DNA of 64,000 nucleotides, from assembly GCA_963642055.1 (NCBI GenBank), contig CAVIFQ010000003.1, forward strand, positions 1,205-65,204, in the 5' to 3' direction. The DNA is from Roseburia hominis (GTDB taxonomy: Bacteria; Bacillota_I; Bacilli_A; RFN20; CAG-826). Shown here in pieces: positions 1-64,000 of the stretch (positions within the stretch are counted from its first letter, which is position 1; each line of letters opens with the position of its first letter). Made by a program: the position numbers and the translations under genes. The notes under the pieces were generated by a model that ran no database searches, was not told the origin of the DNA, and saw nothing but the letters and a program-made list of their open reading frames with translations.

Positions 1-13
1 TCAACGTCTAAAT

Positions 14-493
14 ATGGAATATAGAATCGGGCAAGGTGAAGACATCCATGTGACTTCCGCTAACCGCAAACTGATTTTGTCCGGAGTCGAAATCCCGTGC
101 GAATTCGGTTTGCTCGGCCATAGCGATGCCGATGTGGTCTTCCACGCGGTGAGCGATTCCCTTTTGGGGTCTCTCGCGCTTGGCGATATCGGGCATTACT
201 TCCCGCCGAGCGATCCATCAATCGAGGGAATCGACAGCGCAAAAATCGTTGCAAAATGCCTCTCATTAATAAAAGAAGAGGGTTTTGCAGTGAATAATAT
301 CGATGTGATGATTTTTGCGGAAAAACCAAAATTATCGCCCTATATTGGAAAAATGCGCGCAAAACTCGCCTCGATTCTTGAAATCGACGAGAAACGCGTT
401 TCCATAAAATGCGGGACAAATGAGAAAAAAGACGCAGTCGGAAAAGGCGAAGCGATTCGCGCGACGAGCGTCGTGTTAGTGAAAAAGGAGTGA
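14..493 (+). CDS. ispF: 2-C-methyl-D-erythritol 2,4-cyclodiphosphate synthase
   Basis: 159 aa; IspF signature block ...GHSDADVVFHAVSDSLLGSLALGDIGHYFP...; stops 4 nt before argS. Confidence 0.9.
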   Translation: MEYRIGQGEDIHVTSANRKLILSGVEIPCEFGLLGHSDADVVFHAVSDSLLGSLALGDIGHYFPPSDPSIEGIDSAKIVAKCLSLIKEEGFAVNNIDVMIFAEKPKLSPYIGKMRAKLASILEIDEKRVSIKCGTNEKKDAVGKGEAIRATSVVLVKKE

Positions 494-496
494 ATT

Positions 497-2131
497 ATGA
501 CAAGTGAAGAGTCATTACGGAAAGCCCTGCTTGAGGCCGCGAATAAAAGCGGACTAGCAATCAGAGAGAGCGATATCGTCATCGAAAACACTAAGGATCG
601 CTCACACGGGGATTACGCCACGAATTTGGCGATGAGGTTTGCTCGTAGCAGCGGCAAAAAACCGCTCGAGCTTGCGAAACTCATCGAGAGCAATTTCTCC
701 TGCGATGCCTGCGAGCGCCTTGAAATCGCGGGGCCTGGCTTCCTCAATTTCTTCATGAAACATGAATCTCTCGGAGGCATCGTCTCTAAAATCCTTGAGG
801 AAGGTGAAAACTACGGACGCGGCGAGAAAAACGGCATCAAAGTAAATATCGAATATGTGTCCGCCAACCCAACTGGCGATTTGCATTTAGGTCATACCCG
901 CGGAGCCGCTTTAGGAGACAGCACCGCGAGTCTTTATTCTTTCGCTGGATATGATGTTACCCGTGAATACTATTTGAACGACTGTGGCAACCAAGTGGCT
1001 CATCTCGGTCATTCTTTGGGTATCAGGTATCGCGAATTATTCGGCAACAATACCGAAACGCTCGGCGATGATGACTATCACGGCGCCGATCTCATCGACA
1101 TCGCGAAAGCCATCAAGGAGAAATATGGCGATAAATATTTAACGGATAACGATGAGAGCCGCCAATTCTTCATCCGTTACGGCATCGATACGGAATTCGG
1201 CAAAATCCAAAAGGATTTAAGCGATTTCCGCGTCCATTTCGACAAGATTTCCTATGAATCGGATATCCGCAAAGGAACGAGAATCGAAGATACGATCAAA
1301 GAGCTTGAGGATAAAGGCTATGTTTACGTCCTTGACGGGGCCAAATACCTCAAAACTTCCGCCTTTTTGGACGATAAGGACCGCCCAATCGTGAAAAGCG
1401 ATGGCTCATATACCTACTTTATGCCGGATATCTGCTACCACTACGACAAGATGAGCCGTGGATATAACTTCCTCGTCGATATGCTCGGGGCCGATCACCA
1501 TGGTTACATCAACCGCATGAAGAGCGCTCTCATGATGAAGGGCTATTCAGCTGATGCGCTCAACTGCGAAATCTATCAAATCGTCAGGGTCTATAAGAAT
1601 GGCGAAGAGGTGAAGATGAGCAAGCGTACGGGCAAAGCCATCACCCACCGCGAACTCGTGAATGACTGCGGGGTCGATGCCGTGCGTTATTTCTTCGCGG
1701 AGAAAGCTGGCACGAGCCATCTCGATTTCAATTACGATTTGGCCACAAGCAAGAGCAAAGATAATCCTGTCTATTATGCTCAATATGCCCATGCTCGCTG
1801 CTATTCTTTGTTATCGTTAGGAAGCGATATCGCTCTTGATCCAACGCTAAAAGGAGTTGAAGGTGGAGCGAAAGAAGCCGAACTTTTGAAGCAACTTGCG
1901 GAATTCCCTTCTTTAATCCAAAGCGCCGCAAGTTTACGCGCGCCTTATAAAGTCGCTGGTTACATCCAAAAACTATCGTCATTGGTTCATGAATATTATG
2001 CCGCCACCAAGATCATCAACCGTGATGATACCCTCGGCACCGGCGGTAGGCTCGCCCTCATGAAAGCCGCGATGATCGTCTTAGAGAACAGCCTCTCTCT
2101 GCTAGGCGTCAGCGCCCCGACGAAGATGTAG
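497..2131 (+). CDS. argS: arginine--tRNA ligase
   Basis: 544 aa; class I HIGH-type motif (PTGDLHLGH) and KMSKR-like MSKRTGK motif; overall ArgS layout. Confidence 0.9.
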   Translation: MTSEESLRKALLEAANKSGLAIRESDIVIENTKDRSHGDYATNLAMRFARSSGKKPLELAKLIESNFSCDACERLEIAGPGFLNFFMKHESLGGIVSKILEEGENYGRGEKNGIKVNIEYVSANPTGDLHLGHTRGAALGDSTASLYSFAGYDVTREYYLNDCGNQVAHLGHSLGIRYRELFGNNTETLGDDDYHGADLIDIAKAIKEKYGDKYLTDNDESRQFFIRYGIDTEFGKIQKDLSDFRVHFDKISYESDIRKGTRIEDTIKELEDKGYVYVLDGAKYLKTSAFLDDKDRPIVKSDGSYTYFMPDICYHYDKMSRGYNFLVDMLGADHHGYINRMKSALMMKGYSADALNCEIYQIVRVYKNGEEVKMSKRTGKAITHRELVNDCGVDAVRYFFAEKAGTSHLDFNYDLATSKSKDNPVYYAQYAHARCYSLLSLGSDIALDPTLKGVEGGAKEAELLKQLAEFPSLIQSAASLRAPYKVAGYIQKLSSLVHEYYAATKIINRDDTLGTGGRLALMKAAMIVLENSLSLLGVSAPTKM

Positions 2132-2214
2132 GGAAAAGCCTAGAAAAAAGAACGCAAATCGCTGGATTTGCTAGTATGATATGTCTTGTTTAACCGAAGT
2201 TTAGGAGAAACGTT

Positions 2215-2628
2215 ATGAAATTAGATAAAAGCATGATTGAAAAAGCATATGAAGTCCTCGAGAAAAGCAACGGCAGTTTGACCTTCGCCGAGCTTGCCGA
2301 TAAAGTCGCTGAAGAGCTCGAGATGACTGAAGAAGAGAAGAAAGCGCGTCTAGGAAGCCTTTACACTTCTTTATCATTAAGCGGTAAATTCGTCACTTTG
2401 ACCGACAATACCTGGGATTTACGCTCCCGCCACACCTACGCGAAAGTCCATATCGATGTCAATGACGTCTATACGGAAGTCGAAGAGAGCGAAGAAGAGA
2501 CGGAAGAAGAAGGCGAAGAAGGCGAAATCAAGGAAGGCGAAGACGATATGCTTTCCGAGGAAGAAGAGGGAGACGACGAGAAGAAGATGTCGGAAGAGGA
2601 AATCGAATCCCTCGGCATCAACAAATAA
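2215..2628 (+). CDS. rpoE: DNA-directed RNA polymerase delta subunit
   Basis: 137 aa; N-terminal HARE-HTH-like start MKLDKSMIEKAYEVL... followed by a long Glu/Asp-rich tail typical of Firmicutes RpoE; good RBS aggagaaacgtt-ATG. Confidence 0.85.
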   Translation: MKLDKSMIEKAYEVLEKSNGSLTFAELADKVAEELEMTEEEKKARLGSLYTSLSLSGKFVTLTDNTWDLRSRHTYAKVHIDVNDVYTEVEESEEETEEEGEEGEIKEGEDDMLSEEEEGDDEKKMSEEEIESLGINK

Positions 2629-2653
2629 GCCGTTTCTTCATTTTTCACCATTA

Positions 2654-2686
2654 ACCCCCAGCGATGTCGTGTGGGGGTCTTTTTTC
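2654..2686 (+). terminator. Rho-independent terminator after rpoE
   Basis: 7-bp stem accccca/tgggggt followed by cttttttc. Confidence 0.7.
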
Positions 2687-2775
2687 TTGAAAATAGGCGA
2701 TAAAATGTGCCTTTATCTCACTTTAGGCACCTTTACAAGAAACGAAAAGGAAGGATAATATCGAAGAGGTTAACT

Positions 2776-3555
2776 ATGTATCAAAAAGAATTAGAAGCGA
2801 TGATCAAGGCAGCTTACGATGCCGAGGTCTGGATAAAGAAAGTCTATGCTGAACAGTTTGAGGTCGAAATAAAAAGCGATAACTCGCCAGTGACTTCGGC
2901 CGATAAAGGCGCCGATAAATTGATTAGGGAAGAGCTTCATGCGAAATTCCCTACATATGGCTTATTGACTGAAGAGAGCAAAGACGATCTCTCACGTTTG
3001 GAAAAGGACTTCCTTTTCATCGTCGATCCAGTCGATGGCACGAAGGATTTTGTTTCCAAAGACGATGAGTTCTGCACAAATATAGCTCTGGCCTATAAAG
3101 GAGAGGTCATTGTCGGAGTAATCAACATTCCGATGAAAAACGTTCTTTATTATGCCGTTAAAGGGGAAGGGGCTTATAAACTCGAAAAAGGGAAAGAGCC
3201 AGTACGCATCCACGTGAGCGATAAAACCGATGATTTGACTGTCTATGTTTCCCGTAATTTCTGCAATGAGAAAGAGCTAGAGGCCATCAAGAACGAAGGT
3301 TCGCGCGTAGGTGCAATCGTCCAGCTTGGAGCTGCCCTCAAATTCTGCTACATCGCCGAAGGTAAGGGCGAATTGTCTTTCAGGAAAAGCGCGAACACGA
3401 AAGAATGGGATATTGCCGCGGGCGATATCATCTTAAGCGAAGCGGGTGGCATCATGCTGAAACCCGATGGCAGCAAATACAGCTATAACCGCCTCGACGT
3501 GTATAACCGCGAAGGCTACGTTTTGTCTAACCGCAAGGAAAATATCCTTTTATAA
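2776..3555 (+). CDS. inositol monophosphatase family protein (IMPase / 3'(2'),5'-bisphosphate nucleotidase-like)
   Basis: Start taken at ATG 2776 (RBS aagaggt; the track ORF begins earlier at 2707); metal-binding motif DPVDGTKDF and C-terminal WDIAAG block of the FIG/IMPase superfamily. Confidence 0.8.
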   Translation: MYQKELEAMIKAAYDAEVWIKKVYAEQFEVEIKSDNSPVTSADKGADKLIREELHAKFPTYGLLTEESKDDLSRLEKDFLFIVDPVDGTKDFVSKDDEFCTNIALAYKGEVIVGVINIPMKNVLYYAVKGEGAYKLEKGKEPVRIHVSDKTDDLTVYVSRNFCNEKELEAIKNEGSRVGAIVQLGAALKFCYIAEGKGELSFRKSANTKEWDIAAGDIILSEAGGIMLKPDGSKYSYNRLDVYNREGYVLSNRKENILL

Positions 3556-3568
3556 AAGAGGAAAAACA

Positions 3569-4006
3569 ATGGATTTGCTGGGGCTCGCCTCATCAATTTT
3601 CCCAAAGTGCGTCATCACGATGAGGAGCGCTCTCTACGTCTATGGCTTAATAGACCGAGATGAGAGTGAGCCCATCGATCTCTGCCTCGCCCCTTTCCAA
3701 AAGAAAATAGACGATGAGCAAGTCAAATACTGGAACTTGCCCAAACGCCTTTTTGAAATCGGCGCTCATTATCTCGATAGGGGTGAAGAGTCCTATCTTA
3801 TTTACGAATTGCCGTCACTATGTGCCCAATATCTATACTTTTACCTCAACGAGAAAATAGATGAAGCGTATTTTCTTGAGGGCGTGAAAGCCATCAAAAA
3901 GGCTTACGAAGGGCGAGATAAAGAAAAAGCGGAGATGAGGGACCATCTTTATTTGTATCCTCAAGCCCGCGTTTTGATGTCGTTATTCGACAAATATGTT
4001 CTATAG
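3569..4006 (+). CDS. hypothetical protein
   Basis: 145 aa from ATG 3569 (RBS aaagagg); no family recognised. Confidence 0.5.
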   Translation: MDLLGLASSIFPKCVITMRSALYVYGLIDRDESEPIDLCLAPFQKKIDDEQVKYWNLPKRLFEIGAHYLDRGEESYLIYELPSLCAQYLYFYLNEKIDEAYFLEGVKAIKKAYEGRDKEKAEMRDHLYLYPQARVLMSLFDKYVL

Positions 4007-4390
4007 GCCTTTTTTGGCTAACTCGATTTCTCGATTTTCCGCTTCTTTTTTGGCGGCTTCTTCGGCATCTTTGCCTTCTTTTCTCGCCAAATAGGCCTCT
4101 TTCACGTCTTCTGGAACTTCGCCTGAGGCGCTTACGCCGATGACGCCTGGCACTTCTTCGCAGAGGATGATCTCGACGCCGGAAGCGATATCGTCAAGAG
4201 CGTAAGAGCAGCCTTCGCAAGCCCCTTTCATGGTCAAATAGACGATGCCGTCTTTAAAGCCGATCAATTCGACATCGCCGCCATCTCTGTAAAGGAAAGG
4301 GCGCACCTTGTCGAGCACGGTTTCGATTTGTTCTTCGATAGTCTCTTCCATAGCAAGGCATATTCTAGTTATCTGCCCCTTCCTTCGCAA
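4001..4390 (-). CDS. NifU-like (Nfu-type) Fe-S cluster assembly protein
   Basis: Nfu C-terminal-domain consensus ...DGGDVEL...GACEGCSYALDD... plus a Lys/Glu-rich C-terminal tail; start uncertain (TTG at 4390 with AAGGAGGG 12 nt upstream, or ATG giving MEETIEEQ at 4350). Confidence 0.7.
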   Translation of the reverse strand: MRRKGQITRICLAMEETIEEQIETVLDKVRPFLYRDGGDVELIGFKDGIVYLTMKGACEGCSYALDDIASGVEIILCEEVPGVIGVSASGEVPEDVKEAYLARKEGKDAEEAAKKEAENREIELAKKGL

Positions 4391-4467
4391 GGAAGATGAT
4401 TGCCCTCCTTCTTACTCTTAGTAAGAAACTCCCCTTTTTCTTTCCTTTTTTCACCCATTCTCTATAA

Positions 4468-4854
4468 TTGTTCCGTTTTATGGAAGCGAATGAAGTAAGA
4501 AACGCGGAAAGGAAAATACTCGGGGCTTTGAGGATTCTTTATGATGCAGGCTTCTTGGTGAATAGGCTCGGTTTAGCGAAAGTCATAAGAGGCGAAGCGG
4601 ATGGGGAAACTTCCCCAGTCGCCTATCTATCTTGCTTTGGCTACGCCCCTTCTTTATCGAGAAGGACGATTTCTCTTCGTCTCACGCATCTGCTCAAAAA
4701 AGGAATGGTGGAGATACGTCAAGCGTATAAAATCGATGATGCCATCTTTTTGACGGAAGAAGGCGAAAAGCGCGCCAACACGAAAATAATCATGAGTAAA
4801 TCCCTTTTCGAAAAGGAGAACAAAAACATCATTCGCTACAAAGGAGAACTATGA
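4468..4854 (+). CDS. hypothetical protein, translationally coupled to pepF
   Basis: 128 aa; stop overlaps the pepF start (ATGA at 4851-4854); no family recognised. Confidence 0.5.
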   Translation: MFRFMEANEVRNAERKILGALRILYDAGFLVNRLGLAKVIRGEADGETSPVAYLSCFGYAPSLSRRTISLRLTHLLKKGMVEIRQAYKIDDAIFLTEEGEKRANTKIIMSKSLFEKENKNIIRYKGEL

Positions 4855-6563
4855 AAAAAGAATTGGCAAAATTCGAGGACTGGCCTTTCGTTTGCCCGAA
4901 AACCTCGACCGTCGTCAGCAAACTAAACGCCCTCACTACGGAATTCAAAGGGGCGAAAAGTGAAGAAGAAGCTTATGCCGCTTTCAAGAAAATGAGCCGC
5001 TACAGCGACAAAATCCAAGACGATATCACTCACGTCCAAGTGCTCTTCTCTTTGGAGACCACTAACCCCATTTACGAGAAAGCGATGAATTCTTTAAACG
5101 AAGGATTACCGCTCATTCAGGTGGCTTCATTAGAATTCACGAAAGCTGTTTTAGAAAGCCCCTTCCGTCCGTATTTAGAGAAAAAACTTGGCAATTTCCT
5201 CTTCAAAAAGTATGAATACGCTTTGAAGAGCTTCGATGAAAGAATCGTCGAGGAAGCCCAAAAAGAGAATGAATTGGTGATGAAATACGAAGCAGCCATT
5301 GCCTCGATGAAAGTGGAATTCCGCGGAAATAGCTACAACCTTCCGCAGATGGGCAAATTCCTCATCGATAATGACCGCGAAACGAGGAAAGAGGCCGCGA
5401 AAGCCTATTACGGCTACCTTGAAACAAGAGCCGATGAGCTTGAGGATATCTATTCAGAACTCGTGAAAGTACGCGATACGATGGCGAAGAAACTCGGATA
5501 CAAAAACTATGTTGAACTTGCCTATATCCGCATGAGCCGTTTCGATTACGATCAAAATCTCGTCTCTTCCTACCGTGAGCAAATCCACGATGTCGTCACC
5601 CCACTAGTCAACAAACTAAAGAGGGATCAGTTCAAGCGCCTTGATATCAAAACGCCGAAAGTCTATGACATGGGCGTGATGTTTAAAGGCGGGAACCCAA
5701 CCCCAATCGGAACGACGGAAGAAAAAGTCGAGCACGCGAAGAAAATGTATGACGCCCTTTCTAGCGATACTTCCTATTTCTTCTCCTTCATGGTTGATCA
5801 TCATTTGATGTTCCTTGACGCCAAACCTGGCAAGCAATCGGGCGGATATATGACCTATTTCCCAGTCCATGGCTGCCCCATCATCTTCTCGAACTTCAAC
5901 GGGACGAGCGGCGATGTCGACGTCTTGACCCATGAGTTTGGGCACAGTTTCCAAGCTTATTTATCGCGCAACATCAAAGTCGCGGAGAACCGCGCCCCGA
6001 CGATGGAATCATGCGAAATCCACTCCATGTCGATGGAATTCTTCGCTGAGCCGTATATGGATCTCTTCTTCGCTGAGCCTGATAAATACCGTTATCTCCA
6101 TTTAGCCGATTCGATTTCCTTCTTGCCGTACGGCGTGACCGTCGATGAGTTCCAGGAGTGGGTCTACGAACATCCGAACGCCAATAAAGAGGAACGCGAT
6201 GAAGAGTGGCACCGCCTTGAGGAGAAATACACCCCGTGGAAAGTCAAACTCGAAAAGGATTGCCCATACTTGTTCTCTGGCCACCGCTGGCTCACCCAGA
6301 CGCACATCTTCTCTTCGCCTTTCTATTACATCGATTACACTTTGGCCCAAGTCTGCGCCTTCGAGTTCTTCAACCTCGACCGCAAGAATCACGAAAAAGC
6401 CTGGAAAAAGTACACGAAGCTTTGCAAATTGGGCGGCAATTACCCATTCCAGACGCTTCTATCGATGGTTGGCTTAAAGAGTCCGTTTGCGGAAGGCACG
6501 CTCAAAAAGACCATCAATCCGTTGAAGAAAGTCTTAAACGGCTATCACGCCGAGAACTTCTAA
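4851..6563 (+). CDS. pepF: oligoendopeptidase F family (M3B metallopeptidase)
   Basis: 570 aa; zinc motif LTHEFGHSFQAY (HEXXH) and M3B-type flanks. Confidence 0.85.
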   Translation: MKKELAKFEDWPFVCPKTSTVVSKLNALTTEFKGAKSEEEAYAAFKKMSRYSDKIQDDITHVQVLFSLETTNPIYEKAMNSLNEGLPLIQVASLEFTKAVLESPFRPYLEKKLGNFLFKKYEYALKSFDERIVEEAQKENELVMKYEAAIASMKVEFRGNSYNLPQMGKFLIDNDRETRKEAAKAYYGYLETRADELEDIYSELVKVRDTMAKKLGYKNYVELAYIRMSRFDYDQNLVSSYREQIHDVVTPLVNKLKRDQFKRLDIKTPKVYDMGVMFKGGNPTPIGTTEEKVEHAKKMYDALSSDTSYFFSFMVDHHLMFLDAKPGKQSGGYMTYFPVHGCPIIFSNFNGTSGDVDVLTHEFGHSFQAYLSRNIKVAENRAPTMESCEIHSMSMEFFAEPYMDLFFAEPDKYRYLHLADSISFLPYGVTVDEFQEWVYEHPNANKEERDEEWHRLEEKYTPWKVKLEKDCPYLFSGHRWLTQTHIFSSPFYYIDYTLAQVCAFEFFNLDRKNHEKAWKKYTKLCKLGGNYPFQTLLSMVGLKSPFAEGTLKKTINPLKKVLNGYHAENF

Positions 6564-6594
6564 AAAAGAGCGGGGCCGAAATTGCCCCGCTTTT
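6562..6594. terminator. bidirectional Rho-independent terminator between convergent pepF and fda
   Basis: aaaaaa-gagcggggc-cgaaatt-gccccgct-ttt: 8-bp GC-rich stem flanked by A and T tracts. Confidence 0.75.
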
Positions 6595-7460
6595 CAAATG
6601 CTTGCGTAATAAGAGATGGCTTTTTCTAGAGCCTCGGAGAATTCTTTCTCATCCATGTTGGCTTTCAAAGAGCTGATGAATAAACGCGAAAAAGCGGGCA
6701 CGAGCTCGGGATTTCGTTTGATTTTGGCTTCAATTTCCTCTTTTGAGAGGTCGCCGGATTTGGCCAAAAGCTCGATGATGCCATCTTCTTCGCTCAAAGG
6801 GGCGTAGAAACGATCAAGCAGAGGGTAGGAGAAGCGGTAGATGACTTCTCCTTTTTTGGCGATTCTGCCGTTCTTTTTGAGCAACTCTTCCAAAAGACGC
6901 TTCTCGGCTTTCGCGCGGTCGGCGATATGGGTGTCGACCTCGAGCTCGATGATCGGGGTTAGGCCGCTTTTCAAAGCTTCGCGGGCGACGTTTTGCGTTT
7001 TCTTGACGGCCGCTTTGATGAGCGAAGAGTCGCTAGAATAGATAAAAGACCTTATTTTAATTCCCTTAAACTGCTTTAAATGGGCGAAAGCAAGGCGCAT
7101 TTTAAGCTCGTCTTTTGAGAAAGAGGGGACTTTGAGGCCGTGTTCGTCTTTACTGACCCCATCATCGATCTTTAGATAAGATGAGATATCCTTCTCTAGC
7201 AAAAAAGCCGGCACGCTTTTTCCGTCAATCTCTTCGTAAGCACTGTCTAATGGCAAGATGGCCCCCTCGATGGAAGAAGAGGAAAAAGCGGGGTTTTGCA
7301 AGATGCGGTTACGGAGAGATGAGAATTCCTTCAGTAATGAAACAAAGGAAAAATTCGGCGAAAAAGAGTAGCCGTATTGCTCGAGGATGCGCTTTACGGA
7401 AGCAGGGCTAGTCTCATCAAGCGCGACAAAAAACTTTCTTTTCCCGAATTCGTTTTCCAC
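6594..7460 (-). CDS. fda: fructose-bisphosphate aldolase, class I
   Basis: 288 aa; N-terminus GKRKFFVALDETSPASVKRILEQYG resembles staphylococcal class I FBA (GKGFIAALDQSGGST...KAYGV); size is consistent. Confidence 0.65.
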   Translation of the reverse strand: MENEFGKRKFFVALDETSPASVKRILEQYGYSFSPNFSFVSLLKEFSSLRNRILQNPAFSSSSIEGAILPLDSAYEEIDGKSVPAFLLEKDISSYLKIDDGVSKDEHGLKVPSFSKDELKMRLAFAHLKQFKGIKIRSFIYSSDSSLIKAAVKKTQNVAREALKSGLTPIIELEVDTHIADRAKAEKRLLEELLKKNGRIAKKGEVIYRFSYPLLDRFYAPLSEEDGIIELLAKSGDLSKEEIEAKIKRNPELVPAFSRLFISSLKANMDEKEFSEALEKAISYYASI

Positions 7461-8953
7461 TACTTCGTTTTCCCGAATTTATTATTTAGATAACTGATGA
7501 AAGCGGTGGGGGAAGCCTCTTTCCCGATTACCTGCTTAATCCAACCGTTCGGGGTCAAGTAATCGTAAGCGAAATCGTTTTCTTTGAGCCAAGAGAGGAT
7601 TTCGTCCATTTTCCCAGCCTGCACCAAATCGAGTAAGCCGATTTCTTCATTCATCTTCTCGCGGATTTCGGCGCCATAGATGTTCCCTAAAGCGTAGCTT
7701 GGGAAGTAGCCGAATTCGGCATCGGTCCAGTGGATATCCTGCATGCAGCCGTCTTTATCGGAGTTAACATCCACGCCGAGGTACGATTTGTATTTCTCTT
7801 TCCAGATAGCCGGCACGTCTTTGCACTCGATTTTGCCGTTTATCAAATCGCGCTCGATTTCGTAACGGATGATGATATGGAGAGTGTAGGTCAATTCATC
7901 TGCTTCAGTGCGGATTAGGCCTGGTTCGACGTGATTGATGGTCAAATAGAAGTCCTCATCGCTCATATACGCAAAGCCTGGATCGAGGTCTTTTGCGACT
8001 AATTTCTTGAGGCGTGGGGCGAATTCTTCGCTCCGCCCGATGAGATTCTCGTAGAAGCGAGAATGGGTCTCGCAGTTGGCGGAAGTGGCGAGATTCTCGA
8101 CGAAATTGTCGTATTCCTCATCGCTCTTGTTCTGGAATTGGAGACAATGTCCGCCTTCATGAAGGATGGTGAAGAGGTTGCTTCGATAATCGCTGACGAG
8201 ATATTTGGTGGTAAGACGCGCATCATGACGATAAATATCGCTTGAGAAAGGATGGGCGCTCACTTTGAGCATGCCGCCATCTTTATCAAAACCGATCAAA
8301 TCAAGGAGGTCATAAGAGAGATTGAGTTGTTTAGCGATCGGCATCGGCTTGATGGGCGGAAGAGGATGCGCAGCTTGTTTGGAGATAGCCATCGGAAGGA
8401 GTCTCATGATGGCTTTTTTGATCGGGGCGAAGAGAGAATCGAGATATTCGGTCGTTTCGCCCGGCTCATAGGAATCAAGCAAAGCATCATATGGCGTTTT
8501 CATTCCGCTCTTCATGCGGGCTTTGGCCAAAAGGCGCGCCCAATTGACGCATTCTTCCCAATAGGGGAGCCACTTTTCAAAATCGGAGGTATTGCGGTAT
8601 AAGCGCCACATCTCATTGCTCTTGCTGAAGGCTTTTTTGGCTGAGGTATAGTCTTTGAGCGAGACTTTTTCCATGAGGGAAATCTCATCATCGAGGACAG
8701 TGAAGAGGCGTTTTTCATAAGGAGAAAGGCCTTTTTGCTCCAATCCGCGCTTCACGAGATTCTTGAAGGAGGCCTCTTGGGAGATGGAGGCCAAAGAAGA
8801 ATCGTAAAAGGCCAAAAGGTTGGACTGATCCTCGATTGATTTATTGGGAGCAGCGGTGGCCAAATCGTAATAAAGGAGATTCACGAGATAACGGAGTCTT
8901 CTCCTCTTTTCCAAATATGGCCGCAATGCTTCAAAGTAAAGGTTATGTTTCAT
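7460..8953 (-). CDS. carboxypeptidase Taq-like (M32) metallopeptidase
   Basis: 497 aa; HEGGHCLQ (HEXXH), DIHWTDAEFGYFPSYALGNIYGA block and HPF-type M32 features. Confidence 0.8.
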   Translation of the reverse strand: MKHNLYFEALRPYLEKRRRLRYLVNLLYYDLATAAPNKSIEDQSNLLAFYDSSLASISQEASFKNLVKRGLEQKGLSPYEKRLFTVLDDEISLMEKVSLKDYTSAKKAFSKSNEMWRLYRNTSDFEKWLPYWEECVNWARLLAKARMKSGMKTPYDALLDSYEPGETTEYLDSLFAPIKKAIMRLLPMAISKQAAHPLPPIKPMPIAKQLNLSYDLLDLIGFDKDGGMLKVSAHPFSSDIYRHDARLTTKYLVSDYRSNLFTILHEGGHCLQFQNKSDEEYDNFVENLATSANCETHSRFYENLIGRSEEFAPRLKKLVAKDLDPGFAYMSDEDFYLTINHVEPGLIRTEADELTYTLHIIIRYEIERDLINGKIECKDVPAIWKEKYKSYLGVDVNSDKDGCMQDIHWTDAEFGYFPSYALGNIYGAEIREKMNEEIGLLDLVQAGKMDEILSWLKENDFAYDYLTPNGWIKQVIGKEASPTAFISYLNNKFGKTK

Positions 8954-9088
8954 GGTTTTCCCTCGTCTTGCGCTTATTTTCGCACGCGCGCGAAAGATAA
9001 CAAGAGGAATTGCCCTTACTGAAGGGTTTTATGAAGAGAGTAAACGAGGAAGGGAAATGCTGTATAATGGAGTTGCTCGTTTGAGCGC

Positions 9089-9240
9089 GGGTCCCAAATT
9101 GTTCCCCTACATTTCGTAATAGGAGCCCTGACTGGAGATAACCTGTGTTGAAAGCCCATCTTGAATGGGAATCCTGACGGTTTGACCAAGAGCCCCACCT
9201 CCCATTTTGAGAGGAAACACGAAGGGACCCTTTTTAAAAA
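9089..9240. ncRNA. candidate structured RNA / cis-regulatory element of unknown class in the 342-nt gap between divergent genes
   Basis: gggtccc (9089) pairs with gggaccc (9228) to close a roughly 145-nt element; a T5 tract follows directly; no credible ORF (track ORFs here look spurious); strand unresolved. Confidence 0.35.
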
Positions 9241-9295
9241 GAGAAGCAATAGTCGAGCGTTTTGGATTTATCATGAACGAATAGAGGAATAAAAA

Positions 9296-10414
9296 ATGAA
9301 GGCTTTTGAGGAAGTAGAGAAGAATTTCGGCTTCGGTTGCATGAGGTTGCCGCTTAAAGAAGGCAAAGTCGATTATGAAGAATTCAGCAAAATGATCGAC
9401 CTTTTCATGGAACGCGGTTTCAATTATTTCGATACGGCGAAAGTCTATCTCGAGGGACAAAGTGAGACGGCTCTACGCGTCTGCTTGGTTAAGCGTTACC
9501 CGCGTTCGAGTTTCTTCTTCGTCAATAAATTGTCCAATAGCTGTTTCAATAAAGAAGAAGAGATAATCCCCTTATTCAAAAAGCAGCTTGAGGCGACGGG
9601 TTTAGAGTATTTCGACCTTTACCTCATGCATGCCCAAAATAAGCAGATCTTTGAGAAATACAAGCGCTGCCATGCTTATGAGACGGCCTTCCGCCTCAAA
9701 AAAGAAGGCAAAGTTAAGCATGTTGGGCTTTCCTTTCACGATAAAGCTGAGGTGCTAGATGAAATCTTGACCGAATATCCGGAAATCGAAGCCGTCCAGA
9801 TTCAGCTCAATTATCTCGATTTCGATGATCCAGCCATCCAATCGCGCCTTTGTTACGAGGTCTGCGTCAAACACCATAAGCCCGTCATCGTGATGGAACC
9901 GGTGAAAGGCGGCAATTTGGCGAACCTCCCTGATGATGCCAAAGGCTATATCAAGGAACTTCACGGAGGGAGCGAGGCAAGTTACGCCATCCGCTTTGCC
10001 GCCGGTTTCGATAACGTATTCATGGTTTTATCGGGCATGAGCAATATGGAGCAAATGGAAGATAATCTTTCCTTCATGTCCGATTTCAAGAAGCTCGATG
10101 CCCAGGAGATGAAAGCAATTGAAGAAGTGCGAAAGGTCTTTGCCTCAAAGCATCTTATCGCTTGCACGGGTTGCCGTTACTGCGTTGATGGCTGCCCGAA
10201 GAAAATCGCGATCCCCAATCTCTTCTCCTGCATGAACACCCATCGTCTTTATAAAGATTGGAATTCTTCTTATTACTACGAAAACGTCTATACGAAAAGT
10301 AACGGGAAGGCGAGCGACTGCATTAAGTGCGGCAAGTGCGAAAAATCGTGCCCTCAGCATCTTCCGATCCGCTCTCTTTTAGTGGAAGTCGCCAAAGAAT
10401 TCGAGAAGAAATAA
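9296..10414 (+). CDS. aldo/keto reductase fused to a C-terminal 4Fe-4S ferredoxin-like domain
   Basis: 372 aa; AKR N-terminal 280 aa, then CTGCRYCVDGCPKK...CIKCGKCEKSCPQHLP (two Cys clusters). Confidence 0.8.
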   Translation: MKAFEEVEKNFGFGCMRLPLKEGKVDYEEFSKMIDLFMERGFNYFDTAKVYLEGQSETALRVCLVKRYPRSSFFFVNKLSNSCFNKEEEIIPLFKKQLEATGLEYFDLYLMHAQNKQIFEKYKRCHAYETAFRLKKEGKVKHVGLSFHDKAEVLDEILTEYPEIEAVQIQLNYLDFDDPAIQSRLCYEVCVKHHKPVIVMEPVKGGNLANLPDDAKGYIKELHGGSEASYAIRFAAGFDNVFMVLSGMSNMEQMEDNLSFMSDFKKLDAQEMKAIEEVRKVFASKHLIACTGCRYCVDGCPKKIAIPNLFSCMNTHRLYKDWNSSYYYENVYTKSNGKASDCIKCGKCEKSCPQHLPIRSLLVEVAKEFEKK

Positions 10415-10484
10415 AAGTGAAAAACGAAAATTTCGATGGCTTTTTGCGCCGATAATCGATTTTTCGCCCAATTTGGGATTGAAA

Positions 10485-10520
10485 CAAAAAAACGGCCAAG
10501 AGGCCGTAATAATCTTTTTT
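10485..10520. terminator. bidirectional terminator (ends the tRNA operon on - and the AKR gene on +)
   Basis: A8-cggcc-aaga-ggccg-...T6; on the minus strand the hairpin is followed by the U-tract right after tRNA-Leu. Confidence 0.7.
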
Positions 10521-10605
10521 GGTGCCCGAGACCGGACTCGAACCGGTAAGGATTTAACTCCATTGGATTTTAAGTCCAACGTGTTTACCATTTCACCACT
10601 CGGGC
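10520..10605 (-). tRNA. tRNA-Leu(TAA)
   Basis: Manual fold: acceptor GCCCGAG/CTCGGGC, anticodon arm TTGGA-CTTAAAA-TCCAA, long variable arm, T-arm CCGG-TTCGAGT-CCGG, encoded CCA. Confidence 0.85.
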
Positions 10606-10664
10606 ATCTGGCTTTTGAAGAGAAACGCCTCCATGCGCCTACGCGCCGGAGGCGATTGCTTCGT

Positions 10665-10739
10665 TGGTCTCCCGTGACGGGCTCGAACCGTCGACCCCTT
10701 GATTAAAAGTCAAGTGCTCTACCACTGAGCTAACGGGAG
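10665..10739 (-). tRNA. tRNA-Lys(TTT)
   Basis: D-arm GCTC-AGTGGTA-GAGC, anticodon arm CTTGA-CTTTTAA-TCAAG, T-arm GACGG-TTCGAGC-CCGTC, encoded CCA; position 1 is C pairing G72, which is unusual. Confidence 0.8.
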
Positions 10740-10743
10740 ATTA

Positions 10744-10818
10744 TGGCTGGGATGGCTGGGATCGGACCAGCGAATGACAGAGTCAAAGTCTGTTGCCTTA
10801 CCACTTGGCTACATCCCA
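10744..10818 (-). tRNA. tRNA-Gln(TTG)
   Basis: U1-A72 acceptor TGGGATG/CATCCCA as in bacterial tRNA-Gln, anticodon arm ACAGA-CTTTGAC-TCTGT, encoded CCA. Confidence 0.8.
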
Positions 10819-10822
10819 AGAA

Positions 10823-10906
10823 TGGTGGGCGAAGATGGATTTGAACCACCGAACCCTGAGGAGCTGATTTACAGTCAGCCGCGTTTGGCCACTTCGCTAT
10901 TCACCC
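10823..10906 (-). tRNA. tRNA-Tyr(GTA)
   Basis: Acceptor GGGTGAA/TTCGCCC, anticodon arm GCTGA-CTGTAAA-TCAGC, long variable arm (class II), encoded CCA. Confidence 0.8.
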
Positions 10907-10939
10907 ACTGATTTCGTCACCGCACGTTAAGGCTAATGA

Positions 10940-11014
10940 TGGTGGATGCTACAGGTTTCGAACCTGTGACCCCCGCCTTGTAAGGGCGATGCTCTCCCGC
11001 TGAGCTAAGCATCC
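10940..11014 (-). tRNA. tRNA-Val(TAC)
   Basis: Acceptor GGATGCT/AGCATCC, D-arm GCTC-AGCGGGA-GAGC, anticodon loop CTTACAA, T-arm ACAGG-TTCGAAA-CCTGT, encoded CCA. Confidence 0.85.
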
Positions 11015-11045
11015 ACAAGAGTGCGCCCGCAAAACGTGCCCAATA

Positions 11046-11074
11046 AATATACCATTGAGGTTTATGCCCGTCAA
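11046..11074 (-). promoter_or_regulatory. sigma-A-type promoter of the tRNA operon
   Basis: Minus strand TTGACG -17 nt- TATATT about 30 nt upstream of tRNA-Val. Confidence 0.6.
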
Positions 11075-11078
11075 CGAA

Positions 11079-11103
11079 TAAAAAAGCCCTTTTTCAGGGC
11101 TTG
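11079..11103 (-). terminator. Rho-independent terminator after pgi
   Basis: Minus strand aagccc-tgaaaaa-gggctt followed by U6. Confidence 0.75.
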
Positions 11104-11123
11104 TGATTTGTGGGATAAATCCT

Positions 11124-12410
11124 TTAGAATCCAGGCTTCCCAAGAAGGTGGAACATATTGTGTTTGTACACCTCAACGCCAGGTTGATTGAAGGGATTTA
11201 CTTCGTTGAGATAAGCGCTCATCGCGCAGGCTCTTTCCATGAAATAGAAGAAGTAGCCGAGGTTATGTGCGCTCATTTCCTCCATTTCGAGGACGACGTT
11301 GTCGTTTTTGCCAGTGTCGGTGTGGGCGCGGATAGTCCCTTCAAGAGCTTTATCTTGGACCCAGCCGAGATCTTTGCCGGCTAGATAGTTAAGACCGTCG
11401 AGATTCTGCGCATCATGAGGCAAAGGCAAGGAATCGCGGTGTTTATTTAAGCGGAGAGTCGTCTCGAAGAAAACCTTCGTGCCTTCTTGGATGAATTGGC
11501 CCATCGAGTGGAGGTCGGTGGTGAAAGTGGCGCTTGCTGGGAGGAGTCCCTTGCCGTCCTTTCCTTCGCTTTCCCCGAAGAGCTGTTTCCACCATTCCCC
11601 GATTTGGACGAATGAAGGAACATAGGTAATGAAGAATTCGACGGATTTATGGTACTTTTGGTACATCTCGTGACGGATCAAAGCGTATTTGTAGCACTCG
11701 TTCTCGTCAATATTCGGATTTGAGCAGTCGATTCTGGCTTCGGCACTTCCTTTGAGGATTTCCTCAGGGTCGATGCCAGCAACGGCGATTGGGAAGAGAC
11801 CGACGGCGGTTTGAACGCTGTAACGGCCACCGATATTGGCTGGGAGGACAAAGCGGACGTAGCCTTCGTTTTTGGCGAGAGTCAAAAGGGCGCCGTTATC
11901 TTTATCAGTGGTGGCGAAGATCGATTTTCTAGCCATCTCGACGCCGACGTTTTTCTCTAGCAATTCTTTGAGCAAACGGAAAGAGACGCTTGTCTCAGTG
12001 GTGGTTCCGCTCTTGGAGATGACGTTGATGGCGAATTTCTTGCCTTTTAGATAGCTTAAGACTTGTGAGACATAAGTAGGATCGAGGGTTTGACCCATGA
12101 AGATGATCTCTGGTTTGTTCTTGCCGTATAGTCCATTAATCGCTTCAATGGCGGCTCTTGCCCCCAAATAGCTTCCGCCGATGCCGGCGACGACGAGCAC
12201 ATCGTAGTTTTCACGGACGTATTTCGCGCTTTCTTTGATGAGCTCAAGCTCCTTCTTGTCATAATTGATTGGATAGTCGACCCATCCTAAAAAATCGGAA
12301 CCTTTGCCCGTTCCATTTTTGATCATGGCGTCGATTTCGGCTACTTTCTCTTTGTATTCGCCGTAATTTACCTTGTTTACGAGATTTTCATCTTTGCATT
12401 TGATGATCAT
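11124..12410 (-). CDS. pgi: glucose-6-phosphate isomerase (short Firmicutes type)
   Basis: 428 aa; SIS-domain PGI blocks (GIGGSYLGARA, FGESEGKDGKGL, start MIIKCKDENL... typical of Gram-positive Pgi). Confidence 0.85.
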   Translation of the reverse strand: MIIKCKDENLVNKVNYGEYKEKVAEIDAMIKNGTGKGSDFLGWVDYPINYDKKELELIKESAKYVRENYDVLVVAGIGGSYLGARAAIEAINGLYGKNKPEIIFMGQTLDPTYVSQVLSYLKGKKFAINVISKSGTTTETSVSFRLLKELLEKNVGVEMARKSIFATTDKDNGALLTLAKNEGYVRFVLPANIGGRYSVQTAVGLFPIAVAGIDPEEILKGSAEARIDCSNPNIDENECYKYALIRHEMYQKYHKSVEFFITYVPSFVQIGEWWKQLFGESEGKDGKGLLPASATFTTDLHSMGQFIQEGTKVFFETTLRLNKHRDSLPLPHDAQNLDGLNYLAGKDLGWVQDKALEGTIRAHTDTGKNDNVVLEMEEMSAHNLGYFFYFMERACAMSAYLNEVNPFNQPGVEVYKHNMFHLLGKPGF

Positions 12411-12425
12411 GATTTTTCTCCTTAT

Positions 12426-12779
12426 TTATTCGTGAGAGGAGGAAAGGCTTTCCTCCACCCATTTTGCCAAATTGTTGCGCAGCATCGAGCAATCCACTTC
12501 GCTAGAAGGGATTTTTTTCTTTTTGAAGTAGTGGCGGTTATGCCCCTCGCCGAGTTTTTTCTTGGAAACGCGGATTGAATGGTTATTCTCGTCAATATCG
12601 ATGATTTTGACTTTGTGAATGCTCCCAACGGGGAGAGAGGAGGCCAAACTGAGGATGAACTTTTTGCTGACTTCCGAGATATGTAGCAGTCCTGTTTCGC
12701 CATCGTCAAAAAGGACGATTGCGTAGCGAGGGTAAACGCGCACGATTGTTCCTTCCGTTATATCACCGACTTTATACAT
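12426..12779 (-). CDS. S1 domain RNA-binding protein (YugI/GSP13-like)
   Basis: 117 aa; S1 fold start MYKVGDITEGTIVRVYPRYAIVLFDDGETGLLHISEV; start overlaps the ispD stop by 8 nt. Confidence 0.7.
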   Translation of the reverse strand: MYKVGDITEGTIVRVYPRYAIVLFDDGETGLLHISEVSKKFILSLASSLPVGSIHKVKIIDIDENNHSIRVSKKKLGEGHNRHYFKKKKIPSSEVDCSMLRNNLAKWVEESLSSSHE

Positions 12780-13476
12780 AATTTTGTTTTGAGAGAAAGA
12801 CCGTTTTATCGAATGGCTCGGTTATCTTGATATTGTTTTTCTCACCGATAACGATGCTTGAGGCTATTCCTAATTCTCCTAGTAGCAACGAACCTTCATC
12901 AGTATAGAGCTTTTCTCTTTCCTTGGCTTTATTTTCTGCTTCCAAAAGCAGGGAGAAGCGGAAAGTCTGCGGGGTTTGGAGCGCATATATCTTTGAGCGG
13001 TCAAGATAAGAGCGTATAGTCCCATTTTCCGAAAAAGCGAGAGAATCGCTGGCCGGTATTGCCGTAACGGCAGCGCCTTTTTCCCTTGCTATGCGGATAT
13101 TCTCGGAAATCATTTTTTCGCTGATGCTTGGTCGATCGCCATCATGGATTAGTACGATATTGTTACCATCGATATTCTCGTTAGCTAAAAAAGAGAGGGC
13201 TAAAAAGACGCTCTCTTGACGGCTATTTCCGCCACAAATGATGTGACGATTTTTCGTTAAGCCGGCTCTTTTGAGGATTTCCTCGGTTTTCTTTTCGAAA
13301 TTCTTAGGAACGACGAAGACAATGGAGGAAATATAGGGTGAGGAATCGATGGTTCTGGCAGCATAAAGAAAAAGCTCTTGTCCGCCCATTTGGATGAACT
13401 GTTTCGGGAAAGGCGAATTGAAGCGCTCGCCTTTTCCAGCCATTAGCAATATTGCGGTAGCCGTTTCTTTTTCCAT
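12772..13476 (-). CDS. ispD: 2-C-methyl-D-erythritol 4-phosphate cytidylyltransferase (IspD/TarI family)
   Basis: 234 aa; AILLMAGKGERF...PKQF, VLIHDGDRP, LQTPQTF and TDEGSLL blocks of IspD; a TarI-type (ribitol-5-P) specificity cannot be excluded from sequence alone. Confidence 0.8.
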   Translation of the reverse strand: MEKETATAILLMAGKGERFNSPFPKQFIQMGGQELFLYAARTIDSSPYISSIVFVVPKNFEKKTEEILKRAGLTKNRHIICGGNSRQESVFLALSFLANENIDGNNIVLIHDGDRPSISEKMISENIRIAREKGAAVTAIPASDSLAFSENGTIRSYLDRSKIYALQTPQTFRFSLLLEAENKAKEREKLYTDEGSLLLGELGIASSIVIGEKNNIKITEPFDKTVFLSKQNYV

Positions 13477-13614
13477 GCGGGCTCTATCTTAGCATATTTT
13501 CTTTTGTGCATGGGCCTTCGCGCTTCTTCTTCCTTTAGGAAGGCATTTTTTCGATTTCCTATATTATTCTTTTCCCCTTCATAGTATTGTTTTCTTAGGA
13601 AAGGAAGCGTGTTT

Positions 13615-13848
13615 ATGGACTCATATATCAAATGGATGGAAAAGAATCCGAAGTGGCTTAAGCTTGTGCTCTGCATTTCGGTTCTCGATATTTCCTGGGC
13701 TATTTGGAGAATCTTGAAAGCCGTCAAACACAACAATACCCTTGAGCTCGTGCTCGGTATCTTGTGGATTTTGTTCGGCGGGACCGTTGGCTGGATTCTT
13801 GATGTCGTTTTCATTGCCCTATTCGACTACCCATTCTGGTTCAAATAA
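13615..13848 (+). CDS. small membrane protein (2 predicted TM helices)
   Basis: 77 aa from ATG 13615 (RBS aaggaag 7 nt upstream); hydrophobic; preferred over the antisense 123-aa ORF that overlaps ispD. Confidence 0.5.
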   Translation: MDSYIKWMEKNPKWLKLVLCISVLDISWAIWRILKAVKHNNTLELVLGILWILFGGTVGWILDVVFIALFDYPFWFK

Positions 13849-13862
13849 AAAAGGGGAAATAG

Positions 13863-13895
13863 AAAAGCGCCGGTGATTCGCTCCCGGCGCTTTTT
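13863..13895. terminator. bidirectional Rho-independent terminator
   Basis: aaaa-agcgccgg-tgattcgctc-ccggcgct-ttttt. Confidence 0.75.
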
Positions 13896-13901
13896 GCGTC
13901 T

Positions 13902-14732
13902 TTATTTGTTTTTGTTCTCTCTTTTTCCGAGGGTCTCGTTGATGGCAACGCCTTGGATAATGAGATGCATGACTTTATCGAGTTCTTTCCCTTCTCGGTA
14001 GTCCGCTGGGCAAACATAATTGACGCGCCCATCGCGGTAGAGGTCCTGAACTTTTTCCTCTTTCCCCTTTCCGTATACCGCGATTGATTTGCCACCGTTA
14101 TTTTTCGCGATGATCATGGCGGGGATGTCGGTCATCCCGTCTCCGATATAGACGATATTGCTGTAGGGGATACGGTGAAGTGGGGTTTTCGCATTCACGC
14201 TCACATCATCGCTCAAGTCGTAAGCGCCTTTGCTGATGCGGTAGAAGTACTGCGTCTTCTGGGTGTAATTGATGACTTGCTTCGGCCAAATCGGCTCTTT
14301 GGTCACTGGATCGAAGAGATATTCGCAGGCATATAGAGCTCGGAATTCCTTGGCGATTGAGCAGCCTTCGACGATTTCTTTGTTGCCGCTTGAGATTAAA
14401 TAGTGCTCGACTTTGATTCCGAGATCGTTGCCAAAGGAATTAATGCGCGAGAACCATTCCTCGACTCCAGGGAAGAACTCAACGCTTTTCCCCATTTCCC
14501 TCATCCAGTCCCGCGTCATCTTCACGCCTTTCTCTTTGGCGGTTTTCATCATCATATATAAATAGGATAGGGTTCTTTCTAAACCTGTCTTTTCGCTCAG
14601 TTCCGTGGTTTTGCCCCAGAAATCGGCTGGTGTCATTCCCATGGCTGGGATGAAGCCGAAATTCTGCATATCGCTGGTTGCGAGAGTGCTATCGAAGTCG
14701 TAGCAGATGGCAACGATCGGTTTTCTAGCCAT
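13902..14732 (-). CDS. HAD-superfamily hydrolase (subfamily IB/MtnX-like)
   Basis: Start at ATG giving MARKPIVAICYDFDSTL (RBS aggagg); DxD motif I, IGDGMTD motif IV. Confidence 0.7.
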   Translation of the reverse strand: MARKPIVAICYDFDSTLATSDMQNFGFIPAMGMTPADFWGKTTELSEKTGLERTLSYLYMMMKTAKEKGVKMTRDWMREMGKSVEFFPGVEEWFSRINSFGNDLGIKVEHYLISSGNKEIVEGCSIAKEFRALYACEYLFDPVTKEPIWPKQVINYTQKTQYFYRISKGAYDLSDDVSVNAKTPLHRIPYSNIVYIGDGMTDIPAMIIAKNNGGKSIAVYGKGKEEKVQDLYRDGRVNYVCPADYREGKELDKVMHLIIQGVAINETLGKRENKNK

Positions 14733-14811
14733 TATTCTTCCTCCTAGAGGGTAAATAAGTGTAAAACTCTTTACCGTTTTCGTCAAATTTCGTGAAAAGA
14801 ATGGCGCTTTT

Positions 14812-15420
14812 GTGCGGTTTTTGAAAAAGAGGCATCAAAAAATCGACGTTATTTTTCCCAAAAGGGAGCGAAGAGGATATAGAATAGTTGCCGTTATGTT
14901 TTGGCGCATTTTTGCTTTAGTTGTAACCATAATGCTCGTCCTATATCTAATCGGGTTTTTCTATTGCTTCGCCTTGCTCCATTCCTTCAAAAAGAAACTT
15001 AAAAAACGCATTGTCGGCGTTTCCATCGTTTTCAGTGAGAAGAAAGAGATTTTGCTCGCTCTTGATGCCTATTATAGAGACGCGAAAATGGAATATGAGG
15101 AAGAAGATCTTGCTTGCGTACGCGAAGTAGCGTCCTTGAATAATGGACGCATCAAGGAAGCTGATATCCCTTATTACCGCGATTCGCTGCAAAAATTAGA
15201 GAAGAGATTGCGCTTTAAAGCCGATTCGAATAGCTGGATCAAAGCCGGAAGCGATTACGAGACGATGACTTCCTTTTTATCTGACCTCAATAAAAATTAT
15301 CGAAGAATTGTCGCGATATATAACAGCGATCTACTCGGTTATGAGTATTGGCGGAGGCGTTGGCCTTACCATTATCTTTTCGTTTTGCTGGGATTCCGGA
15401 AAAAAGAGCGTCTCAATTAG
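14812..15420 (+). CDS. hypothetical membrane-anchored protein
   Basis: One N-terminal TM helix then a charged soluble domain; start uncertain (GTG 14812 or ATG 14896); 4-nt convergent overlap with the ABC-F gene. Confidence 0.4.
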   Translation: MRFLKKRHQKIDVIFPKRERRGYRIVAVMFWRIFALVVTIMLVLYLIGFFYCFALLHSFKKKLKKRIVGVSIVFSEKKEILLALDAYYRDAKMEYEEEDLACVREVASLNNGRIKEADIPYYRDSLQKLEKRLRFKADSNSWIKAGSDYETMTSFLSDLNKNYRRIVAIYNSDLLGYEYWRRRWPYHYLFVLLGFRKKERLN

Positions 15421-16946
15421 AAATAAAGTTCATAATCGACGAGCCCGTCATAGAAGTCTTTTTCATGGCTGACGATGATGACTCCGCCCGGAAAAGATTC
15501 AATAGCCTCGAAGAGGGCGTCTTTTGCTTTCTGATCCAAGTGGTTGGTAGGTTCATCAAGGACCAGGAAATTGGTTTTCTTCAAAGTCATGGCAGCGAAT
15601 CTTGCCTTTGTGACTTCTCCTCCCGAAAGCTCGCTCATTTTTCTCATCGCAAGCTCTTTTCTCACGCCGACCGCCCCGAGGGCGCTCCTGACTTGAGTGT
15701 TGTTGAGCGAGGGGTAAAGAGAGTGGATATAGTCAAACGGGGTTAAGGAAAGATCGATTTTTTCATCTTGGCTGAAGTAATTGATGGTGGTGCCCTCTAG
15801 CCAATGATATTCGCCTCCTAAAGAGGGAATGATTCCTAAAATCGTTTTCAAAAACGTGGTTTTACCAACGCCGTTTTGACCTAAAATCGCAATCTTCTCG
15901 CCACGTTTCAAAACGAAGGAAATCGGATCAAGCAGCGGGGTTTTGTAGCCGATATTGAGCATTTCGACCTTCAAAGGAAGCTCTCCGACATCGTGAGTGA
16001 AAGGGAAGAGGAAGTGGACCCGTCCTTCTTCTTTGCCAGGCGCTTCCATCACGTCTAGATGGGCTAAACGGGCGCGGTGGCTTTTTGCCGCTTTTGAAGA
16101 GGTGGCTCTCACGATGTGCTTCGCGATGAATATCTCCTCTTTTTTGATGTAGCGTTGCTGTGCTTCATAATTCTTCGCATATTGTTCTTTGTCGAGCTCA
16201 TGCTGAGACAAGAAGTGGTCATAATCGCCCTTGTAACGGGTGATGGTTCCATTTTCCAAAACGAAGACGACGCCTGCTATTTTTCGGAGGAATTCTTGAT
16301 CGTGACTCACCACCAAGAAAGCCTTTGGGTAAGAAGAAAGATATGAGCTGAGCCACGTGACTTGGCTCTGATCGAGGAAGTTGGTTGGCTCATCCATCAA
16401 AAGAACGTCTTTTTCTTCAAGCAGCATCTTCGCTAGATACGCTTTTTCTCTTTGTCCGCTCGAGAGTTCGCGAAGCGGCATCTCAAGATGGCTTTTTGGG
16501 AAACCTAAGCCATCGACCAGGCGCCCGACTTTCTCTTCCAAAGCATAAAAAGAGGCATCATTGAGCTCATTTTGGATACGTTCGGCCTTTTCGAGGAGCT
16601 TTTCGAAATTCTCGCTCGTTGTTGCTTCTTCGTAATACTGTTCCATGAGTTTCTCTTTTTTGAAGAGATGCTCGTAGACCCCGTATAAGTATTCGCTGAC
16701 CGTGATATCTTGCTTAACTTTGAGCTGCTGATCGAGATAAGAATAGGTTACGTGCGGTTCCCAGACGATTCTTCCTTCATCCGGCAAAAGCTCTCCGACA
16801 AGAAGATTCAAGAGGGTCGTTTTGCCTGACCCGTTGATGCCTACGAGCGTGCAGTGCTCACCAGGGTTAATCTTGAAAGAGACTTTTTTGTAAAGTTCTT
16901 TGTCGCTGTAGTTATAAGTTAGATTCTCAACGCTGATTAAGGCCAT
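15417..16946 (-). CDS. ABC-F family ATPase (tandem ABC domains, no TMD; translation-factor/ribosome-protection type)
   Basis: 509 aa; two Walker A sites (GINGSGKTT, GQNGVGKTT), two signature motifs (LSGGQREK, LSGGEVTK), interdomain linker. Confidence 0.85.
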   Translation of the reverse strand: MALISVENLTYNYSDKELYKKVSFKINPGEHCTLVGINGSGKTTLLNLLVGELLPDEGRIVWEPHVTYSYLDQQLKVKQDITVSEYLYGVYEHLFKKEKLMEQYYEEATTSENFEKLLEKAERIQNELNDASFYALEEKVGRLVDGLGFPKSHLEMPLRELSSGQREKAYLAKMLLEEKDVLLMDEPTNFLDQSQVTWLSSYLSSYPKAFLVVSHDQEFLRKIAGVVFVLENGTITRYKGDYDHFLSQHELDKEQYAKNYEAQQRYIKKEEIFIAKHIVRATSSKAAKSHRARLAHLDVMEAPGKEEGRVHFLFPFTHDVGELPLKVEMLNIGYKTPLLDPISFVLKRGEKIAILGQNGVGKTTFLKTILGIIPSLGGEYHWLEGTTINYFSQDEKIDLSLTPFDYIHSLYPSLNNTQVRSALGAVGVRKELAMRKMSELSGGEVTKARFAAMTLKKTNFLVLDEPTNHLDQKAKDALFEAIESFPGGVIIVSHEKDFYDGLVDYELYF

Positions 16947-16996
16947 ACGATGAATAAATATAGCAAAAGTAACGATGTTTCTTAACGAAAAGACTT

Positions 16997-18595
16997 CTAG
17001 CGGATGATTTTTATGGCGCCATCAGCGACCAAAACGCAGCCAGTTGCGAAAGTGCCAATCGCCAAAAATCTTTCAGGGGCGAAAAGAATGTAGCATCCTA
17101 TTGCAAAATAAAGGACGATTTCGACGATATTCCAGATGAAATCGAAGAGGCTTTTCTTCCTCGTCCTTGGAAGTGAAACAGACATCAAAATCGCAAAGAT
17201 TAGGAAGAAAATGCCAAAGAACCAATTGGCGAAGAAATCGATATTGCCCTCTTTTGCCCATAAAGCTCCATAAAGGATGGAGGAAAATAGCAGGAACAAA
17301 AGCCTCATTTTCTGACTTTTGAAATTCCATTTGGCCTTTATGAGATAAAAAATGCACAAAACGAGTTCCAAAAGGAGCAAAGCGCTGACGATCACGGTGG
17401 CGGTAATAGGGAGAGCGGAGCTTGGAATGACCAAGAAGATGATTCCGAAGAATATCATCACAAGGCCATAGAACATGTTGCTCAAGAAGAATTCCGATAT
17501 CTTGTTAATGCTTTTCAAATCATGAACAGAGGAACCGAAAAAGAGCGACAAGGTTACTTTGCGCCTTGCTTTCTCGTTTTTCCTTGAGACATGGAAGGTC
17601 TTAACCAAGACATTCTCAAATGTTTTTGCTGGATCCTTTCCAAGCTCAAAGAGGGTTTTCGCTCCGTTTTTCGAAAGGGCGTCAAACATTGTGTCGATGA
17701 ATGATTCCTTTTCTTTGGGGCTCAGATTCTCGATAAGGGCATCGAGCGTTCTTTGAATCCAGACGGCGTTTGGATCGTTTTTCTCAGCCACTGAAAAAGA
17801 GCCGTTTTCGATTTGCCAACTGAGAATGCCGTGGCTCATGATGCCTCTTTCGCTGCTTTTCAGAATCGTGGTGGAGGAAAAATCCATTTTGAAGATCTTG
17901 GCGACGACATCGTATTCAGGCTCGTAAGCCCTGACTTTATCATCGATGCGATGCGTTGCGACTTCAGGGAAAACATCCTTGCTTAAGCCAGGCCCATCCA
18001 ATAGGTATATAAGCTCGATTTTGTCTAATTCCTCTTTCGAGCAGTTTAGGGTGGAGAACAAGGCAAGATTGCTTCCTTTTGAGTGCCCCATGACGTAGGC
18101 TTTATTGGTTTTGGAGAGCATTTCCTCAAGATAAGAAAGCGCCTGTTCCTGGCAAGGCGTTTTCATGAAGGAGAGCATGCAGTCTTCTTTCCAGCCGACG
18201 AGCGACTCGTCGGTGCCGCGATACGCAATAGCTTCTTCACCCTCTTTCAAAGTGAATGAAACGGCGGAGAATTGCGTGGTTAATTTTTCATCATGAACGT
18301 CGACATAGTCGTGAATTGCAAGGTTTTTGAAACGAACGCTTTGCAAAACCGCCTCCAAAAATTTGGCATAAAGTTCCTTTTTAAAAGGGTAATCAAGGGC
18401 CAAAAAACGGGGCGTTTCTTTCTCTTTGAGCTTACTCACGGCTTCTACGAAGCTCATGTTGTCTTCTTTTGCCAAAACGCTTGAGAAATCGATATAGGAA
18501 AGGGAGCATAAAACCATCGAGTCCATATCGCAAAAAGGGACTGCGTCAAAGCTTAAATTTCCTCTCCATGACAAGTAATCAATCAGGTTTCCCAT
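16997..18595 (-). CDS. DUF2974 (Mbeg1-like alpha/beta-hydrolase, lipase-like) domain fused to a C-terminal polytopic membrane domain
   Basis: 532 aa; GHSKGSNLA nucleophile-elbow-like motif in the N-terminal 330 aa, then about 5 hydrophobic helices. Confidence 0.6.
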   Translation of the reverse strand: MGNLIDYLSWRGNLSFDAVPFCDMDSMVLCSLSYIDFSSVLAKEDNMSFVEAVSKLKEKETPRFLALDYPFKKELYAKFLEAVLQSVRFKNLAIHDYVDVHDEKLTTQFSAVSFTLKEGEEAIAYRGTDESLVGWKEDCMLSFMKTPCQEQALSYLEEMLSKTNKAYVMGHSKGSNLALFSTLNCSKEELDKIELIYLLDGPGLSKDVFPEVATHRIDDKVRAYEPEYDVVAKIFKMDFSSTTILKSSERGIMSHGILSWQIENGSFSVAEKNDPNAVWIQRTLDALIENLSPKEKESFIDTMFDALSKNGAKTLFELGKDPAKTFENVLVKTFHVSRKNEKARRKVTLSLFFGSSVHDLKSINKISEFFLSNMFYGLVMIFFGIIFLVIPSSALPITATVIVSALLLLELVLCIFYLIKAKWNFKSQKMRLLFLLFSSILYGALWAKEGNIDFFANWFFGIFFLIFAILMSVSLPRTRKKSLFDFIWNIVEIVLYFAIGCYILFAPERFLAIGTFATGCVLVADGAIKIIR

Positions 18596-18657
18596 ACCTG
18601 GGTATTATATAAGGATATATAGATTTGAGTAATCTTTTGTGAACCCTCTTAAGTAAG

Positions 18658-18684
18658 AAAAAAGACCAACCGATTTGATTGGTC
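18658..18684 (-). terminator. Rho-independent terminator after tRNA-Leu(GAG)
   Basis: Minus strand gaccaa-tcaaatcgg-ttggtc followed by U6. Confidence 0.7.
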
Positions 18685-18694
18685 AATAATTCAT

Positions 18695-18779
18695 TGGTGC
18701 GGGAAACCAGAATCGAACTGGCATGAGTTGCCTCATACGCCCCTCAAACGTACGCGTCTACCATTTCCGCCATTCCCGC
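18695..18779 (-). tRNA. tRNA-Leu(GAG)
   Basis: Acceptor GCGGGAA/TTCCCGC, anticodon arm TACGT-TTGAGGG-GCGTA, variable-arm hairpin ATGAG-GCAAC-CTCAT, T-arm CCAG-TTCGATT-CTGG, encoded CCA. Confidence 0.8.
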
Positions 18780-18825
18780 GGCGAAATGAATTATAGTTAG
18801 CGGATTGACCTTTTGCAATCGCGAT

Positions 18826-20379
18826 TTACGCGAACTTCGGGAAGAAGAGGCAAGCCATCGCAAAATAGATGAGAAGCGTGGTCACGTCCATCACTGTCGT
18901 TAGAAGCGGTTGAGCGAGTAAAGCTGGGTCTTTTTTGATGGCGGCGGCCCCCATACAGAGGAGAGTTCCGATGACTTTCGAGACGCTGATGGCCGCAAAC
19001 ATGGTAAGGGCGACCAAAGCGGAAAAGGTGAGGGCGTGAATAGCGAATTCGCCAGCGAGAGGGCCGGAGAAGACTAAACCCGTCCAGACGGAATAATTGG
19101 TGAAATCGTACTGCTGGCCGTTCATATCGGTAATGGAACCAACACTTACGATGCCAGTGTATTCTTCCAAGGTGATCCAAATAAAGGCGAAAACGGCGAC
19201 GAAAGAAGCGATCAAAATCGAACTCTTGAACTCACGCCAGAGAACTTTCATGGTTTCTTTCGGTGAGAATTCCTTCATGGCCAAAGAGCGAATCATCATG
19301 CCGGTCGTTTGCCCGCCGGCGTTTCCGCCCGTATCCATCAAAGTCGGAACAAAAGAGATAAGGATCGGAAGGCTTTGAAAAATCTGCTGGGTCTCCAAGC
19401 GGTTAAGAACCATGGTGGTGAAGGTGCCAAGGATCAAAAGCCCGATAATCCAGGGGTAGCATTTTTTGGCATTATCCCAGATAGTGAGCTCCATATAGGG
19501 CTTTTCCGTCGGCTCCATCTTGGAGATACGGGCGATATCCTCGTTATTCTCTTCGGTGATGACATCGACCGCGTCATCGACGGTGACGATACCAATCAAG
19601 CAGTCATCGTCATTCAAAACCGCCATGGCGTTGAGGTCATAGCGTCTGAACATATTGGCGACTTCCTCTTTATCGGTCGAGGAATGGCAAGAAGGGGCAT
19701 CCTTGTTCATGATGTCCATGAGTTTCTGATCTTCAGAAGAGAAAATGAGGTCGTCTAGGTCGACCGTGCCGACGAATTTCCGTCTCTCGTTGCGGACGAA
19801 AATGGTGAAGACGGTTTCGGCGTCTTTGCCTTTCGCGCGGATTTCTTCGATCGCCTTTTTGACGGTCTCTCCCTGTTTGAATTCCAAGAATTCCGTGGTC
19901 ATGATGGCCCCGGCGGTGTCGGGTTTGTATTTAAGGAGCACGTTGATGTCATCGCGCATGTCCTTGCTCGCCAAGCGAAGGACTCTGCTTGCTAAATTGG
20001 CGGGCATGTCGCCGACAGCATCGGTCACATCGTCAGCCGATTGCTCGTTGATGAGGGCTACGAGCTCCTTGTCGGTCATGGCTCTCACGAGCTCTTCTTT
20101 TTTATCTTGGCTCAGTTCGTCGAATAGAGGGGCGCTTGCCTCACTTGGCACGTCGCGGAAAAGGGTAATGAGCGTTTTGATGTCGAGTTCTTCGGCAGCC
20201 TCGGCGATATCGATATCGGGGACTGTTTCGAAAATCTCCTTCAGTTTGGCCCGATTATGGGTTGAAATGGCGCTTTCAAGTTCCTCTGTCGAGACCTTTT
20301 TGACGTTGATTTCCTCACTGGTCTCGTTGTCTATAGAAGTCATATCTTGCGCATTTTTCTCATCATCTTCGATATACAT
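18826..20379 (-). CDS. mgtE: magnesium transporter MgtE
   Basis: 517 aa; N-terminal Mg-sensing domain, tandem CBS domains, C-terminal 5-TM MgtE channel domain; acidic N-terminal extension. Confidence 0.85.
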   Translation of the reverse strand: MYIEDDEKNAQDMTSIDNETSEEINVKKVSTEELESAISTHNRAKLKEIFETVPDIDIAEAAEELDIKTLITLFRDVPSEASAPLFDELSQDKKEELVRAMTDKELVALINEQSADDVTDAVGDMPANLASRVLRLASKDMRDDINVLLKYKPDTAGAIMTTEFLEFKQGETVKKAIEEIRAKGKDAETVFTIFVRNERRKFVGTVDLDDLIFSSEDQKLMDIMNKDAPSCHSSTDKEEVANMFRRYDLNAMAVLNDDDCLIGIVTVDDAVDVITEENNEDIARISKMEPTEKPYMELTIWDNAKKCYPWIIGLLILGTFTTMVLNRLETQQIFQSLPILISFVPTLMDTGGNAGGQTTGMMIRSLAMKEFSPKETMKVLWREFKSSILIASFVAVFAFIWITLEEYTGIVSVGSITDMNGQQYDFTNYSVWTGLVFSGPLAGEFAIHALTFSALVALTMFAAISVSKVIGTLLCMGAAAIKKDPALLAQPLLTTVMDVTTLLIYFAMACLFFPKFA

Positions 20380-20589
20380 GGGATATCCTCCTTTTTGACG
20401 ACGCTAGTTTATCCACTTTGTCTTTCGAAGGGTAGAGGAAAAATGCCAATTTCGCTCACCCTTCTTTAGGGGTATTTTCTCTTCATCCAGCGAGATAATG
20501 TGGCTTTTCGCAAAGCGAGGCACCTATTTCCTCACAAAAAGCGGTTTGGAGTTCTATAATATCGGCGTCAATCAACGAGGAGATAAATA
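20380..20589 (-). promoter_or_regulatory. structured 5' leader of mgtE (possible Mg-responsive element; M-box not confirmed)
   Basis: 210-nt untranslated gap; on the minus strand GAGGAAA pairs with TTTCCTC about 100 nt downstream; the SD ggagga may pair with an upstream tcctc; canonical M-box motifs are not clearly seen. Confidence 0.3.
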
Positions 20590-21213
20590 ATGGAAGAAAA
20601 GACATTCGTAGTTGAAACCAGCGCCCGCCACATCCACGTGACGCAAGAAGCGCTTGATTATTTGCTTGATGCGAAAGACGGCGAGCACGCTGAACTCAAA
20701 GTCCGCGCCCCGCTTTCTCAGCCCGGGCAATTCGTGAGTTTCACGAGACTCAATCTCGTCGGCCCAGTCAATCCGAAGACCGGAAAAGAGAGAGCCATCA
20801 ATGGCGTCTCCATCTTAGGACCAGTGAGAAGCGGCAACCAAGTCGAGGTTTCCTTGACCGATGCGAGAACCTTGGGCGTGAATGCCCCCATCCGCGAATC
20901 GGGCGACACCAAAGGAAGCGCCCCAATCGCCTTAGTCAATCCGGAAAACGGCAAGCGCCTTGATTTATCGGAAGGCTGCATCGTCGCCAAAAGACACATC
21001 CATATGACCCCGGCCGATGCGGAGAATTTCGGCGTCAAAAACGGCGACATCGTGCGCGTTCTTATTAAAGGTAACGGGCGCGAGACGATTTTCGGTGATA
21101 CCGTCATCCGCGTTTCCGATAAGTATCATCTCAATATGCATATCGACACCGACGAGAGCAACGCCGCCAATGCTGGCGGAAAAGAGCCGGTGCTCGGCGT
21201 AATCGTCAAATAA
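20590..21213 (+). CDS. pduL: phosphate propanoyl/acetyl-transferase PduL family
   Basis: 207 aa; duplicated PduL/EutD repeats with ARHIHV / KRHIHM motifs; RBS gaggag. Confidence 0.75.
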   Translation: MEEKTFVVETSARHIHVTQEALDYLLDAKDGEHAELKVRAPLSQPGQFVSFTRLNLVGPVNPKTGKERAINGVSILGPVRSGNQVEVSLTDARTLGVNAPIRESGDTKGSAPIALVNPENGKRLDLSEGCIVAKRHIHMTPADAENFGVKNGDIVRVLIKGNGRETIFGDTVIRVSDKYHLNMHIDTDESNAANAGGKEPVLGVIVK

Positions 21214-21215
21214 CG

Positions 21216-21479
21216 ATGGAAAAAGAGTTCCATTACGCTCCGAAAGGAGTTTGTTCCCGCGAGATGATCATCACCTATGAAGATGGGATCATCAAAGATT
21301 TCAAGGTCATCGGTGGGTGCAACGGCAATCTTCAAGGCATTTCGGCTTTGCTCATTGGCATGAAACTCGATGATGCCGCCGAAAAACTCGCCGGAATCAA
21401 ATGCGGCCATCGCGATACTTCTTGCCCTGATCAGATATCTCACGCCATCAAGGCTCTAGAAGCTCTCAAAAACGATTAA
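21216..21479 (+). CDS. TSCPD-domain small protein
   Basis: 87 aa; contains the literal TSCPD motif (HRDTSCPDQ) plus conserved Cys in GGCNGN; starts 2 nt after pduL. Confidence 0.7.
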   Translation: MEKEFHYAPKGVCSREMIITYEDGIIKDFKVIGGCNGNLQGISALLIGMKLDDAAEKLAGIKCGHRDTSCPDQISHAIKALEALKND

Positions 21480-21487
21480 CGACAGGC

Positions 21488-21510
21488 AAAGGGGGTTTAT
21501 CCCCCTTTTC
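21488..21510 (+). terminator. Rho-independent terminator
   Basis: aggggg-tttat-ccccct-ttt. Confidence 0.75.
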
Positions 21511-21655
21511 TGATCCCCCTTGTTTCCTAATGCTTGTTGCTCTATGATAACGGGGCGACGAAAAAGAGAACGTCAAGAAGCGATTTAGATAGGCTCAAAA
21601 AGATCGCTAGCAACTCCTCCAAAAAAACGAGGTAAGTGCTTGCCTATAGCCTAGA

Positions 21656-21719
21656 CCCACTCTAGGAACGACGCTCTTGGGATAGCTTGGCAGCCTTCCG
21701 CTTAAGTGGGAGGTTTTTT
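21656..21719 (+). promoter_or_regulatory. terminator/attenuator-like hairpin in the metK leader
   Basis: cccact...agtggg stem enclosing a roughly 43-nt loop, followed by aggtttttt, 17 nt before the metK start; upstream aptamer not identifiable (no SAM-I GGAGGGA/GCAACC motifs). Confidence 0.4.
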
Positions 21720-21736
21720 CGTCAAGTGAGGTAAAT

Positions 21737-22909
21737 ATGAGACAACAAAAGGTGCTTTTTTCAAGCGAGTCGGTGGCTGAAGGACACCCCGACAAAGTCT
21801 GCGATTTGATCGCGGATTCCATCTTAGACGAAATCATTCGTCGCGATTCATCGGCGCATGTAGCGTGCGAGGTTTTCGCCACGACCGAGTACATCTTGAT
21901 TGGCGGAGAAATCACGAGTTTCGCCAAAGTCGATTACGAGGCCATCGCGCGCGGCGTTTTAAGGAAAATCGGCTACGTTTCGCCAGAATTAGGCATTGGT
22001 GCCGATAGCAGCAAAATCGATGTTCGCGTGAAAGAGCAGTCGCCGGATATCGCTCAAGGCGTCAATCGCGGAAGCGTTATCGAGCAAGGGGCTGGCGATC
22101 AAGGGATTATGTTTGGCTATGCCACGAATGAATCAAGCGGATATATGCCTCTTCCGATTTCTATCGCCCATAAACTCGTGAGAAAAGCGACGATTCTCCG
22201 CAAAGAAGGGAAATTTGTCGGCGCTCGTCCGGATATGAAGAGCCAAGTCACCATCGATTACACCGATCCGAAGAATACCAAAATCGCGGCGATGCTCATG
22301 AGCGTTCAACATGACCCGGATATCGATTTCGATTCATTCCGCAGTTTCATCAAGAACGAAATCATGATTCCGGTGGCAAAATCGTTCAATCTCAATGACG
22401 ATTTCGATATTTTGATCAACCCAACCGGACGTTTTGTCATCGGCGGTCCGGCGGGAGATACCGGTTTAACAGGCCGCAAATTGATCGTTGATACGTATGG
22501 TGGCGCTTCTAGACACGGTGGTGGCGCTTTCTCTGGCAAAGACCCATCTAAAGTCGACCGCAGCGCCTCTTATTACGCCCGTTATATCGCCAAAAACCTG
22601 GTGGCGAGTGGGGCGGCTGACCGTTTGGAAGTGCAACTGGGCTACGCCATCGGGGTCGCTAAACCGATGAGCATCGGCGTCTCGACTTTTGGAACGGGGC
22701 ACGTTGATGAAGATAAAATCCTTGAGGCGATTGAGCGCTTTTTCGACGCTCGCCCAGGCTCAATCATTGAGCAATTCTCTTTGACCAAACCCAACTTCCT
22801 TTATAGCGACACCACCAATTACGGCTGCTTTGGTAGACCTGATTTGGATTTGCCATGGGAGCACCTCGACAAAGTACCGGCTCTTCGCGAATTCTTCTTT
22901 GGCAAATAA
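21737..22909 (+). CDS. metK: S-adenosylmethionine synthetase
   Basis: 390 aa; SESVAEGHPDKVCDLIADSILD start, GGGAFSGKDPSKVDRS and other MetK blocks. Confidence 0.95.
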   Translation: MRQQKVLFSSESVAEGHPDKVCDLIADSILDEIIRRDSSAHVACEVFATTEYILIGGEITSFAKVDYEAIARGVLRKIGYVSPELGIGADSSKIDVRVKEQSPDIAQGVNRGSVIEQGAGDQGIMFGYATNESSGYMPLPISIAHKLVRKATILRKEGKFVGARPDMKSQVTIDYTDPKNTKIAAMLMSVQHDPDIDFDSFRSFIKNEIMIPVAKSFNLNDDFDILINPTGRFVIGGPAGDTGLTGRKLIVDTYGGASRHGGGAFSGKDPSKVDRSASYYARYIAKNLVASGAADRLEVQLGYAIGVAKPMSIGVSTFGTGHVDEDKILEAIERFFDARPGSIIEQFSLTKPNFLYSDTTNYGCFGRPDLDLPWEHLDKVPALREFFFGK

Positions 22910-22960
22910 TTTACAATTTAAAAATACATTCGAACAGCGCTGGTTATTTTTCGTATCCAT

Positions 22961-22988
22961 CTTGTCGAAAATCAGAATTTCGCTAAAA
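22961..22988 (+). promoter_or_regulatory. candidate sigma-A promoter of hpf
   Basis: TTGTCG -16 nt- TAAAAT about 46 nt upstream of the hpf ATG. Confidence 0.4.
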
Positions 22989-23034
22989 TGGAATTACATC
23001 ACAAGGGAACATCCCTTAAGGAAGGAAATAACCA

Positions 23035-23592
23035 ATGAAATACCAGATCATCGGGAAGAACATCGAAGTCACCGATTCTATTCGTGACACCATTCAAAAG
23101 AAACTGAGCAGAATGGACAAGTATTTCGTCATCAATGACGATGTGCTTTGCCGTGCTGTCGTCAGTGCCTATAAAGTCGGAGCCAAAGTCGAAATCACCA
23201 TCTTCACGAAAGAAATGGACTTCCGCACGGAAGTCAGAAACAATGACCTTTATGCCGCCGTCGATTTGGCGATCGATAAGCTCGAAGACCAGATGCGCAA
23301 GCTCAAAACCAAAATGAGCCGCAACAAAAACGAGCTCGGCTTGGGCAAATCACTCGCCCTCGAGAATTTCGAAGGGGCTGAGGAAGATGAAGGCGAAGAC
23401 GTTGTCGTAAGAACGAAGAGCATTTATCTTGATCCGATGACGCTTGATGATGCAATCACCCGCATGGAGGCGCTCGGACACAGCTTCTTCATCTATCTCG
23501 ATAGCGATGACGATGAAGTCTCAGTCGCCTATAAGCGTCTTGATGGCGGATATGGCGTCATCCAAGTCGAGAACAAACTCGAAAATAAGTAA
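23035..23592 (+). CDS. hpf: ribosome hibernation-promoting factor (long form)
   Basis: 185 aa; MKYQIIGKNIEVTDSIRDTIQKKL start and the C-terminal dimerisation domain typical of long HPF/YvyD. Confidence 0.9.
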   Translation: MKYQIIGKNIEVTDSIRDTIQKKLSRMDKYFVINDDVLCRAVVSAYKVGAKVEITIFTKEMDFRTEVRNNDLYAAVDLAIDKLEDQMRKLKTKMSRNKNELGLGKSLALENFEGAEEDEGEDVVVRTKSIYLDPMTLDDAITRMEALGHSFFIYLDSDDDEVSVAYKRLDGGYGVIQVENKLENK

Positions 23593-23602
23593 GTTGCCGA
23601 TA

Positions 23603-23637
23603 GCCATAGGAAATCCGGGGGTACCTATGGCTTTTTC
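23603..23637 (+). terminator. Rho-independent terminator after hpf
   Basis: gccatagg-aaatccgggggta-cctatggc-ttttt. Confidence 0.75.
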
Positions 23638-23698
23638 TTTTGCTTTTAGCCATTAATCGCTTTCTCGAGGCCCCTTTTTAGCGTATATTGAGACCGCT

Positions 23699-24556
23699 AT
23701 GAAAAAGAACATGGTAATCGCTACGGATTTGGATGGAACTCTTTTCTATCCCCGAGCGAAACTGAGGATGATCGGCAAGAAGAACCGCCTTTTCCTTGAG
23801 CGTTACATGAATGATGGTGGGAAACTTTTGATCGTGAGTTCCCGCAATACCCTGTTCAGCCAAAAGGTTTCGAAGAATATCGGCGTACCCCTGGATTCGA
23901 TTTGCTGCAATGGTGCGCTCATCTATAGCGGTGGCAAAATCATCAAAGAGACCACCTTCAAAAAAGAGGATGCGATGAGAATCCTTTCCAAAATGTGGGA
24001 TGAATATGGGACATCTTTCGTTGCTTCGATGTCGAAAGAGCACAATATGGTTCTTGCCAAAAGCGACAACGGATTCATGTCGAATTTTATGTTCTGGTGC
24101 TACCAGTTGGTCCAAGGCGTTTACCGCGAGCCCGCCATCAAGAGCAATGAAGTGTTTTATGACGATATCTTCAGCGGCAAGACGTTCAAGTTCATGACGC
24201 TGCTTGGCATCACCCATTCGAAAATCAAAAAAAGCAAAGAACTCAATAAAATACTGCGCGAGGAATTCCCTGAGGCGGAGTTCTCCTGGTGCAATCAGGC
24301 CATCGAAATCACCCCAAAGGGGTGCTCTAAAGGCCAAGCTCTCGAGTTTTATCTTGATTACAACTCGATACCTCGCGATAATGTCATAGTTGTCGGCGAC
24401 AGCGGCAATGACATTTCGATGTTTGAACAGTTCAAGAACAATAGTTTCTGCCTAGAACATGGCTCATCATCGGTGAAAAAGCACGCTGCTCACGTCATAC
24501 GAAGATTCTACGACTTGGAAAAATACATCTACCCGTCTGTGGAGAAGACAAAATAA
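23699..24556 (+). CDS. Cof-type HAD-IIB phosphatase
   Basis: 285 aa; IATDLDGTLF motif I, VVGDSGNDISMF motif IV. Confidence 0.8.
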   Translation: MKKNMVIATDLDGTLFYPRAKLRMIGKKNRLFLERYMNDGGKLLIVSSRNTLFSQKVSKNIGVPLDSICCNGALIYSGGKIIKETTFKKEDAMRILSKMWDEYGTSFVASMSKEHNMVLAKSDNGFMSNFMFWCYQLVQGVYREPAIKSNEVFYDDIFSGKTFKFMTLLGITHSKIKKSKELNKILREEFPEAEFSWCNQAIEITPKGCSKGQALEFYLDYNSIPRDNVIVVGDSGNDISMFEQFKNNSFCLEHGSSSVKKHAAHVIRRFYDLEKYIYPSVEKTK

Positions 24557-24589
24557 GTCGTATAACCATAGAGAAAGAAGGTACACAAC

Positions 24590-25534
24590 ATGAATCAAAT
24601 CTCCGAAGTGATCACCACCTTGATCCATTATAAGGTAGTGGTTCGCGACACAATGGAGTACACACTCAACAAAGACAAATACGATGTGGCTTTGTTCAAC
24701 GAAAAGAAACGCTCTGTCCTTGTAGAGCTCAACGAGCCGACTCCGCTCCGCTCAATCATCGACAATAGCGCGGAAACCGGCAAAAAATTCGAGGACATGG
24801 TCCGTAACTGGTATGACCAGGTATATGGCGACAACAGCACCATTTTGAAATCGGCCGATGACGGCTTGCGCGTCGATCACGCTCAGCATTTGGCCATTTT
24901 CCAAGGCGTTGTGCCGATCCATGAGAACGTCGAAGCGATGATTAACGGCATCATCAACGATGCCCATAGCCGCAATATCGACGTCAAAGCGGCCCAAGAA
25001 GTCGATTTGGCTGAAGAAAGACTATATCGCGCCGTCGCTTATATGACTCTCACCAATGAGTTGGTCAAATTGTTTGGCGATTATAACCAAGCTAGACGCG
25101 AGGCTAATGGAGCTGAGACCGCCGCCAGCAAATTCATCGGCAACGATATCAGCGCCATCATCAACTTGCTCAGCCAAGTTCGCGCGAACTCCAAACTCAC
25201 CGATAATACCTACATGACGATGCAAGATAAGATCTTCGATCTCGTCGAGCATATGACCGGAAGACGCGATCTCCCTACTGGCAAGAATTTCGGCCAAGTC
25301 ATCCAAGATACGCAACAGACGATTGCCAATTACGTGAAGGAAGTTGAACCGGCCTTCCGCACGGTTTATGTCCCTCTCATCAATGAGCTCATCGCCCAAG
25401 CGAAAGCCAATGACAACAAGATTAAACCGGACAATGTTGCCGCTCCTGCCCCTGAAGCCCCAAAAGCCGATGATGCTGCGAGCAATGAAGAACCAGTCGA
25501 GCTTGATCCGCACACTGGCATGCCAAAAGCCTAA
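24590..25534 (+). CDS. hypothetical protein (helical, Pro/Ala-rich C-terminal tail)
   Basis: 314 aa; no family recognised; 33 nt after the HAD gene with no terminator in between. Confidence 0.5.
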   Translation: MNQISEVITTLIHYKVVVRDTMEYTLNKDKYDVALFNEKKRSVLVELNEPTPLRSIIDNSAETGKKFEDMVRNWYDQVYGDNSTILKSADDGLRVDHAQHLAIFQGVVPIHENVEAMINGIINDAHSRNIDVKAAQEVDLAEERLYRAVAYMTLTNELVKLFGDYNQARREANGAETAASKFIGNDISAIINLLSQVRANSKLTDNTYMTMQDKIFDLVEHMTGRRDLPTGKNFGQVIQDTQQTIANYVKEVEPAFRTVYVPLINELIAQAKANDNKIKPDNVAAPAPEAPKADDAASNEEPVELDPHTGMPKA

Positions 25535-25568
25535 CTTTTTGGCAAAAAACGATTAGTTGGTTATTGAT

Positions 25569-25964
25569 ATGAACACAGTCGCGAAAAAGACAAAGAGAAA
25601 AATCTCCGTCGGAGAGACGATTTGGATCGTTATCGAATCGATATTCGGCGTTGGTGGGCTCACTTTATTGGTGCTTGGCATCGTGAGCGATTATTTTCCG
25701 AGCGTTTATAGCGAGAATTACATCGCTATCGCCGAACGCTCATGGATGAGCTTTTCGCATACTTCCTTGTCCTTCCGCTGGCTTGGCATCCTCGCCATTC
25801 TCCTCGGTTCCGTCCTAGCCGTGATTACCCTTAATCATTACGCGAAGAAAACGGACGCCGATGAGGAACGCGAATTGCGCCGCGCTCAGCGTTTGCAGGT
25901 CTTGAATAACGACCAAAAAGAAGTGAAAGAAGTCGTGGCTGAGACTGAACCAGTAGCCAAGTAG
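25569..25964 (+). CDS. hypothetical membrane protein (2 TM)
   Basis: Start at ATG 25569 (the track ORF starts at TTG 25557); two hydrophobic helices and a charged C-terminus. Confidence 0.45.
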   Translation: MNTVAKKTKRKISVGETIWIVIESIFGVGGLTLLVLGIVSDYFPSVYSENYIAIAERSWMSFSHTSLSFRWLGILAILLGSVLAVITLNHYAKKTDADEERELRRAQRLQVLNNDQKEVKEVVAETEPVAK

Positions 25965-25984
25965 AGTAAAGACGAACGCAAAAT

Positions 25985-26010
25985 GAAGGCTGCCCGCAAG
26001 GTAGCCTTTT
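25985..26010. terminator. terminator hairpin between convergent genes
   Basis: gaaggctgcc-cgcaa-ggtagccttt then T-rich sequence; usable in both directions. Confidence 0.55.
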
Positions 26011-26012
26011 CT

Positions 26013-27143
26013 TTACCAGACTTTTTTGGATTCCCTGTCGAGCAAAGCGGCCACGCCTTCACTCAATGCGCCGATACTGACAGCATCGTTCCCTAATTGG
26101 CTTACGAGGAGAGTGGCTGGGAACCGCGGATCATTGAATTCATTTTGAATCGCATTGATATAATCCTCGCCAAACCCGGTTGCTTTTCCGGATATTATGA
26201 CATTTGAGATATTAAGCAGGCGAGAAATTGAATAGATTGTGGCGCCTAAAGCCTTCGCGGTGCTTAAGATGTATTCCTTTGCTTCTTTGTCTTCGCTATA
26301 TAACTTAAAAATCGGCTCAAATCCCGTCGTTTTGAAGTGATATTCGAGTCCTTGGATCGAAGCGAAATAGAAAAGAGGTATCATTCTCCCATCAAAGAAA
26401 GCGGGGACGTCGCCAAGCTCGCCAGCATAGCCATCTTCGCCGAGAAAAAGCTTATTATCCACGCAAATCGCGCCTCCAATTGTCGATTCGTTGGATAAAA
26501 GAATCGCGGATTTTTTCCCTTTTGCGCATCCGTTTCTTATCTCACCGCACATCGCGAGGTTCATATCATTCCCGAGCAATACTTCTGCGCCCCTGAATCT
26601 TCTCTTCAATCTTTCGGTCCATTTTTTGATTTCGTTGGGGGCATCGCCGAATAGATATGAATCGACATTCGAATCATGGATGTTGACGAGTCCTGGCACG
26701 GAGATAACGAATTGCCTGAAAGGAACCCCTTCTACCTCGACGAATCTGCTCAAGCGCAGGATTTCGTTGATGATATTCTCTAGCGTTTCCTCGGAATAAT
26801 AATCGACATCGAATCGCTCTTTGAGGAGAACTTCTTCCCTGATGTTTGCAAAAGAAAGCTCATAGGAACCATATTCGAGATTGATGATGACCATCACGCC
26901 GAAGCGGGTATTGAGGGCGTAATTGATTTGGCGCCGGCCTTTCCTGGCGTTGGTGTATTTATTAATTTCGCGGAGGAGGTCTTTTTCTTCTAGGTGCCTT
27001 AAAATACAACTCACGGCCGTGTTCGACAAAGAATATTCCTGCGCCAGTCGCGTGGCTGAGGCATATCCATGCTCTTTGATGAATTTTAAGATGAGCGCGT
27101 TGTTGGTCGCGCGATTGTAAAAATGGTTCTTTCCTCTTTCCAT
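26013..27143 (-). CDS. ROK-family transcriptional regulator (NagC/XylR-like)
   Basis: N-terminal wHTH (ILKFIKEHGYASATRLAQEYSLSNTAVSCILRHLEEKDLL) plus a ROK sugar-kinase-like fold; start taken at the MERGK ATG downstream of an extended -10 (TGgTATAAT) that lies in the 3' end of the upstream permease gene. Confidence 0.75.
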   Translation of the reverse strand: MERGKNHFYNRATNNALILKFIKEHGYASATRLAQEYSLSNTAVSCILRHLEEKDLLREINKYTNARKGRRQINYALNTRFGVMVIINLEYGSYELSFANIREEVLLKERFDVDYYSEETLENIINEILRLSRFVEVEGVPFRQFVISVPGLVNIHDSNVDSYLFGDAPNEIKKWTERLKRRFRGAEVLLGNDMNLAMCGEIRNGCAKGKKSAILLSNESTIGGAICVDNKLFLGEDGYAGELGDVPAFFDGRMIPLFYFASIQGLEYHFKTTGFEPIFKLYSEDKEAKEYILSTAKALGATIYSISRLLNISNVIISGKATGFGEDYINAIQNEFNDPRFPATLLVSQLGNDAVSIGALSEGVAALLDRESKKVW

Positions 27144-27207
27144 AAAATGGTTAGGTTTGCTTTCGCAAGTAGGGCAATTATACCACCAAAAAGAGATTGC
27201 GAACTTT

Positions 27208-29073
27208 TCATTCAACCGATTTGAGGGATGAATTCATGTCGATGCGCTTGATTTTCGGGAACAACAAGCGGTTGACGATGATGGTGGCGATGCTCACGAA
27301 AAGGAAGCTTAAGAGATAGCTGTACCATTGAACATCGCTGATTGAGCCAAAGCCTAGATAAGAGAAAACCCATGCGATCAAACCCGCTCCAATAGGTAAT
27401 CCTATGGCGCTTGAGAAAAGCGAAATGATCATGATTTCCCTGAAAGTATAAGAGGAGCATTCTTTGTTGTGATAGCCAAGCACTTTGAGGGTGGCGAGTT
27501 CGCGCTGACGGTCTTGGATATTCATGTTGGCGAGCGAATAAATGACGGTGACCGTCATCAAAATCGCGAAAATGATGATGACGGCGGAAATATTGCCCAT
27601 GGAGTCGGCCACATTGGCGTATAGATCATCGTTCTTTAAAGCCGTCGATACGTCAAGCAAAGCAAAACCGATGAGAATGAGAATGGTGGAGCCGATGACA
27701 GATAAGGCGGTGAGAGAGGAATTCTTTTTGTGCCTGAAGATATTGCGGAAGCTGTTTTTGTAGGAGAAAGGCGTGCGGTTCCATACGGGTTTGATCTTCT
27801 CCAGAAGGATTTTCTTGCCGGCTTTCGGCGATTTCTCCTTCAATAGAGAAGCGGGCGTTTCCTTTAAATAGAGCAAAGTCGCGAATATCGTGATGAGCAA
27901 AGAGACGAGAAGAGTCGCCAAGGCAACCAAAATGCCTTCAAGGTTATAAAAACTTACTGGATAGGGGCGCATTGAGAAAACGGCGTTATAAGCCGAAAAG
28001 ACGACTTTAGGTATGAAAGGCGTCCCAATCATATAGCCTAGTAGCGATCCTAGCCCTACAGAAAGAAAGGAGAAGGAGGCATATTTAGCGATGATCGCTC
28101 CCTTCCCTATCCCAAGAGAGCGGTAGCAGCCGATTTCGCTCCTCTCATCTTTGATTAATCTAGTGATGGTCAAAAGGTTGATGAGAGCGCAGACGACGAT
28201 GAAAAAGAAAGGGAAGATGGAAGCGATGCGCGAGACTTTTTCGTTATAGTTTTTGAAGAGGGCATAAGCTGTATTCTCTTCCAAAGTCAAATACTCCACG
28301 ACGTCTTTTTCACCTGTGTAAAGAGTAATCATCTTATCGAATTTCCTTTTCATATCATTGACGTCTTTTTCGTATTTTTCGCTCATATAATCGTGCTCGA
28401 TATTCAAGACAATCGAAATGTCGGTGGTGGGTGGTAAAAGCTCGGGGTGAGCAGAGAAAGCAGAGGTGGAGAAATAATAAATCGCATCGACGTAGGCTTC
28501 TTCTTCGCTCATCGCTCTCTCTTTGGCGACGGAAACATAGAGAGGCGATTCGACGATACCCGTGATTTTGTATTCTCGTTTCGTTCCTTTTTCGCCCAAA
28601 AGCAAAGATAAATCGAGCGAGACGCTCTCCCCGATATTGCGCGAAGGGCGGTTAAGGCTTCCTTTTTCGACAAGGATTTCGTATTCGTTTTCTGGATAAG
28701 TGCCTTCAATAAGGGTCGGGATGCAGTTTTTGCCGTTTTCGAAATCGAGCCAATAGACGCGGGAATATTTGTCACTGTTCTCGTTTTGAATATCGATGCT
28801 TGAGAAAAATTCAGCGCTTTCAATTTCTTCAATGTCCGAGAAATCGAAGGAAATGGAAGTGTCCATATCGATTTCTTTCACGAATTTGGCGGTGATATCA
28901 GGCACGTTCCTTCCTTCATAGTTTTTTAAAAACGATGTTTTGAAGGAAGAGGGGAGAGCTCCTAAACCTGATGTTATGGCAAGGGATAGAAAAACGACGA
29001 GGAAGTTGCCGATGAATCTTCCTTTGTTCGAGAAAAAAGTCCGAAATACGGTTTTGCTGAAGGCTTTCACCAC
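27208..29073 (-). CDS. ABC transporter permease, FtsX/MacB-like
   Basis: 621 aa; N-terminal TM, large extracytoplasmic domain, FtsX-type TM bundles; overlaps the ATPase gene by 7 nt. Confidence 0.75.
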   Translation of the reverse strand: MVKAFSKTVFRTFFSNKGRFIGNFLVVFLSLAITSGLGALPSSFKTSFLKNYEGRNVPDITAKFVKEIDMDTSISFDFSDIEEIESAEFFSSIDIQNENSDKYSRVYWLDFENGKNCIPTLIEGTYPENEYEILVEKGSLNRPSRNIGESVSLDLSLLLGEKGTKREYKITGIVESPLYVSVAKERAMSEEEAYVDAIYYFSTSAFSAHPELLPPTTDISIVLNIEHDYMSEKYEKDVNDMKRKFDKMITLYTGEKDVVEYLTLEENTAYALFKNYNEKVSRIASIFPFFFIVVCALINLLTITRLIKDERSEIGCYRSLGIGKGAIIAKYASFSFLSVGLGSLLGYMIGTPFIPKVVFSAYNAVFSMRPYPVSFYNLEGILVALATLLVSLLITIFATLLYLKETPASLLKEKSPKAGKKILLEKIKPVWNRTPFSYKNSFRNIFRHKKNSSLTALSVIGSTILILIGFALLDVSTALKNDDLYANVADSMGNISAVIIIFAILMTVTVIYSLANMNIQDRQRELATLKVLGYHNKECSSYTFREIMIISLFSSAIGLPIGAGLIAWVFSYLGFGSISDVQWYSYLLSFLFVSIATIIVNRLLFPKIKRIDMNSSLKSVE

Positions 29074-29771
29074 TCAATCTCCTTAATGTCTTTCGGATGC
29101 TCGTTGTGCTCATCGAGAACGATATGGCCGTTTTTGATTTTGATCAAATGGTCGCCCATTTCCTTGAGGGCGCTGTTATGGGTGACGATGATGACCGTTT
29201 TCTTTTCTTTGCGGGAAGCGGTGGATAATAATGACAGTATTTCCTTGCCTGTTTCATAATCCAAGGCCCCGGTAGGCTCATCGCAGAGGATGATTTTCGG
29301 GTTTTTCGCGAGGGCTCTAGCGATCGAGACGCGCTGCTGCTCGCCTCCGGAAAGCTGACTGGGGAAATTGTTCATTCTCTCTCCTAAACCAACTTGGCGA
29401 AGGGTGTCTTCCAAGTCGAGGGTGTTTTTCTTTAATTCGGTGGCGAGTTCGAGGTTCTCTTTAGCCGTGAGATTGGGCATGAGATTGTAGAACTGAAAAA
29501 CGAATCCGACGTCATTGCGGCGGTAATCGGTTCTTTTGTGAGAGGAGAATTTCGCGATATCCTCGCCATCGACGAATAGTGAGCCGCTCGTTGGGGCATC
29601 CATCCCGCCGATGAGATTGAGCAAAGTGCTTTTGCCAGCCCCAGAAGGGCCGACGATAATCGTTAGCTCCCCTTCTTCGATGGAAAAAGAGACATCCGAT
29701 AAAGCCTTGACCTTGCCTTCGCCTTCGCCGAATTCCTTGCACAGCGATTCGGCCTTCATTATTACGCTCAT
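29067..29771 (-). CDS. ABC transporter ATP-binding protein (MacB/LolD-type)
   Basis: Start at the [13 protein letters not shown] (RBS agggggaaag); Walker [10 protein letters not shown], signature LSGGEQQR, Walker B ILCDEPT. Confidence 0.85.
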
Positions 29772-29805
29772 CTTCTTTCCCCCTTGCCCGGCTAAATAAT
29801 AAACG

Positions 29806-29826
29806 CAATGAATATGAAATTCATTG
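29806..29826. promoter_or_regulatory. perfect inverted repeat (candidate operator) in a divergent promoter region
   Basis: caatgaat-atgaa-attcattg (8-bp arms, 5-bp spacer) between the ABC transporter operon (-) and addB (+). Confidence 0.4.
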
Positions 29827-29907
29827 GTATGTTTTTCTTTTCGTTGCTTATGTTTCGTCTCTATTCTCAAGGGAAAAGAAGTAAAATAGAACGACTGAGG
29901 GGATTAA

Positions 29908-32367
29908 ATGGAAAAAAAGATCATCGTGGCCGAAAAAGAATACGATTCGCTTCTTCTTTCCATTAGGGAAAAAGATCCATCGGCTTCTTTCAAAATCATC
30001 CATCCGGGCGACTTTCTTTCCTTAAGCTCTTTTTCCTATAAATCCGACCCTTTGCCCACGCTTATCGTGGAATTTGGGTATAGCTACAAGCAAGCGAAGA
30101 AATGCGCTGACCTCCTTAGGACAGGCAATGTGAGCGAAAACGCTAGATTATCATCTATCTTTGAACGCTTGAAGGAGCTGGGTCTAATTTCCGTTGACCC
30201 GTATGGGATTATCGAGCTAAACAAGGCTGAAGTATGCTTTTTGGAAATGAAAGACGAGGAGGAACTTCATCTCCTCGCGAAAATAAATAATATCCCTTAT
30301 CGCGATATCACACTCGCTGATCTCGGACTAGAAAAATGCAACGACGAGATGGTTGCTGCGCCCCCGATTTATATATTCAAAAACAAATTCGAGCAGTTCT
30401 TTTACGTCTATAGCGATATTCGCCGGCGGATGATTGACGGAGAAAAAGCCGACGATATCGTCATCCATATCGCCGACACCGCCGATTTGTTCTACTGCGA
30501 ATTGTGCTCATCCTTATTCAAGGTGCCTTCTTTGCTGAAAATGGATATTCCTTTTTTGAGCGAAGTTTCCGTCAAAAGGAAAGTCGGCGAGATTTATTCT
30601 GAGAAATCATTTGACTGCTTTTCCGAGGAAGAGATGAAAAACGAGGCCCTGAAAGCCTTATCGGAACTCATATCTTTCTACCGTCTAAACGAGATTCCTT
30701 TCGATAGGGGTTATGCTTCGCTCCTTGAGATGCTTTCTTCTTTATCGACGAGCGAGAGTAAAAGTCCTGTGGGTGTCATTCTCACCAACAAATACGTCAT
30801 CGAGCCTCATAAGCATGTTTACGTGACTGATTTCGTTTCCGGGTCTTTCTACGAAGTTAAGGAAGATAATAACATCCTCGATGATGCCTCACTTTGTGAA
30901 ATCGGCGCAAATCCCAGCTATGTTCTCACTTCTCTCGACCGCGAGAAGAAACTCAACTATTTACGTTATAACGATATTGTCTTTTTATCTTATGCCGAAG
31001 AGCATCTAAACGATTCAATCTATCCTTCGCAGTTCATGGCTGAGCTTCCGACTTACAAAGGCAAAGCCGTCAAGATGAGCGCCAGGAACGAGGAAGGGGT
31101 TTATACTAAAAAAACGCGCGACCTCCTCTTTTCAAAAGAGATGGATGACGCTTTTTGTCGGAAGACAATCGGGGAATATCGTTCCTACGATCATTCTTAC
31201 AAGACAATCGAAGGATATGTGTCTCCTTTCACAAGTGGCCACTACTCGGTGACGAATCTCGAGAAATACATCAAGTGCCCATTCGCGTATCTATATTCTT
31301 CGCTCACCCCTACCGCGATTTCCTCTTTTCACTATATGGATCTTGGTACCCTCATTCACAAGGTGATGGAAGGGATCTACGATGATGATTTCTCTTTTGA
31401 GAAAGCCTTTGAGGAAGGGGAAAGAGAATATGAAGAGGCGATGCTCAAGCGCGGGCAAACGATGGGCAACGTTCAGAAAGCCTACCTTGAGGTTGTGCGC
31501 CCGCACTTGGAGAGAGTCGTCGGCGAACTCCGCGCTTGGAAAGAATATTGCGATATATATGATCAAAAAAGCGAACAAAGAATCGAATGGAATCTATGCG
31601 ATGGCGATAAGAAATACCATTTCGTTGGCTACATTGACAAACTCGTTGTTTTTGGTAGGGATAAACCGGAATTCTATTATGTGATAGATTACAAAACGGG
31701 CAGTGAATCTTTTGTTCCTGAAACCGTCTTTTTAGGTTCTTCGACGCAGCTTCCTCTTTATCTATATGCCTTGGAGAATAACGAAGAAGAAAAAGAAAAA
31801 ATGGTCTCTGGGGCCCGTTTCGCGGGATTCGGAATTCAGCAAATGTATGCCTCATCCCTTAAAAAAGCCTATTACGATAAAGGCGTTCTTTCCGAAAAGA
31901 CCTTTTATAAAAACAGCGCTTTCTCTGGCGCGAGCTTAACCTCGGACGAGGATAGTTTCTGGTCTTTATCCGATCGGACGGCCTATAAGGAAAATAAAGG
32001 GAGTCTAGTATGCACAGGGGATGGGTATTTTCTCCGTAGCCCCCAAAGCTTTGTTTCTATGAGCGAAGGAACGGTCCTCAAGAACGCCGATAAAAAAGGC
32101 TATAAGGCATATACGCTCGCTGAACTTATCGAAGAAGCAAAAGAGAGCACAATCGAGACAATCAAAAAAATCGAGAACGCCGATTTTCCGATTGCTCCAG
32201 CGAATAGGAACGATCTTTTAAAACCTGCCTCGAACAAAAACTCCGATCTTACCTGCGCTTTCTGCGCCTACGCCGATATTTGTTACCATGATTCCTATAA
32301 AGACCCAAAGGATTTCTCTCGCATCATCGCGCAGCATTTCCGGAAAGGAGAGGAAGATGATCGATGA
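29908..32367 (+). CDS. addB: AddB/RexB-like helicase-nuclease subunit B (no N-terminal Walker A; C-terminal PD-(D/E)xK nuclease with Fe-S cysteines)
   Basis: 819 aa; C-terminal RecB-family nuclease motifs (YIDKLVVF...VIDYKTG) followed by four Cys (CTGDG...CAFCAYADIC); the N-terminal half has no GxGKT. Confidence 0.7.
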   Translation: MEKKIIVAEKEYDSLLLSIREKDPSASFKIIHPGDFLSLSSFSYKSDPLPTLIVEFGYSYKQAKKCADLLRTGNVSENARLSSIFERLKELGLISVDPYGIIELNKAEVCFLEMKDEEELHLLAKINNIPYRDITLADLGLEKCNDEMVAAPPIYIFKNKFEQFFYVYSDIRRRMIDGEKADDIVIHIADTADLFYCELCSSLFKVPSLLKMDIPFLSEVSVKRKVGEIYSEKSFDCFSEEEMKNEALKALSELISFYRLNEIPFDRGYASLLEMLSSLSTSESKSPVGVILTNKYVIEPHKHVYVTDFVSGSFYEVKEDNNILDDASLCEIGANPSYVLTSLDREKKLNYLRYNDIVFLSYAEEHLNDSIYPSQFMAELPTYKGKAVKMSARNEEGVYTKKTRDLLFSKEMDDAFCRKTIGEYRSYDHSYKTIEGYVSPFTSGHYSVTNLEKYIKCPFAYLYSSLTPTAISSFHYMDLGTLIHKVMEGIYDDDFSFEKAFEEGEREYEEAMLKRGQTMGNVQKAYLEVVRPHLERVVGELRAWKEYCDIYDQKSEQRIEWNLCDGDKKYHFVGYIDKLVVFGRDKPEFYYVIDYKTGSESFVPETVFLGSSTQLPLYLYALENNEEEKEKMVSGARFAGFGIQQMYASSLKKAYYDKGVLSEKTFYKNSAFSGASLTSDEDSFWSLSDRTAYKENKGSLVCTGDGYFLRSPQSFVSMSEGTVLKNADKKGYKAYTLAELIEEAKESTIETIKKIENADFPIAPANRNDLLKPASNKNSDLTCAFCAYADICYHDSYKDPKDFSRIIAQHFRKGEEDDR

Positions 32368-35300
32368 ATCCAAATTCAACAGAGAGCAATTGGATGCCAT
32401 CTTAGCCTCAAGCCAAGAGGACATTCTTATTTCCGCCGGGGCTGGAAGCGGAAAAACGAACACCCTTTCTGAGCGCGTGAGCGAAATGCTATTAAAAGGC
32501 GAAATCAATCCAAGCGAGCTCCTCGTTCTTACTTTTACCAACAATGCCGCTCATGAAATGAAGGAGCGCATCATCGCAAAATTCCCGAAAGAGGAAAAAG
32601 AGAAAGCCAGAGAGCTTCTCTCTAGTCACATTCAGACCTTTGACTCTTTGTATCAATATCTTGTCTCTTCGTACGCGAACGAGCTTGGTTTGTCGTCGAA
32701 TTTGAACGTGCTAGATAAAACGATTGCGAAAACAAAGCAAAGCGAAATAATCGACTCTTTGTTTTCCTCATATTACGAAAATCCCAGCAAAACCGCATCC
32801 TTATTGTCGATAATCAAGAAATTCGATATGAAAGACGATTCTCAGACAAAGAAAATCGTCTTAAGTTTGTGGACAAGCATCGATAAACTCAGCCGTCCTG
32901 AGAAGAACCTCGTTTTGAATGATTACGATAGGCATTATTTGAGCGATGAGTTCATCGATTCCAAGTATCATGAACTTGTTTCTTCTTCTAAAAGCGAATT
33001 TGAAGAGGTGATATACGAGGCTGCTTTCGCCGATTATTTCTATCCGCTTTATTCCAAAGAAGGATATTCGGTGGAGAAGGCCAAGGAAGTTTTCTCAAGC
33101 CGTGGCTTCTGGGAGACCCCTTACGCGAATTTCGCTTTCGCGGAGAATAGTATCGTCGATCCGATGTACCGTAAAATCCTTGAGCTCCTTTCTCTTGGCG
33201 ATGAGGAATTCGTCGCGAAGGCTAATTCGTTCAAAGAGGATAACGAAGCCTTTTTCAAGAAGGTAATTCCCGGCTTAGAAAAGGACAGCAAAACCCAATT
33301 AGAGGCGCCTTGGAAGATAATGAAGGCCGCTTTCGGAACAAAATCAGCCGCTCTTGCGCCAATAAGAGGCCTCTTAGATAAAAAGAGCGAGCGTGAAAAA
33401 GTCCTTTATTACCGCGACGATATCATTTTCCTGCTCCAGATGATCAAAGAGGCCGATGCCATTTTCACTGATTTCAAGAAAGCGACGAATTCTTTCACCT
33501 TCTCCGATTATGCTGAATTCGCTCTCGCGCTCATGAACGATGAAAAATACGAAAAATGCGCGAAAGAGGTCAGAAACCGTTTCTCTTATATCATGGTTGA
33601 CGAATACCAGGATACCAACCCGAAGCAAGAAGCTCTCTTGTCGAGTCTTCTCAAAGAGCGCGATGATGGGAGCAGGGCGCATCTATTCGCGGTAGGGGAT
33701 GCGAAACAAAGCATCTACCTTTTTAACGGCAGTGAGGTTGCTCTTTTCCGCAATAGGCAGCGTCAATATTCTTCGGGAGCAGGGCATCGCGTGATCAACA
33801 TGAACCGCAATTACCGAAGCGGGAAAAAATTGCTGCAGGAAATCAATTACATTTGCTCATATTACATGAGGCTCGATCACGGCTTCATCGATTACAAAAA
33901 CGACCCCTCAGAGCACCTTCTTTATGACGATAAAGTGAACTTATACGGCAAGGAATACGATAATTTCTGCATTTCGCGCATCTTCACGCCGAATGATGCG
34001 ATCAAGAAAGAAAAGCGCTCGGCTCTCGATAGCAGAACAAGAGAGGCAAACATTATCGTCGAAGACATAAAAAAGAAAATCAGCGAAGGGTATTTGGTCT
34101 ATGATCGCTCCGAAAAAGCCGTCCGCCCGTGCCGCTATAATGACTTCGCCATTCTTTCGAGCGTCAAAAGCTCCTTCAGGATGTATGAGCAGATATTCAC
34201 GCAAAACGGGATAAAGCTGAATAAAAAGGTTTCCGATAACCTGCGTGAGACCGATTCCATTATTTTGATCGAATCGTTGTTACGCATCTACGCCTATTTC
34301 AATGGTGACGAAAGTCAAGATATCAGGCATTTATTCGCTTCGATCGCTCGTAGCTACGCCTTTGAATACACCGACACGAAGTTATACGAACTGCTCCACT
34401 ACGAAAACGGTGGAGACCCATATTTGAAAATCAAGTCCGATCCTTTATGGGAAGAGCTTGAGCGTTTCTCCAGAAAAAATGCCCTCACTCCTTCTAGCGA
34501 CGTTTTCCTTGCTTTGATTGATGAGTTCCATGTTATCGACCATTTGCCGAAAATCGGGGAAGTGGCGAACGTCATCGCCAAAATTGACTCTCTTTACCAG
34601 ATGATTCTCGAGAACGAGACGATGGGGAACGGCATCAAAGAATTCTTGAGCATGCTTTCGGAAATGGATAAGCATTCGCTTGAATGCGAGAACGAAACCC
34701 TCACCAATTGCGATGATGCGGTCGATATGATGACGATTCATGCCTCAAAAGGGCTTGAACGCAAAATCGTTTATTTGCCGGTTTCTCTCAATTCCATGGG
34801 GCGAGGCGATATGCGTAACGCCTCTATCCTCTCTTTTTCGATGGATAAAGGCATCGTTTTGCCGTATTTGCGTTTTGAGCCCACTAAACCGTATTCGCCG
34901 CTTAATGAATATTCGGTTTTAACCGATACCGTGTTGACGCGAAAGAAGGCCAATTACGAGAATGACCCGCTTATTGATGACCATACGCGCTTATTTTATG
35001 TGGCTTTGACGCGAGCCGAGAATCAGATCGTCATCGTCGGCGATAATCAGAAAGGCAAAGAGAATCTATACGCGATGCTCAATTGTTGCCCTCATTTCAT
35101 TAGACTGAATGATCGCTACTTCACCAAAAAAATTGATGAAGGAATCATCAAAAAGAAAGATTACGAGGCTTTTCTCGCAAATGGGGAAAACTGCAAATCA
35201 GTTTTTTTGCCTTTCTCCGCTTTGCCTTCTTTTTCCGCCTTCCGCGCATATAAGAAGATGGGGGAGGAGCATTGCTTACAGGCCCCATTAAGGGTACAGA

Positions 35301-36370
35301 ACGAGATTCTTGATCTCTTCTGCCTCTCTTTATATGAAGATTATCTAAAAAAGATAAAAGAGATAACTGACCTCGACGAACTTGCCAGCATTTATGCCGC
35401 TTTGTTTTTACCAATGGTTAAAGAAGCAGCAAATATCGCATCTTTTGCCTCTCTTGTCGCTTATCTGAATAGCGCGAATGAAGAGAAAAAAGAAGATATC
35501 GAAATCGATTATGAAGACGATGAAGATGATGATGGCGAAGGCGATGAGGGGGAGGAGAAAGCAATCTCTTTCTCGCCTAACTTGATGAAGTCGACGAACA
35601 AAGAATGGCTCGTAAGAAATACCATCGCCCACCTGTTAGCGAACGACTACGAGTTTTTCTTCGTTAAGAAGAGCAAGAAGATGACAGAAGAGGACATGAA
35701 GTTGTTTTTAAGCAAACACTTTTTGCCAGCTCTAGCTCATTACTTCGATGATACTTGGTTTATCGCCTATACATCTTATGAGAACGAAGGCTATGAAGAT
35801 CGCGTCTTTTTCGCTGAAGAACATGTGGATGCTGAACAAACAAAAGTCGCGGAAATCCCTGAATTTAAGGAACCTCGCGTCGATGAAAGGGAATTCGTTT
35901 TAATGCCCACCCAGCATAAACGCGCGAGCAAGAAAATCACTCTCATCGATAGCGATGCTCCCTCTTCCTTCGTTTTGGATAGAGGCAGCGAGCTTCACCG
36001 CCATCTTGAGATGGTGGACATTGCTTCAGGCGATGTTTCTTTTATTTCCGATTACGATGAAAGAAGGCTCATCAAGAGGGTGCTCGATTTGCCGATTATG
36101 CGTCTAGCGAAGGAATCGATCATCCACACCGAATATCAATTCTATGATCCAAACGCCCATTCAACGGGGTCAATTGATTTATTGTTCATACATGATGAGG
36201 AATACTACATTGTCGATTATAAAACGAGCCGCATAAATGACCCGGCCTACGTTGAGCAGCTATCGGTGTATACCGACAATATCTCGCGCATTTTCAACGT
36301 TGAAAAAGCAAAAATCCATTTATACCTCGTCTCGATTGTCAAAGGTGAGCAAAAAGAGATAACGCTTTAA
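32357..36370 (+). CDS. addA: ATP-dependent helicase/nuclease subunit A (UvrD/PcrA-like helicase plus RecB nuclease)
   Basis: Start at ATG 32357 (RBS ggaaaggagagg; overlaps addB by 11 nt); Walker A GAGSGKT, VDEYQDTN, C-terminal nuclease IVDYKTS; acidic insert EDDEDDDGEGDEGEE. Confidence 0.85.
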   Translation: MIDESKFNREQLDAILASSQEDILISAGAGSGKTNTLSERVSEMLLKGEINPSELLVLTFTNNAAHEMKERIIAKFPKEEKEKARELLSSHIQTFDSLYQYLVSSYANELGLSSNLNVLDKTIAKTKQSEIIDSLFSSYYENPSKTASLLSIIKKFDMKDDSQTKKIVLSLWTSIDKLSRPEKNLVLNDYDRHYLSDEFIDSKYHELVSSSKSEFEEVIYEAAFADYFYPLYSKEGYSVEKAKEVFSSRGFWETPYANFAFAENSIVDPMYRKILELLSLGDEEFVAKANSFKEDNEAFFKKVIPGLEKDSKTQLEAPWKIMKAAFGTKSAALAPIRGLLDKKSEREKVLYYRDDIIFLLQMIKEADAIFTDFKKATNSFTFSDYAEFALALMNDEKYEKCAKEVRNRFSYIMVDEYQDTNPKQEALLSSLLKERDDGSRAHLFAVGDAKQSIYLFNGSEVALFRNRQRQYSSGAGHRVINMNRNYRSGKKLLQEINYICSYYMRLDHGFIDYKNDPSEHLLYDDKVNLYGKEYDNFCISRIFTPNDAIKKEKRSALDSRTREANIIVEDIKKKISEGYLVYDRSEKAVRPCRYNDFAILSSVKSSFRMYEQIFTQNGIKLNKKVSDNLRETDSIILIESLLRIYAYFNGDESQDIRHLFASIARSYAFEYTDTKLYELLHYENGGDPYLKIKSDPLWEELERFSRKNALTPSSDVFLALIDEFHVIDHLPKIGEVANVIAKIDSLYQMILENETMGNGIKEFLSMLSEMDKHSLECENETLTNCDDAVDMMTIHASKGLERKIVYLPVSLNSMGRGDMRNASILSFSMDKGIVLPYLRFEPTKPYSPLNEYSVLTDTVLTRKKANYENDPLIDDHTRLFYVALTRAENQIVIVGDNQKGKENLYAMLNCCPHFIRLNDRYFTKKIDEGIIKKKDYEAFLANGENCKSVFLPFSALPSFSAFRAYKKMGEEHCLQAPLRVQNEILDLFCLSLYEDYLKKIKEITDLDELASIYAALFLPMVKEAANIASFASLVAYLNSANEEKKEDIEIDYEDDEDDDGEGDEGEEKAISFSPNLMKSTNKEWLVRNTIAHLLANDYEFFFVKKSKKMTEEDMKLFLSKHFLPALAHYFDDTWFIAYTSYENEGYEDRVFFAEEHVDAEQTKVAEIPEFKEPRVDEREFVLMPTQHKRASKKITLIDSDAPSSFVLDRGSELHRHLEMVDIASGDVSFISDYDERRLIKRVLDLPIMRLAKESIIHTEYQFYDPNAHSTGSIDLLFIHDEEYYIVDYKTSRINDPAYVEQLSVYTDNISRIFNVEKAKIHLYLVSIVKGEQKEITL

Positions 36371-37095
36371 TCGTGCCGTCTAGGATCTAAAAAGGTTTCG
36401 GAGAAGCGCCCGGAAAAAGACGGTTTCATTCCTTTTAAGGCTAGATGAGAGGTATCGCCGAAAGATGTCATTCTCCATTGGGCGATCCCTTCGCGCCGTT
36501 CTTCGGTATAAAGAGTCGTTATCGAACTAGGGGCGGCGCAACAGTGCTGCGCGATTGATAAGGGACTCGCGTTTATTAAGTGCGATACCATCATCGAAGT
36601 AACCCCGAAATGGCAAAAGAAAGCCAATGTTCTTTCGTTGCTTTCCGTGACTTTATAATGGTGTTTTTCTCTAAGATAGCCGTTTTCTGCAAGGATTTTG
36701 TCTAAAGAGGCGCAAACATGAAGGTATTTTTCTTCGAAGTCGCTTTCCTTATATTCCTTCACACTAGAAATGAATTTATCGATTGAATAAGCATCATCTC
36801 CCGCCTTTTCCAAAGTCGTCGGAAGAAAGTCCCAAGCGTTGTGACGCCCATCATGGATGACGTTCGCGTCAAACTCGCGGAGCCAATCTTCGGTGGTGGG
36901 GGATAAAGAAAAATCGATTTCCTTTAGATAGGCTTCCATCGTTTTCTGAGCCCGGCCTAGAGGGGAGACATAGACAGTATCTATTTTTTCGTTACGCAAA
37001 AAAGAGGCGAGAGCGATAGCCTCTTTCTCGCCTTGTTTTGTGAGCGAATCGTGCTCGTAATCTGGATCAGCGTGACGGATGAAGAGCAGCCTCAT
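36367..37095 (-). CDS. histidine phosphatase family protein (phosphoglycerate mutase-like)
   Basis: 242 aa; N-terminal LLFIRHADP catalytic-His motif of the histidine phosphatase superfamily. Confidence 0.65.
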   Translation of the reverse strand: MRLLFIRHADPDYEHDSLTKQGEKEAIALASFLRNEKIDTVYVSPLGRAQKTMEAYLKEIDFSLSPTTEDWLREFDANVIHDGRHNAWDFLPTTLEKAGDDAYSIDKFISSVKEYKESDFEEKYLHVCASLDKILAENGYLREKHHYKVTESNERTLAFFCHFGVTSMMVSHLINASPLSIAQHCCAAPSSITTLYTEERREGIAQWRMTSFGDTSHLALKGMKPSFSGRFSETFLDPRRHD

Positions 37096-37097
37096 CG

Positions 37098-37676
37098 TTA
37101 TTGATTGCTATTGAGCGCTTCGAAAGCGCGGGCGACTTTGGTCTTCTTATTGAGCTCAAAGGGGATATCGTATTTCTCGAAGAGTTCGCGGAGGAGTTTC
37201 TCGGCCTCGGCTTCGTTATTGTATTCGAGTTCGATTTCGTAATCTCTTTTGCCAGAGTAGTTGTTCTCGTCGATAGAGAGTTTTCCCTCAAAATAGGGGA
37301 CATCGATACGGTTGGTGGTCAAGCTTGTTTTGACTTTGAGGGTCGAAACATCGACATCGAGCATCGTCAAAAAGCGTTTGAGATCATTATCTGGGAAAAC
37401 GCCTTTGCGGGTGAATTCGTCGAATGCTGTTTCGCTCAACGGTTCGTTTTTCTCGAGTAGGCCATGGCTAAGAGGGGTTTTCAAAGTCATCTCGTAATGG
37501 CCGTATTTCTCCCTGATGCGGAGGGCTAAACCTTCCTTGCGGAGATATCCTTCATCATTATCGATATAAAAATTGGTTTGGATGAAATGCCTATAGGTAT
37601 GGAAGGCGTTTACAAGTTTCTCGTAATCGGCTTTGCCGACCAGTGCTTTTGCTTCAATTTCGATTGCGTTGCTCAT
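37098..37676 (-). CDS. CYTH-domain protein (triphosphate tunnel metalloenzyme, YjbK-like)
   Basis: 192 aa; N-terminal EIEAK motif and alternating charged beta-strands of the CYTH fold. Confidence 0.7.
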   Translation of the reverse strand: MSNAIEIEAKALVGKADYEKLVNAFHTYRHFIQTNFYIDNDEGYLRKEGLALRIREKYGHYEMTLKTPLSHGLLEKNEPLSETAFDEFTRKGVFPDNDLKRFLTMLDVDVSTLKVKTSLTTNRIDVPYFEGKLSIDENNYSGKRDYEIELEYNNEAEAEKLLRELFEKYDIPFELNKKTKVARAFEALNSNQ

Positions 37677-37707
37677 AGCGTGCTCCTCTTTGTGGTATTA
37701 TACTCCT

Positions 37708-38085
37708 ATGTCTTTTTATTTACCTATCATCTATACCGACTTCTTGCTTAAAAACATCTGGTGGATTATCGCTCTAGGAGCAGCCCTCATCATCGCGCTT
37801 CTCATCTTCATCGACAAACGCTTCCTCTCAAAACCCAAGAAAAAGGAAATCAGCGAAGAAACTGCCTCTTTGTATTTGGAGGCTCTTGGGGGAGCAAGTA
37901 ACGTCAAAGAGAAATCCCTTGAAGGCAGTCGTATCATCTTAAGACTCAATGATTACGGTGCCGTCAATCGCGACAAGCTCCGCGAAGCGGGGGTCACCGG
38001 GTTCATTCAGATGAGCGACCGTTTGACTCTTGTCATCAAAGGCAACGCCATGGAAGTCTACGAGAAAATATTCCCTAACGCGTGA
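37708..38085 (+). CDS. membrane-anchored PTS EIIB-like domain protein (active-site Cys replaced by Ser)
   Basis: N-terminal TM helix then LEALGGASNV...SRIILRLND...AGVTGFIQMSDRLTLVIKGNA, matching the glucose-family EIIB fold with S in place of the phospho-Cys; TGgTATTAT -10 sits 6 nt upstream of the ATG (leaderless?). Confidence 0.5.
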   Translation: MSFYLPIIYTDFLLKNIWWIIALGAALIIALLIFIDKRFLSKPKKKEISEETASLYLEALGGASNVKEKSLEGSRIILRLNDYGAVNRDKLREAGVTGFIQMSDRLTLVIKGNAMEVYEKIFPNA

Positions 38086-38623
38086 AAACGCGTTTTTTCA
38101 AATCTTCGACGGGTAGTCCCATCACGTTGTAATAAGATCCGACGATTTTCTCGATGAGCGGATAATCATCTTGGATGCCATAAGCCCCGGCTTTATCGAA
38201 GGGTTTATGAATTTTGACGTATTCTTTTATCTGCCCTTCGCTCAAAGAGTTGAAATAGACCTCGGTGGAGACGGTATGCGAAATCTCTTTCTCTTTCGAG
38301 ATATACGTATAGGCGCTTAAGACGATTTGCTTCTTCCCTTGCTCTTCTTTGAGCATCCTTATGGCATCGGCTTCGTCGAGCGGTTTCTCTAAAGCTTTGC
38401 CGTTTAATATCACGATGGTGTCGCAGCTTAAAATCTCATCATTCGGGTAACGCGAAAAAAGAGCGTAAGCCTTCATTTTGCTTTCCTCGACGGCGAGGTC
38501 TTTAGGATTGAAGGAAGAATCAAGGATGCGCTCATCGAAAGAAGAGGGGATTACCTTGAACTCAGTCGTTAGTAGAGAAAGCAGCTCTCTTCTTCGTGGG
38601 GATTTGCTGGCCAATATGAGCAT
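38075..38623 (-). CDS. maf: Maf-like nucleoside triphosphate pyrophosphatase
   Basis: 182 aa; MLILASKSPRRRELL start and Maf blocks. Confidence 0.85.
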   Translation of the reverse strand: MLILASKSPRRRELLSLLTTEFKVIPSSFDERILDSSFNPKDLAVEESKMKAYALFSRYPNDEILSCDTIVILNGKALEKPLDEADAIRMLKEEQGKKQIVLSAYTYISKEKEISHTVSTEVYFNSLSEGQIKEYVKIHKPFDKAGAYGIQDDYPLIEKIVGSYYNVMGLPVEDLKKRVFTR

Positions 38624-38624
38624 T

Positions 38625-40292
38625 TTAGTTCTTCGAAAGGACGAGCGGGATGATCATCGGGCTTCTTTCGGTCTTGCGGTAAATGTATTTGGATACCTCA
38701 TTCTTGACGGCACTCTTGATTTCGCCGATGGAGGCCCTGCGCTCAATCGCGGCTTTATAAGCTTCATCAGCGTGAAGCTGGGTGTGACGCATCAAGTGGG
38801 TGTTCTCGCCGCTTGCGAATCCGCGGGCGTAGACAATCGGCGGGAGAGTGGCTTCGCCCTTCTCGTTCATCGATAGCAAAATGACGACTAGACCATCGCT
38901 TTTTAAGATTTCGCGGTCATGGAGGACGCTGCTTGATAAGCCATCCAAATCATTGCCATCGATATAGACATCCTCCGCTGGCACATGGCCACCTCTAGAG
39001 ACAACGCCATCTTTAAGCTGCAAGACATCGCCATTCCCGCAGACGAAGATATTGCTTTCTTTCATGCCGAGCTCTTTGGCGACTTCCCCGTGCAATTTGA
39101 GCATGCGGTATTCGCCATGCGCCGGCATGAAGTATTTAGGATTGGCGAGTTTGAGCATCAAGCGGAGTTCTTGTTTGGACGGGTGGCCCGAGCTATGGAG
39201 AGAGAAAGCGATGCTATTGGTTTTAACGTCCGCCCCTTGCTTGACGAGATTATTGACCAAGCGGTCGATGAGGGCGCCGTTCCCTGGGATCGGGTTGGAA
39301 GAAAAGACGATAGTATCGCCTTGACTTATGTGCACGTTTTTGTGATCGCCATTCGCGATGCGGGAAAGAGCCGCCATGCTCTCGCCTTGGGAGCCAGTGC
39401 AAAGAATGCAGATCTCGTTGCTCTTGTAGTTACGGATATTCTCATCGCTTATGATGGATGAATCCGGGATTTTGATATAGCCATAATCGCGGGCGATCCC
39501 GACAACCGTCTCCATGCTCCTTCCGAGAATGCAGATTTTGCGGTTATGCTCGACGGCGACCTCAACTACCTGCTGAATACGGTTGATGTTGCTAGAGAAG
39601 GTCGAGACGATGATTCTTCCAGGGGCTTTGTCGAATATTTCCTCGACGCCGCTTCTTACGTGGCGCTCGCTGGGGGTATAGCCCTCTATTTCGGCGTTTG
39701 TGGAATCGCTTAAAAGGAGACTCACGCCCTCATCGCCGAATTTCGCGACTTTGCTGAGCTCGAAATTCGGGCCGACTGGGGTCAAATCGATTTTGAAGTC
39801 GCCGGTATCGAGGATTCTTCCTTCTGGCGTATCGATGCAGATGCCGAAAGAATCAGGGATGGAGTGAGTGACGCGGAAGAAGGATACCTTGAAGCTATCA
39901 TCGACGCGGATGACGGTATCGCTGTCATACTCAACGATTTTGACTTGGTCTTTGATGCGCGCATCCTCAAGCTTGTGGCGAATGAGGGCAGCGGCTAGAC
40001 GCGGAGCGTAAATCACGGGGATATTGACGCTTCTCACCAAAAAAGGAATGCCGCCGATGTGGTCTTCGTGGCCGTGCGTGATGAAGAGTGCTTTGATTTT
40101 GCCGCGATTATTCCGCAAATACGTGTAATCTGGGATAACGTAGTCAACGCCAGGCAAATTGGCTTCTGGAAAACGGACGCCGGCATCGATCATGATGATT
40201 GAGCGCTCGCTTTCAAAGCAATAGGTGTTCTTGCCGACCTCACCGAGGCCGCCGAGAGCAAAAATCTGTATAGGTGTGCTTGATTTAGACAT
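38625..40292 (-). CDS. rnj: ribonuclease J
   Basis: 555 aa; beta-lactamase HxHxDH motif (ITHGHEDHIGG), beta-CASP and C-terminal domains; 2 nt upstream of maf. Confidence 0.9.
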   Translation of the reverse strand: MSKSSTPIQIFALGGLGEVGKNTYCFESERSIIMIDAGVRFPEANLPGVDYVIPDYTYLRNNRGKIKALFITHGHEDHIGGIPFLVRSVNIPVIYAPRLAAALIRHKLEDARIKDQVKIVEYDSDTVIRVDDSFKVSFFRVTHSIPDSFGICIDTPEGRILDTGDFKIDLTPVGPNFELSKVAKFGDEGVSLLLSDSTNAEIEGYTPSERHVRSGVEEIFDKAPGRIIVSTFSSNINRIQQVVEVAVEHNRKICILGRSMETVVGIARDYGYIKIPDSSIISDENIRNYKSNEICILCTGSQGESMAALSRIANGDHKNVHISQGDTIVFSSNPIPGNGALIDRLVNNLVKQGADVKTNSIAFSLHSSGHPSKQELRLMLKLANPKYFMPAHGEYRMLKLHGEVAKELGMKESNIFVCGNGDVLQLKDGVVSRGGHVPAEDVYIDGNDLDGLSSSVLHDREILKSDGLVVILLSMNEKGEATLPPIVYARGFASGENTHLMRHTQLHADEAYKAAIERRASIGEIKSAVKNEVSKYIYRKTERSPMIIPLVLSKN

Positions 40293-40440
40293 AGAAATAA
40301 CGATCCTTCGTGAATAGACAACGTCTTATGGGCGACTTTGTTGGCCTTAATATAGCAACATCAAAATGAGTTTTCATCAAAAAAGGGGATATTTTCCATG
40401 AAAGAGGTTTCATCGTAACCTCTCTATGAAAACTGCTTTT

Positions 40441-41349
40441 TTAACGGTCCGCTGTTTGTTTATCCAAGAAGAAGCGTATCCAAAGATAGACCAAGTAGAG
40501 AGATGGTGGTAATAAAAGAGCAAAAGGAGCCAAATTCATGCTCGCCATCGCATCAAATCGGAAATAGGGCTGACATACAGCGATGGCGATATCAGGATTC
40601 ATAATAAAGACGATAAGAGAAGCGATCGTCCCTACGATTAAGCAAAGTGACAAAAGGAATAAAATGACGCCTTTCCTCTTTTTATTAAAGGAAAAAAGAG
40701 GGTAGCTTTCTATGTATATGTCATAAGCGAGGAGTAAGGCAATCCCGATCATGACGATAAAGAAAGGGATGGTTTTCGGGAAAGATGGATGCTCCCAGTA
40801 GGAAAAGGATAAACCCCACAATAAAGCCCCGACCATGAAGAGTGAGAAACCGGTGCCGATTCCTTTCATGAGGAAGGAGAAGAAACGCGACGGCCTGTTT
40901 GCTTTACTTGAATCCGTAATAAGGAAAATCCTGTTTAAATCCCTTGGCAAATACAAATAAGCCCCGATGGCGCAGCTTAATAAAGAGATGAGCAGACTAT
41001 CGAGAGGGAAAAGCGGGGCAAGACCGCCTTCAACAAGGTCATGAAAAACGCCTAGAGAGAAATAAGCGATATCTAGAGCGATCACATATATAGATAAGCC
41101 GATGATGATAGCCCCGTTAGTCGTGGCTTTATGGCGAAGAGCTTGCTCATTATGAGCGTGCGATAAGCGGTGAAAGAGAATAAGGAAATAAGTCGGCATG
41201 AAATAGGCGACAGCAGCTGGGATTGCTCGGTATCCGGTGACGAAAACGCCGGAGGCTGCATCGACACTCACGATAATAAAAGGGAAAAAGGAGAGAGCCG
41301 CCAAAAAGAACAAAATAACCTCTATGACGGGAGCGAAGAACTTTTTCAT
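40441..41349 (-). CDS. hypothetical polytopic membrane protein
   Basis: 302 aa; about 8 hydrophobic helices; its start overlaps the upstream metallophosphoesterase gene by 4 nt. Confidence 0.55.
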   Translation of the reverse strand: MKKFFAPVIEVILFFLAALSFFPFIIVSVDAASGVFVTGYRAIPAAVAYFMPTYFLILFHRLSHAHNEQALRHKATTNGAIIIGLSIYVIALDIAYFSLGVFHDLVEGGLAPLFPLDSLLISLLSCAIGAYLYLPRDLNRIFLITDSSKANRPSRFFSFLMKGIGTGFSLFMVGALLWGLSFSYWEHPSFPKTIPFFIVMIGIALLLAYDIYIESYPLFSFNKKRKGVILFLLSLCLIVGTIASLIVFIMNPDIAIAVCQPYFRFDAMASMNLAPFALLLPPSLYLVYLWIRFFLDKQTADR

Positions 41350-42416
41350 GGTCTTTCAATCTCCTTTTCGTAAGTCAAAGAATAATCTTCATAATCCAAA
41401 AAGAAGTGCTTGATGGAATAAGAAGCGTCATCTTTTACGGTATAGACGGCTCCGCCGATCATATCGTAGCCAGCATTCGAGACGCCATAAAAAAGCTCGC
41501 GGTCGGCTTTGACTCCGTAACCGATGGCTGTTCCCCTATATTCGCCAACCCAGTCATTGTCGTGATCATGGCCAAAGAAGATGCCTTTCATGCCACGATA
41601 ATTCGCTTTATCAAAGAATCCCAAGTTTTTCACCCCGGGGCAAAAAGGGATGGGGCCGCCCATTTTTTCCGTTAGTTCTGGAATTTTCTTATAGGTGAAT
41701 TTCTTGTGTATCTCGCCAAGTAAGCCTTCTTTGTTATTTAGATAAGCATCGACACTTTCCCATAAGGGGATATGGAGGAAGCCCAATGAGGGGATATAGG
41801 AACCGCCATTTGCTTCTTTGGCTTTTTCGGCTTCTTTCACATACCAATCAATCTGGTCTTCACGCAGATAATCGTAATAATAAACGCCATCGATGTTGAC
41901 GTTGCTGTGGCTATCGAAGGAGTAAACCTGGAAGATTGTTTTATCGTCTTTTTTGAGATTGAGAACGCTGTCGCTGTGGCCGCATTTTGAGGTTGCGCCC
42001 ATATACGAATTTAAGCAAAATTCGCTTGAATAGATTTTTCGTAAAAGCCATGATTCACTGTAAAATCCCTGCAAATCGTGGTTACCAAAGAGGAAATAGT
42101 AGGGGATTTGCCAACTATCAAGCATAGAGAAAAGAGCATCCGCGATGCCTTTGGTGGCGTTTAAAAGCGAGTCTCCGGTCACCATGATGAGGTCAGGATC
42201 AGCATAGCTAACCGAAGCGCTTATGAATTCGCTTTCGTGCTTGATATCGGTCGAAGAGGAAAAATGGATATCGGTCAATTGCAATATCTTGAAAGACGAT
42301 TCTTTGAAAGATAGAGACTGGGCGATAGAGCGGTCTATCGCCTCGTTTTCCTTAGGAAGAGAACAAGAGGTGAGAGTGGCAAGAAGAGAGAAAACGAAAA
42401 GAGTCTTTTTCTTCAT
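41346..42416 (-). CDS. metallophosphoesterase lipoprotein (calcineurin-like)
   Basis: 356 aa; signal peptide with lipobox LTSC; GDS...GNHD and GHDH phosphoesterase motifs; overlaps def by 4 nt. Confidence 0.75.
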   Translation of the reverse strand: MKKKTLFVFSLLATLTSCSLPKENEAIDRSIAQSLSFKESSFKILQLTDIHFSSSTDIKHESEFISASVSYADPDLIMVTGDSLLNATKGIADALFSMLDSWQIPYYFLFGNHDLQGFYSESWLLRKIYSSEFCLNSYMGATSKCGHSDSVLNLKKDDKTIFQVYSFDSHSNVNIDGVYYYDYLREDQIDWYVKEAEKAKEANGGSYIPSLGFLHIPLWESVDAYLNNKEGLLGEIHKKFTYKKIPELTEKMGGPIPFCPGVKNLGFFDKANYRGMKGIFFGHDHDNDWVGEYRGTAIGYGVKADRELFYGVSNAGYDMIGGAVYTVKDDASYSIKHFFLDYEDYSLTYEKEIERP

Positions 42417-42958
42417 ATCGCAATGGCGCCGGGTAAAGGCCTATCAGGATTCTTTTTGTCGATGTGGTCGTAAAAGAGAATGCCATCAAGATGATCTATT
42501 TCGTGCTGGAGGACGATGGCGTCAAATCCTTTGGCTTTGATGATTACTTCTTCGCCTGTAGAAGCCTCAATCGCTTTGACGGTGATACGGTAGTCACGGT
42601 GCACCAAGCCAGGGTGTTCCTCATCGACCGAAAGGCAGCCCTCGCCACCGCGGAGGTAGCATTTTTTGATGCTGTTTGCGATGATTTTCGGGTTTACGAG
42701 CATATGCTGGACGTATTCGTCTTCCCCGACGGGGTAATAAATGACGAGCATCCTTTTATTGACGCCGACTTGAGGCGAAGCCAAACCTACCCCCTCGCGT
42801 ACTTTCGGGTGGGCTTTACGGAATTCCTCATTCTGGGAATCCTTGAGATATTGGAGCATTTGATAGAGCAGATTCTTGTCTTCTTCGGGAACAGGAACCA
42901 TTACTTCTTTGCTTTTGGCGCGTAAGGAAGTGGCGTTGTCTTTAGTGATTTTCAGCAT
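42413..42958 (-). CDS. def: peptide deformylase
   Basis: 181 aa; GLASPQVGV, EGCLSV and QHEIDHLDG motifs. Confidence 0.9.
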   Translation of the reverse strand: MLKITKDNATSLRAKSKEVMVPVPEEDKNLLYQMLQYLKDSQNEEFRKAHPKVREGVGLASPQVGVNKRMLVIYYPVGEDEYVQHMLVNPKIIANSIKKCYLRGGEGCLSVDEEHPGLVHRDYRITVKAIEASTGEEVIIKAKGFDAIVLQHEIDHLDGILFYDHIDKKNPDRPLPGAIAI

Positions 42959-43027
42959 GCGGTAATTGTAGCACTCCTACGATTAAGCGCGCGAGAAGCA
43001 CTTACTTTTTGCTATAATACGTTCGTC

Positions 43028-43387
43028 ATGGAAGAAAAAATCATCAAAGAGCTCCAAACTCTGAAAGCTTCTATCGATAACGATGGGCGTATTCTTCGCT
43101 TATCTGAACTCGAAGCGAAACTCGCGGAAGATGAAGAAGTAAAGAGGCTCTCGAAAAGATTAAAAGAGGAAGAAGAAGCTTATTCTTTCGCTCTTTCTAC
43201 CTATGGCAAAAATAGCGAAGAAACCAAAAAGGCGCAACTTGCTTTATTCGAGGCCAAAAAGGAATTGGACTCCCTCCCGTTGGTGAAGGAATATAACGAG
43301 GCTTATATTGCGGTACGCGATCTATATATGCAGATCGATGACATTATTTTTTCCCCGTTCAGGCGCAGAGTCCTCAAGATTGACTAG
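43028..43387 (+). CDS. YlbF/YmcA-family protein
   Basis: 119 aa helical protein at the position of ylbF upstream of rsmD-coaD (Bacillus synteny). Confidence 0.5.
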   Translation: MEEKIIKELQTLKASIDNDGRILRLSELEAKLAEDEEVKRLSKRLKEEEEAYSFALSTYGKNSEETKKAQLALFEAKKELDSLPLVKEYNEAYIAVRDLYMQIDDIIFSPFRRRVLKID

Positions 43388-43388
43388 C

Positions 43389-43943
43389 ATGGTTACTATT
43401 GGTGGCGGCATCTACCGCAGCAGAAAAATCGAAGTGCCCTCTTATTTGGAGGTCCCGACGAAGTCCATTGTGAGGCTGGGGATCGCTAACGCTTTATCCT
43501 CTTATATTACGCACGCGCGCGTGATGGATCTATTCGCGGGCAGTGGGGCGATGGGCATCGAGCTACTTTCTCGAGGCGCTTCCTTTTGCCTTTTCTCAGA
43601 CATAAACAAAGAAGGCGTTTCCGTGATTAATCAGAATCTGAAATCACTCGGTATCGAAAGTGCCTCCGTCAAAAACGCCGACTATAAAGAGACGCTTCGT
43701 TCATGCTTGTCGAACGAGGAAAAATACGATGTGATTTTCATCGATCCGCCTTATAAAGACAAAGAAGCGTATGGGTTTTGCTTTGATTTCATCAAAAATC
43801 ACGATATCTTGACCGAAGAAGGCATTCTTATTTTCGAGTATGAAGGAAAGCTAGAATTTGATGATGTCTCTTACTTCGAGAAAGTGAGAACATACAAATA
43901 CGGTCGGACTAACGTTGCGATATATTGGAGGAAACACATATGA
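43389..43943 (+). CDS. rsmD: 16S rRNA (guanine966-N2)-methyltransferase RsmD
   Basis: Start at ATG 43389; DLFAGSGAMGIE (SAM motif I) and IFIDPPY (motif IV). Confidence 0.8.
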   Translation: MVTIGGGIYRSRKIEVPSYLEVPTKSIVRLGIANALSSYITHARVMDLFAGSGAMGIELLSRGASFCLFSDINKEGVSVINQNLKSLGIESASVKNADYKETLRSCLSNEEKYDVIFIDPPYKDKEAYGFCFDFIKNHDILTEEGILIFEYEGKLEFDDVSYFEKVRTYKYGRTNVAIYWRKHI

Positions 43944-44419
43944 GAATCGGTGTATACCCAGGGTCATTCGATCCCGTCACGAATGGGCATATCGAGCTAA
44001 TCAAAAGAAGCGTCAATCTCTTTGATAAGGTTATTTTCCTTTTGGCGGTCAATCCTGCTAAAAAAAGCGTCTTCTCCGTCGATGACCGCTTGCTCATGAT
44101 GAAAGAGGCCACGAAAGAATACCCAAACGTGTCTGTCGATTTTTACCCAGGGCTCATCGTTGACTATTGCCGAAAAGTAGGCAGTTCCTATATTATCCGT
44201 GGTTTACGCGCCGTCACTGATTTTGAATACGAGTTCCAGATGGCGGCCGCGAATGAATTTGCCGATCCTTCTATCGATATGGTGTTCTTCATGTCTAGAA
44301 AAGAGGAGACATTCATTTCCTCAACTGCCATAAATGAGCTTTTTGATGGCGGGAAGGATATTTCTTCGCTCGTCCCTCCGGTTGTCGTGAAGATGCTCAA
44401 AGAAAAGAAGAAGCAGTAG
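43940..44419 (+). CDS. coaD: phosphopantetheine adenylyltransferase
   Basis: Start MRIGVYPGSFDPVTNGHIELI (HxGH-type nucleotidyltransferase); overlaps rsmD by 4 nt. Confidence 0.9.
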   Translation: MRIGVYPGSFDPVTNGHIELIKRSVNLFDKVIFLLAVNPAKKSVFSVDDRLLMMKEATKEYPNVSVDFYPGLIVDYCRKVGSSYIIRGLRAVTDFEYEFQMAAANEFADPSIDMVFFMSRKEETFISSTAINELFDGGKDISSLVPPVVVKMLKEKKKQ

Positions 44420-44444
44420 ATTCACCAATAATTAGAGAAAGCCA

Positions 44445-44476
44445 AGCGCCTCTTTCCTCATGGAGGCGCTTTTATA
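44445..44476 (+). terminator. Rho-independent terminator after coaD
   Basis: agcgcctc-tttcctcatg-gaggcgct-tttt. Confidence 0.75.
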
Positions 44477-44486
44477 GGTTAGGCAA

Positions 44487-44514
44487 ATAAAAAAGCCGCG
44501 ATTTTACTCGCGGC
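44487..44514 (-). terminator. Rho-independent terminator for the convergent minus-strand gene
   Basis: Minus strand gccgcg-agtaaaat-cgcggc followed by U6. Confidence 0.7.
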
Positions 44515-44527
44515 GATTTGCTTTTAA

Positions 44528-45394
44528 TTAGGATTTATAGACAGCGGAGAACGGGTTTTGGGTATCACTATCAAGATGGTTCCACATATTGATGAGGTTC
44601 TTCGCTCTTTCAGCGTCAGTGTCGCCCGATACGCCGAAGAGAACTTCGCATACGCCACCGCGACCAGCTTCGACGGCTTCTTTGCTGTAGTCGACTAAGA
44701 GAATGGTCGGGGTTGAGAAATTGGCGGAATCCGGTCCCTCATAGTTTTTATAGCTATCGTCAGAAGGGCTTGCGTTATCTTTGTACGGAGCTTCCTGAAG
44801 CTTTGTCGAAGTGATGTTGAAGAAATCGAGATAACGTCCTAAATAACGATGGAAAGCGGTGGTATCGTTGAGAGTCTCAGAATAATCATCGTCATTGGTG
44901 GAATCTTCATCGGTGAAAATGGTATAGAACTTGAACTCTCTATTATCGCTTGCGAGGTATTTGCTTCCCCATTGCTCGCTCAAGTACTTGAAACCATCTT
45001 CCGCTTTATCGCAGCCATCGCAATCGCTCGAAGTGTAGATGAAAAAGAACTTTTCGCCATACGCGGTGGAATCGATTTTGGCGTAATCATTGGCGTAGGC
45101 CAATTTCGTATTCGTGTAGATATTCTCGGTAATCGTATCGGCTTCCGTCAAAATGTAGCCATCGGCGACGGTGAAGTCGGCGGATTCCTCGCCATCCAAG
45201 CTTTTCTTCGCGGAATTGAAGAAAGCGCCAGTGGAGGCGTAGCCCCAGCTGGAAACCCAGTCAGTGATATAAGGGATCGAGAAAATGATGGCGAAAATAG
45301 CACCGACGATGAGCAAGGGCTGAACCCACGCGGTTTCTTTTATCCAACGCCATATTTTAACGAAGAAGGCACCTATTGCTTTTAGAACGATCAT
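44528..45394 (-). CDS. hypothetical membrane-anchored extracytoplasmic protein
   Basis: 288 aa; single N-terminal TM helix, acidic Asp/Ser/Thr/Tyr-rich exported domain with a CDGCD pair. Confidence 0.5.
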   Translation of the reverse strand: MIVLKAIGAFFVKIWRWIKETAWVQPLLIVGAIFAIIFSIPYITDWVSSWGYASTGAFFNSAKKSLDGEESADFTVADGYILTEADTITENIYTNTKLAYANDYAKIDSTAYGEKFFFIYTSSDCDGCDKAEDGFKYLSEQWGSKYLASDNREFKFYTIFTDEDSTNDDDYSETLNDTTAFHRYLGRYLDFFNITSTKLQEAPYKDNASPSDDSYKNYEGPDSANFSTPTILLVDYSKEAVEAGRGGVCEVLFGVSGDTDAERAKNLINMWNHLDSDTQNPFSAVYKS

Positions 45395-45555
45395 CGCTAT
45401 ATAACCTCCGAAAAAGTCTCTTCAAAAATCAACTCGATAATCATAGCATTGCCCCTTTAGTGTGGCAATAATCGATTTCAAGTCCCCATCTATGATGGGA
45501 AGTGGCGATAGTTCTTATAGTTTTAGGGAGGAAAACCGCTATAATCTTTGCTTGT

Positions 45556-46614
45556 ATGCAAATCAAAGATGAAGAATTAAAAGTCAGGGGAAAAATCAAA
45601 AACTGGCTGTACGATCACCCTACCGTCAAGACCTGTTTGGAGTATTTCTGGATCTTAGTCGTGTCAACCGCAAGCGCCTTCGTTTTCGCTTTCGGATTCA
45701 ACTGTTTCATGGATGTGAGCGGTCATTTGATCACCGATTCAGCCGGCCACACGATGGCGGCTCCGAATATCGTATCTGGTGGCATCAGCGGCGTGAGCCA
45801 AGTCATTGTCCTCTTCTTTGAACTATGCGGATGGAAAATCAACGATACGCATTTGGCCTATTCCATTATCTATTTCGTCGTGAATGTGCCGCTTCTTATC
45901 CTCGCTTTCACCAAAATCGGCAAGCGTTTCGCCATCTTCAGCCTCATCAATGTAGCGGAAGTTTCCTTGTTCATCAGGATATTCAGCGTATCGGCCGTGC
46001 CAGCCTTTGGCGAAGTGTTTGAATTCGTGACGACTTATGGCGGCGGCTTGATCGGACGTGTCCTTTTTGGCGGAATCTGTATCGGCTTATCTAGCGCCTT
46101 AGCCTTTTCTATCGATATTTCAACGGGTGGAGTCGATATTATCGCAACTTATATCGCCACGAAGAAAAACACGGCGGTCGGTTTCTACAGTGCCGCCCTC
46201 AATACCGTCACCTTGGTTTGCTACACCCTTTTATCAATGTCTCTAGCCCACTGGGATTCAGTGGAAATCGCTCACGATATCGCCCGCGCTTTCTATAGTT
46301 TGCTCTATTTATTAACGGCTTCGCTTGTCATCGACAAAATCCATCTGCGAAACAAAAAAGTCAAGCTGGAGATTATCTCCTCGCATGAGGATATCGGGAA
46401 CGTCTTGATTGAGGCCTTTCCGCATGGAGCGACGATCGTTGAAGGAAAAGGCGTCTACTCTGGCAGCAAACGTTATGTCGTTACGATGGTTGTCTCCAAT
46501 AACGAGGTCAAGCCATTGCTTAATTTGATTAAGAAAGAAGACCCATCGGCCTTCGTTGAGCTTTCGCCTTTATCGCAGGTTTACGGCCGTTTCCACGTCA
46601 AACCAATCAAGTAG
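45556..46614 (+). CDS. YitT-family membrane protein (DUF161 repeats plus C-terminal DUF2179)
   Basis: Start taken at ATG 45556 (the track ORF begins at GTG 45502); 5-6 TM helices, C-terminal soluble domain VELSPLSQVYGRF. Confidence 0.7.
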   Translation: MQIKDEELKVRGKIKNWLYDHPTVKTCLEYFWILVVSTASAFVFAFGFNCFMDVSGHLITDSAGHTMAAPNIVSGGISGVSQVIVLFFELCGWKINDTHLAYSIIYFVVNVPLLILAFTKIGKRFAIFSLINVAEVSLFIRIFSVSAVPAFGEVFEFVTTYGGGLIGRVLFGGICIGLSSALAFSIDISTGGVDIIATYIATKKNTAVGFYSAALNTVTLVCYTLLSMSLAHWDSVEIAHDIARAFYSLLYLLTASLVIDKIHLRNKKVKLEIISSHEDIGNVLIEAFPHGATIVEGKGVYSGSKRYVVTMVVSNNEVKPLLNLIKKEDPSAFVELSPLSQVYGRFHVKPIK

Positions 46615-46616
46615 TC

Positions 46617-48104
46617 TTATATTTTTCCTCGATGCTTTTTGCAGAGGTAAATTGTATTTCCGTTCCCTAATTTCGTGATTTCGGCTGGCTCGCCGGAATA
46701 TAGTTTCTTTTTGCCGCACAGATAGCAGTGCCAATGCTTTGGATAAGCTAGTTCTGGTTTAGCGTTCTCTTCTTCACTTGGGGTATCTTCTGCGATTGCA
46801 TAATCATCGCCGCTCATATCTTCATCTAGGGCATCAAAGAAAAAACCGTCTTCGTCGATTTGGAAATCGAATTCATCATCGGCGTCATTGCTATTTTCTG
46901 GCAAAATCGGCGCAAAAGTCGCCACTTTCGATTTGACTGGCCTGATGTAGGAGGAATGGGGGCGATCGTCGATTTCATCTTCGTCGATGTTTTCGTAGGC
47001 CCCAGTTGGCATTTCCTTATTGAAGGATGCCACTTTCGATTTGACTCTCTTTATTCCTAAATCATCATCTGCTTCTTCGACGTTTCGGTTCTTTTTGACG
47101 ATGAAGGCTATATCGATCTTGCCTTTGTTTTGATTATCGGTGTAAAGGACGTGATCGGGGTAGCGGCTTTCGATTTCTCTAGCGAAAGATTCATCGACCG
47201 TATTAGCCAAAAGGATGAGCCAATTGTCATTAGAGAGGCGGCATCCGTTTTGTCTGGTTCTTCGGAGCAATAAATCCAAGCAGGAATTTTTCGAATCGTA
47301 GGATATGACGAACTCTTTAGGAGCGAATCTGACGTGCTTGAGTTTAGGGGCGCTCATCGTCTTCTTTTTGGAAAGGCGGCTCTCGTAAGCTTTCTGCAGT
47401 TCCAGCAAAATGGCTTTCTCATACTCAGCTCCATCGACCGGACGTTGGGCTTTTGGCTTAGCCTTTGCCGCGCTTTCTTCTTTTTTCGAGAAATCGGGCG
47501 TAGGGAAAGAGGCTATTTTTACTTTGGGTTTGCGCACTTCCAAAGGATCAATCGTCTTCACTTCCTTAGCCTTCGGGGCTACTTTCTCGATTCGCGGTTG
47601 CTCTTCCTTTGCCTCTTCTTTTGCTGGAAGCGCCTCGTTTTCTTTTGTTTTTGTTTCAACTTGAACCTCTTTCTTGCTCAAGCTGTCTCTATCTTCTTTC
47701 GGCAAAAAGTAAAACAGCTTTATGAACCATGGGGTGAAATAGTTTTTCTCGAGGATGGCTTGGAGCTCATCTTGCGGGAACGGCACGTTATCTTTGGCGA
47801 CGAGCTCTTTGATGGTTGGGCTAATGAGGGGCTCTACATCCATATTCTTGAAAGTAGGGCTCTCTTTCGTCTTCGCTCCATCGATCAAGCGAACGAAAGA
47901 ATAGTTTAGATGAACGAGTAAATAGGTGTTTTCGGCGATGCGGAAAATAGAGCGTTCCTCATCGATATCAGCCACTTTCATCCTAAGATAGCCGCTGGCT
48001 GTCGAAAGAATGGCTTGGGAGTTCCAAAGAACTTGCCCCCTTTCCTTGAAAGGCAATGATGAGACGAAGTCGATATATGGTTTGGTCAATTCGTAATGAA
48101 GCAT
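46617..48104 (-). CDS. hypothetical protein with internal repeats and a C-terminal zinc-ribbon-like motif
   Basis: 495 aa; RBS gaggga; Lys-rich low-complexity middle; repeated I(K/R)(R/P)VKSKVA(S/T)F; C-terminus HWHCYLCGKKK...YLCKKHRG; divergent from the giant helicase gene. Confidence 0.55.
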   Translation of the reverse strand: MLHYELTKPYIDFVSSLPFKERGQVLWNSQAILSTASGYLRMKVADIDEERSIFRIAENTYLLVHLNYSFVRLIDGAKTKESPTFKNMDVEPLISPTIKELVAKDNVPFPQDELQAILEKNYFTPWFIKLFYFLPKEDRDSLSKKEVQVETKTKENEALPAKEEAKEEQPRIEKVAPKAKEVKTIDPLEVRKPKVKIASFPTPDFSKKEESAAKAKPKAQRPVDGAEYEKAILLELQKAYESRLSKKKTMSAPKLKHVRFAPKEFVISYDSKNSCLDLLLRRTRQNGCRLSNDNWLILLANTVDESFAREIESRYPDHVLYTDNQNKGKIDIAFIVKKNRNVEEADDDLGIKRVKSKVASFNKEMPTGAYENIDEDEIDDRPHSSYIRPVKSKVATFAPILPENSNDADDEFDFQIDEDGFFFDALDEDMSGDDYAIAEDTPSEEENAKPELAYPKHWHCYLCGKKKLYSGEPAEITKLGNGNTIYLCKKHRGKI

Positions 48105-48234
48105 AAAAAATCCCTCGTTATTTTACCCTTATTCCGCGGATTGATAAATAAGCTAGAAGCATATAGAAAAGAACCCAAAAAAATGCGAATTTGCCTTAGT
48201 CTAATAAGCGCGTTCAACTATAATATATGCGCTT

Positions 48235-51200
48235 ATGGGAAAAGAACTTTCATCTCTATCGAATTTAGACATCGGAATCGAGATTTCCCCGACTTGGAAT
48301 TACGCCTCTTACCAAGCCGATTTCTTCGCGAAGAGAGAAAACGGAAGCACGCGCAGCACTTCCTTTTCCTTTATAAAAAGAGTTACGGCTACCAATAAAG
48401 GCGGATCTTCCCTCCGCGATTGCGCCCTGCGCTTTTCTATTTTCCCGGCTTATTGCTCCATCGATCCCATCAAAATCGATTTCCTTGAGCAAGGCAAAAA
48501 GACGGAGATAGACCATTTTGTCGGCGAAATCGAATTTGCTTCTCTATACGCTTTATCTACCTCTCTTCCTGGCGAACTCATCGTCGATTTGGTGAATGGG
48601 AATGGTGATATCATCGCGAGCAAGAAAGCCACTTTCTCTTTTGATAACATCTCAAGCGCCCTATATTCAAGCGGAGTCCGTGAACTCCTTGCTTCTTACG
48701 TTACTCCAGACGATAAGAGCCTACAGCCGATAAAGGAAGAAGCCGGTTTGCTTTTGAAAGATAAATACGACTCCTCTTTCGCCGGCTATTCATACCGCGA
48801 TCCGAATAAGGTCATTGAAGAGATTGACGCTCTTTATCTAGCCCTTTCCAATGAGAAAATCTCTTTATCAGCCAGTTCGTCCTCGCCGATAATGTGCCTT
48901 AAAAATATCGACCTTCCTTGGCAAATATTGGACAAAAAAGAGGCGAATTGCGTGGATTTTGCGATTTTGTTCGCTTCTTTAATCGAAATGGCCGCGCTTC
49001 GTCCGCTTATCGTTTTCACAGGTGAGAAGGCTTTAGTAGGCGTCTATCTGGACGAGTCGATTTCCTCTTCTCCGCTTCTAGATAACGACACCGAATTATT
49101 GAATCTTGCCTCCAAAGGCTTCAACCGTCTTATCCTCATCGACCCCGTTTATGCCTCAAAAGAGAAGAATGCGGATTTCTCCTACGCCGTGAATGAAGGC
49201 TATCTTGCGCTTCAGAACAACCATTCCTTTTTATATGGCGTGGATATTTTCGCTTCCAGGAAAGAGCATATCCTGCCCTTGCCAACGCCGATAAAGGCGG
49301 AAGATACCTCGAAAATCGAATTCCCGGATTTTTCCGCGAAGAAAGATTATTCGATGCCGCGCGTTGAAGTCGAAAACCGCCGTTATCTTGATTCCGAGGC
49401 TCCTTCCAAAAAGAACAAATTCGATTATTGGGAGGAAAAGCTGCTCGACCTTTCAATGAACAACCGCCTTATCAATATGCGGTTCTCGAATCTTTTCCCG
49501 CAGGTTCTGAATCTTGATTCCGAGGCGCTTCTTTCAACTCTATCGAAAACAAATAAAGTTTCGGCCATATCCTCGATCGATGTTTCACCGATCAAAGAGG
49601 AACGCAATACGCCGGCGAATTTCTCCAATGCCGATAAATCGCGCTTCAATGAATATTTGGGTAAGAAGACTTTGTGCTTTGTTTCCAAAGAAGGGTCGCC
49701 TGATGATTATTTGAAGAGCCTTGCCCGTAAAGCGAATACCGCGATTGAGGAAAGCGGGTGCAATCCGCTTTTCTTAACGATCGGTTTGATCAAATGGTTC
49801 GATAATGAGAAAGCGGCAGCGCACGGGAAAGGCGCGCTTTATTCTCCGCTCTTCCTTTTGCCAGTGAAGATACCAAGAAGAAAGACCGGATCATCCTTCA
49901 GTTTGGAATACAACATTGATGATCTCGGCTTGAATACGACCATTTTTGAGTATTTCCGCGAGAACTTCGATTTGGATTTTTCGCCAGTCTTCGGCGAATT
50001 TGCCAAAACTAGCAAAAATGAGCCTGACATCCGTTTGATCTTCAATTTCATCCGTGAGCGAATTGCTTCCTTCAAAGGATGGGCCGTGCTTGAAGAGCCA
50101 TGCTCCGTGTCTTTATTCTCTTTTGCCCGCTTCGTGATGTGGAACGATATAAAGACGCACCGCGAGAAGATGATGCAGAATCCTCTTATCTCTTCTTTCG
50201 TCGATGGCTTCAATGAACTTGAAACCCAAAACGCTGATTCGGATAAGAAAACCGGCGATGAGGCCCCTTCTTCTTCTTTAGCCATTCCTCTCCCCGCCGA
50301 TTCAAGCCAAATCGATGCGATAAGAGAAAGCGCGAATGGCGTTTCCTTCATATTGGACGGTCCGCCAGGGACAGGGAAAAGCCAAACGATCGCGAATATG
50401 ATCACCAATGCCCTATACCACGGCAAGAGCGTTCTTTTCGTCGCTGAAAAAGGAGTGGCTCTCGAAGTCGTCAAAAAGAGATTGGACGCTTTAGGAATCG
50501 GCAAATTCTGTTTGACTATTCCCTCTATCAATACCGCAAAGAGCGAAGTCCTTTCCTCTTTAGGGGAAATGCTTGAGCTTGGGCAAGTCGAAAGCCCACA
50601 GGATTTTGAGACGCAGTCATCGTCAGTCGATGAGAAAAGAAACAAACTCAACGATGACTTATACGCGCTTCATCAAAAAGGAGCTTATGTTTTCTCTCCG
50701 TACGAAGCCATCATCAATTATCTGAGACTTGCTGAATATAAAGGGGCATATGAGACAAGCAAGGATTACGCTGCCTCTTTGACGACGACCGACTTTGAAT
50801 CGGCTCAGAAGGAACTCACGAATCTCAGCATGCAAGCTTCCGCTCTCGGCGGATATTACGGCAATTCCTTTTTGCCATTCTCTTCGCGCGAATATTCAAT
50901 CGAAGCCCGTGACTCCTTATTCGAGAAAATCCCTTCTTTGATCGCTGACCTCAAAGCCTTCCATATCGCCGTCTATAACTGTTTTTTCAAAGATAAAGGT
51001 TTAGCGGAAACTAGAGACAACGTTGACCTATATTATGAAATCGTCAAGCTTTTGCAGGGTAATTCGCTCCTTTTCCTCGATTATCTGAGTGATGAGACTT
51101 TCGTGCAAAAGAAGCAGGAAATGCAAGGATATTTGCTTTTGCTCGGCCAAAAATTCAAAATCAAGGAAGAGCTCTCCGAATTGTGGGAAGAGGGATTCTT

Positions 51201-54099
51201 CAAGGAAAGCGGGGAGACGCTTCTTGCCAAAAAAAGAGCAACCAAGCGGGCCAGCTTATTCGAGAAGCATCGCTTATTGATCTCGCTTAAAAAGAGCTTG
51301 AAGCCACTTGCGAAAGACAAGCGAGCCTTGAAAAAAGGAACGCTGGAGAAATCGCTCGAGAAGCTGATTGAATATCGTCACCTTGAAGAAGACGCCGAGC
51401 ATTTTGATCCCTACGTGAGATACGTTTTCTCAAAATCCCACATCAGCTCCTCTCTTGATATCGAAAACGAAATTGCTAGATATGACCGCACCTTGAAAAT
51501 CATCGATATCAAAAACGGTTTCCGTTTAGAGAAACAAGCAACGATGACTGATATTGACGATGCGATTCGTCATCTTTCCGTGAACCGGGAATATCTTTTC
51601 GCTAAAGCCAGAATGACGTTCATCTCGCAATATGATGCTCTTAAAGAGAAACTTGGCGAATTGAAAGAAAAATTTGGCTTTGATCTCTCAAATTACGAGG
51701 ACTGCTTTGATTTCTATCTCCATGTCTCTTCTTCTTTGACCGATGCTTATTCCAGCAAAGGCAAGCTTTCGGAATGGACGAACCTCTTGTTCACTTTAGA
51801 TCGTGTTTCGAAACTGGCGCCGGAAGAATTAGTCGATTCGTACCGCAACGGCAAAATCAAAGAAGACGCCCTTCTTTCATCCTACATCTGCTCCCTTTCC
51901 TATCGGATACTTTCCGATTCGTTGAGCGAAAAAGGCTTATCGACCATAAACGCGAAAGACACCAAAGAGGAAATCGCTTCTTATAAGAAAGCCATCGATG
52001 ATTTTTCAAAGACGAGCATCGTCGAGACCGTCTCTAGAATCACGAGCCTATATCCTTCTTCGAGCGCAAGCGCGCCTTCCACGACGATTTATCAGTTCAG
52101 AAAACTCATCAAAAACGGTGGACGCGGCGTCTCGCTCCGTCAGATTTTCGATCATTTCGGAACGCTTGTGCGGACTCTCTGCCCTTGCTTTTTGATGTCG
52201 CCAGCCTCCGTTGCCCAATATCTTGATATCGATTCCTACAATTTCGACTTGGTCATTTTCGATGAGGCCAGCCAAATCCCCACAAGCGAAGCCGTCGGAG
52301 CGATCGCTCGAGGCAAAACCACGATCATCGCCGGTGACCAAGAGCAGATGCCGCCATCCAATTTCTTCATGGCGAGCGGTGGTCATTCTTCTGATCCGTC
52401 ATTACTATCCAGCATGACGGAGGATTTGGAGAGTTTGCTCGATGATGCCATCGCTTTAGGACTTCCGCGGAAGCGTCTTACCTGGCATTACCGTAGCCGT
52501 CATGAGTCGCTCATCGCTTTCTCGAACAATAAATTCTACGCGAATAGCCTTATTACTTTCCCTTCGCCCGCCAACGAGAAGGCCTCAGTATCGAGCGTTT
52601 ATGTAGGCGGCAAATACGAAATGAAGCGGGGCGTCAATAGGAAAGAGGCGACTGCGATCGTCGAAGAGATAATAAGAAGATCGGCTGATCCGGTTTTATC
52701 CAACTATTCGATTGGCGTTGTCACTTTCAATGAAGCTCAGCAAAACCTCATCGAGGATCTTTTGGATAAGAAACTGCCATATGGAGAAGGGCACAAACTC
52801 GGTGGAGAGGACATTTTCGTGAAGAATCTCGAGAATGTGCAGGGTGATGAGCGCGATGTCATTCTTTTCTCGACTACCTATGCACCGAAAGAAGACGGCA
52901 AACTCTCGCTCAACTTCGGGCCTTTAAGTCGCGAAAAAGGCGAGAGAAGACTTAATGTTGCAATCACTAGGGCTAGAGAAGAGATGATTGTTTTCACCTC
53001 GATGAAGCCAACCGATATCGATGCTGAAAAAGCGAAAAACGCCGGAGCTTCTTATTTACGGAGCTTCTTGCTCTTCGCGGAGACTGGCCTTTCATCCCTA
53101 CCGAATAACATCGCTAGCCGTATCTCTTTGCCGTCAGTAAGCGTTGCCGATTTCATCGCGAAAGATTTGAAGAAACTCGGTTATCGCGCGGAAACAAATA
53201 TTGGCTCCTCTTCCTTTAAAGTCGATGTCGCCGTTGGCGATAACGGCGATAAAAACCATTATTCGCTAGGCGTTTTGGTGGACGGCGATTCCTATTGCTC
53301 TTCCCCAACGTGCCGCGACCGCAATATCGTTGAGCCGGGCATTTTAGCTAATCTAGGCTGGAACTTGTATTGGGTTTGGAGCGTTGAATATCTCGACCAT
53401 CCGCAAGAAGTCATCAAGAACATCGTGAACGCCATCAATAATTCCGACGGCAATCGGAAAATTGCTAGAGAAGGCGATTCTTTATTTGATGACCCTATCA
53501 CTTTCGCGAAGAAAGAAGTCGTTTCTCATCCTTATGCCATACCTTATAGTAGAAGAAAACTTTCTCCGATGATTCCTGAAGATTTCTCGAATAAGGCCAC
53601 ATCAGCGAGAATGCTTGGGGCTTTCATTGCCGACGTGCTTCACGATGAGACGCCGATTTCGGAGAAACTTCTCAATGAACGCATCAAAGACGCTTATGGT
53701 TTAAGCCGCATCGGATCAAACGTCCGCGATGTCATCAATATGGCTCTCAACATAAATGAGCCGAATAAAGAGATCAGAGGCGGAACCATCTTTTATTGGG
53801 ACAGAGAAAGGAAGATGGAAGAGTATCGTTATTACAGGTTGAATAACGAGGAGAATCAACGCGAAATCACCGATATCTCCTTTATAGAGCTCGGGAATGC
53901 GATTGCTGATATCTTGCTAGAACAAGGAAAAATGACGACAATCGATCTCTGCAAACAAGTGAATTCCTTGTTCGGGTTCTCCACCTTGAAAGAAAAATCC
54001 CGGAAACATCTAGAACTCGCATTGAAAGCCAACGCCAATCAAAGGCTCGGCATAACGATTGAAGACGGCTACGCCTCAATAAAAAACAAAGGACAATAA
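48235..54099 (+). CDS. giant SF1 (Upf1/DNA2-like) helicase with N-terminal DUF4011-like region, Vsr/DUF559-like endonuclease fold and DUF3320-like tail (Hhe-type single-gene defence architecture)
   Basis: Continuous 1954-aa ORF; Walker A GPPGTGKSQTI (about aa 706), Walker B VIFDEASQIP (about aa 1341), GDQEQMPP, motif VI LNVAITRAREEMIVFTS, then LGVLVDGDSY...GWNLYWVWSVEY (Vsr/DUF559-like) and a C-terminal RIKDAYGLSRIGSNV tail. Confidence 0.75.
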   Translation: MGKELSSLSNLDIGIEISPTWNYASYQADFFAKRENGSTRSTSFSFIKRVTATNKGGSSLRDCALRFSIFPAYCSIDPIKIDFLEQGKKTEIDHFVGEIEFASLYALSTSLPGELIVDLVNGNGDIIASKKATFSFDNISSALYSSGVRELLASYVTPDDKSLQPIKEEAGLLLKDKYDSSFAGYSYRDPNKVIEEIDALYLALSNEKISLSASSSSPIMCLKNIDLPWQILDKKEANCVDFAILFASLIEMAALRPLIVFTGEKALVGVYLDESISSSPLLDNDTELLNLASKGFNRLILIDPVYASKEKNADFSYAVNEGYLALQNNHSFLYGVDIFASRKEHILPLPTPIKAEDTSKIEFPDFSAKKDYSMPRVEVENRRYLDSEAPSKKNKFDYWEEKLLDLSMNNRLINMRFSNLFPQVLNLDSEALLSTLSKTNKVSAISSIDVSPIKEERNTPANFSNADKSRFNEYLGKKTLCFVSKEGSPDDYLKSLARKANTAIEESGCNPLFLTIGLIKWFDNEKAAAHGKGALYSPLFLLPVKIPRRKTGSSFSLEYNIDDLGLNTTIFEYFRENFDLDFSPVFGEFAKTSKNEPDIRLIFNFIRERIASFKGWAVLEEPCSVSLFSFARFVMWNDIKTHREKMMQNPLISSFVDGFNELETQNADSDKKTGDEAPSSSLAIPLPADSSQIDAIRESANGVSFILDGPPGTGKSQTIANMITNALYHGKSVLFVAEKGVALEVVKKRLDALGIGKFCLTIPSINTAKSEVLSSLGEMLELGQVESPQDFETQSSSVDEKRNKLNDDLYALHQKGAYVFSPYEAIINYLRLAEYKGAYETSKDYAASLTTTDFESAQKELTNLSMQASALGGYYGNSFLPFSSREYSIEARDSLFEKIPSLIADLKAFHIAVYNCFFKDKGLAETRDNVDLYYEIVKLLQGNSLLFLDYLSDETFVQKKQEMQGYLLLLGQKFKIKEELSELWEEGFFKESGETLLAKKRATKRASLFEKHRLLISLKKSLKPLAKDKRALKKGTLEKSLEKLIEYRHLEEDAEHFDPYVRYVFSKSHISSSLDIENEIARYDRTLKIIDIKNGFRLEKQATMTDIDDAIRHLSVNREYLFAKARMTFISQYDALKEKLGELKEKFGFDLSNYEDCFDFYLHVSSSLTDAYSSKGKLSEWTNLLFTLDRVSKLAPEELVDSYRNGKIKEDALLSSYICSLSYRILSDSLSEKGLSTINAKDTKEEIASYKKAIDDFSKTSIVETVSRITSLYPSSSASAPSTTIYQFRKLIKNGGRGVSLRQIFDHFGTLVRTLCPCFLMSPASVAQYLDIDSYNFDLVIFDEASQIPTSEAVGAIARGKTTIIAGDQEQMPPSNFFMASGGHSSDPSLLSSMTEDLESLLDDAIALGLPRKRLTWHYRSRHESLIAFSNNKFYANSLITFPSPANEKASVSSVYVGGKYEMKRGVNRKEATAIVEEIIRRSADPVLSNYSIGVVTFNEAQQNLIEDLLDKKLPYGEGHKLGGEDIFVKNLENVQGDERDVILFSTTYAPKEDGKLSLNFGPLSREKGERRLNVAITRAREEMIVFTSMKPTDIDAEKAKNAGASYLRSFLLFAETGLSSLPNNIASRISLPSVSVADFIAKDLKKLGYRAETNIGSSSFKVDVAVGDNGDKNHYSLGVLVDGDSYCSSPTCRDRNIVEPGILANLGWNLYWVWSVEYLDHPQEVIKNIVNAINNSDGNRKIAREGDSLFDDPITFAKKEVVSHPYAIPYSRRKLSPMIPEDFSNKATSARMLGAFIADVLHDETPISEKLLNERIKDAYGLSRIGSNVRDVINMALNINEPNKEIRGGTIFYWDRERKMEEYRYYRLNNEENQREITDISFIELGNAIADILLEQGKMTTIDLCKQVNSLFGFSTLKEKSRKHLELALKANANQRLGITIEDGYASIKNKGQ

Positions 54100-54101
54100 A
54101 T

Positions 54102-54608
54102 ATGAGCAACAACTGGTTTGAAATACGTTCGAAATCCAATCCTAAGCAAATTCTAAGCCACAGCGATAATGATGAATTCCTCTTCGTCTCTCATTTTGTC
54201 GCTTCTCCTTTCGGGGAAGAGGAAAAAGAGGAAAATGAATGGATAAGTTCCTCAAAAAGCGAACTATTTGCTTACTTCAAAGAAATCGTTTTAAGGGAAA
54301 TGCTATTTGAGGATTATGTGAATGGCGATGCTGTGCCAGAGCTTCAGAAGCATGATTTCTCTACTATCCTTGGCCTATTGATTGAAGGCGCGGAAAAAGG
54401 CGAGCTCGATGATTGGCATGATGGGCTGAAGACGCTTTTGGAGATTCGTGACTGGAGCGAAAAAGACGACGCGGATTACGCTGAGCTAGAAAAAATATTG
54501 CGCAAACACGACCTTAATCTCCATGTTGAACATTTCTCTTCTTTGGAAGAAGCGAAAAGGTGCGGTGGAGCAAAAAGAGCGTTACTTGATGAGTTTTTGG
54601 GCCGCTAA
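54102..54608 (+). CDS. hypothetical acidic protein coupled to the giant helicase gene
   Basis: 168 aa; starts 3 nt after the helicase stop with its own RBS aaagga; pI clearly acidic; no family recognised. Confidence 0.5.
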   Translation: MSNNWFEIRSKSNPKQILSHSDNDEFLFVSHFVASPFGEEEKEENEWISSSKSELFAYFKEIVLREMLFEDYVNGDAVPELQKHDFSTILGLLIEGAEKGELDDWHDGLKTLLEIRDWSEKDDADYAELEKILRKHDLNLHVEHFSSLEEAKRCGGAKRALLDEFLGR

Positions 54609-55688
54609 AGACCTCAAGCTGTCATCGCTTAATAAGAGCATTAAATCATTGGAAGAAGCAATTTTCTTCTCTTTTAAGCAAAAATGGAGAGCGTTGATAA
54701 GAGTGTCGGTCTCATTCGCGCATTTATGATAATCTTCATCGCTTGAGCCGTTATATTCTTCATCGATCAAAATAAGTAGGGCTCTTCTAAGGAGGGAGAG
54801 AATGCTTTTCTCGATCCAATACGATGTCTTCGTTTTCTTAAAAGAGGCAAAGTAGGGCACAAAGCGTAGATAGGAGAATAACCCATCAAAAGGCAAGCGC
54901 CAGATATCGACGAAAGAGTAGGAATAAGAGCCATCTCTCATGGTTTTGGCAAATTCGTAAGCGTCAGCTTCAATGATGTTTATTTTCGATTTGAATTCAA
55001 ATTGAGGAAGGATGAATTTGTTAAATAATTCAATGCAGTTTTTATCTTTTTCGATAATGGTTACCGATTCAACTTCTTTCTTAAGCGATACGCTGAATGG
55101 GTAATAGCCAAGCCCTAAACCAAACGTGATGACTTTTCCTTTTGCTTCTATGATTGAGGCTTTCATCGTGTTGATTTCATGAGGGGTTATGCTCATCCAC
55201 GTTTTCTTATTTTGGATTACCTCGATGTAGCGAAATCTCCTCAAAAAGAACCCCAATTGATTGATTTCTTTGTAATAGTCGTTTTCTTTAACGATTATTT
55301 CATCACTCAGCATTCCTTCAAAAGGAGCGTAAGAGGAAGAGGTTAATTTCCAGCTGCCTAAAGTCGAGGAAGGGAAACGGATACTTTTCCAGTAAGGATC
55401 ATTCTCGTACTCCTTCGGGTCAAGGATACTGATTTTATTGCTCGATTCATCAATGAAATCATAATCGCCTAAATTCATTAAATATTTCTTCGATTCAGAC
55501 AAGAATGAAGCCTTTGGATTACCATACTTTTTGTAAGCTTTTTCGCAACTTGAGAACATCGTCTCGTCGCGTGCTTTTAGATAGATATTGAAAGCATCGG
55601 CGTTTGCCTCATTGCGGTTCATTGTCTCTAGCAATTTATTGATTGCGTTTTCTATTTCGTGGCTATGCGTTATTTTCATCCGCCTCAT
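54582..55688 (-). CDS. spermidine-synthase-like (PABS fold) class I methyltransferase-fold protein with an N-terminal extension
   Basis: 368 aa; KVITFGLGLGYYP...SVTIIEKD...IIEADAYEF...SFVDIWRLP mirrors the SpeE motifs GGGDGG / VEID / DG / D-x-x-D-P; convergent 27-nt overlap with the preceding gene. Confidence 0.5.
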   Translation of the reverse strand: MRRMKITHSHEIENAINKLLETMNRNEANADAFNIYLKARDETMFSSCEKAYKKYGNPKASFLSESKKYLMNLGDYDFIDESSNKISILDPKEYENDPYWKSIRFPSSTLGSWKLTSSSYAPFEGMLSDEIIVKENDYYKEINQLGFFLRRFRYIEVIQNKKTWMSITPHEINTMKASIIEAKGKVITFGLGLGYYPFSVSLKKEVESVTIIEKDKNCIELFNKFILPQFEFKSKINIIEADAYEFAKTMRDGSYSYSFVDIWRLPFDGLFSYLRFVPYFASFKKTKTSYWIEKSILSLLRRALLILIDEEYNGSSDEDYHKCANETDTLINALHFCLKEKKIASSNDLMLLLSDDSLRSLAAQKLIK

Positions 55689-55738
55689 TTTAGAAAGTCA
55701 TGCGCGCCAGTGCACCTTTTTTCGCTTATCATTATCGC

Positions 55739-56150
55739 CATGAGCAGAGATTCGAAGATTATTCTGACGACAATGACCATGGTCTATCGCGATGATGGTA
55801 GCTTTTTGGTCGAAGAGAGAAAGAAAAACGATTGGCCTGGCATCAATTTTCCCGGAGGGCATGTTGAAGACGATGAATCGATTGTCGATTCAGCCAAAAG
55901 AGAAATAAAAGAAGAGACGGGCTTAAATATTTACGATTTGGAAGAAGTTGGCACTTTCGAGTGGAATATCCCTTCCGAGCACGTCCGTCATCTTTGCGTC
56001 TTATATCGCACAAACCATTTCGATGGCGAACTTATTTCAAGCAAAGAAGGCTCGGTATTTTGGATCAAAAAAGATGATTTGTCTCACTACAAGCTGAGCA
56101 CCGACTTCGACAAAGTCCTTGATAAAGCCTCACTGGGGCTTCCTTTTTGA
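55739..56150 (+). CDS. NUDIX hydrolase
   Basis: Nudix box GGHVEDDESIVDSAKREIKEETGL; start uncertain (ATG 55739 or 55772). Confidence 0.75.
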
Positions 56151-56218
56151 ACGAATCTATTCGCGCGCGTGCTCATGTGCCTATGCGCGCGTCACTTTAT
56201 TTATGGTATAGTTAGCCC

Positions 56219-57607
56219 ATGGCAATCGATCAAAAACTTCTCGATATTCAAAAACATACCCACGATAACGAAGTGGAGATTCTTCGTAGCAAGACCTGTT
56301 CTTGCCTTTTTTGCCGGCAGACTTATGATGCGCGCTTAGTCAATGACTGGGCGAATGATGAACGCGGGATGAGCGCGATTTGCCCTGAATGCGGAATGGA
56401 TGCTGTTGTAGGAGATAATGGCGGTGAGCCAATGGACAAAGCTCTTCTCAAAGAGCTCAATTTGGCTTTCTACGGCAATGACTACATGAGCAAAAACCCC
56501 GATGCTGCCTATAAATACGTCAAACGTTATCAAGAAGGGAAAATAACGCATAAAATAGCCAACGAAGCTCTTTATATTCAATATTTGGCTCTGCTTTCCG
56601 AGCAAGGCTACGCGGATGCCTCTTTTTCTCTAGGGCTCTTATATGAATTCGGCGATGAGTTTACCGAAAAAGACCCCAAAACGGCTTTTGGCTACTACGC
56701 TTCTCCGTCCTTGCACGATGATGGCGAGGCGCTCGCGAGAATGGGCATTATGTGCATGAATGGAGCGACTGGGAAAGTCGATGGTCGAGGAGCTTACGAG
56801 GCCTTCGCCAAAGGCGTGGCTTTAGGAAGCCTTAAAGCCTTTATCGGTTTCTCGGATTGCTATATGAACGGAGTGGGGGTGAATGCCGATTCCTCTTTTG
56901 CTTTCGATTTGCTCGCTTCAGTTTGGAATGAGTCGTATCACCGTTTTTCTCTTTCGACGGGAAAAGACGTCAATATTTTCCCGGATTTATGCTACCGCCT
57001 AGGCTTATCGTATGAGTTTGGGATAGGGACAATGAAAGATCTCCCGACGGCTCTTCGTTTTTATCTTCTTTCCGAATTCGCTTATCGCCTCAAAGAGAAT
57101 ATGTCGGATTTATTGGAAGAAGATAAAGAAGCTTTCGCCGATGTCGAGAGAAGAATCGATGAGGCCGCGAAAACATTGAATCTTTCTCGAGGCGATCCGG
57201 CTTTCGACAACGACACTTTCTCCGATTCAGTTCTCTCTTCCGACCCTAATTCCCTCTTTTTGGGGAAAATGACTATCTCTAACCCTGTCTTCAGCAAAGA
57301 GGAAAGCTCCTTCGAGTTCGATATCAAATATTCCTTGCCGCCTTTGATTATCGATATCGGCAATCTCTATTGTGCCTTTATGCCAGGCGCCATCCATTGG
57401 CGGTTCGAGGATGTCTCCGATGTCATCATCGGGAAAAACCGCGTCTTTGACCGCATTGGAGGAGACGCCGAGACCGGATGGAACTTCATCTTTGGGTCAA
57501 ATGAGAATATTGAGCCCGTCGTTTCGGTGATTTTCTTCCAGAGCAAAAACGAGAACGACGATAAAAGCGAAGAAGCAAGCAATAAGAAAGAAGACATAAA
57601 AGCATGA
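56219..57607 (+). CDS. zinc-ribbon plus Sel1-like repeat protein
   Basis: 462 aa; N-terminal CSCLFC...CPECG, then repeats with Sel1-like A-x-x-Y/F...G-x-G/A spacing; overlaps the ABC exporter gene by 4 nt. Confidence 0.55.
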   Translation: MAIDQKLLDIQKHTHDNEVEILRSKTCSCLFCRQTYDARLVNDWANDERGMSAICPECGMDAVVGDNGGEPMDKALLKELNLAFYGNDYMSKNPDAAYKYVKRYQEGKITHKIANEALYIQYLALLSEQGYADASFSLGLLYEFGDEFTEKDPKTAFGYYASPSLHDDGEALARMGIMCMNGATGKVDGRGAYEAFAKGVALGSLKAFIGFSDCYMNGVGVNADSSFAFDLLASVWNESYHRFSLSTGKDVNIFPDLCYRLGLSYEFGIGTMKDLPTALRFYLLSEFAYRLKENMSDLLEEDKEAFADVERRIDEAAKTLNLSRGDPAFDNDTFSDSVLSSDPNSLFLGKMTISNPVFSKEESSFEFDIKYSLPPLIIDIGNLYCAFMPGAIHWRFEDVSDVIIGKNRVFDRIGGDAETGWNFIFGSNENIEPVVSVIFFQSKNENDDKSEEASNKKEDIKA

Positions 57608-59334
57608 AAGAAAAACATACGGCCTTATCGGCCTTAAAGAAATACTCATTCCGTTTTTGGGTTGCCCCCTTTTTGAAACTCATCGAATGCGTCATTGAGC
57701 TAGCCACCCCCTTCATCGTGCGTTTCATCATCGATAAAGGTATCAAAAACGGCGATTTCGATTACGTCCTTAAACTCGGATTGCTGCTCTTCCTACTTTC
57801 TTTCGTGGCTTTCTGCGTCACGATGGTGGCTCAGTATTTCGCCGCGAGAGTATCGGCCGATTATGGGCACGATCTCAAAGAGGAGATATACGAACATATG
57901 TCTTCCCTGAGCGAAAAGCAGCTGAATGAATTTGGGAAACCCAAAGCCCTCACCTTGCTCAGCAATGACTCATTCTCGATGCAAAACGGGGTCATGATGT
58001 TCATGCGCTTATTCCTCCGCCCGCCCTTTTTGATCATCGGGGCGACCATCATTTCCTTTTTGCTCGACTGGAGAGCGGGCCTCATTTTCCTCGGTGTCGT
58101 GATCTTCTCCAGTCTAGTAATCGGCTCAGTCATCATCCTTTCGCCCAAGAAATACGCTCTTGTGCAGGGCAATTTGGACGAAATATCCTCGCTTGGCAGC
58201 GATACGCTTAAGGGGGCTAGACCGATCAGAGCCTTCAACAAAGAGAGCTACGAAGAGGGAAAATTCGTCGACTGCAGCTCCTCTTACCAAAAACGTTCCC
58301 TTTCGATCGCAAGGCTTAATTCTTTCGTCAATCCGCTCACTTTCTTCTTCGTGAACGCCGGGATGATCTTGGTTGTTTATTTAGGAGGAATCACAATCCA
58401 AAGCGGCGAGCTAACGACAGGCAAAATCGTCTCCCTTATCTCATTTTTGACTCTCGTCCTCAATGCTTTAGTGATGTTCTCGAGAATGATCGTGTCCTTA
58501 AACCGCGCGAAAGCGAGCAAAAAAAGAATCGACGCTTTCTTCGCTCTCGAGCCATCAATCGTCAACGACCCAAAAGAAGCGAAGGTCGAAGATGAAGATG
58601 AAAAGCCGTTATGTGAATTCAAGGATGTCTCTTTATCTTATGGTGGCGAAGGAAAAAACGCCGTCTCGCATCTTAATTTCTCGATTTACCCTGGCGATTC
58701 GATAGGCATTATCGGAGGAACGGGCAGCGGCAAGAGCACGCTCGTGGCCCTTTTAGAGAGGCTGTACGATCCTACTGAAGGTCATATTGAATACCGAGGA
58801 AGGGATATCAAGGATTACGATATCGATAAACTCCACCAAGAGATTTCCCTCGTAAGCCAAAAGCCATCTTTATTCAAAGGCACGATAAAGTCGAACTTGC
58901 TCCTTGGCAAGGAAGATGCGAGCGAAGAGGAGATGGTCGTGGCCTTAAAGGATTCTTTGGCCTACGAATACGTCTCCCGATATAAAGATTTCCTCGATCA
59001 TGAAGTTGAGGAAGGCGGCGCCAATCTGAGCGGTGGGCAAAAGCAGCGCCTTCTTATCGCGCGAGCCCTCTTAAAGGGTGGCGATATTCTCATTCTCGAT
59101 GATTCCACAAGCGCCTTGGATTATATCAGCGATAAAAAAGTTCGCGAGAATATCGGGAAGCGGCCCGACTTAACGAAGATAATCATCTCTCAGCGCGCCA
59201 CAACCCTTGCCGATTGCTCGCTTATCCTCGTGATGGATAAGGGCGAGATTGTAAGCAGTGGCAAGCATGAAGAATTGCTCAAAGAATGCCAGATTTACCG
59301 TGATATTTATGAAATGCAGGTGGCAAGCAGATGA
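57604..59334 (+). CDS. ABC exporter, fused permease/ATPase (heterodimer half 1)
   Basis: 576 aa; 6-TM domain then GGTGSGKSTL, LSGGQKQR, ILILDDSTSALD. Confidence 0.85.
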   Translation: MKEKHTALSALKKYSFRFWVAPFLKLIECVIELATPFIVRFIIDKGIKNGDFDYVLKLGLLLFLLSFVAFCVTMVAQYFAARVSADYGHDLKEEIYEHMSSLSEKQLNEFGKPKALTLLSNDSFSMQNGVMMFMRLFLRPPFLIIGATIISFLLDWRAGLIFLGVVIFSSLVIGSVIILSPKKYALVQGNLDEISSLGSDTLKGARPIRAFNKESYEEGKFVDCSSSYQKRSLSIARLNSFVNPLTFFFVNAGMILVVYLGGITIQSGELTTGKIVSLISFLTLVLNALVMFSRMIVSLNRAKASKKRIDAFFALEPSIVNDPKEAKVEDEDEKPLCEFKDVSLSYGGEGKNAVSHLNFSIYPGDSIGIIGGTGSGKSTLVALLERLYDPTEGHIEYRGRDIKDYDIDKLHQEISLVSQKPSLFKGTIKSNLLLGKEDASEEEMVVALKDSLAYEYVSRYKDFLDHEVEEGGANLSGGQKQRLLIARALLKGGDILILDDSTSALDYISDKKVRENIGKRPDLTKIIISQRATTLADCSLILVMDKGEIVSSGKHEELLKECQIYRDIYEMQVASR

Positions 59335-61067
59335 AAAAGTACAGTGCTCTTAAACCATATTTAGCCAAATGCAAAGGCTCTATCGCCTTGGCCTTAATTT
59401 GCGCCCTCATCTCAATCGGCGGGAAGCTTTTCATTCCGCTTGTGGCGGGAAAAGCCGTCAACTACCTCTCGGAATGCGGAGGCAATGTCGATTTCACGAA
59501 GCTCGGACAGTATATCCTCATCATGTCTATCTGCCTGGTGCTTGGGACCGTCTTTAGGTATTTCTTCGATTATTTGACGGCCTACGTAGGTCAACAAATC
59601 ACCAAAAATCTCCGTGACGATGTTTATAGGAGCTATCTCCATTCTTCTGTCTCTTATCTCGACAAGAACGAAAAAGGGAATCTCCTTCTCCGCTTGGTGA
59701 ATGATGTCGAGAATGTGCAAAACGGCCTCGTGAGCGGTGGGGCGGCTTTCTTTGACGGGATCGTCGCCATTGCTCTTACGATCGTTTTCATGTTCACCAT
59801 CAACTGGGCTTTGGCTCTCCTCGTCGTCGGCTTGACGCCGCTTTCGATGCTGGTGAGCAAATTCGTGAGCAAATGGAATTCGAAATATTTCAAGTCGCAA
59901 GCCGCAAGCGCTGGCAAAATCCACGCCTTTGGTCTTGAGTCGCTCAATAACAGCGAGGCTATCTCAACCCTCAATCTCCGTAAGAAGAGAGAAAAAGATT
60001 TTGCCTCTTTGAACGAAGATTTCCGCAACAACGTCTTCAAGGCTTCTTTCGGGGCTTCGCTCATCAATCCTTCAACGCGTTTGGTGAATAACTTCATCAA
60101 TGCCGCAATCATCACAGTCGGCGCCATCTTCATCGTCAAAGACGTTAATCTAGGCATAACCTTCTTGGTGGGCGATTTATCAAGCTTCCTCATTTACGCG
60201 AGCAACTACATGGCTCCCTTCAACGAAATCAGCGATGTCATAAGCGAAATCAGCTACGCCCTCGCTTCCTTTAAGCGCATTGATGAGGCAATTCACGCCG
60301 AAAAAGACGTCAATGATGGCAGAGAAACGCTCACTGGCCCCATTGAAAGCATCAAGACCGAGCATCTTGATTTCTCTTATGATGCGAGTAGAAAAATCAT
60401 CGATGATTTCTCGCTCGACGTCAAAAAAGGTCAAAAGATCGCTTTCGTTGGGCCTACGGGATGCGGCAAAACCACCATCATCAACCTCTTGATGAGATTC
60501 TATGATCCGCAGAAAGGCAATTTTACCGCCAATGGCATCTCAACGATTGATTTAGAGAAGAGCGCTTACCGCTCGCATTTAGGCATGGTGCTGCAGGATA
60601 CTTGGGTATTCTCTGGCACAGTTTACGAGAATATAGCTTATGCCAAACCCGGCGCGAGCCTAGAAGAAGTCAAAGAGGCGGCGAAAAAAGCGCAAGCCCA
60701 CGATTTCATTGAGCGCTTGCCGCAAGGCTATAACACCTTCATCACCGATAGCAGTGGTCTCTCTTTGGGCGAGAAACAGCTTTTGTGCGTAGCGCGCGTC
60801 ATGCTGCTATCTCCGGAAATCGTCATTCTCGATGAAGCCACGAGCAACATCGATATCAGAACGGAAAGTCTTCTCTCGAAGTCTTTCGATGAATTAATGA
60901 AAGGCAAGACGAGCTTTGTGGTGGCTCACCGCTTATCTACCATCAGGAAGAGCGATCTGATTGTCGTTTTGAAAGACGGGAAGATCATCGAAAAAGGAAA
61001 TCACGAATCATTACTAGAGAAAAAAGGCTTCTATTACGAACTATATCAGTCGCAGTTCAGCCATTAA
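59331..61067 (+). CDS. ABC exporter, fused permease/ATPase (heterodimer half 2)
   Basis: 578 aa; 6-TM domain then GPTGCGKTT, degenerate signature LSLGEKQL, VILDEATSNID; overlaps half 1 by 4 nt. Confidence 0.85.
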   Translation: MKKYSALKPYLAKCKGSIALALICALISIGGKLFIPLVAGKAVNYLSECGGNVDFTKLGQYILIMSICLVLGTVFRYFFDYLTAYVGQQITKNLRDDVYRSYLHSSVSYLDKNEKGNLLLRLVNDVENVQNGLVSGGAAFFDGIVAIALTIVFMFTINWALALLVVGLTPLSMLVSKFVSKWNSKYFKSQAASAGKIHAFGLESLNNSEAISTLNLRKKREKDFASLNEDFRNNVFKASFGASLINPSTRLVNNFINAAIITVGAIFIVKDVNLGITFLVGDLSSFLIYASNYMAPFNEISDVISEISYALASFKRIDEAIHAEKDVNDGRETLTGPIESIKTEHLDFSYDASRKIIDDFSLDVKKGQKIAFVGPTGCGKTTIINLLMRFYDPQKGNFTANGISTIDLEKSAYRSHLGMVLQDTWVFSGTVYENIAYAKPGASLEEVKEAAKKAQAHDFIERLPQGYNTFITDSSGLSLGEKQLLCVARVMLLSPEIVILDEATSNIDIRTESLLSKSFDELMKGKTSFVVAHRLSTIRKSDLIVVLKDGKIIEKGNHESLLEKKGFYYELYQSQFSH

Positions 61068-61598
61068 TTAGAGGCGTTTGAAAAGCAGCTGCTGAGGTGT
61101 TTTAGAGAACTCGAAATCCTCTAAATCGACTCTTTTGTAGCCGTTTTTGCGGAGATATTCGATTCCTCGCTCATTAGACGGGTCTAAGGAAGAAAGGAAC
61201 AAAAAGCGGGGAAATTCCCTTTCGATATAGGAAAGCATCTCGCGTCCGACTTTCTTATGGCGGTGGAGCGGATCGACGGATAGATAAGAGAGCACCATAA
61301 CGTCTTCGCTCATCTTCCAATCGGTTTTGCCGATAACTTCCATGAGTTTTCCGCCATTGTGGCTAAGAGGATAAAAATAGGAACTTACGTCTTTTTCGAC
61401 GATCGCTAGAGCAATAACCACTCTTCTTTCGATAGCGAGGTAGCACTTTCCAGTTTCGATAAACGACTTGAGCTGCTCTTGGCTAAAGGAGGGGATGGGA
61501 AAAATAATGCCTTCGTATTTGACACTTCCCTCGACTCTTCGCGTGAGTTTGCCTAGGCTTTCTAAATCATCTTGCCTGGCTTTTCGATAAAGAATCAT
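61068..61598 (-). CDS. GNAT-family N-acetyltransferase
   Basis: 176 aa; GNAT-like core (motif A region HRHKKVGREML). Confidence 0.6.
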   Translation of the reverse strand: MILYRKARQDDLESLGKLTRRVEGSVKYEGIIFPIPSFSQEQLKSFIETGKCYLAIERRVVIALAIVEKDVSSYFYPLSHNGGKLMEVIGKTDWKMSEDVMVLSYLSVDPLHRHKKVGREMLSYIEREFPRFLFLSSLDPSNERGIEYLRKNGYKRVDLEDFEFSKTPQQLLFKRL

Positions 61599-61628
61599 GC
61601 GAATACCATAACACTTTTAGGTATGATT

Positions 61629-62120
61629 ATGCCTATGAAAGAGCGTTCTGAGAAAACGATTTCGCGCGTGATGAGCCGCATCAAAGGCAAGAATACCGGC
61701 ATTGAGCTTGCCTTAAGGAAAGAACTCTATGCTTTAGGAGTTCGATACCGCCATAACACGAGCAAAGTGTACGGACATCCGGATATATCGATCCAAAAAT
61801 ACAAAATCGCCGTCTTCTGCGACAGCGAATTTTGGCATGGGTATAATTTTGAAGAGAACAAGAAGAAACTCCATAAGCACCTTGATTACTGGATTCCGAA
61901 AATCGAGCGCAATATCGCGCGCGACAAAGAAGTGAATGAGGAACTAGAAAAAGAAGGATATACCGTCATCCGCTTCTGGGGGAGCGAGATAAACAAAGAC
62001 CCCAAAAAGTGCGCCGAAGCAGTAGTATTCGCCTTAAGAGAAAAAGGGTGGAGCGAAGCAAAAGAAAACCCGGCCTTATGGAAGCCGGGCGTGAGTCATA
62101 AAAAGAGAGACGAGGATTAG
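61629..62120 (+). CDS. vsr: very-short-patch-repair endonuclease (Vsr)
   Basis: MSRIKGKNTGIELALRKELYALGVRYRHN...HPDISIQKYKIAVFCDSEFWHG closely follows the Vsr consensus; start at ATG 61629 (AGGT 7 nt upstream). Confidence 0.8.
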   Translation: MPMKERSEKTISRVMSRIKGKNTGIELALRKELYALGVRYRHNTSKVYGHPDISIQKYKIAVFCDSEFWHGYNFEENKKKLHKHLDYWIPKIERNIARDKEVNEELEKEGYTVIRFWGSEINKDPKKCAEAVVFALREKGWSEAKENPALWKPGVSHKKRDED

Positions 62121-62617
62121 TCTTCGTCTTTTTTCTTGCCTCTTCCAGCGTAGGCGCCGATTAAGCAAAGCGCTGCAGTGGCGTACATAAAGACCGCATT
62201 GGTGATAAAAGCGGTGCCAAGCGTCAAGGAATTGCTGACTTCCGTGCCCAAATCGCCATTGAAGATGTTGCCGGTATTGGCGGCGATGAATAAGGGTTTG
62301 GCGAACAAAACGATGGTGGCGCCGGCAATACTTATAACGGCCGTAAGCAAATACAAAGGCGAGCGCCCTTTCTCCGGAACGAAGAAGGAAGCAAACGGCA
62401 AGATGATGGCCAAACAGTCGCAGAGGAAAGCGATGAATAAGCCGGTGCAGAAAACCGTATTGCGGCTTTCGTAGCCAAAGATAGTCTCAAAGCCCGTTCC
62501 CCAGACAGGTCCAGCGTCGTCGCCGAAAGCGTCAGCAAAGAGAACGCAGATGCTGATGATGGCAAGCAAACTCGTTATGAGCACGAGTATCGTATTTCCG
62601 TGATTGTTTTTCTTCAT
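62117..62617 (-). CDS. hypothetical membrane protein (4 TM)
   Basis: 166 aa; hydrophobic; 4-nt convergent overlap with vsr. Confidence 0.5.
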   Translation of the reverse strand: MKKNNHGNTILVLITSLLAIISICVLFADAFGDDAGPVWGTGFETIFGYESRNTVFCTGLFIAFLCDCLAIILPFASFFVPEKGRSPLYLLTAVISIAGATIVLFAKPLFIAANTGNIFNGDLGTEVSNSLTLGTAFITNAVFMYATAALCLIGAYAGRGKKKDED

Positions 62618-62779
62618 ATCAAAGTCAAGTCCTTACGTTTCATAACTATACCCTTGAAGAAATGCTGGGGCAACACACTTTTACAAAGTAAAACCAGTGA
62701 AATTGGCTCTTTCAAGCACTTGCCTTATTCGAGTCATCGTTAAAGCTCTTAGAGCACGAATGATTGAGCGAGCTTTCGC

Positions 62780-64000
62780 TTATTTCTTCGTTTGCCTTTC
62801 CTTAAGGATTTCGCAGATTTTGTATCCTCCATCGTAATGGCCCTCATTTTTGAGTTTTTCGATGCGTTTGATCATAAATCTCAATAAATCGCTATCCTCG
62901 ATGATGCATTTAAGCTCATGCTCAATCGATTTCTCGTCCGGGCATTCTTTAAAGGCATCGCCCATCTCTCTTCCGTATATTCCGCCATAGACTTCGTGCC
63001 CGCCGATATGGCGCATGAAGAGTTTCGGGACCGGATAATAGACGAGCTCACTTGGTTTGGTGATCAATAAATCGGTGACTCTCATCAAAAGATTGGTCGA
63101 GTAGACGGCTTCAAAGATGTCTTTATTGCAGAAGCAGTAGATGCCGCTGGCTTCTCCATCCCTTATCTCATCGACGAAAGAGAGGAACTTGCCATATTCA
63201 TCGAAGTAATTGGTCGATTCGAAACCCTTGACTTTGCTTTTGACGATTTCGTAAACGTCTTTGTGGTCGCCGAAATTCATGAACAAGGACACTTTTCCGC
63301 TCTTTACGTAAGGGAGGAGGAACTTCACCATCGAGACGAAGAGGTCACTTCCTGCGCCAGCCCCTCCGACGCTCAAAAGGATGCGGAGCGGTTTCTTCTC
63401 GTTGAGTCTCTTCAGTCGGCGTTTATTGTCTTCTTCGAGATTCACCAAAAATTCATGATCGACGTAGCAGCCAACGTATTTGATATCTTCGTCCTTCATT
63501 CCGTGCAGCTCTTTTTTCGAGAAACCGTCGAGCGTTTTATAGCCGTAATAAGTGAATGGGGTTTGGACGGCATGGATCGCCCCTTCCGATAAATGAAGAG
63601 CCATGGGCCAGTTATCGGGGATGGCATTGCAGACATTGCTCATGCCAGCGTGAATGGCGCCTTGTGAAGGCCAAACGTGGGTGGCGATATAAGGGATATC
63701 TTTCGGGATATTCCGGAAAATCGGCACCAAAAGCTCAGCGTTTTTCTGGTCTTTGGCGTTGTATTCGATTTTCTTGAAACCCTCGCTGTTGAGCGGTTCC
63801 CAGATCAATCGATTGAATAGTTTGGATTTTTGGGAGATGCGGCTAGCGAGCGAATACATGTCGTTCTGTTTTCTGATCATTTTGCTGCCAGTGGCATCAA
63901 AAGAAGCAAGATCAAGCCAATACGGGGTGTAGCCCATGGCTTTCGCGCAGCTCGCTAGAGCGATCGAGATTCGATAATGCCCGAAACCCATCCTGATATT
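62780..64000 (-). CDS. MGDG-synthase/UgtP-like glycosyltransferase (diacylglycerol glycosyltransferase family), probably truncated at the window edge
   Basis: GT28-type C-terminal domain; the N-terminal GFGH motif sits only 9 nt from the window end, so the true start probably lies outside. Confidence 0.5.
   Translation of the reverse strand, partial: NIRMGFGHYRISIALASCAKAMGYTPYWLDLASFDATGSKMIRKQNDMYSLASRISQKSKLFNRLIWEPLNSEGFKKIEYNAKDQKNAELLVPIFRNIPKDIPYIATHVWPSQGAIHAGMSNVCNAIPDNWPMALHLSEGAIHAVQTPFTYYGYKTLDGFSKKELHGMKDEDIKYVGCYVDHEFLVNLEEDNKRRLKRLNEKKPLRILLSVGGAGAGSDLFVSMVKFLLPYVKSGKVSLFMNFGDHKDVYEIVKSKVKGFESTNYFDEYGKFLSFVDEIRDGEASGIYCFCNKDIFEAVYSTNLLMRVTDLLITKPSELVYYPVPKLFMRHIGGHEVYGGIYGREMGDAFKECPDEKSIEHELKCIIEDSDLLRFMIKRIEKLKNEGHYDGGYKICEILKERQTKK

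What the first reader, a model, noticed from the sequence alone, without database searches (positions are those of the whole stretch)
48235..54099. 1954-aa DUF4011-like / SF1 helicase / Vsr-like nuclease / DUF3320-like single-gene locus, probably an Hhe-type defence gene
Seen in the sequence: one uninterrupted 5.9-kb ORF carrying a complete Upf1/DNA2-type SF1 motor (Walker A GPPGTGKSQTI, Walker B DEASQ, GDQEQMPP, motif VI VAITRAREEMIVFTS), then a segment with the hallmarks of the Vsr/DUF559 restriction-endonuclease-like fold (LGVLVDGDSY...GWNLYWVWSVEY) and a C-terminal tail of the DUF3320 type. The about 700 aa ahead of the motor include a DUF4011-like region and, around aa 225-260, a block (ANCVDFAILFASLIEMAALRPLIVFTG) loosely resembling a transglutaminase-like Cys core. 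Established knowledge: this domain order matches the single-gene helicase+Vsr-endonuclease (Hhe) anti-phage system reported from systematic defence-island mining. The gene is flanked by poorly characterised genes rather than the housekeeping syntenic blocks elsewhere in the window, has no SD, and has a TATAAT only 10 nt from its ATG. The N-terminal 700 aa and the genetic context (the coupled downstream ORF and the divergent zinc-ribbon protein) are not part of the described minimal system as far as I know and could be a new variant.
Basis: partly seen in the sequence, partly recalled or inferred. Interest (0 to 1): 0.85.

Follow-up and report, generated by a model that had tools for sequence, protein, structure and literature searches.

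The report
Divergent ProA-family anti-phage-type helicase gene
This 5.9-kb gene encodes a giant helicase from an already catalogued family of presumed anti-phage proteins (ProA / PDC-S37, a cousin of Hhe), but this copy sits in a fixed chromosomal position in its bacterial lineage and only its motor still has a full set of catalytic residues.

Summary
The ORF (48235-54099, +, 1954 aa) and every quoted motif are real. Pfam confirms DUF4011, a split AAA_11/AAA_12 SF1 helicase, an MTES_1575 (Vsr/DUF559-like) fold and DUF3320.

It is not Hhe. It scores 617 bits against Hhe (cutoff 2000). It scores 1411 bits, end to end, against NCBIfam "anti-phage protein ProA" (cutoff 1500), and 2.9e-295 against PADLOC candidate PDC-S37.

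Two catalytic centres look disabled:
- The nuclease fold lacks the Glu and His of Hhe's IECDG..YH motif. This holds for nearly all relatives that carry the N-terminal module.
- The transglutaminase-like His is lost in this lineage only; the Cys is kept.

All helicase motifs are intact.

The locus keeps the same gene order in relatives down to about 62% identity. It has no defence neighbours, mobile-element genes or odd base composition, and it is under purifying selection. The zinc-ribbon neighbour is not linked to it. The 168-aa downstream gene travels with it, but only in this lineage.

Verdict: a divergent, vertically inherited member of a known family. An anti-phage role rests on homology alone. 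Moderate-to-low interest.

The parts
48219..48224 (+). TATAAT -10-like hexamer, 10 nt before the ATG; no Shine-Dalgarno sequence, so a leaderless or near-leaderless mRNA is inferred
   Evidence: Read directly. A TATAAT in front of the ATG is also present in L001 (70% aa identity) and L004 (62%) at about the same distance, and in L003 (43%) at 6 nt. The consensus promoter scan found no full -35/-10 pair on this strand.
48235..54099 (+). Whole gene: 1954-aa divergent ProA-family / PDC-S37-like helicase
   Evidence: ORF. NCBIfam ProA 1411 bits over aa 41-1916 (model positions 6-1902 of 1903) and Hhe 617 bits. PADLOC PDC-S37 2.9e-295. pN 0.11 versus pS 0.76 against an 83%-identical orthologue.
48262..48654 (+). 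N-terminal Ig-like beta-sandwich (aa ~10-140)
48682..49269 (+). Transglutaminase/papain-like fold (aa ~150-345). Cys239 is kept at a helix N-terminus; the predicted catalytic His is replaced by Lys265.
49438..49950 (+). DUF4011 domain (aa 402-572)
   Evidence: Pfam PF13195, E 2.3e-24, model positions 1-156 of 158.
50299..50514 (+). SF1B (Upf1/DNA2-like) helicase, first RecA-like domain, N-terminal part with Walker A (GPPGTGKSQT, aa 709-718)
   Evidence: Pfam AAA_11/AAA_19/AAA_30. PDB sequence matches to IGHMBP2 and Upf1/Nam7. Motif invariant in 23 homologues.
50515..52134 (+). About 540-aa insertion that splits the first RecA-like domain (aa ~761-1300); no recognised domain
   Evidence: No Pfam hit between AAA_11 and AAA_12. 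It is among the least conserved segments: 0.58 identity within the clade and 0.18 to ProA-scoring relatives.
52135..53034 (+). Helicase core, C-terminal part: Walker B DEASQ (aa 1343-1347), motif III GDQEQMPP, motif V VQGDERD, motif VI RRLNVAITRAR
   Evidence: Pfam AAA_12 6.7e-20. Upf1 and Sen1 structures match aa 1336-1591. All motifs invariant across homologues.
53152..53439 (+). Vsr/DUF559-like restriction-endonuclease fold (aa 1640-1735) with a non-canonical site. D1664 and D1683 are kept. Hhe's Glu is Leu1681 and Hhe's His is Cys1688.
53572..54084 (+). C-terminal winged-helix region that includes DUF3320 (aa ~1780-1950)
54102..54608 (+). 168-aa acidic ORF, two bases between the helicase stop and its ATG; a lineage-restricted companion of unknown function, possibly co-transcribed
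   Evidence: ORF. No Pfam, PADLOC or NCBIfam hit. An HMM of the family finds it only beside the helicase, in L001/L002/L122, L004/L005, L006, L094, L095, L096, L161 and L162, and in none of the other loci held.

Best explanation
The gene encodes a divergent, vertically inherited member of the family that NCBIfam calls anti-phage protein ProA (PADLOC candidate PDC-S37). This is a sister family of Hhe.

**Architecture (shown).** In order: an Ig-like sandwich, a transglutaminase/papain-like fold, DUF4011, an Upf1/DNA2-type SF1B helicase split by an about 540-aa insertion, a Vsr/DUF559-like nuclease fold, and winged-helix domains (DUF3320).

**Catalytic sites (shown).** Only the ATPase/helicase motifs are complete. 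The nuclease fold lacks the Glu and His that Hhe carries. The transglutaminase-like domain keeps its Cys but has lost the His.

**Mechanism (inferred).** The protein most likely works as an ATP-driven translocase or helicase on DNA or replication intermediates. The nuclease-like, transglutaminase-like and winged-helix modules would then serve as nucleic-acid or protein binding and sensing surfaces. It probably does not act as an Hhe-style helicase-guided endonuclease.

**Role (inferred).** By homology, its most likely role is still interference with phage or other foreign DNA, as a stand-alone protein expressed from a leaderless mRNA. It may work with the lineage-specific 168-aa protein encoded just downstream.
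For: **Family placement**
- ProA model: 1411 bits, collinear over aa 41-1916. PDC-S37: 2.9e-295.
- Relatives at about 30% identity pass the ProA cutoff: P0022 2076 bits, P0024 2252, Bacteroides finegoldii 2197, an Acinetobacter plasmid copy 1782.

**Architecture**
- Helicase motifs invariant across 23 homologues.

**Nuclease site**
- Hhe has IECDG..YH; the window protein has VLVDG..YC.
- 129 of 135 relatives that carry the transglutaminase module have a non-acidic residue at the Glu position. 19 of 22 relatives without the module have Glu.
- An E-to-A change in Hhe's nuclease domain abolishes its defence (bioRxiv 10.1101/2022.06.16.496414).

**Loss of the transglutaminase His**
- Confined to the window clade. 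That domain has also drifted further from ProA-scoring relatives than in the sister clade: 0.26 versus 0.36 identity.

**Selection**
- pN/pS is about 0.15, and all domains are constrained.

**Defence or mobile context in other members of the family**
- Acinetobacter plasmids, next to IS256, an integrase and a WYL protein.
- A retron-type reverse transcriptase next to the B. finegoldii copy.
- A Klebsiella IncF plasmid copy between IS elements.
Against: - The protein falls just under the curated ProA cutoff (1411 versus 1500). I could not find the primary paper behind the ProA name in ten literature searches. The anti-phage label therefore rests on a database name.
- In this lineage the gene has no defence neighbours and no tRNA near the locus. 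The ORF lists show no integrase or transposase. Base composition is unremarkable.
- The locus is syntenic across species-level divergence. That pattern is more typical of a core gene.
- Calling the nuclease and transglutaminase sites inactive is an inference from missing residues. D1664 and D1683 persist, and the AF2 model is poor exactly around aa 1685-1699.
- No experiment was possible.
Confidence: 0.55

Rival explanations
1. Domesticated helicase. A ProA-type gene was captured by an ancestor of this Bacilli lineage. It now serves a host function such as genome maintenance, replication-transcription conflict resolution or RNA/DNA surveillance, not phage defence.
For: - Fixed position between the YitT/495-aa genes and the 368-aa/NUDIX/Sel1/ABC block in relatives at 83%, 70%, 65% and 62% identity.
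- A sister clade keeps the gene right after gidA-gidB-parA-parB in two species.
- A copy that passes the ProA cutoff, in Ruminococcus, lies between azlCD and mfd.
- No PADLOC hits in the neighbours beyond generic domains.
- It diverges about as fast as its neighbours: in L094 the helicase is 65% identical, against 52-77% for the neighbouring genes. Purifying selection acts on every domain.
- The transglutaminase His is lost on top of the non-canonical nuclease site.
- Precedent: a large DUF4011 gene is a core gene of all P. aeruginosa isolates (PMC10250203).
Against: - More distant relatives keep the Sel1-NUDIX-368-aa block without the helicase within 10 kb. The gene is therefore not indispensable to the wider group.
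- The family as a whole is patchy, plasmid-borne in several phyla and catalogued as defence.
- Single-gene defence genes can stay at one site for a long time.
Confidence: 0.3
2. Bona fide Hhe-type system. A helicase delivers an active Vsr-like endonuclease that cuts phage DNA.
For: - It shares the core order DUF4011, SF1 helicase, Vsr-like fold, DUF3320.
- Significant partial matches to the Hhe models: 8e-130 in PADLOC and 617 bits in NCBIfam.
- 37% identity to annotated Hhe over aa 1291-1735.
Against: - 617 bits is far below the 2000-bit Hhe cutoff, and ProA and PDC-S37 score much higher.
- Annotated Hhe (1911 aa) starts directly with DUF4011 and has no Ig or transglutaminase module.
- The motif Glu and His of Hhe are Leu1681 and Cys1688 here, and those positions vary across the clade.
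- Hhe is a typical accessory gene, found in 309 of 5,426 complete E. coli genomes. This gene is syntenic in its lineage.
Confidence: 0.05
3. New two-gene variant. The helicase and the translationally coupled 168-aa acidic protein form an obligate pair, for example motor plus regulator, inhibitor or effector. The zinc-ribbon protein might be a third part.
For: - The gap between the genes is 2-16 nt in the window, L001, L004, L161 and L162.
- The 168-aa family occurs only beside the helicase in nine or more loci, and is missing where the helicase is missing.
- It has a strongly conserved core: EIVLREMLFEDYVNGDAVPELQ...GELD.WH.G.
Against: - It is restricted to one lineage. The sister clade and all 80 distant loci lack it.
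- In L006 another ORF sits between the two genes.
- Co-occurrence cannot be told apart from plain synteny at this depth.
- The zinc-ribbon gene is 7 kb away in L006.
- The 168-aa protein matches no family in any library.
Confidence: 0.15

Closest known systems
Anti-phage protein ProA (NCBIfam NF058533.1, equivalog model, 1903 positions)
   Same: - End-to-end collinear match: aa 41-1916 against model positions 6-1902.
- Same Ig-like plus transglutaminase-like N-terminal module, DUF4011, split SF1 helicase, MTES_1575 fold and DUF3320.
- Same replacement of the Hhe-type Glu by a hydrophobic residue in the nuclease fold.
   Different: - Scores 1411 bits, just under the 1500-bit cutoff. Its Bacilli sister P0012 also falls short at 1478 bits, while proteins that pass the cutoff score 1782-2252.
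- The transglutaminase His, present in most of the family (Cys+His in 161 of 187), is lost here.
- This copy sits in stable chromosomal synteny.
- The primary literature on ProA could not be retrieved, so its tested phenotype and mechanism are unknown to me.
PADLOC phage-defence candidate PDC-S37 (PDLC05009)
   Same: The match has E 2.9e-295 and covers model positions 7-1538 of 1550, aligned to aa 393-1938. That is the DUF4011, helicase, nuclease-fold and C-terminal core.
   Different: The model starts at DUF4011, so it does not include the about 390-aa Ig and transglutaminase module. It is a candidate family, and I found no description of it.
Hhe (single-gene helicase + Vsr-endonuclease anti-phage system; NCBIfam NF042953, PADLOC PDLC02194)
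   Same: Homologous core with the same domain order. 37% identity over aa 1291-1735 and 32% over aa 493-807 to an annotated Klebsiella/E. coli Hhe. Both are single large genes.
   Different: - Hhe has no Ig or transglutaminase module. It has the canonical IECDG..YH nuclease motif, and an E-to-A mutant loses defence.
- It is an accessory gene in 5.7% of complete E. coli genomes and occurs on IncF plasmids next to IS elements.
- The window protein fails the Hhe cutoff: 617 versus 2000 bits.
Upf1 / IGHMBP2 / Sen1 / DNA2-type SF1B helicases
   Same: Motor motifs and sequence matches to solved Upf1, IGHMBP2, Sen1 and Nam7 cores over aa 689-772 and 1329-1591.
   Different: Only the motor is shared. 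The first RecA-like domain is split by an about 540-aa insertion, and the flanking domains are unrelated.
Transglutaminase-like fold proteins, including catalytically inactive DNA-binding ones (PNGase, Rad4/XPC, LapG, TglA)
   Different: No Pfam Transglut_core hit. The His of the triad is missing in this lineage. Rad4/XPC, which uses this fold to bind DNA without catalysis (my own knowledge of the family), is therefore the better functional analogy.

Membership tests
Hhe (NF042953 / PDLC02194) | Whole-protein score above the curated equivalog cutoff (2000 bits) | tested here: not met
   617.2 bits. The best stretch covers only aa 1013-1736. PADLOC Hhe scores 8e-130, also partial.
Hhe (NF042953 / PDLC02194) | Domain order DUF4011, SF1 helicase, Vsr-like nuclease fold (with DUF3320 tail) | tested here: met
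   Pfam hits appear in that order.
Hhe (NF042953 / PDLC02194) | Canonical nuclease motif IECDG..YH. A Glu in this domain is needed for defence (E1731A in the preprint; it is probably E1727 of the 1911-aa RefSeq protein, but this 4-residue numbering offset is unverified). | tested here: not met
   The window protein has GVLVDGDSYC, with Leu1681 for the Glu and Cys1688 for the His. Mutant data come from bioRxiv 10.1101/2022.06.16.496414.
Hhe (NF042953 / PDLC02194) | Protein begins with DUF4011, with no extra N-terminal module | tested here: not met
   Annotated Hhe starts with the DUF4011 motif at about aa 20. The window protein has about 390 extra residues forming Ig-like and transglutaminase-like domains.
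Hhe (NF042953 / PDLC02194) | Anti-phage phenotype on expression | not testable with these tools
   Needs plaque assays.
ProA (NF058533) | Whole-protein score above the curated equivalog cutoff (1500 bits) | tested here: not met
   1411.3 bits, a near miss with full-length coverage. Sister P0012 scores 1478. P0022, P0024, the B. finegoldii copy and the Acinetobacter copy score 1782-2252.
ProA (NF058533) | Collinear full-length architecture including the N-terminal Ig-like plus transglutaminase-like module | tested here: met
   Model positions 6-1902 of 1903 align to aa 41-1916. A profile of the N-terminal module finds 7,355 representative clusters, and the top hits are mostly 1,900-2,000 aa.
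ProA (NF058533) | Conserved Cys-His pair in the transglutaminase-like domain (a family consensus derived here, not a published definition) | tested here: not met
   Cys239 is present. The His position is Lys265, and K/R/S/E/D in the eight closest homologues aligned (P0002-P0010). 161 of 187 family members have Cys+His.
ProA (NF058533) | Anti-phage phenotype | not testable with these tools
   The primary report was not found in ten literature searches.
PADLOC PDC-S37 | Match to the family HMM over nearly its full length | tested here: met
   E 2.9e-295, 981 bits, model positions 7-1538 of 1550. It is a candidate family with no other stated criteria.
Vsr / DUF559 / MTES_1575 restriction-endonuclease-like nucleases | Fold | tested here: met
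Vsr / DUF559 / MTES_1575 restriction-endonuclease-like nucleases | Complete catalytic residue set (Asp on strand 2; Glu-x-Asp and His after strand 3) | tested here: not met
   D1664 and D1683 are present. The Glu is Leu1681 and the His is Cys1688, and both positions vary in the clade. Activity itself was not tested.
Transglutaminase-like / papain-like cysteine enzymes | Fold with Cys at a helix N-terminus | tested here: met
Transglutaminase-like / papain-like cysteine enzymes | Cys-His-Asp catalytic triad and a Pfam Transglut_core match | tested here: not met
   The His is replaced by Lys265. No Transglut_core hit. hhalign to a Transglut_core protein gives E 0.15.
SF1B Upf1/DNA2-like helicases | Walker A, Walker B and motifs III, V and VI intact | tested here: met
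   GPPGTGKSQT, DEASQ, GDQEQMPP, VQGDERD and RRLNVAITRAR are all invariant in 23 homologues. Sequence matches to Upf1, IGHMBP2 and Sen1 structures.

The most novel reading that the evidence does not exclude
In this Bacilli lineage a ProA-type defence helicase has been fixed in the chromosome. Both accessory catalytic centres look disarmed: the nuclease fold lacks its Glu and His, and the transglutaminase-like fold lacks its His. Only the SF1B motor is intact, and the gene is permanently paired with a lineage-specific 168-aa acidic protein.

It would then be one of two things:
- a new non-nucleolytic, motor-only mode of interference with foreign DNA, or
- a defence gene domesticated for host genome maintenance.

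A related family-level point is also open. Relatives that carry the transglutaminase module almost never have the nuclease Glu (6 of 135), while relatives without the module almost always do (19 of 22). This suggests that ProA-type and Hhe-type proteins use different effector chemistries on a shared helicase scaffold.
Probability: 0.25. Interest if true: 0.55.

Novelty: new member of a known kind. Interest (0 to 1): 0.3.

Why it matters
The gene adds a divergent, chromosomally fixed branch to a family that annotation pipelines already name (ProA / PDC-S37).

Its practical value is as a natural mutant. It keeps the motor but lacks residues expected for both accessory enzymes, and it is still under strong purifying selection. 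It could therefore show which activities this type of helicase really needs.

It could also show whether such genes drift from accessory defence genes into core chromosomal genes, as the core DUF4011 gene of P. aeruginosa hints.

It is also a warning for automated calls. This protein should not be labelled Hhe, and the 'Vsr nuclease' label should not be read as proof of nuclease activity.

Tried and rejected
- **Literature on ProA and PDC-S37.** Ten full-text searches and look-ups in three papers did not find the source of the ProA name or any description of PDC-S37.
- **ProA-like gene in E. coli.** I searched complete E. coli genomes for a ProA-like gene, hoping to read its RefSeq annotation and any 'ProB' neighbour. 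There was no DNA-level match. NCBIfam scans of neighbours of ProA-scoring proteins found no partner family.
- **Sequence test of the transglutaminase domain.** hhalign against a real Transglut_core protein (the gene upstream of the helicase in L006) puts Cys and His in register but is not significant (E 0.15). Only the fold search supports the assignment.
- **dN/dS.** Synonymous sites are saturated against the 83% orthologue (pS 0.76), and the closest copy (L161) is identical, so only pN/pS could be given.
- **Mobile-island hypothesis for this locus.** Rejected. There is no tRNA nearer than about 29 kb, no integrase or transposase in the ORF list, GC of 0.44-0.47 like the rest of the window, and conserved synteny.
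- **Variable defence hotspot beside the 368-aa gene.** Rejected. Relatives without the helicase carry glycoside hydrolases and sensor kinases there.
- **Zinc-ribbon protein as part of the system.** Rejected.
- **Source organism.** It is only inferred to be an uncultured gut or rumen member of the Bacilli.
Full report
**1. The observation**

The window holds one uninterrupted ORF at 48235..54099 on the + strand (1954 aa, ATG start).

Pfam confirms the domain calls:
- DUF4011, aa 402-572, E 2e-24
- AAA_11 (aa 689-752) and AAA_12 (aa 1399-1589)
- REase_MTES_1575, aa 1641-1734, E 2e-19
- DUF3320, aa 1792-1832, 26.9 bits against a cutoff of 25

A TATAAT lies at 48219-48224, ten bases before the ATG, with no Shine-Dalgarno sequence. 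A TATAAT ahead of the ATG is also kept in relatives at 70%, 62% and 43% protein identity. A leaderless mRNA is a reasonable inference. The simple promoter scan found no full -35/-10 pair.

**2. Which family**

| Model | Score | Curated cutoff | Coverage |
|---|---|---|---|
| NCBIfam ProA (NF058533) | 1411 bits | 1500 | aa 41-1916 against model positions 6-1902 of 1903 |
| NCBIfam Hhe (NF042953) | 617 bits | 2000 | partial |
| PADLOC PDC-S37 | E 2.9e-295 | none | model 7-1538 of 1550 against aa 393-1938 |
| PADLOC Hhe | E 8e-130 | none | partial |

Relatives at about 30% identity pass the ProA cutoff:
- P0022 from Ruminococcus, 2076 bits
- P0024, 2252 bits
- a Bacteroides finegoldii protein, 2197 bits
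- an Acinetobacter plasmid protein, 1782 bits

The window protein and its Bacilli sister P0012 (1478 bits) fall just below.

So the gene is a divergent branch of the ProA/PDC-S37 family, and Hhe is a sister family. I could not find the paper behind the ProA name in ten literature searches. The anti-phage label is therefore a database statement that I could not verify. No member of the family has a solved structure. Only Upf1, IGHMBP2 and Sen1 helicase cores match.

**3. The N-terminal region**

There is no Pfam Transglut_core hit, and a profile-sequence comparison is not significant.

A profile of this module finds 7,355 representative clusters at E ≤ 0.001 and 1,784 at E ≤ 1e-30. The best hits are mostly 1,900-2,000 aa long. 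The module is standard equipment of a very large family, not a new variant.

**4. The catalytic sites**

*Helicase.* All helicase motifs are invariant across 23 homologues: GPPGTGKSQT, DEASQ, GDxxQMPP, VQGDERD and RRLNVAxxRAR.

*Nuclease fold.*
- An annotated Hhe (1911 aa) from a Klebsiella plasmid is at least 99% identical to the E. coli genes. It reads IDLAV...GIECDGAAYH...RDRDR.
- The window protein reads VDVAV...GVLVDGDSYC...RDRN. Hhe's Glu is Leu1681 and Hhe's His is Cys1688.
- A preprint reports that an E-to-A change in Hhe's nuclease domain (E1731A) abolishes defence. It is probably this Glu, with a 4-residue numbering offset that I could not verify.
- Among 157 family proteins, 129 of the 135 that carry the transglutaminase module have a non-acidic residue at the Glu position. 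19 of the 22 without the module have Glu.

*Transglutaminase-like domain.*
- Cys239 is invariant.
- The predicted His is conserved in most of the family (Cys+His in 161 of 187). In the window protein it is Lys265, and it is R, S, K, E or D in the other homologues of at least 56% identity.
- This domain has drifted further from ProA-scoring relatives in the window clade than in the sister clade (0.26 versus 0.36 identity). Other domains show no such gap.

*Conclusion on the sites.* That only the motor retains a full catalytic complement is shown. That the other two domains now act as binding modules is inferred.

**5. Genomic context**

- *Close relatives.* Relatives at 83%, 70%, 65-66% and 62% protein identity have the same order: YitT, the 495-aa gene, the helicase, the 168-aa gene, then the 368-aa gene on the opposite strand and NUDIX. 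Where the contig extends further, Sel1, two ABC transporter genes, GNAT and Vsr follow. A copy identical at the nucleotide level, from a second assembly, has the same order.
- *At 50% identity.* The downstream part is kept, but the 495-aa gene is 7 kb away and another ORF separates the helicase from the 168-aa gene.
- *Sister clade.* Two species at 42-43% identity have the gene directly after gidA-gidB-parA-parB.
- *More distant relatives.* They keep the Sel1-NUDIX-368-aa block without the helicase within 10 kb, and carry ordinary metabolic and signalling genes there.
- *The window itself.* Neighbours have no PADLOC hits beyond generic NUDIX, Vsr and UvrD matches. There is no nearby tRNA, no integrase and no compositional shift.
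- *Selection.* pN is 0.11 against pS 0.76 to the 83% orthologue, with every domain constrained.
- *Elsewhere in the family.* The gene behaves like mobile cargo. It is on Acinetobacter plasmids beside IS256, an integrase and a WYL protein. It is on a Klebsiella IncF plasmid between IS elements. In B. finegoldii it lies beside a retron-type reverse transcriptase.
- *Hhe for comparison.* Hhe is accessory, present in 309 of 5,426 complete E. coli genomes.

**6. The neighbours proposed as parts**

The zinc-ribbon protein and the 368-aa protein are lineage genes with no link to the helicase outside the lineage.

The 168-aa acidic protein is different. An HMM finds it only next to the helicase, in nine or more loci, and never in loci that lack the helicase. 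The gap between the two genes is 2-16 nt. It is confined to this lineage and matches nothing in any library. A partnership is possible but cannot be separated from plain synteny.

**7. Interpretation**

*Best explanation (0.55).* A divergent, vertically inherited ProA-family helicase that acts through its SF1B motor. The nuclease-like, transglutaminase-like and winged-helix domains would serve as binding or sensing modules. By homology it most probably still interferes with phage or foreign DNA.

*Rivals.*
- A domesticated host-maintenance helicase (0.3). It is supported by the synteny, the lack of defence neighbours and the precedent of a core DUF4011 gene in P. aeruginosa.
- A two-gene variant with the 168-aa protein (0.15; this is not exclusive of the others).
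- A true Hhe-type nuclease system (0.05). The sequence criteria contradict it.

**8. Verdict**

This is a new member of a known kind. Two points are worth keeping. One is the apparent loss of both accessory catalytic centres in a gene that is still strongly constrained. The other is the family-wide anticorrelation between the transglutaminase module and the nuclease Glu.

Noticed in passing
Protein family level (P0001-P0212, Hhe from L089:2981-8716): Across 157 relatives, proteins with the N-terminal transglutaminase-like module almost never keep the Hhe-type nuclease Glu (6 of 135). Proteins without the module almost always do (19 of 22). The sample is biased by how the proteins were collected.
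   Followed up: partly
window 61572-62120 (+): [quoted passage not shown] The GNAT-Vsr pair is seen at the same place in L001, L004 and L005 (62-70% relatives). None of the neighbouring ORFs I scanned against Pfam is a cytosine-5 methyltransferase; I did not search the rest of the window.
   Followed up: partly
window 54582-55688 (-), 55659-56150 (+), 56219-57607 (+): A 368-aa protein with only a weak SAM-methyltransferase-like hit (RrnaAD, E 0.004), a NUDIX hydrolase and a Sel1-repeat protein form a block. The block is conserved far beyond the helicase-bearing lineage: many metagenome loci at 39-47% identity have it. Its function is unknown.
   Followed up: partly
L006:8596-9942 (+), immediately upstream of the 50%-identical helicase: A separate 448-aa Transglut_core protein, with a weak match to the MAG6410 family of transglutaminase-related lipoproteins, sits on the same strand directly before the helicase gene in this relative only. 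This is probably coincidence.
   Followed up: partly
L088:13831-14961 (-), Bacteroides finegoldii: A retron St85-type reverse transcriptase (234.8 bits against a cutoff of 235) lies immediately downstream of a ProA-scoring gene. That gene itself sits next to rpsA, on a record labelled 'plasmid 29' that looks chromosomal.
   Followed up: partly
window 32288-36370 (+): A 1360-aa UvrD/AddA-like helicase with a C-terminal nuclease-like end. It gives only generic GajB/UvrD hits in PADLOC and is probably the housekeeping AddA/RexA.
   Followed up: no
window 55659-56150 (+): The mechanical NUDIX ORF (163 aa, GTG start) overlaps the end of the 368-aa gene. Called orthologues are 125-161 aa, so the real start may be further downstream.
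   Followed up: no
window 10520-11014 (-) and 18695-18779 (-): A cluster of five tRNA genes (Leu, Lys, Gln, Tyr, Val) and a single tRNA-Leu. Both are far from the locus and unrelated to it.
   Followed up: no
L161 (Logan SRR13434599 contig, 3001-8865): A public assembly contains a copy of the gene identical at the nucleotide level, with the same neighbours. The window therefore comes from the same or a nearly identical organism as that sample.
   Followed up: partly

Follow-up and report, generated by a model that had tools for sequence, protein, structure and literature searches.

A lineage-restricted orphan ORF at the 3' end of a ProA/PDC-S37/Hhe-type helicase-nuclease gene

The window, which is the whole 64-kb stretch of DNA analyzed here, contains a gene for a giant helicase-nuclease and, just downstream on the same strand, an ORF of 168 aa. 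The protein encoded by this ORF is designated domain X, or simply X. The locus comprises the following features.

48235-54099, plus strand: gene for a 1954-aa helicase-nuclease with DUF4011, SF1 AAA_11/AAA_12, MTES_1575 endonuclease and DUF3320 domains (Pfam, PADLOC and NCBIfam)
54087-54092, plus strand: Shine-Dalgarno (SD)-like sequence AAAGGA, 9 nt 5' of the ATG of X and within the final codons of the helicase gene
54102-54608, plus strand: 168-aa acidic ORF with an ATG start, domain X (ORF list)
54582-55688, minus strand: convergent gene for a 368-aa SAM-methyltransferase/spermine synthase-like protein (PHROG 15480 "methyltransferase", E = 5e-10)
55659-56150, plus strand: NUDIX hydrolase gene (NCBIfam)

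The methyltransferase-like domain of the 368-aa protein is central. In a tblastn search, this central domain matched hypothetical proteins in 1611 plasmid records, mostly enterobacterial, and 1462 of these records are predicted to be conjugative. Phage genes with the annotation polyamine aminopropyltransferase or methyltransferase were matched as well.

Other features of the window are located further from X. A stand-alone Vsr-type endonuclease gene with a weak C-terminal MTES_1575/DUF559 match lies at 61572-62120 on the plus strand, and a GNAT acetyltransferase gene on the minus strand (61068-61598) overlaps its 5' end. Both are conserved in the syntenic block described below. At 29908-36370 on the plus strand, an 819-aa ORF is followed, with an overlap, by a gene for a 1360-aa UvrD/AAA_19 helicase; this pair may be AddAB/RexAB-like. 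An RNase J gene (38625-40292), a cluster of five tRNA genes (Leu-taa, Lys, Gln, Tyr and Val; 10520-11014) and a separate tRNA-Leu(gag) gene (18695-18779) are all on the minus strand.

The TAA stop codon of the helicase gene occupies 54097-54099 and is followed by the dinucleotide AT and then by the ATG of X at 54102, which leaves a gap of 2 nt. At the other end, X and the convergent 368-aa ORF overlap tail to tail by 27 nt. The earlier note on this DNA had pointed out the SD sequence of X and this overlap, and both are confirmed here. The overlap recurs in relatives, with a length of 9-36 nt. An SD-like purine run is seen at the matching place in the relatives most similar to the window (clade A, defined below), and their gaps between the helicase gene and X are 1-16 nt. 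At the helicase-X junction, no promoter-like or terminator-like site was better than shuffled expectation. No RNA element near the junction matched Rfam, and repeats were observed at chance level only. Because there is no promoter-like or terminator-like site between the two genes, it is plausible that X and the helicase are on one mRNA in this genome, and they may be translationally coupled.

Such an arrangement can be read as a partnership. The earlier note had proposed that X is a second component of a putative defence system, an immunity partner or a regulator. In a more explicit form of this proposal, the ProA/PDC-S37-type helicase-nuclease would have X as an accessory subunit specific to this lineage, and X would function as an inhibitor or immunity factor, as a sensor or as an adaptor. 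It would mask the MTES_1575 nuclease or a DNA-binding surface, possibly by DNA mimicry, and translational coupling would set a fixed ratio of the two proteins by which the nuclease is restrained. The 2-nt gap, the SD sequence within the 3' end of the helicase gene and the lack of a promoter-like or terminator-like site in between are in favor of this alternative, which is nevertheless considered unlikely on the evidence presented in the following paragraphs.

It should be considered whether X is a gene at all. X had no match in Pfam, PADLOC, NCBIfam or PHROGs, in agreement with the previous description of a protein without a recognisable domain. The absence of any database annotation or domain and the overlap with the convergent gene could be taken as signs that the frame behind the helicase gene is open by chance or was annotated in error. 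There is next to no chance that this is the case. X has 25 homologues at 30-97% identity, and a word-indexed search of 5.8e9 proteins gave 17 homologues at 52-97% identity. Fourteen alignment columns are invariant. The dN values are 0.2-0.5 and dS is saturated in most pairs, while dN/dS is 0.10 in the sole unsaturated close pair, indicating purifying selection. The start context is kept throughout clade A. The AlphaFold2 model, based on an 18-sequence alignment, is confident (pLDDT 87, pTM 0.84). The spurious-ORF explanation is effectively refuted by the conservation, by dN far below dS and by the AlphaFold2 model. X is a real gene, as had been argued from the overlap.

The family is small. 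When 1.84e9 cluster representatives were searched exhaustively with a profile, only nine clusters emerged, all of which are from one uncultured Firmicutes-like lineage, and X is carried by only six GTDB species genomes. When all 25 members were compared with Pfam at E<=10, no consistent family was found for the X domain, and no similarity of X to GNAT was seen in Pfam. Sequence-profile searches of PDB with X gave no match. X was not found in plasmid or phage records with tblastn, nor in the viral contigs of IMG/VR; a phage or plasmid origin and an anti-defence role were rejected because of the lack of matches in phage, plasmid and IMG/VR sequences. X is a genuine lineage-restricted orphan family with no relatives detectable by sequence or Foldseek.

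The 14 invariant columns among the 25 sequences are R9, P14, F37, E61, R65, N74, G75, D76, A77, L93, G100, H106, G108 and L138. Many of them fall in two motifs.

54306-54347, plus strand: the most conserved motif, F69-E-D-Y-V-N74-G75-D76-A77-V-P-x-L-Q82, in which N74, G75, D76 and A77 are invariant in the 25 sequences
54399-54425, plus strand: the second motif, G100-E-L-D-x-W-H106-x-G108, in which G100, H106 and G108 are invariant

The model of X is an alpha/beta structure with a three-stranded sheet and eight helices. From the N-terminus onward, it is predicted to contain a beta-hairpin (residues 25-33 and 42-50) and a long helix (52-73), followed by the conserved loop. Four helices, the third strand (141-145) and two C-terminal helices are predicted after the loop. 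The FEDYVNGDAVPxLQ loop shows the lowest AlphaFold2 confidence in X (pLDDT about 61) despite the strongest conservation; in the model, this is as expected for a putative functional loop. The invariant polar residues R9, E61, R65, N74-G75-D76 and H106 may form one site, and a set of R, E, R, N, D and H with glycines and prolines appears to fit a binding or catalytic site better than a charge mimic. The structure prediction and fold search suggested by the earlier note yielded this confident model and no Foldseek match in either PDB or BFVD. The GGAKRALLDEFL segment, which had been listed as a C-terminal feature, could not be maintained as a motif. It falls in the one region of the family where conservation is poor: the final ~20 residues vary, and many homologues lack them.

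The strong acidity of X is confirmed. X contains 38 D+E against 20 K+R (D+E 22.6%, net charge -18, pI 4.7), and among the 54 window ORFs that are 150 aa or longer, it has the highest acidic fraction. This would suit an accessory subunit that masks a DNA-binding surface. DNA-mimic proteins such as Ocr, ArdA and similar proteins are small and acidic. X of the window shares these two traits; its charge is about -0.11 per residue. Unlike in DNA mimics, the charge is not conserved in the X family: net values between -3 and -19 occur, and no more than 8 of the 38 acidic positions stay acidic in at least 80% of members. What is conserved is a mixture of polar residues (E, R, N, D and H) and not an acidic array. 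Foldseek found no match of X to solved DNA mimics, antitoxins or immunity proteins. The suggestion that X is DNA-mimic-like is weakened, as the charge is variable and no structural likeness was found by Foldseek. The least acidic members are those without a helicase nearby (net charge -3 and -8). This point is on the side of an accessory role, and it could hint that the acidity of X is tuned to the helicase.

The helicase itself resembles a recognizable group. It matches PADLOC PDC-S37 with E = 2.9e-295 over profile positions 7-1538 of 1550. Its score with NCBIfam NF058533 "anti-phage protein ProA" is 1411.3 bits, where the curated cut-off is 1500, and the match covers positions 6-1902 of the 1903 positions of this profile. 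The similarity to Hhe is lower: 617 bits in NCBIfam, where the cut-off is 2000, and E = 8e-130 in PADLOC. Judged by its profile matches, the helicase is a close relative of the single-gene ProA/PDC-S37/Hhe family and is positioned just under the ProA equivalog threshold. A limited literature search found no papers on ProA or PDC-S37, and the anti-phage role of ProA rests on the NCBIfam name. No further "Pro" models of NCBIfam matched the neighboring proteins.

The N-terminal residues 1-~390 of the helicase (48235-49410) are outside the PDC-S37 profile, the match to which begins at residue 393. They are within the NCBIfam ProA model (match from residue 41), show good conservation across orthologues and gave no Pfam match. 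Domain fission, in which X was split off a longer helicase, was rejected, since the helicase alone covers the whole ProA profile. It is also contradicted by the fact that X matches no plasmid helicase locus.

Relatives of the helicase are also found beyond the distribution of X. Full-length orthologues at 38-40% identity are present in two loci, L028 and L030, where no X homologue was detected in the fetched DNA with HMM at E<=10, and there is no co-directional ORF downstream of the helicase gene. Helicase relatives at about 30% identity are present in 486 plasmid records, with a helicase coverage of 71-85% among the 25 plasmid matches listed; X had no tblastn match in these 486 or in any other plasmid or phage record. 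At each of four annotated plasmid helicase loci that were inspected, the next gene is convergent or distant, and none is co-directional. Neither X nor the helicase was found in IMG/VR. The helicase family is overwhelmingly found without X and stands alone elsewhere. A component of the ProA/PDC-S37/Hhe systems would be expected to recur across the family, and L028, L030 and the plasmid loci are without X. That the helicase family is single-gene elsewhere, with distant relatives devoid of X, speaks against an accessory subunit.

The neighborhood of X was compared among relatives. Loci similar to the window, here called clade A (L001-L015 and L025-L027), are from MAGs of uncultured bacteria that carry labels such as "Bacillales bacterium UBA4691/UBA6865". 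Their order is always the helicase gene, a gap of 1-16 nt, X, an overlap, the 368-aa gene on the minus strand, and NUDIX. They are part of a longer block of YitT, a 495-aa gene on the minus strand, the helicase gene, X, the 368-aa gene on the minus strand, NUDIX, Sel1, two ABC genes, GNAT and Vsr. YitT, the 495-aa gene, the helicase gene, X, the 368-aa gene, NUDIX, Sel1 and ABC are kept in every clade-A locus that reaches far enough. The steadiest neighbors of X are the 368-aa gene and NUDIX, which are present in every locus reaching far enough. Because the whole block of ~10 genes is syntenic in clade A, the adjacency of the helicase gene and X carries little weight. It is no tighter than that of other genes in the block, in disagreement with a dedicated subunit.

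The helicase gene is vertically inherited in this conserved block, in lineages down to ~50% identity, and it is not in a mobile or variable island. No flanking repeats, integrase gene or tRNA gene adjoin it. Such stable chromosomal inheritance is unusual for a presumed defence gene, and it recalls the DUF4011 gene of P. aeruginosa, which is a core gene there (PMC10250203).

Direct adjacency of the helicase gene and X is seen in clade A only. In the sister helicase clade, one to four unrelated genes, differing by lineage, are inserted between them. The junctions are as follows, with genes on the opposite strand to X marked by (-).

L037: helicase / 159-aa ORF / X
L016: helicase / 295-aa ORF / GNAT::X
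L023: helicase / 295-aa ORF / CAT / GNAT::X
L035: helicase / ArsB(-) / 107-aa ORF / zinc-ribbon protein / DUF898(-) / X

The junction is thus an insertion spot in the sister lineages (L016, 5883-6770; L023, 5873-7450; L035, 7015-9905; L037, 9520-9999). The 295-aa insert ORF is Cys-rich and shows a weak match to DUF3795. The CAT insert is a gene of the chloramphenicol-acetyltransferase family, and the ArsB insert is an ArsB/CitMHS transporter gene. In three of these loci, a -10-like TATAGT or GATAAT is present 6-7 nt 5' of the ATG of X, and there is no SD sequence. The regions of these elements are listed below.

L016, ~6790-6823: -10-like element upstream of X
L023, ~7480-7513: -10-like element upstream of X
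L035, ~9970-10000: -10-like element upstream of X

A -10-like element without an SD sequence suggests that X in L016, L023 and L035 may be on a separate, possibly leaderless transcript.

In a third lineage (L019-L021; proteins P0024 and P0025), no DUF4011 helicase gene was found within 10 kb of X. No helicase gene was found in the available DNA of L022, where the contig ends 393 bp upstream of X. X is preceded by two tiny ORFs in this lineage. L019-L022 have kept, a few kb downstream of X, NUDIX and a gene orthologous to the 368-aa gene (42-43% identity, E = 1e-78 to 1e-79). In L020 and L021, a gene for a 936-aa nuclease-helicase with PLDc_2, DEAD/ResIII, Helicase_C and DUF3427 is located at 6017-8827 on the minus strand, ~1.2 kb upstream of X. 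It is on the opposite strand to X and is absent at the equivalent place in L019.

In total, the helicase gene is within about 3 kb upstream of X in five of six lineages. X co-occurs with the helicase in most, not all, loci. The trees of the helicase and X are largely congruent, the X tree being midpoint-rooted, and this fits vertical co-inheritance. The earlier note had proposed to look at co-occurrence of X with DUF4011 helicase genes. The answer is divided: the two are adjacent in clade A, but inserts separate them in the sister clade, L019-L021 are helicase-less within 10 kb, and no X was found with helicase relatives at 30-40% identity.

These observations can be weighed for the accessory subunit. 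The tight spacing throughout clade A and the presence of the helicase gene upstream of X in five of six lineages are expected for it. The sister-clade junction accepts one to four unrelated genes, including those on the opposite strand, and X occurs without a nearby helicase, neither of which is expected. In a toxin-antitoxin or immunity pair, adjacency would be kept wherever X occurs; adjacency was observed in clade A only, and inserts or helicase-less loci were observed elsewhere. The proposal of a second component, immunity partner or regulator therefore survives in its description of a real acidic gene abutting the helicase gene, and its functional part is unsupported as a specific claim. 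It was to be abandoned if homologues were never adjacent to helicase-nuclease genes; as they are adjacent in clade A, the idea has become less likely without being refuted.

A different partner is suggested by some relatives of X. Two distant members of the family, P0021 (252 aa) and P0023 (270 aa), contain an N-terminal mini-GNAT domain, PF14542 Acetyltransf_CG, fused to X (E = 1.8e-16 and 1.3e-11, respectively). In L037 and L038, a 159-aa ORF ends 1 nt before X. The best 50 Foldseek-PDB matches of the L037 ORF are all GNAT (E = 6e-4 to 1e-2, TM about 0.4); the query was a single-sequence model of low confidence (pLDDT 47). By sequence, this ORF has no Pfam or PDB match and no homologues. The matches are only suggestive of a GNAT fold for the 159-aa ORF of L037 and L038. 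The two X-associated GNAT modules are unrelated in sequence. Neither fusion with GNAT nor immediate adjacency to it is seen in the window, in the rest of clade A, in L035 or in L019-L022, and the GNAT gene nearest to X in the window is 6.5 kb off, at 61068-61598.

According to its description in Pfam, the PF14542 Acetyltransf_CG subfamily of GNAT has no obvious acceptor-substrate site. Two members of the X family are natural PF14542::X fusions and are in this respect like minimal GNAT Acetyltransf_CG proteins; unlike them, X of the window has neither a GNAT domain nor an adjacent GNAT gene. X could be a partner of GNAT, such as an antitoxin-like protein, a sensor or an acetylation target, in which case a single two-part module would occur fused in P0021 and P0023 and split in the gene pair. 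The stand-alone X of the window would either be left over from such a module or cooperate with a GNAT from another locus. The fusions in P0021 and P0023, the GNAT-like ORF 1 nt before X in L037 and L038, and the conserved GNAT gene a few genes downstream within the block are consistent with such a partnership. We regard it as quite improbable: the association is confined to 3 of about 9 lineages, the ORF of L037 was identified as GNAT-like from a low-confidence model, and the idea of a fused toxin-antitoxin is unsupported beyond analogy. The unrelated GNAT modules may have arrived independently, and the GNAT association could be an accident of an insertion hot spot which collects CAT, ArsB and similar cargo.

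The explanation that we prefer, with somewhat less than even confidence, is that X is an independent, vertically inherited orphan which is positioned at the 3' end of the helicase gene in clade A, has a polar site of its own and has become coupled to GNAT in some lineages. X would be a vertically inherited member of a block that consists of the helicase gene, X, the methyltransferase-like gene, NUDIX, Sel1 and two ABC transporter genes. In clade A, X is probably on the helicase mRNA, perhaps with translational coupling, and the helicase-X arrangement seems to result from synteny and does not have the look of a two-component system. X is most likely a self-contained ligand-binding, protein-binding or catalytic module, which would be built around the invariant R9, E61, R65, N74-G75-D76 and H106. 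In the sister lineages, X could supply the substrate or partner site that is absent from the minimal GNAT; any link of X to acetyl transfer is one that we infer. Several observations are against independence, among them the proximity of the helicase gene in five of six lineages and the low acidity of the helicase-less members. The spacing of 1-16 nt in clade A and the SD sequence in the helicase gene survive to about 52% protein identity, at which synonymous sites are saturated. Tight spacing kept over such a long divergence is also expected of a functional pair.

On the present evidence, tight spacing beside a defence-type gene says little about partnership when the neighborhood is syntenic across the clade. 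The DUF4011 helicase gene here is, by its behavior, a stably inherited gene of the chromosome rather than of a mobile island. X, as an orphan with a well-folded predicted structure, a polar motif and GNAT fusions, is a modest and tractable target for annotation. It is rather unlikely that X is a new lineage-specific modulator, such as an inhibitor, a DNA-surface mimic or a trigger adaptor, that makes a single-gene defence protein two-component in this clade. If it were true, the fold of X, which is fused to GNAT in sister lineages, would define a novel class of regulatory domains that bind partners. If X modulated the helicase-nuclease, the Hhe/PDC-S37/ProA class would have its first described accessory factor, and with it a handle on how these giant enzymes spare the host.

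A comparable arrangement is known from P. aeruginosa, where a variable hotspot is bordered by two core genes, one a giant DUF4011 gene and the other a small hypothetical gene (PMC10250203). The junction between the helicase gene and X is likewise variable in the sister lineages. The organisms are unrelated, and the likeness of X to the small gene in P. aeruginosa is one of arrangement.

ProA, PDC-S37 and Hhe are single-gene systems that combine DUF4011, an SF1 helicase and a Vsr/MTES nuclease, and the gene upstream of X is of that type. In contrast to these systems, here the small ORF X abuts the helicase gene in the same direction, and none of the ProA/PDC-S37/Hhe relatives examined has an X homologue or a small co-directional gene downstream. 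The locus is a variant of a known arrangement: a helicase-nuclease of the ProA/PDC-S37/Hhe type with a lineage-specific orphan ORF, with which it is probably co-transcribed.
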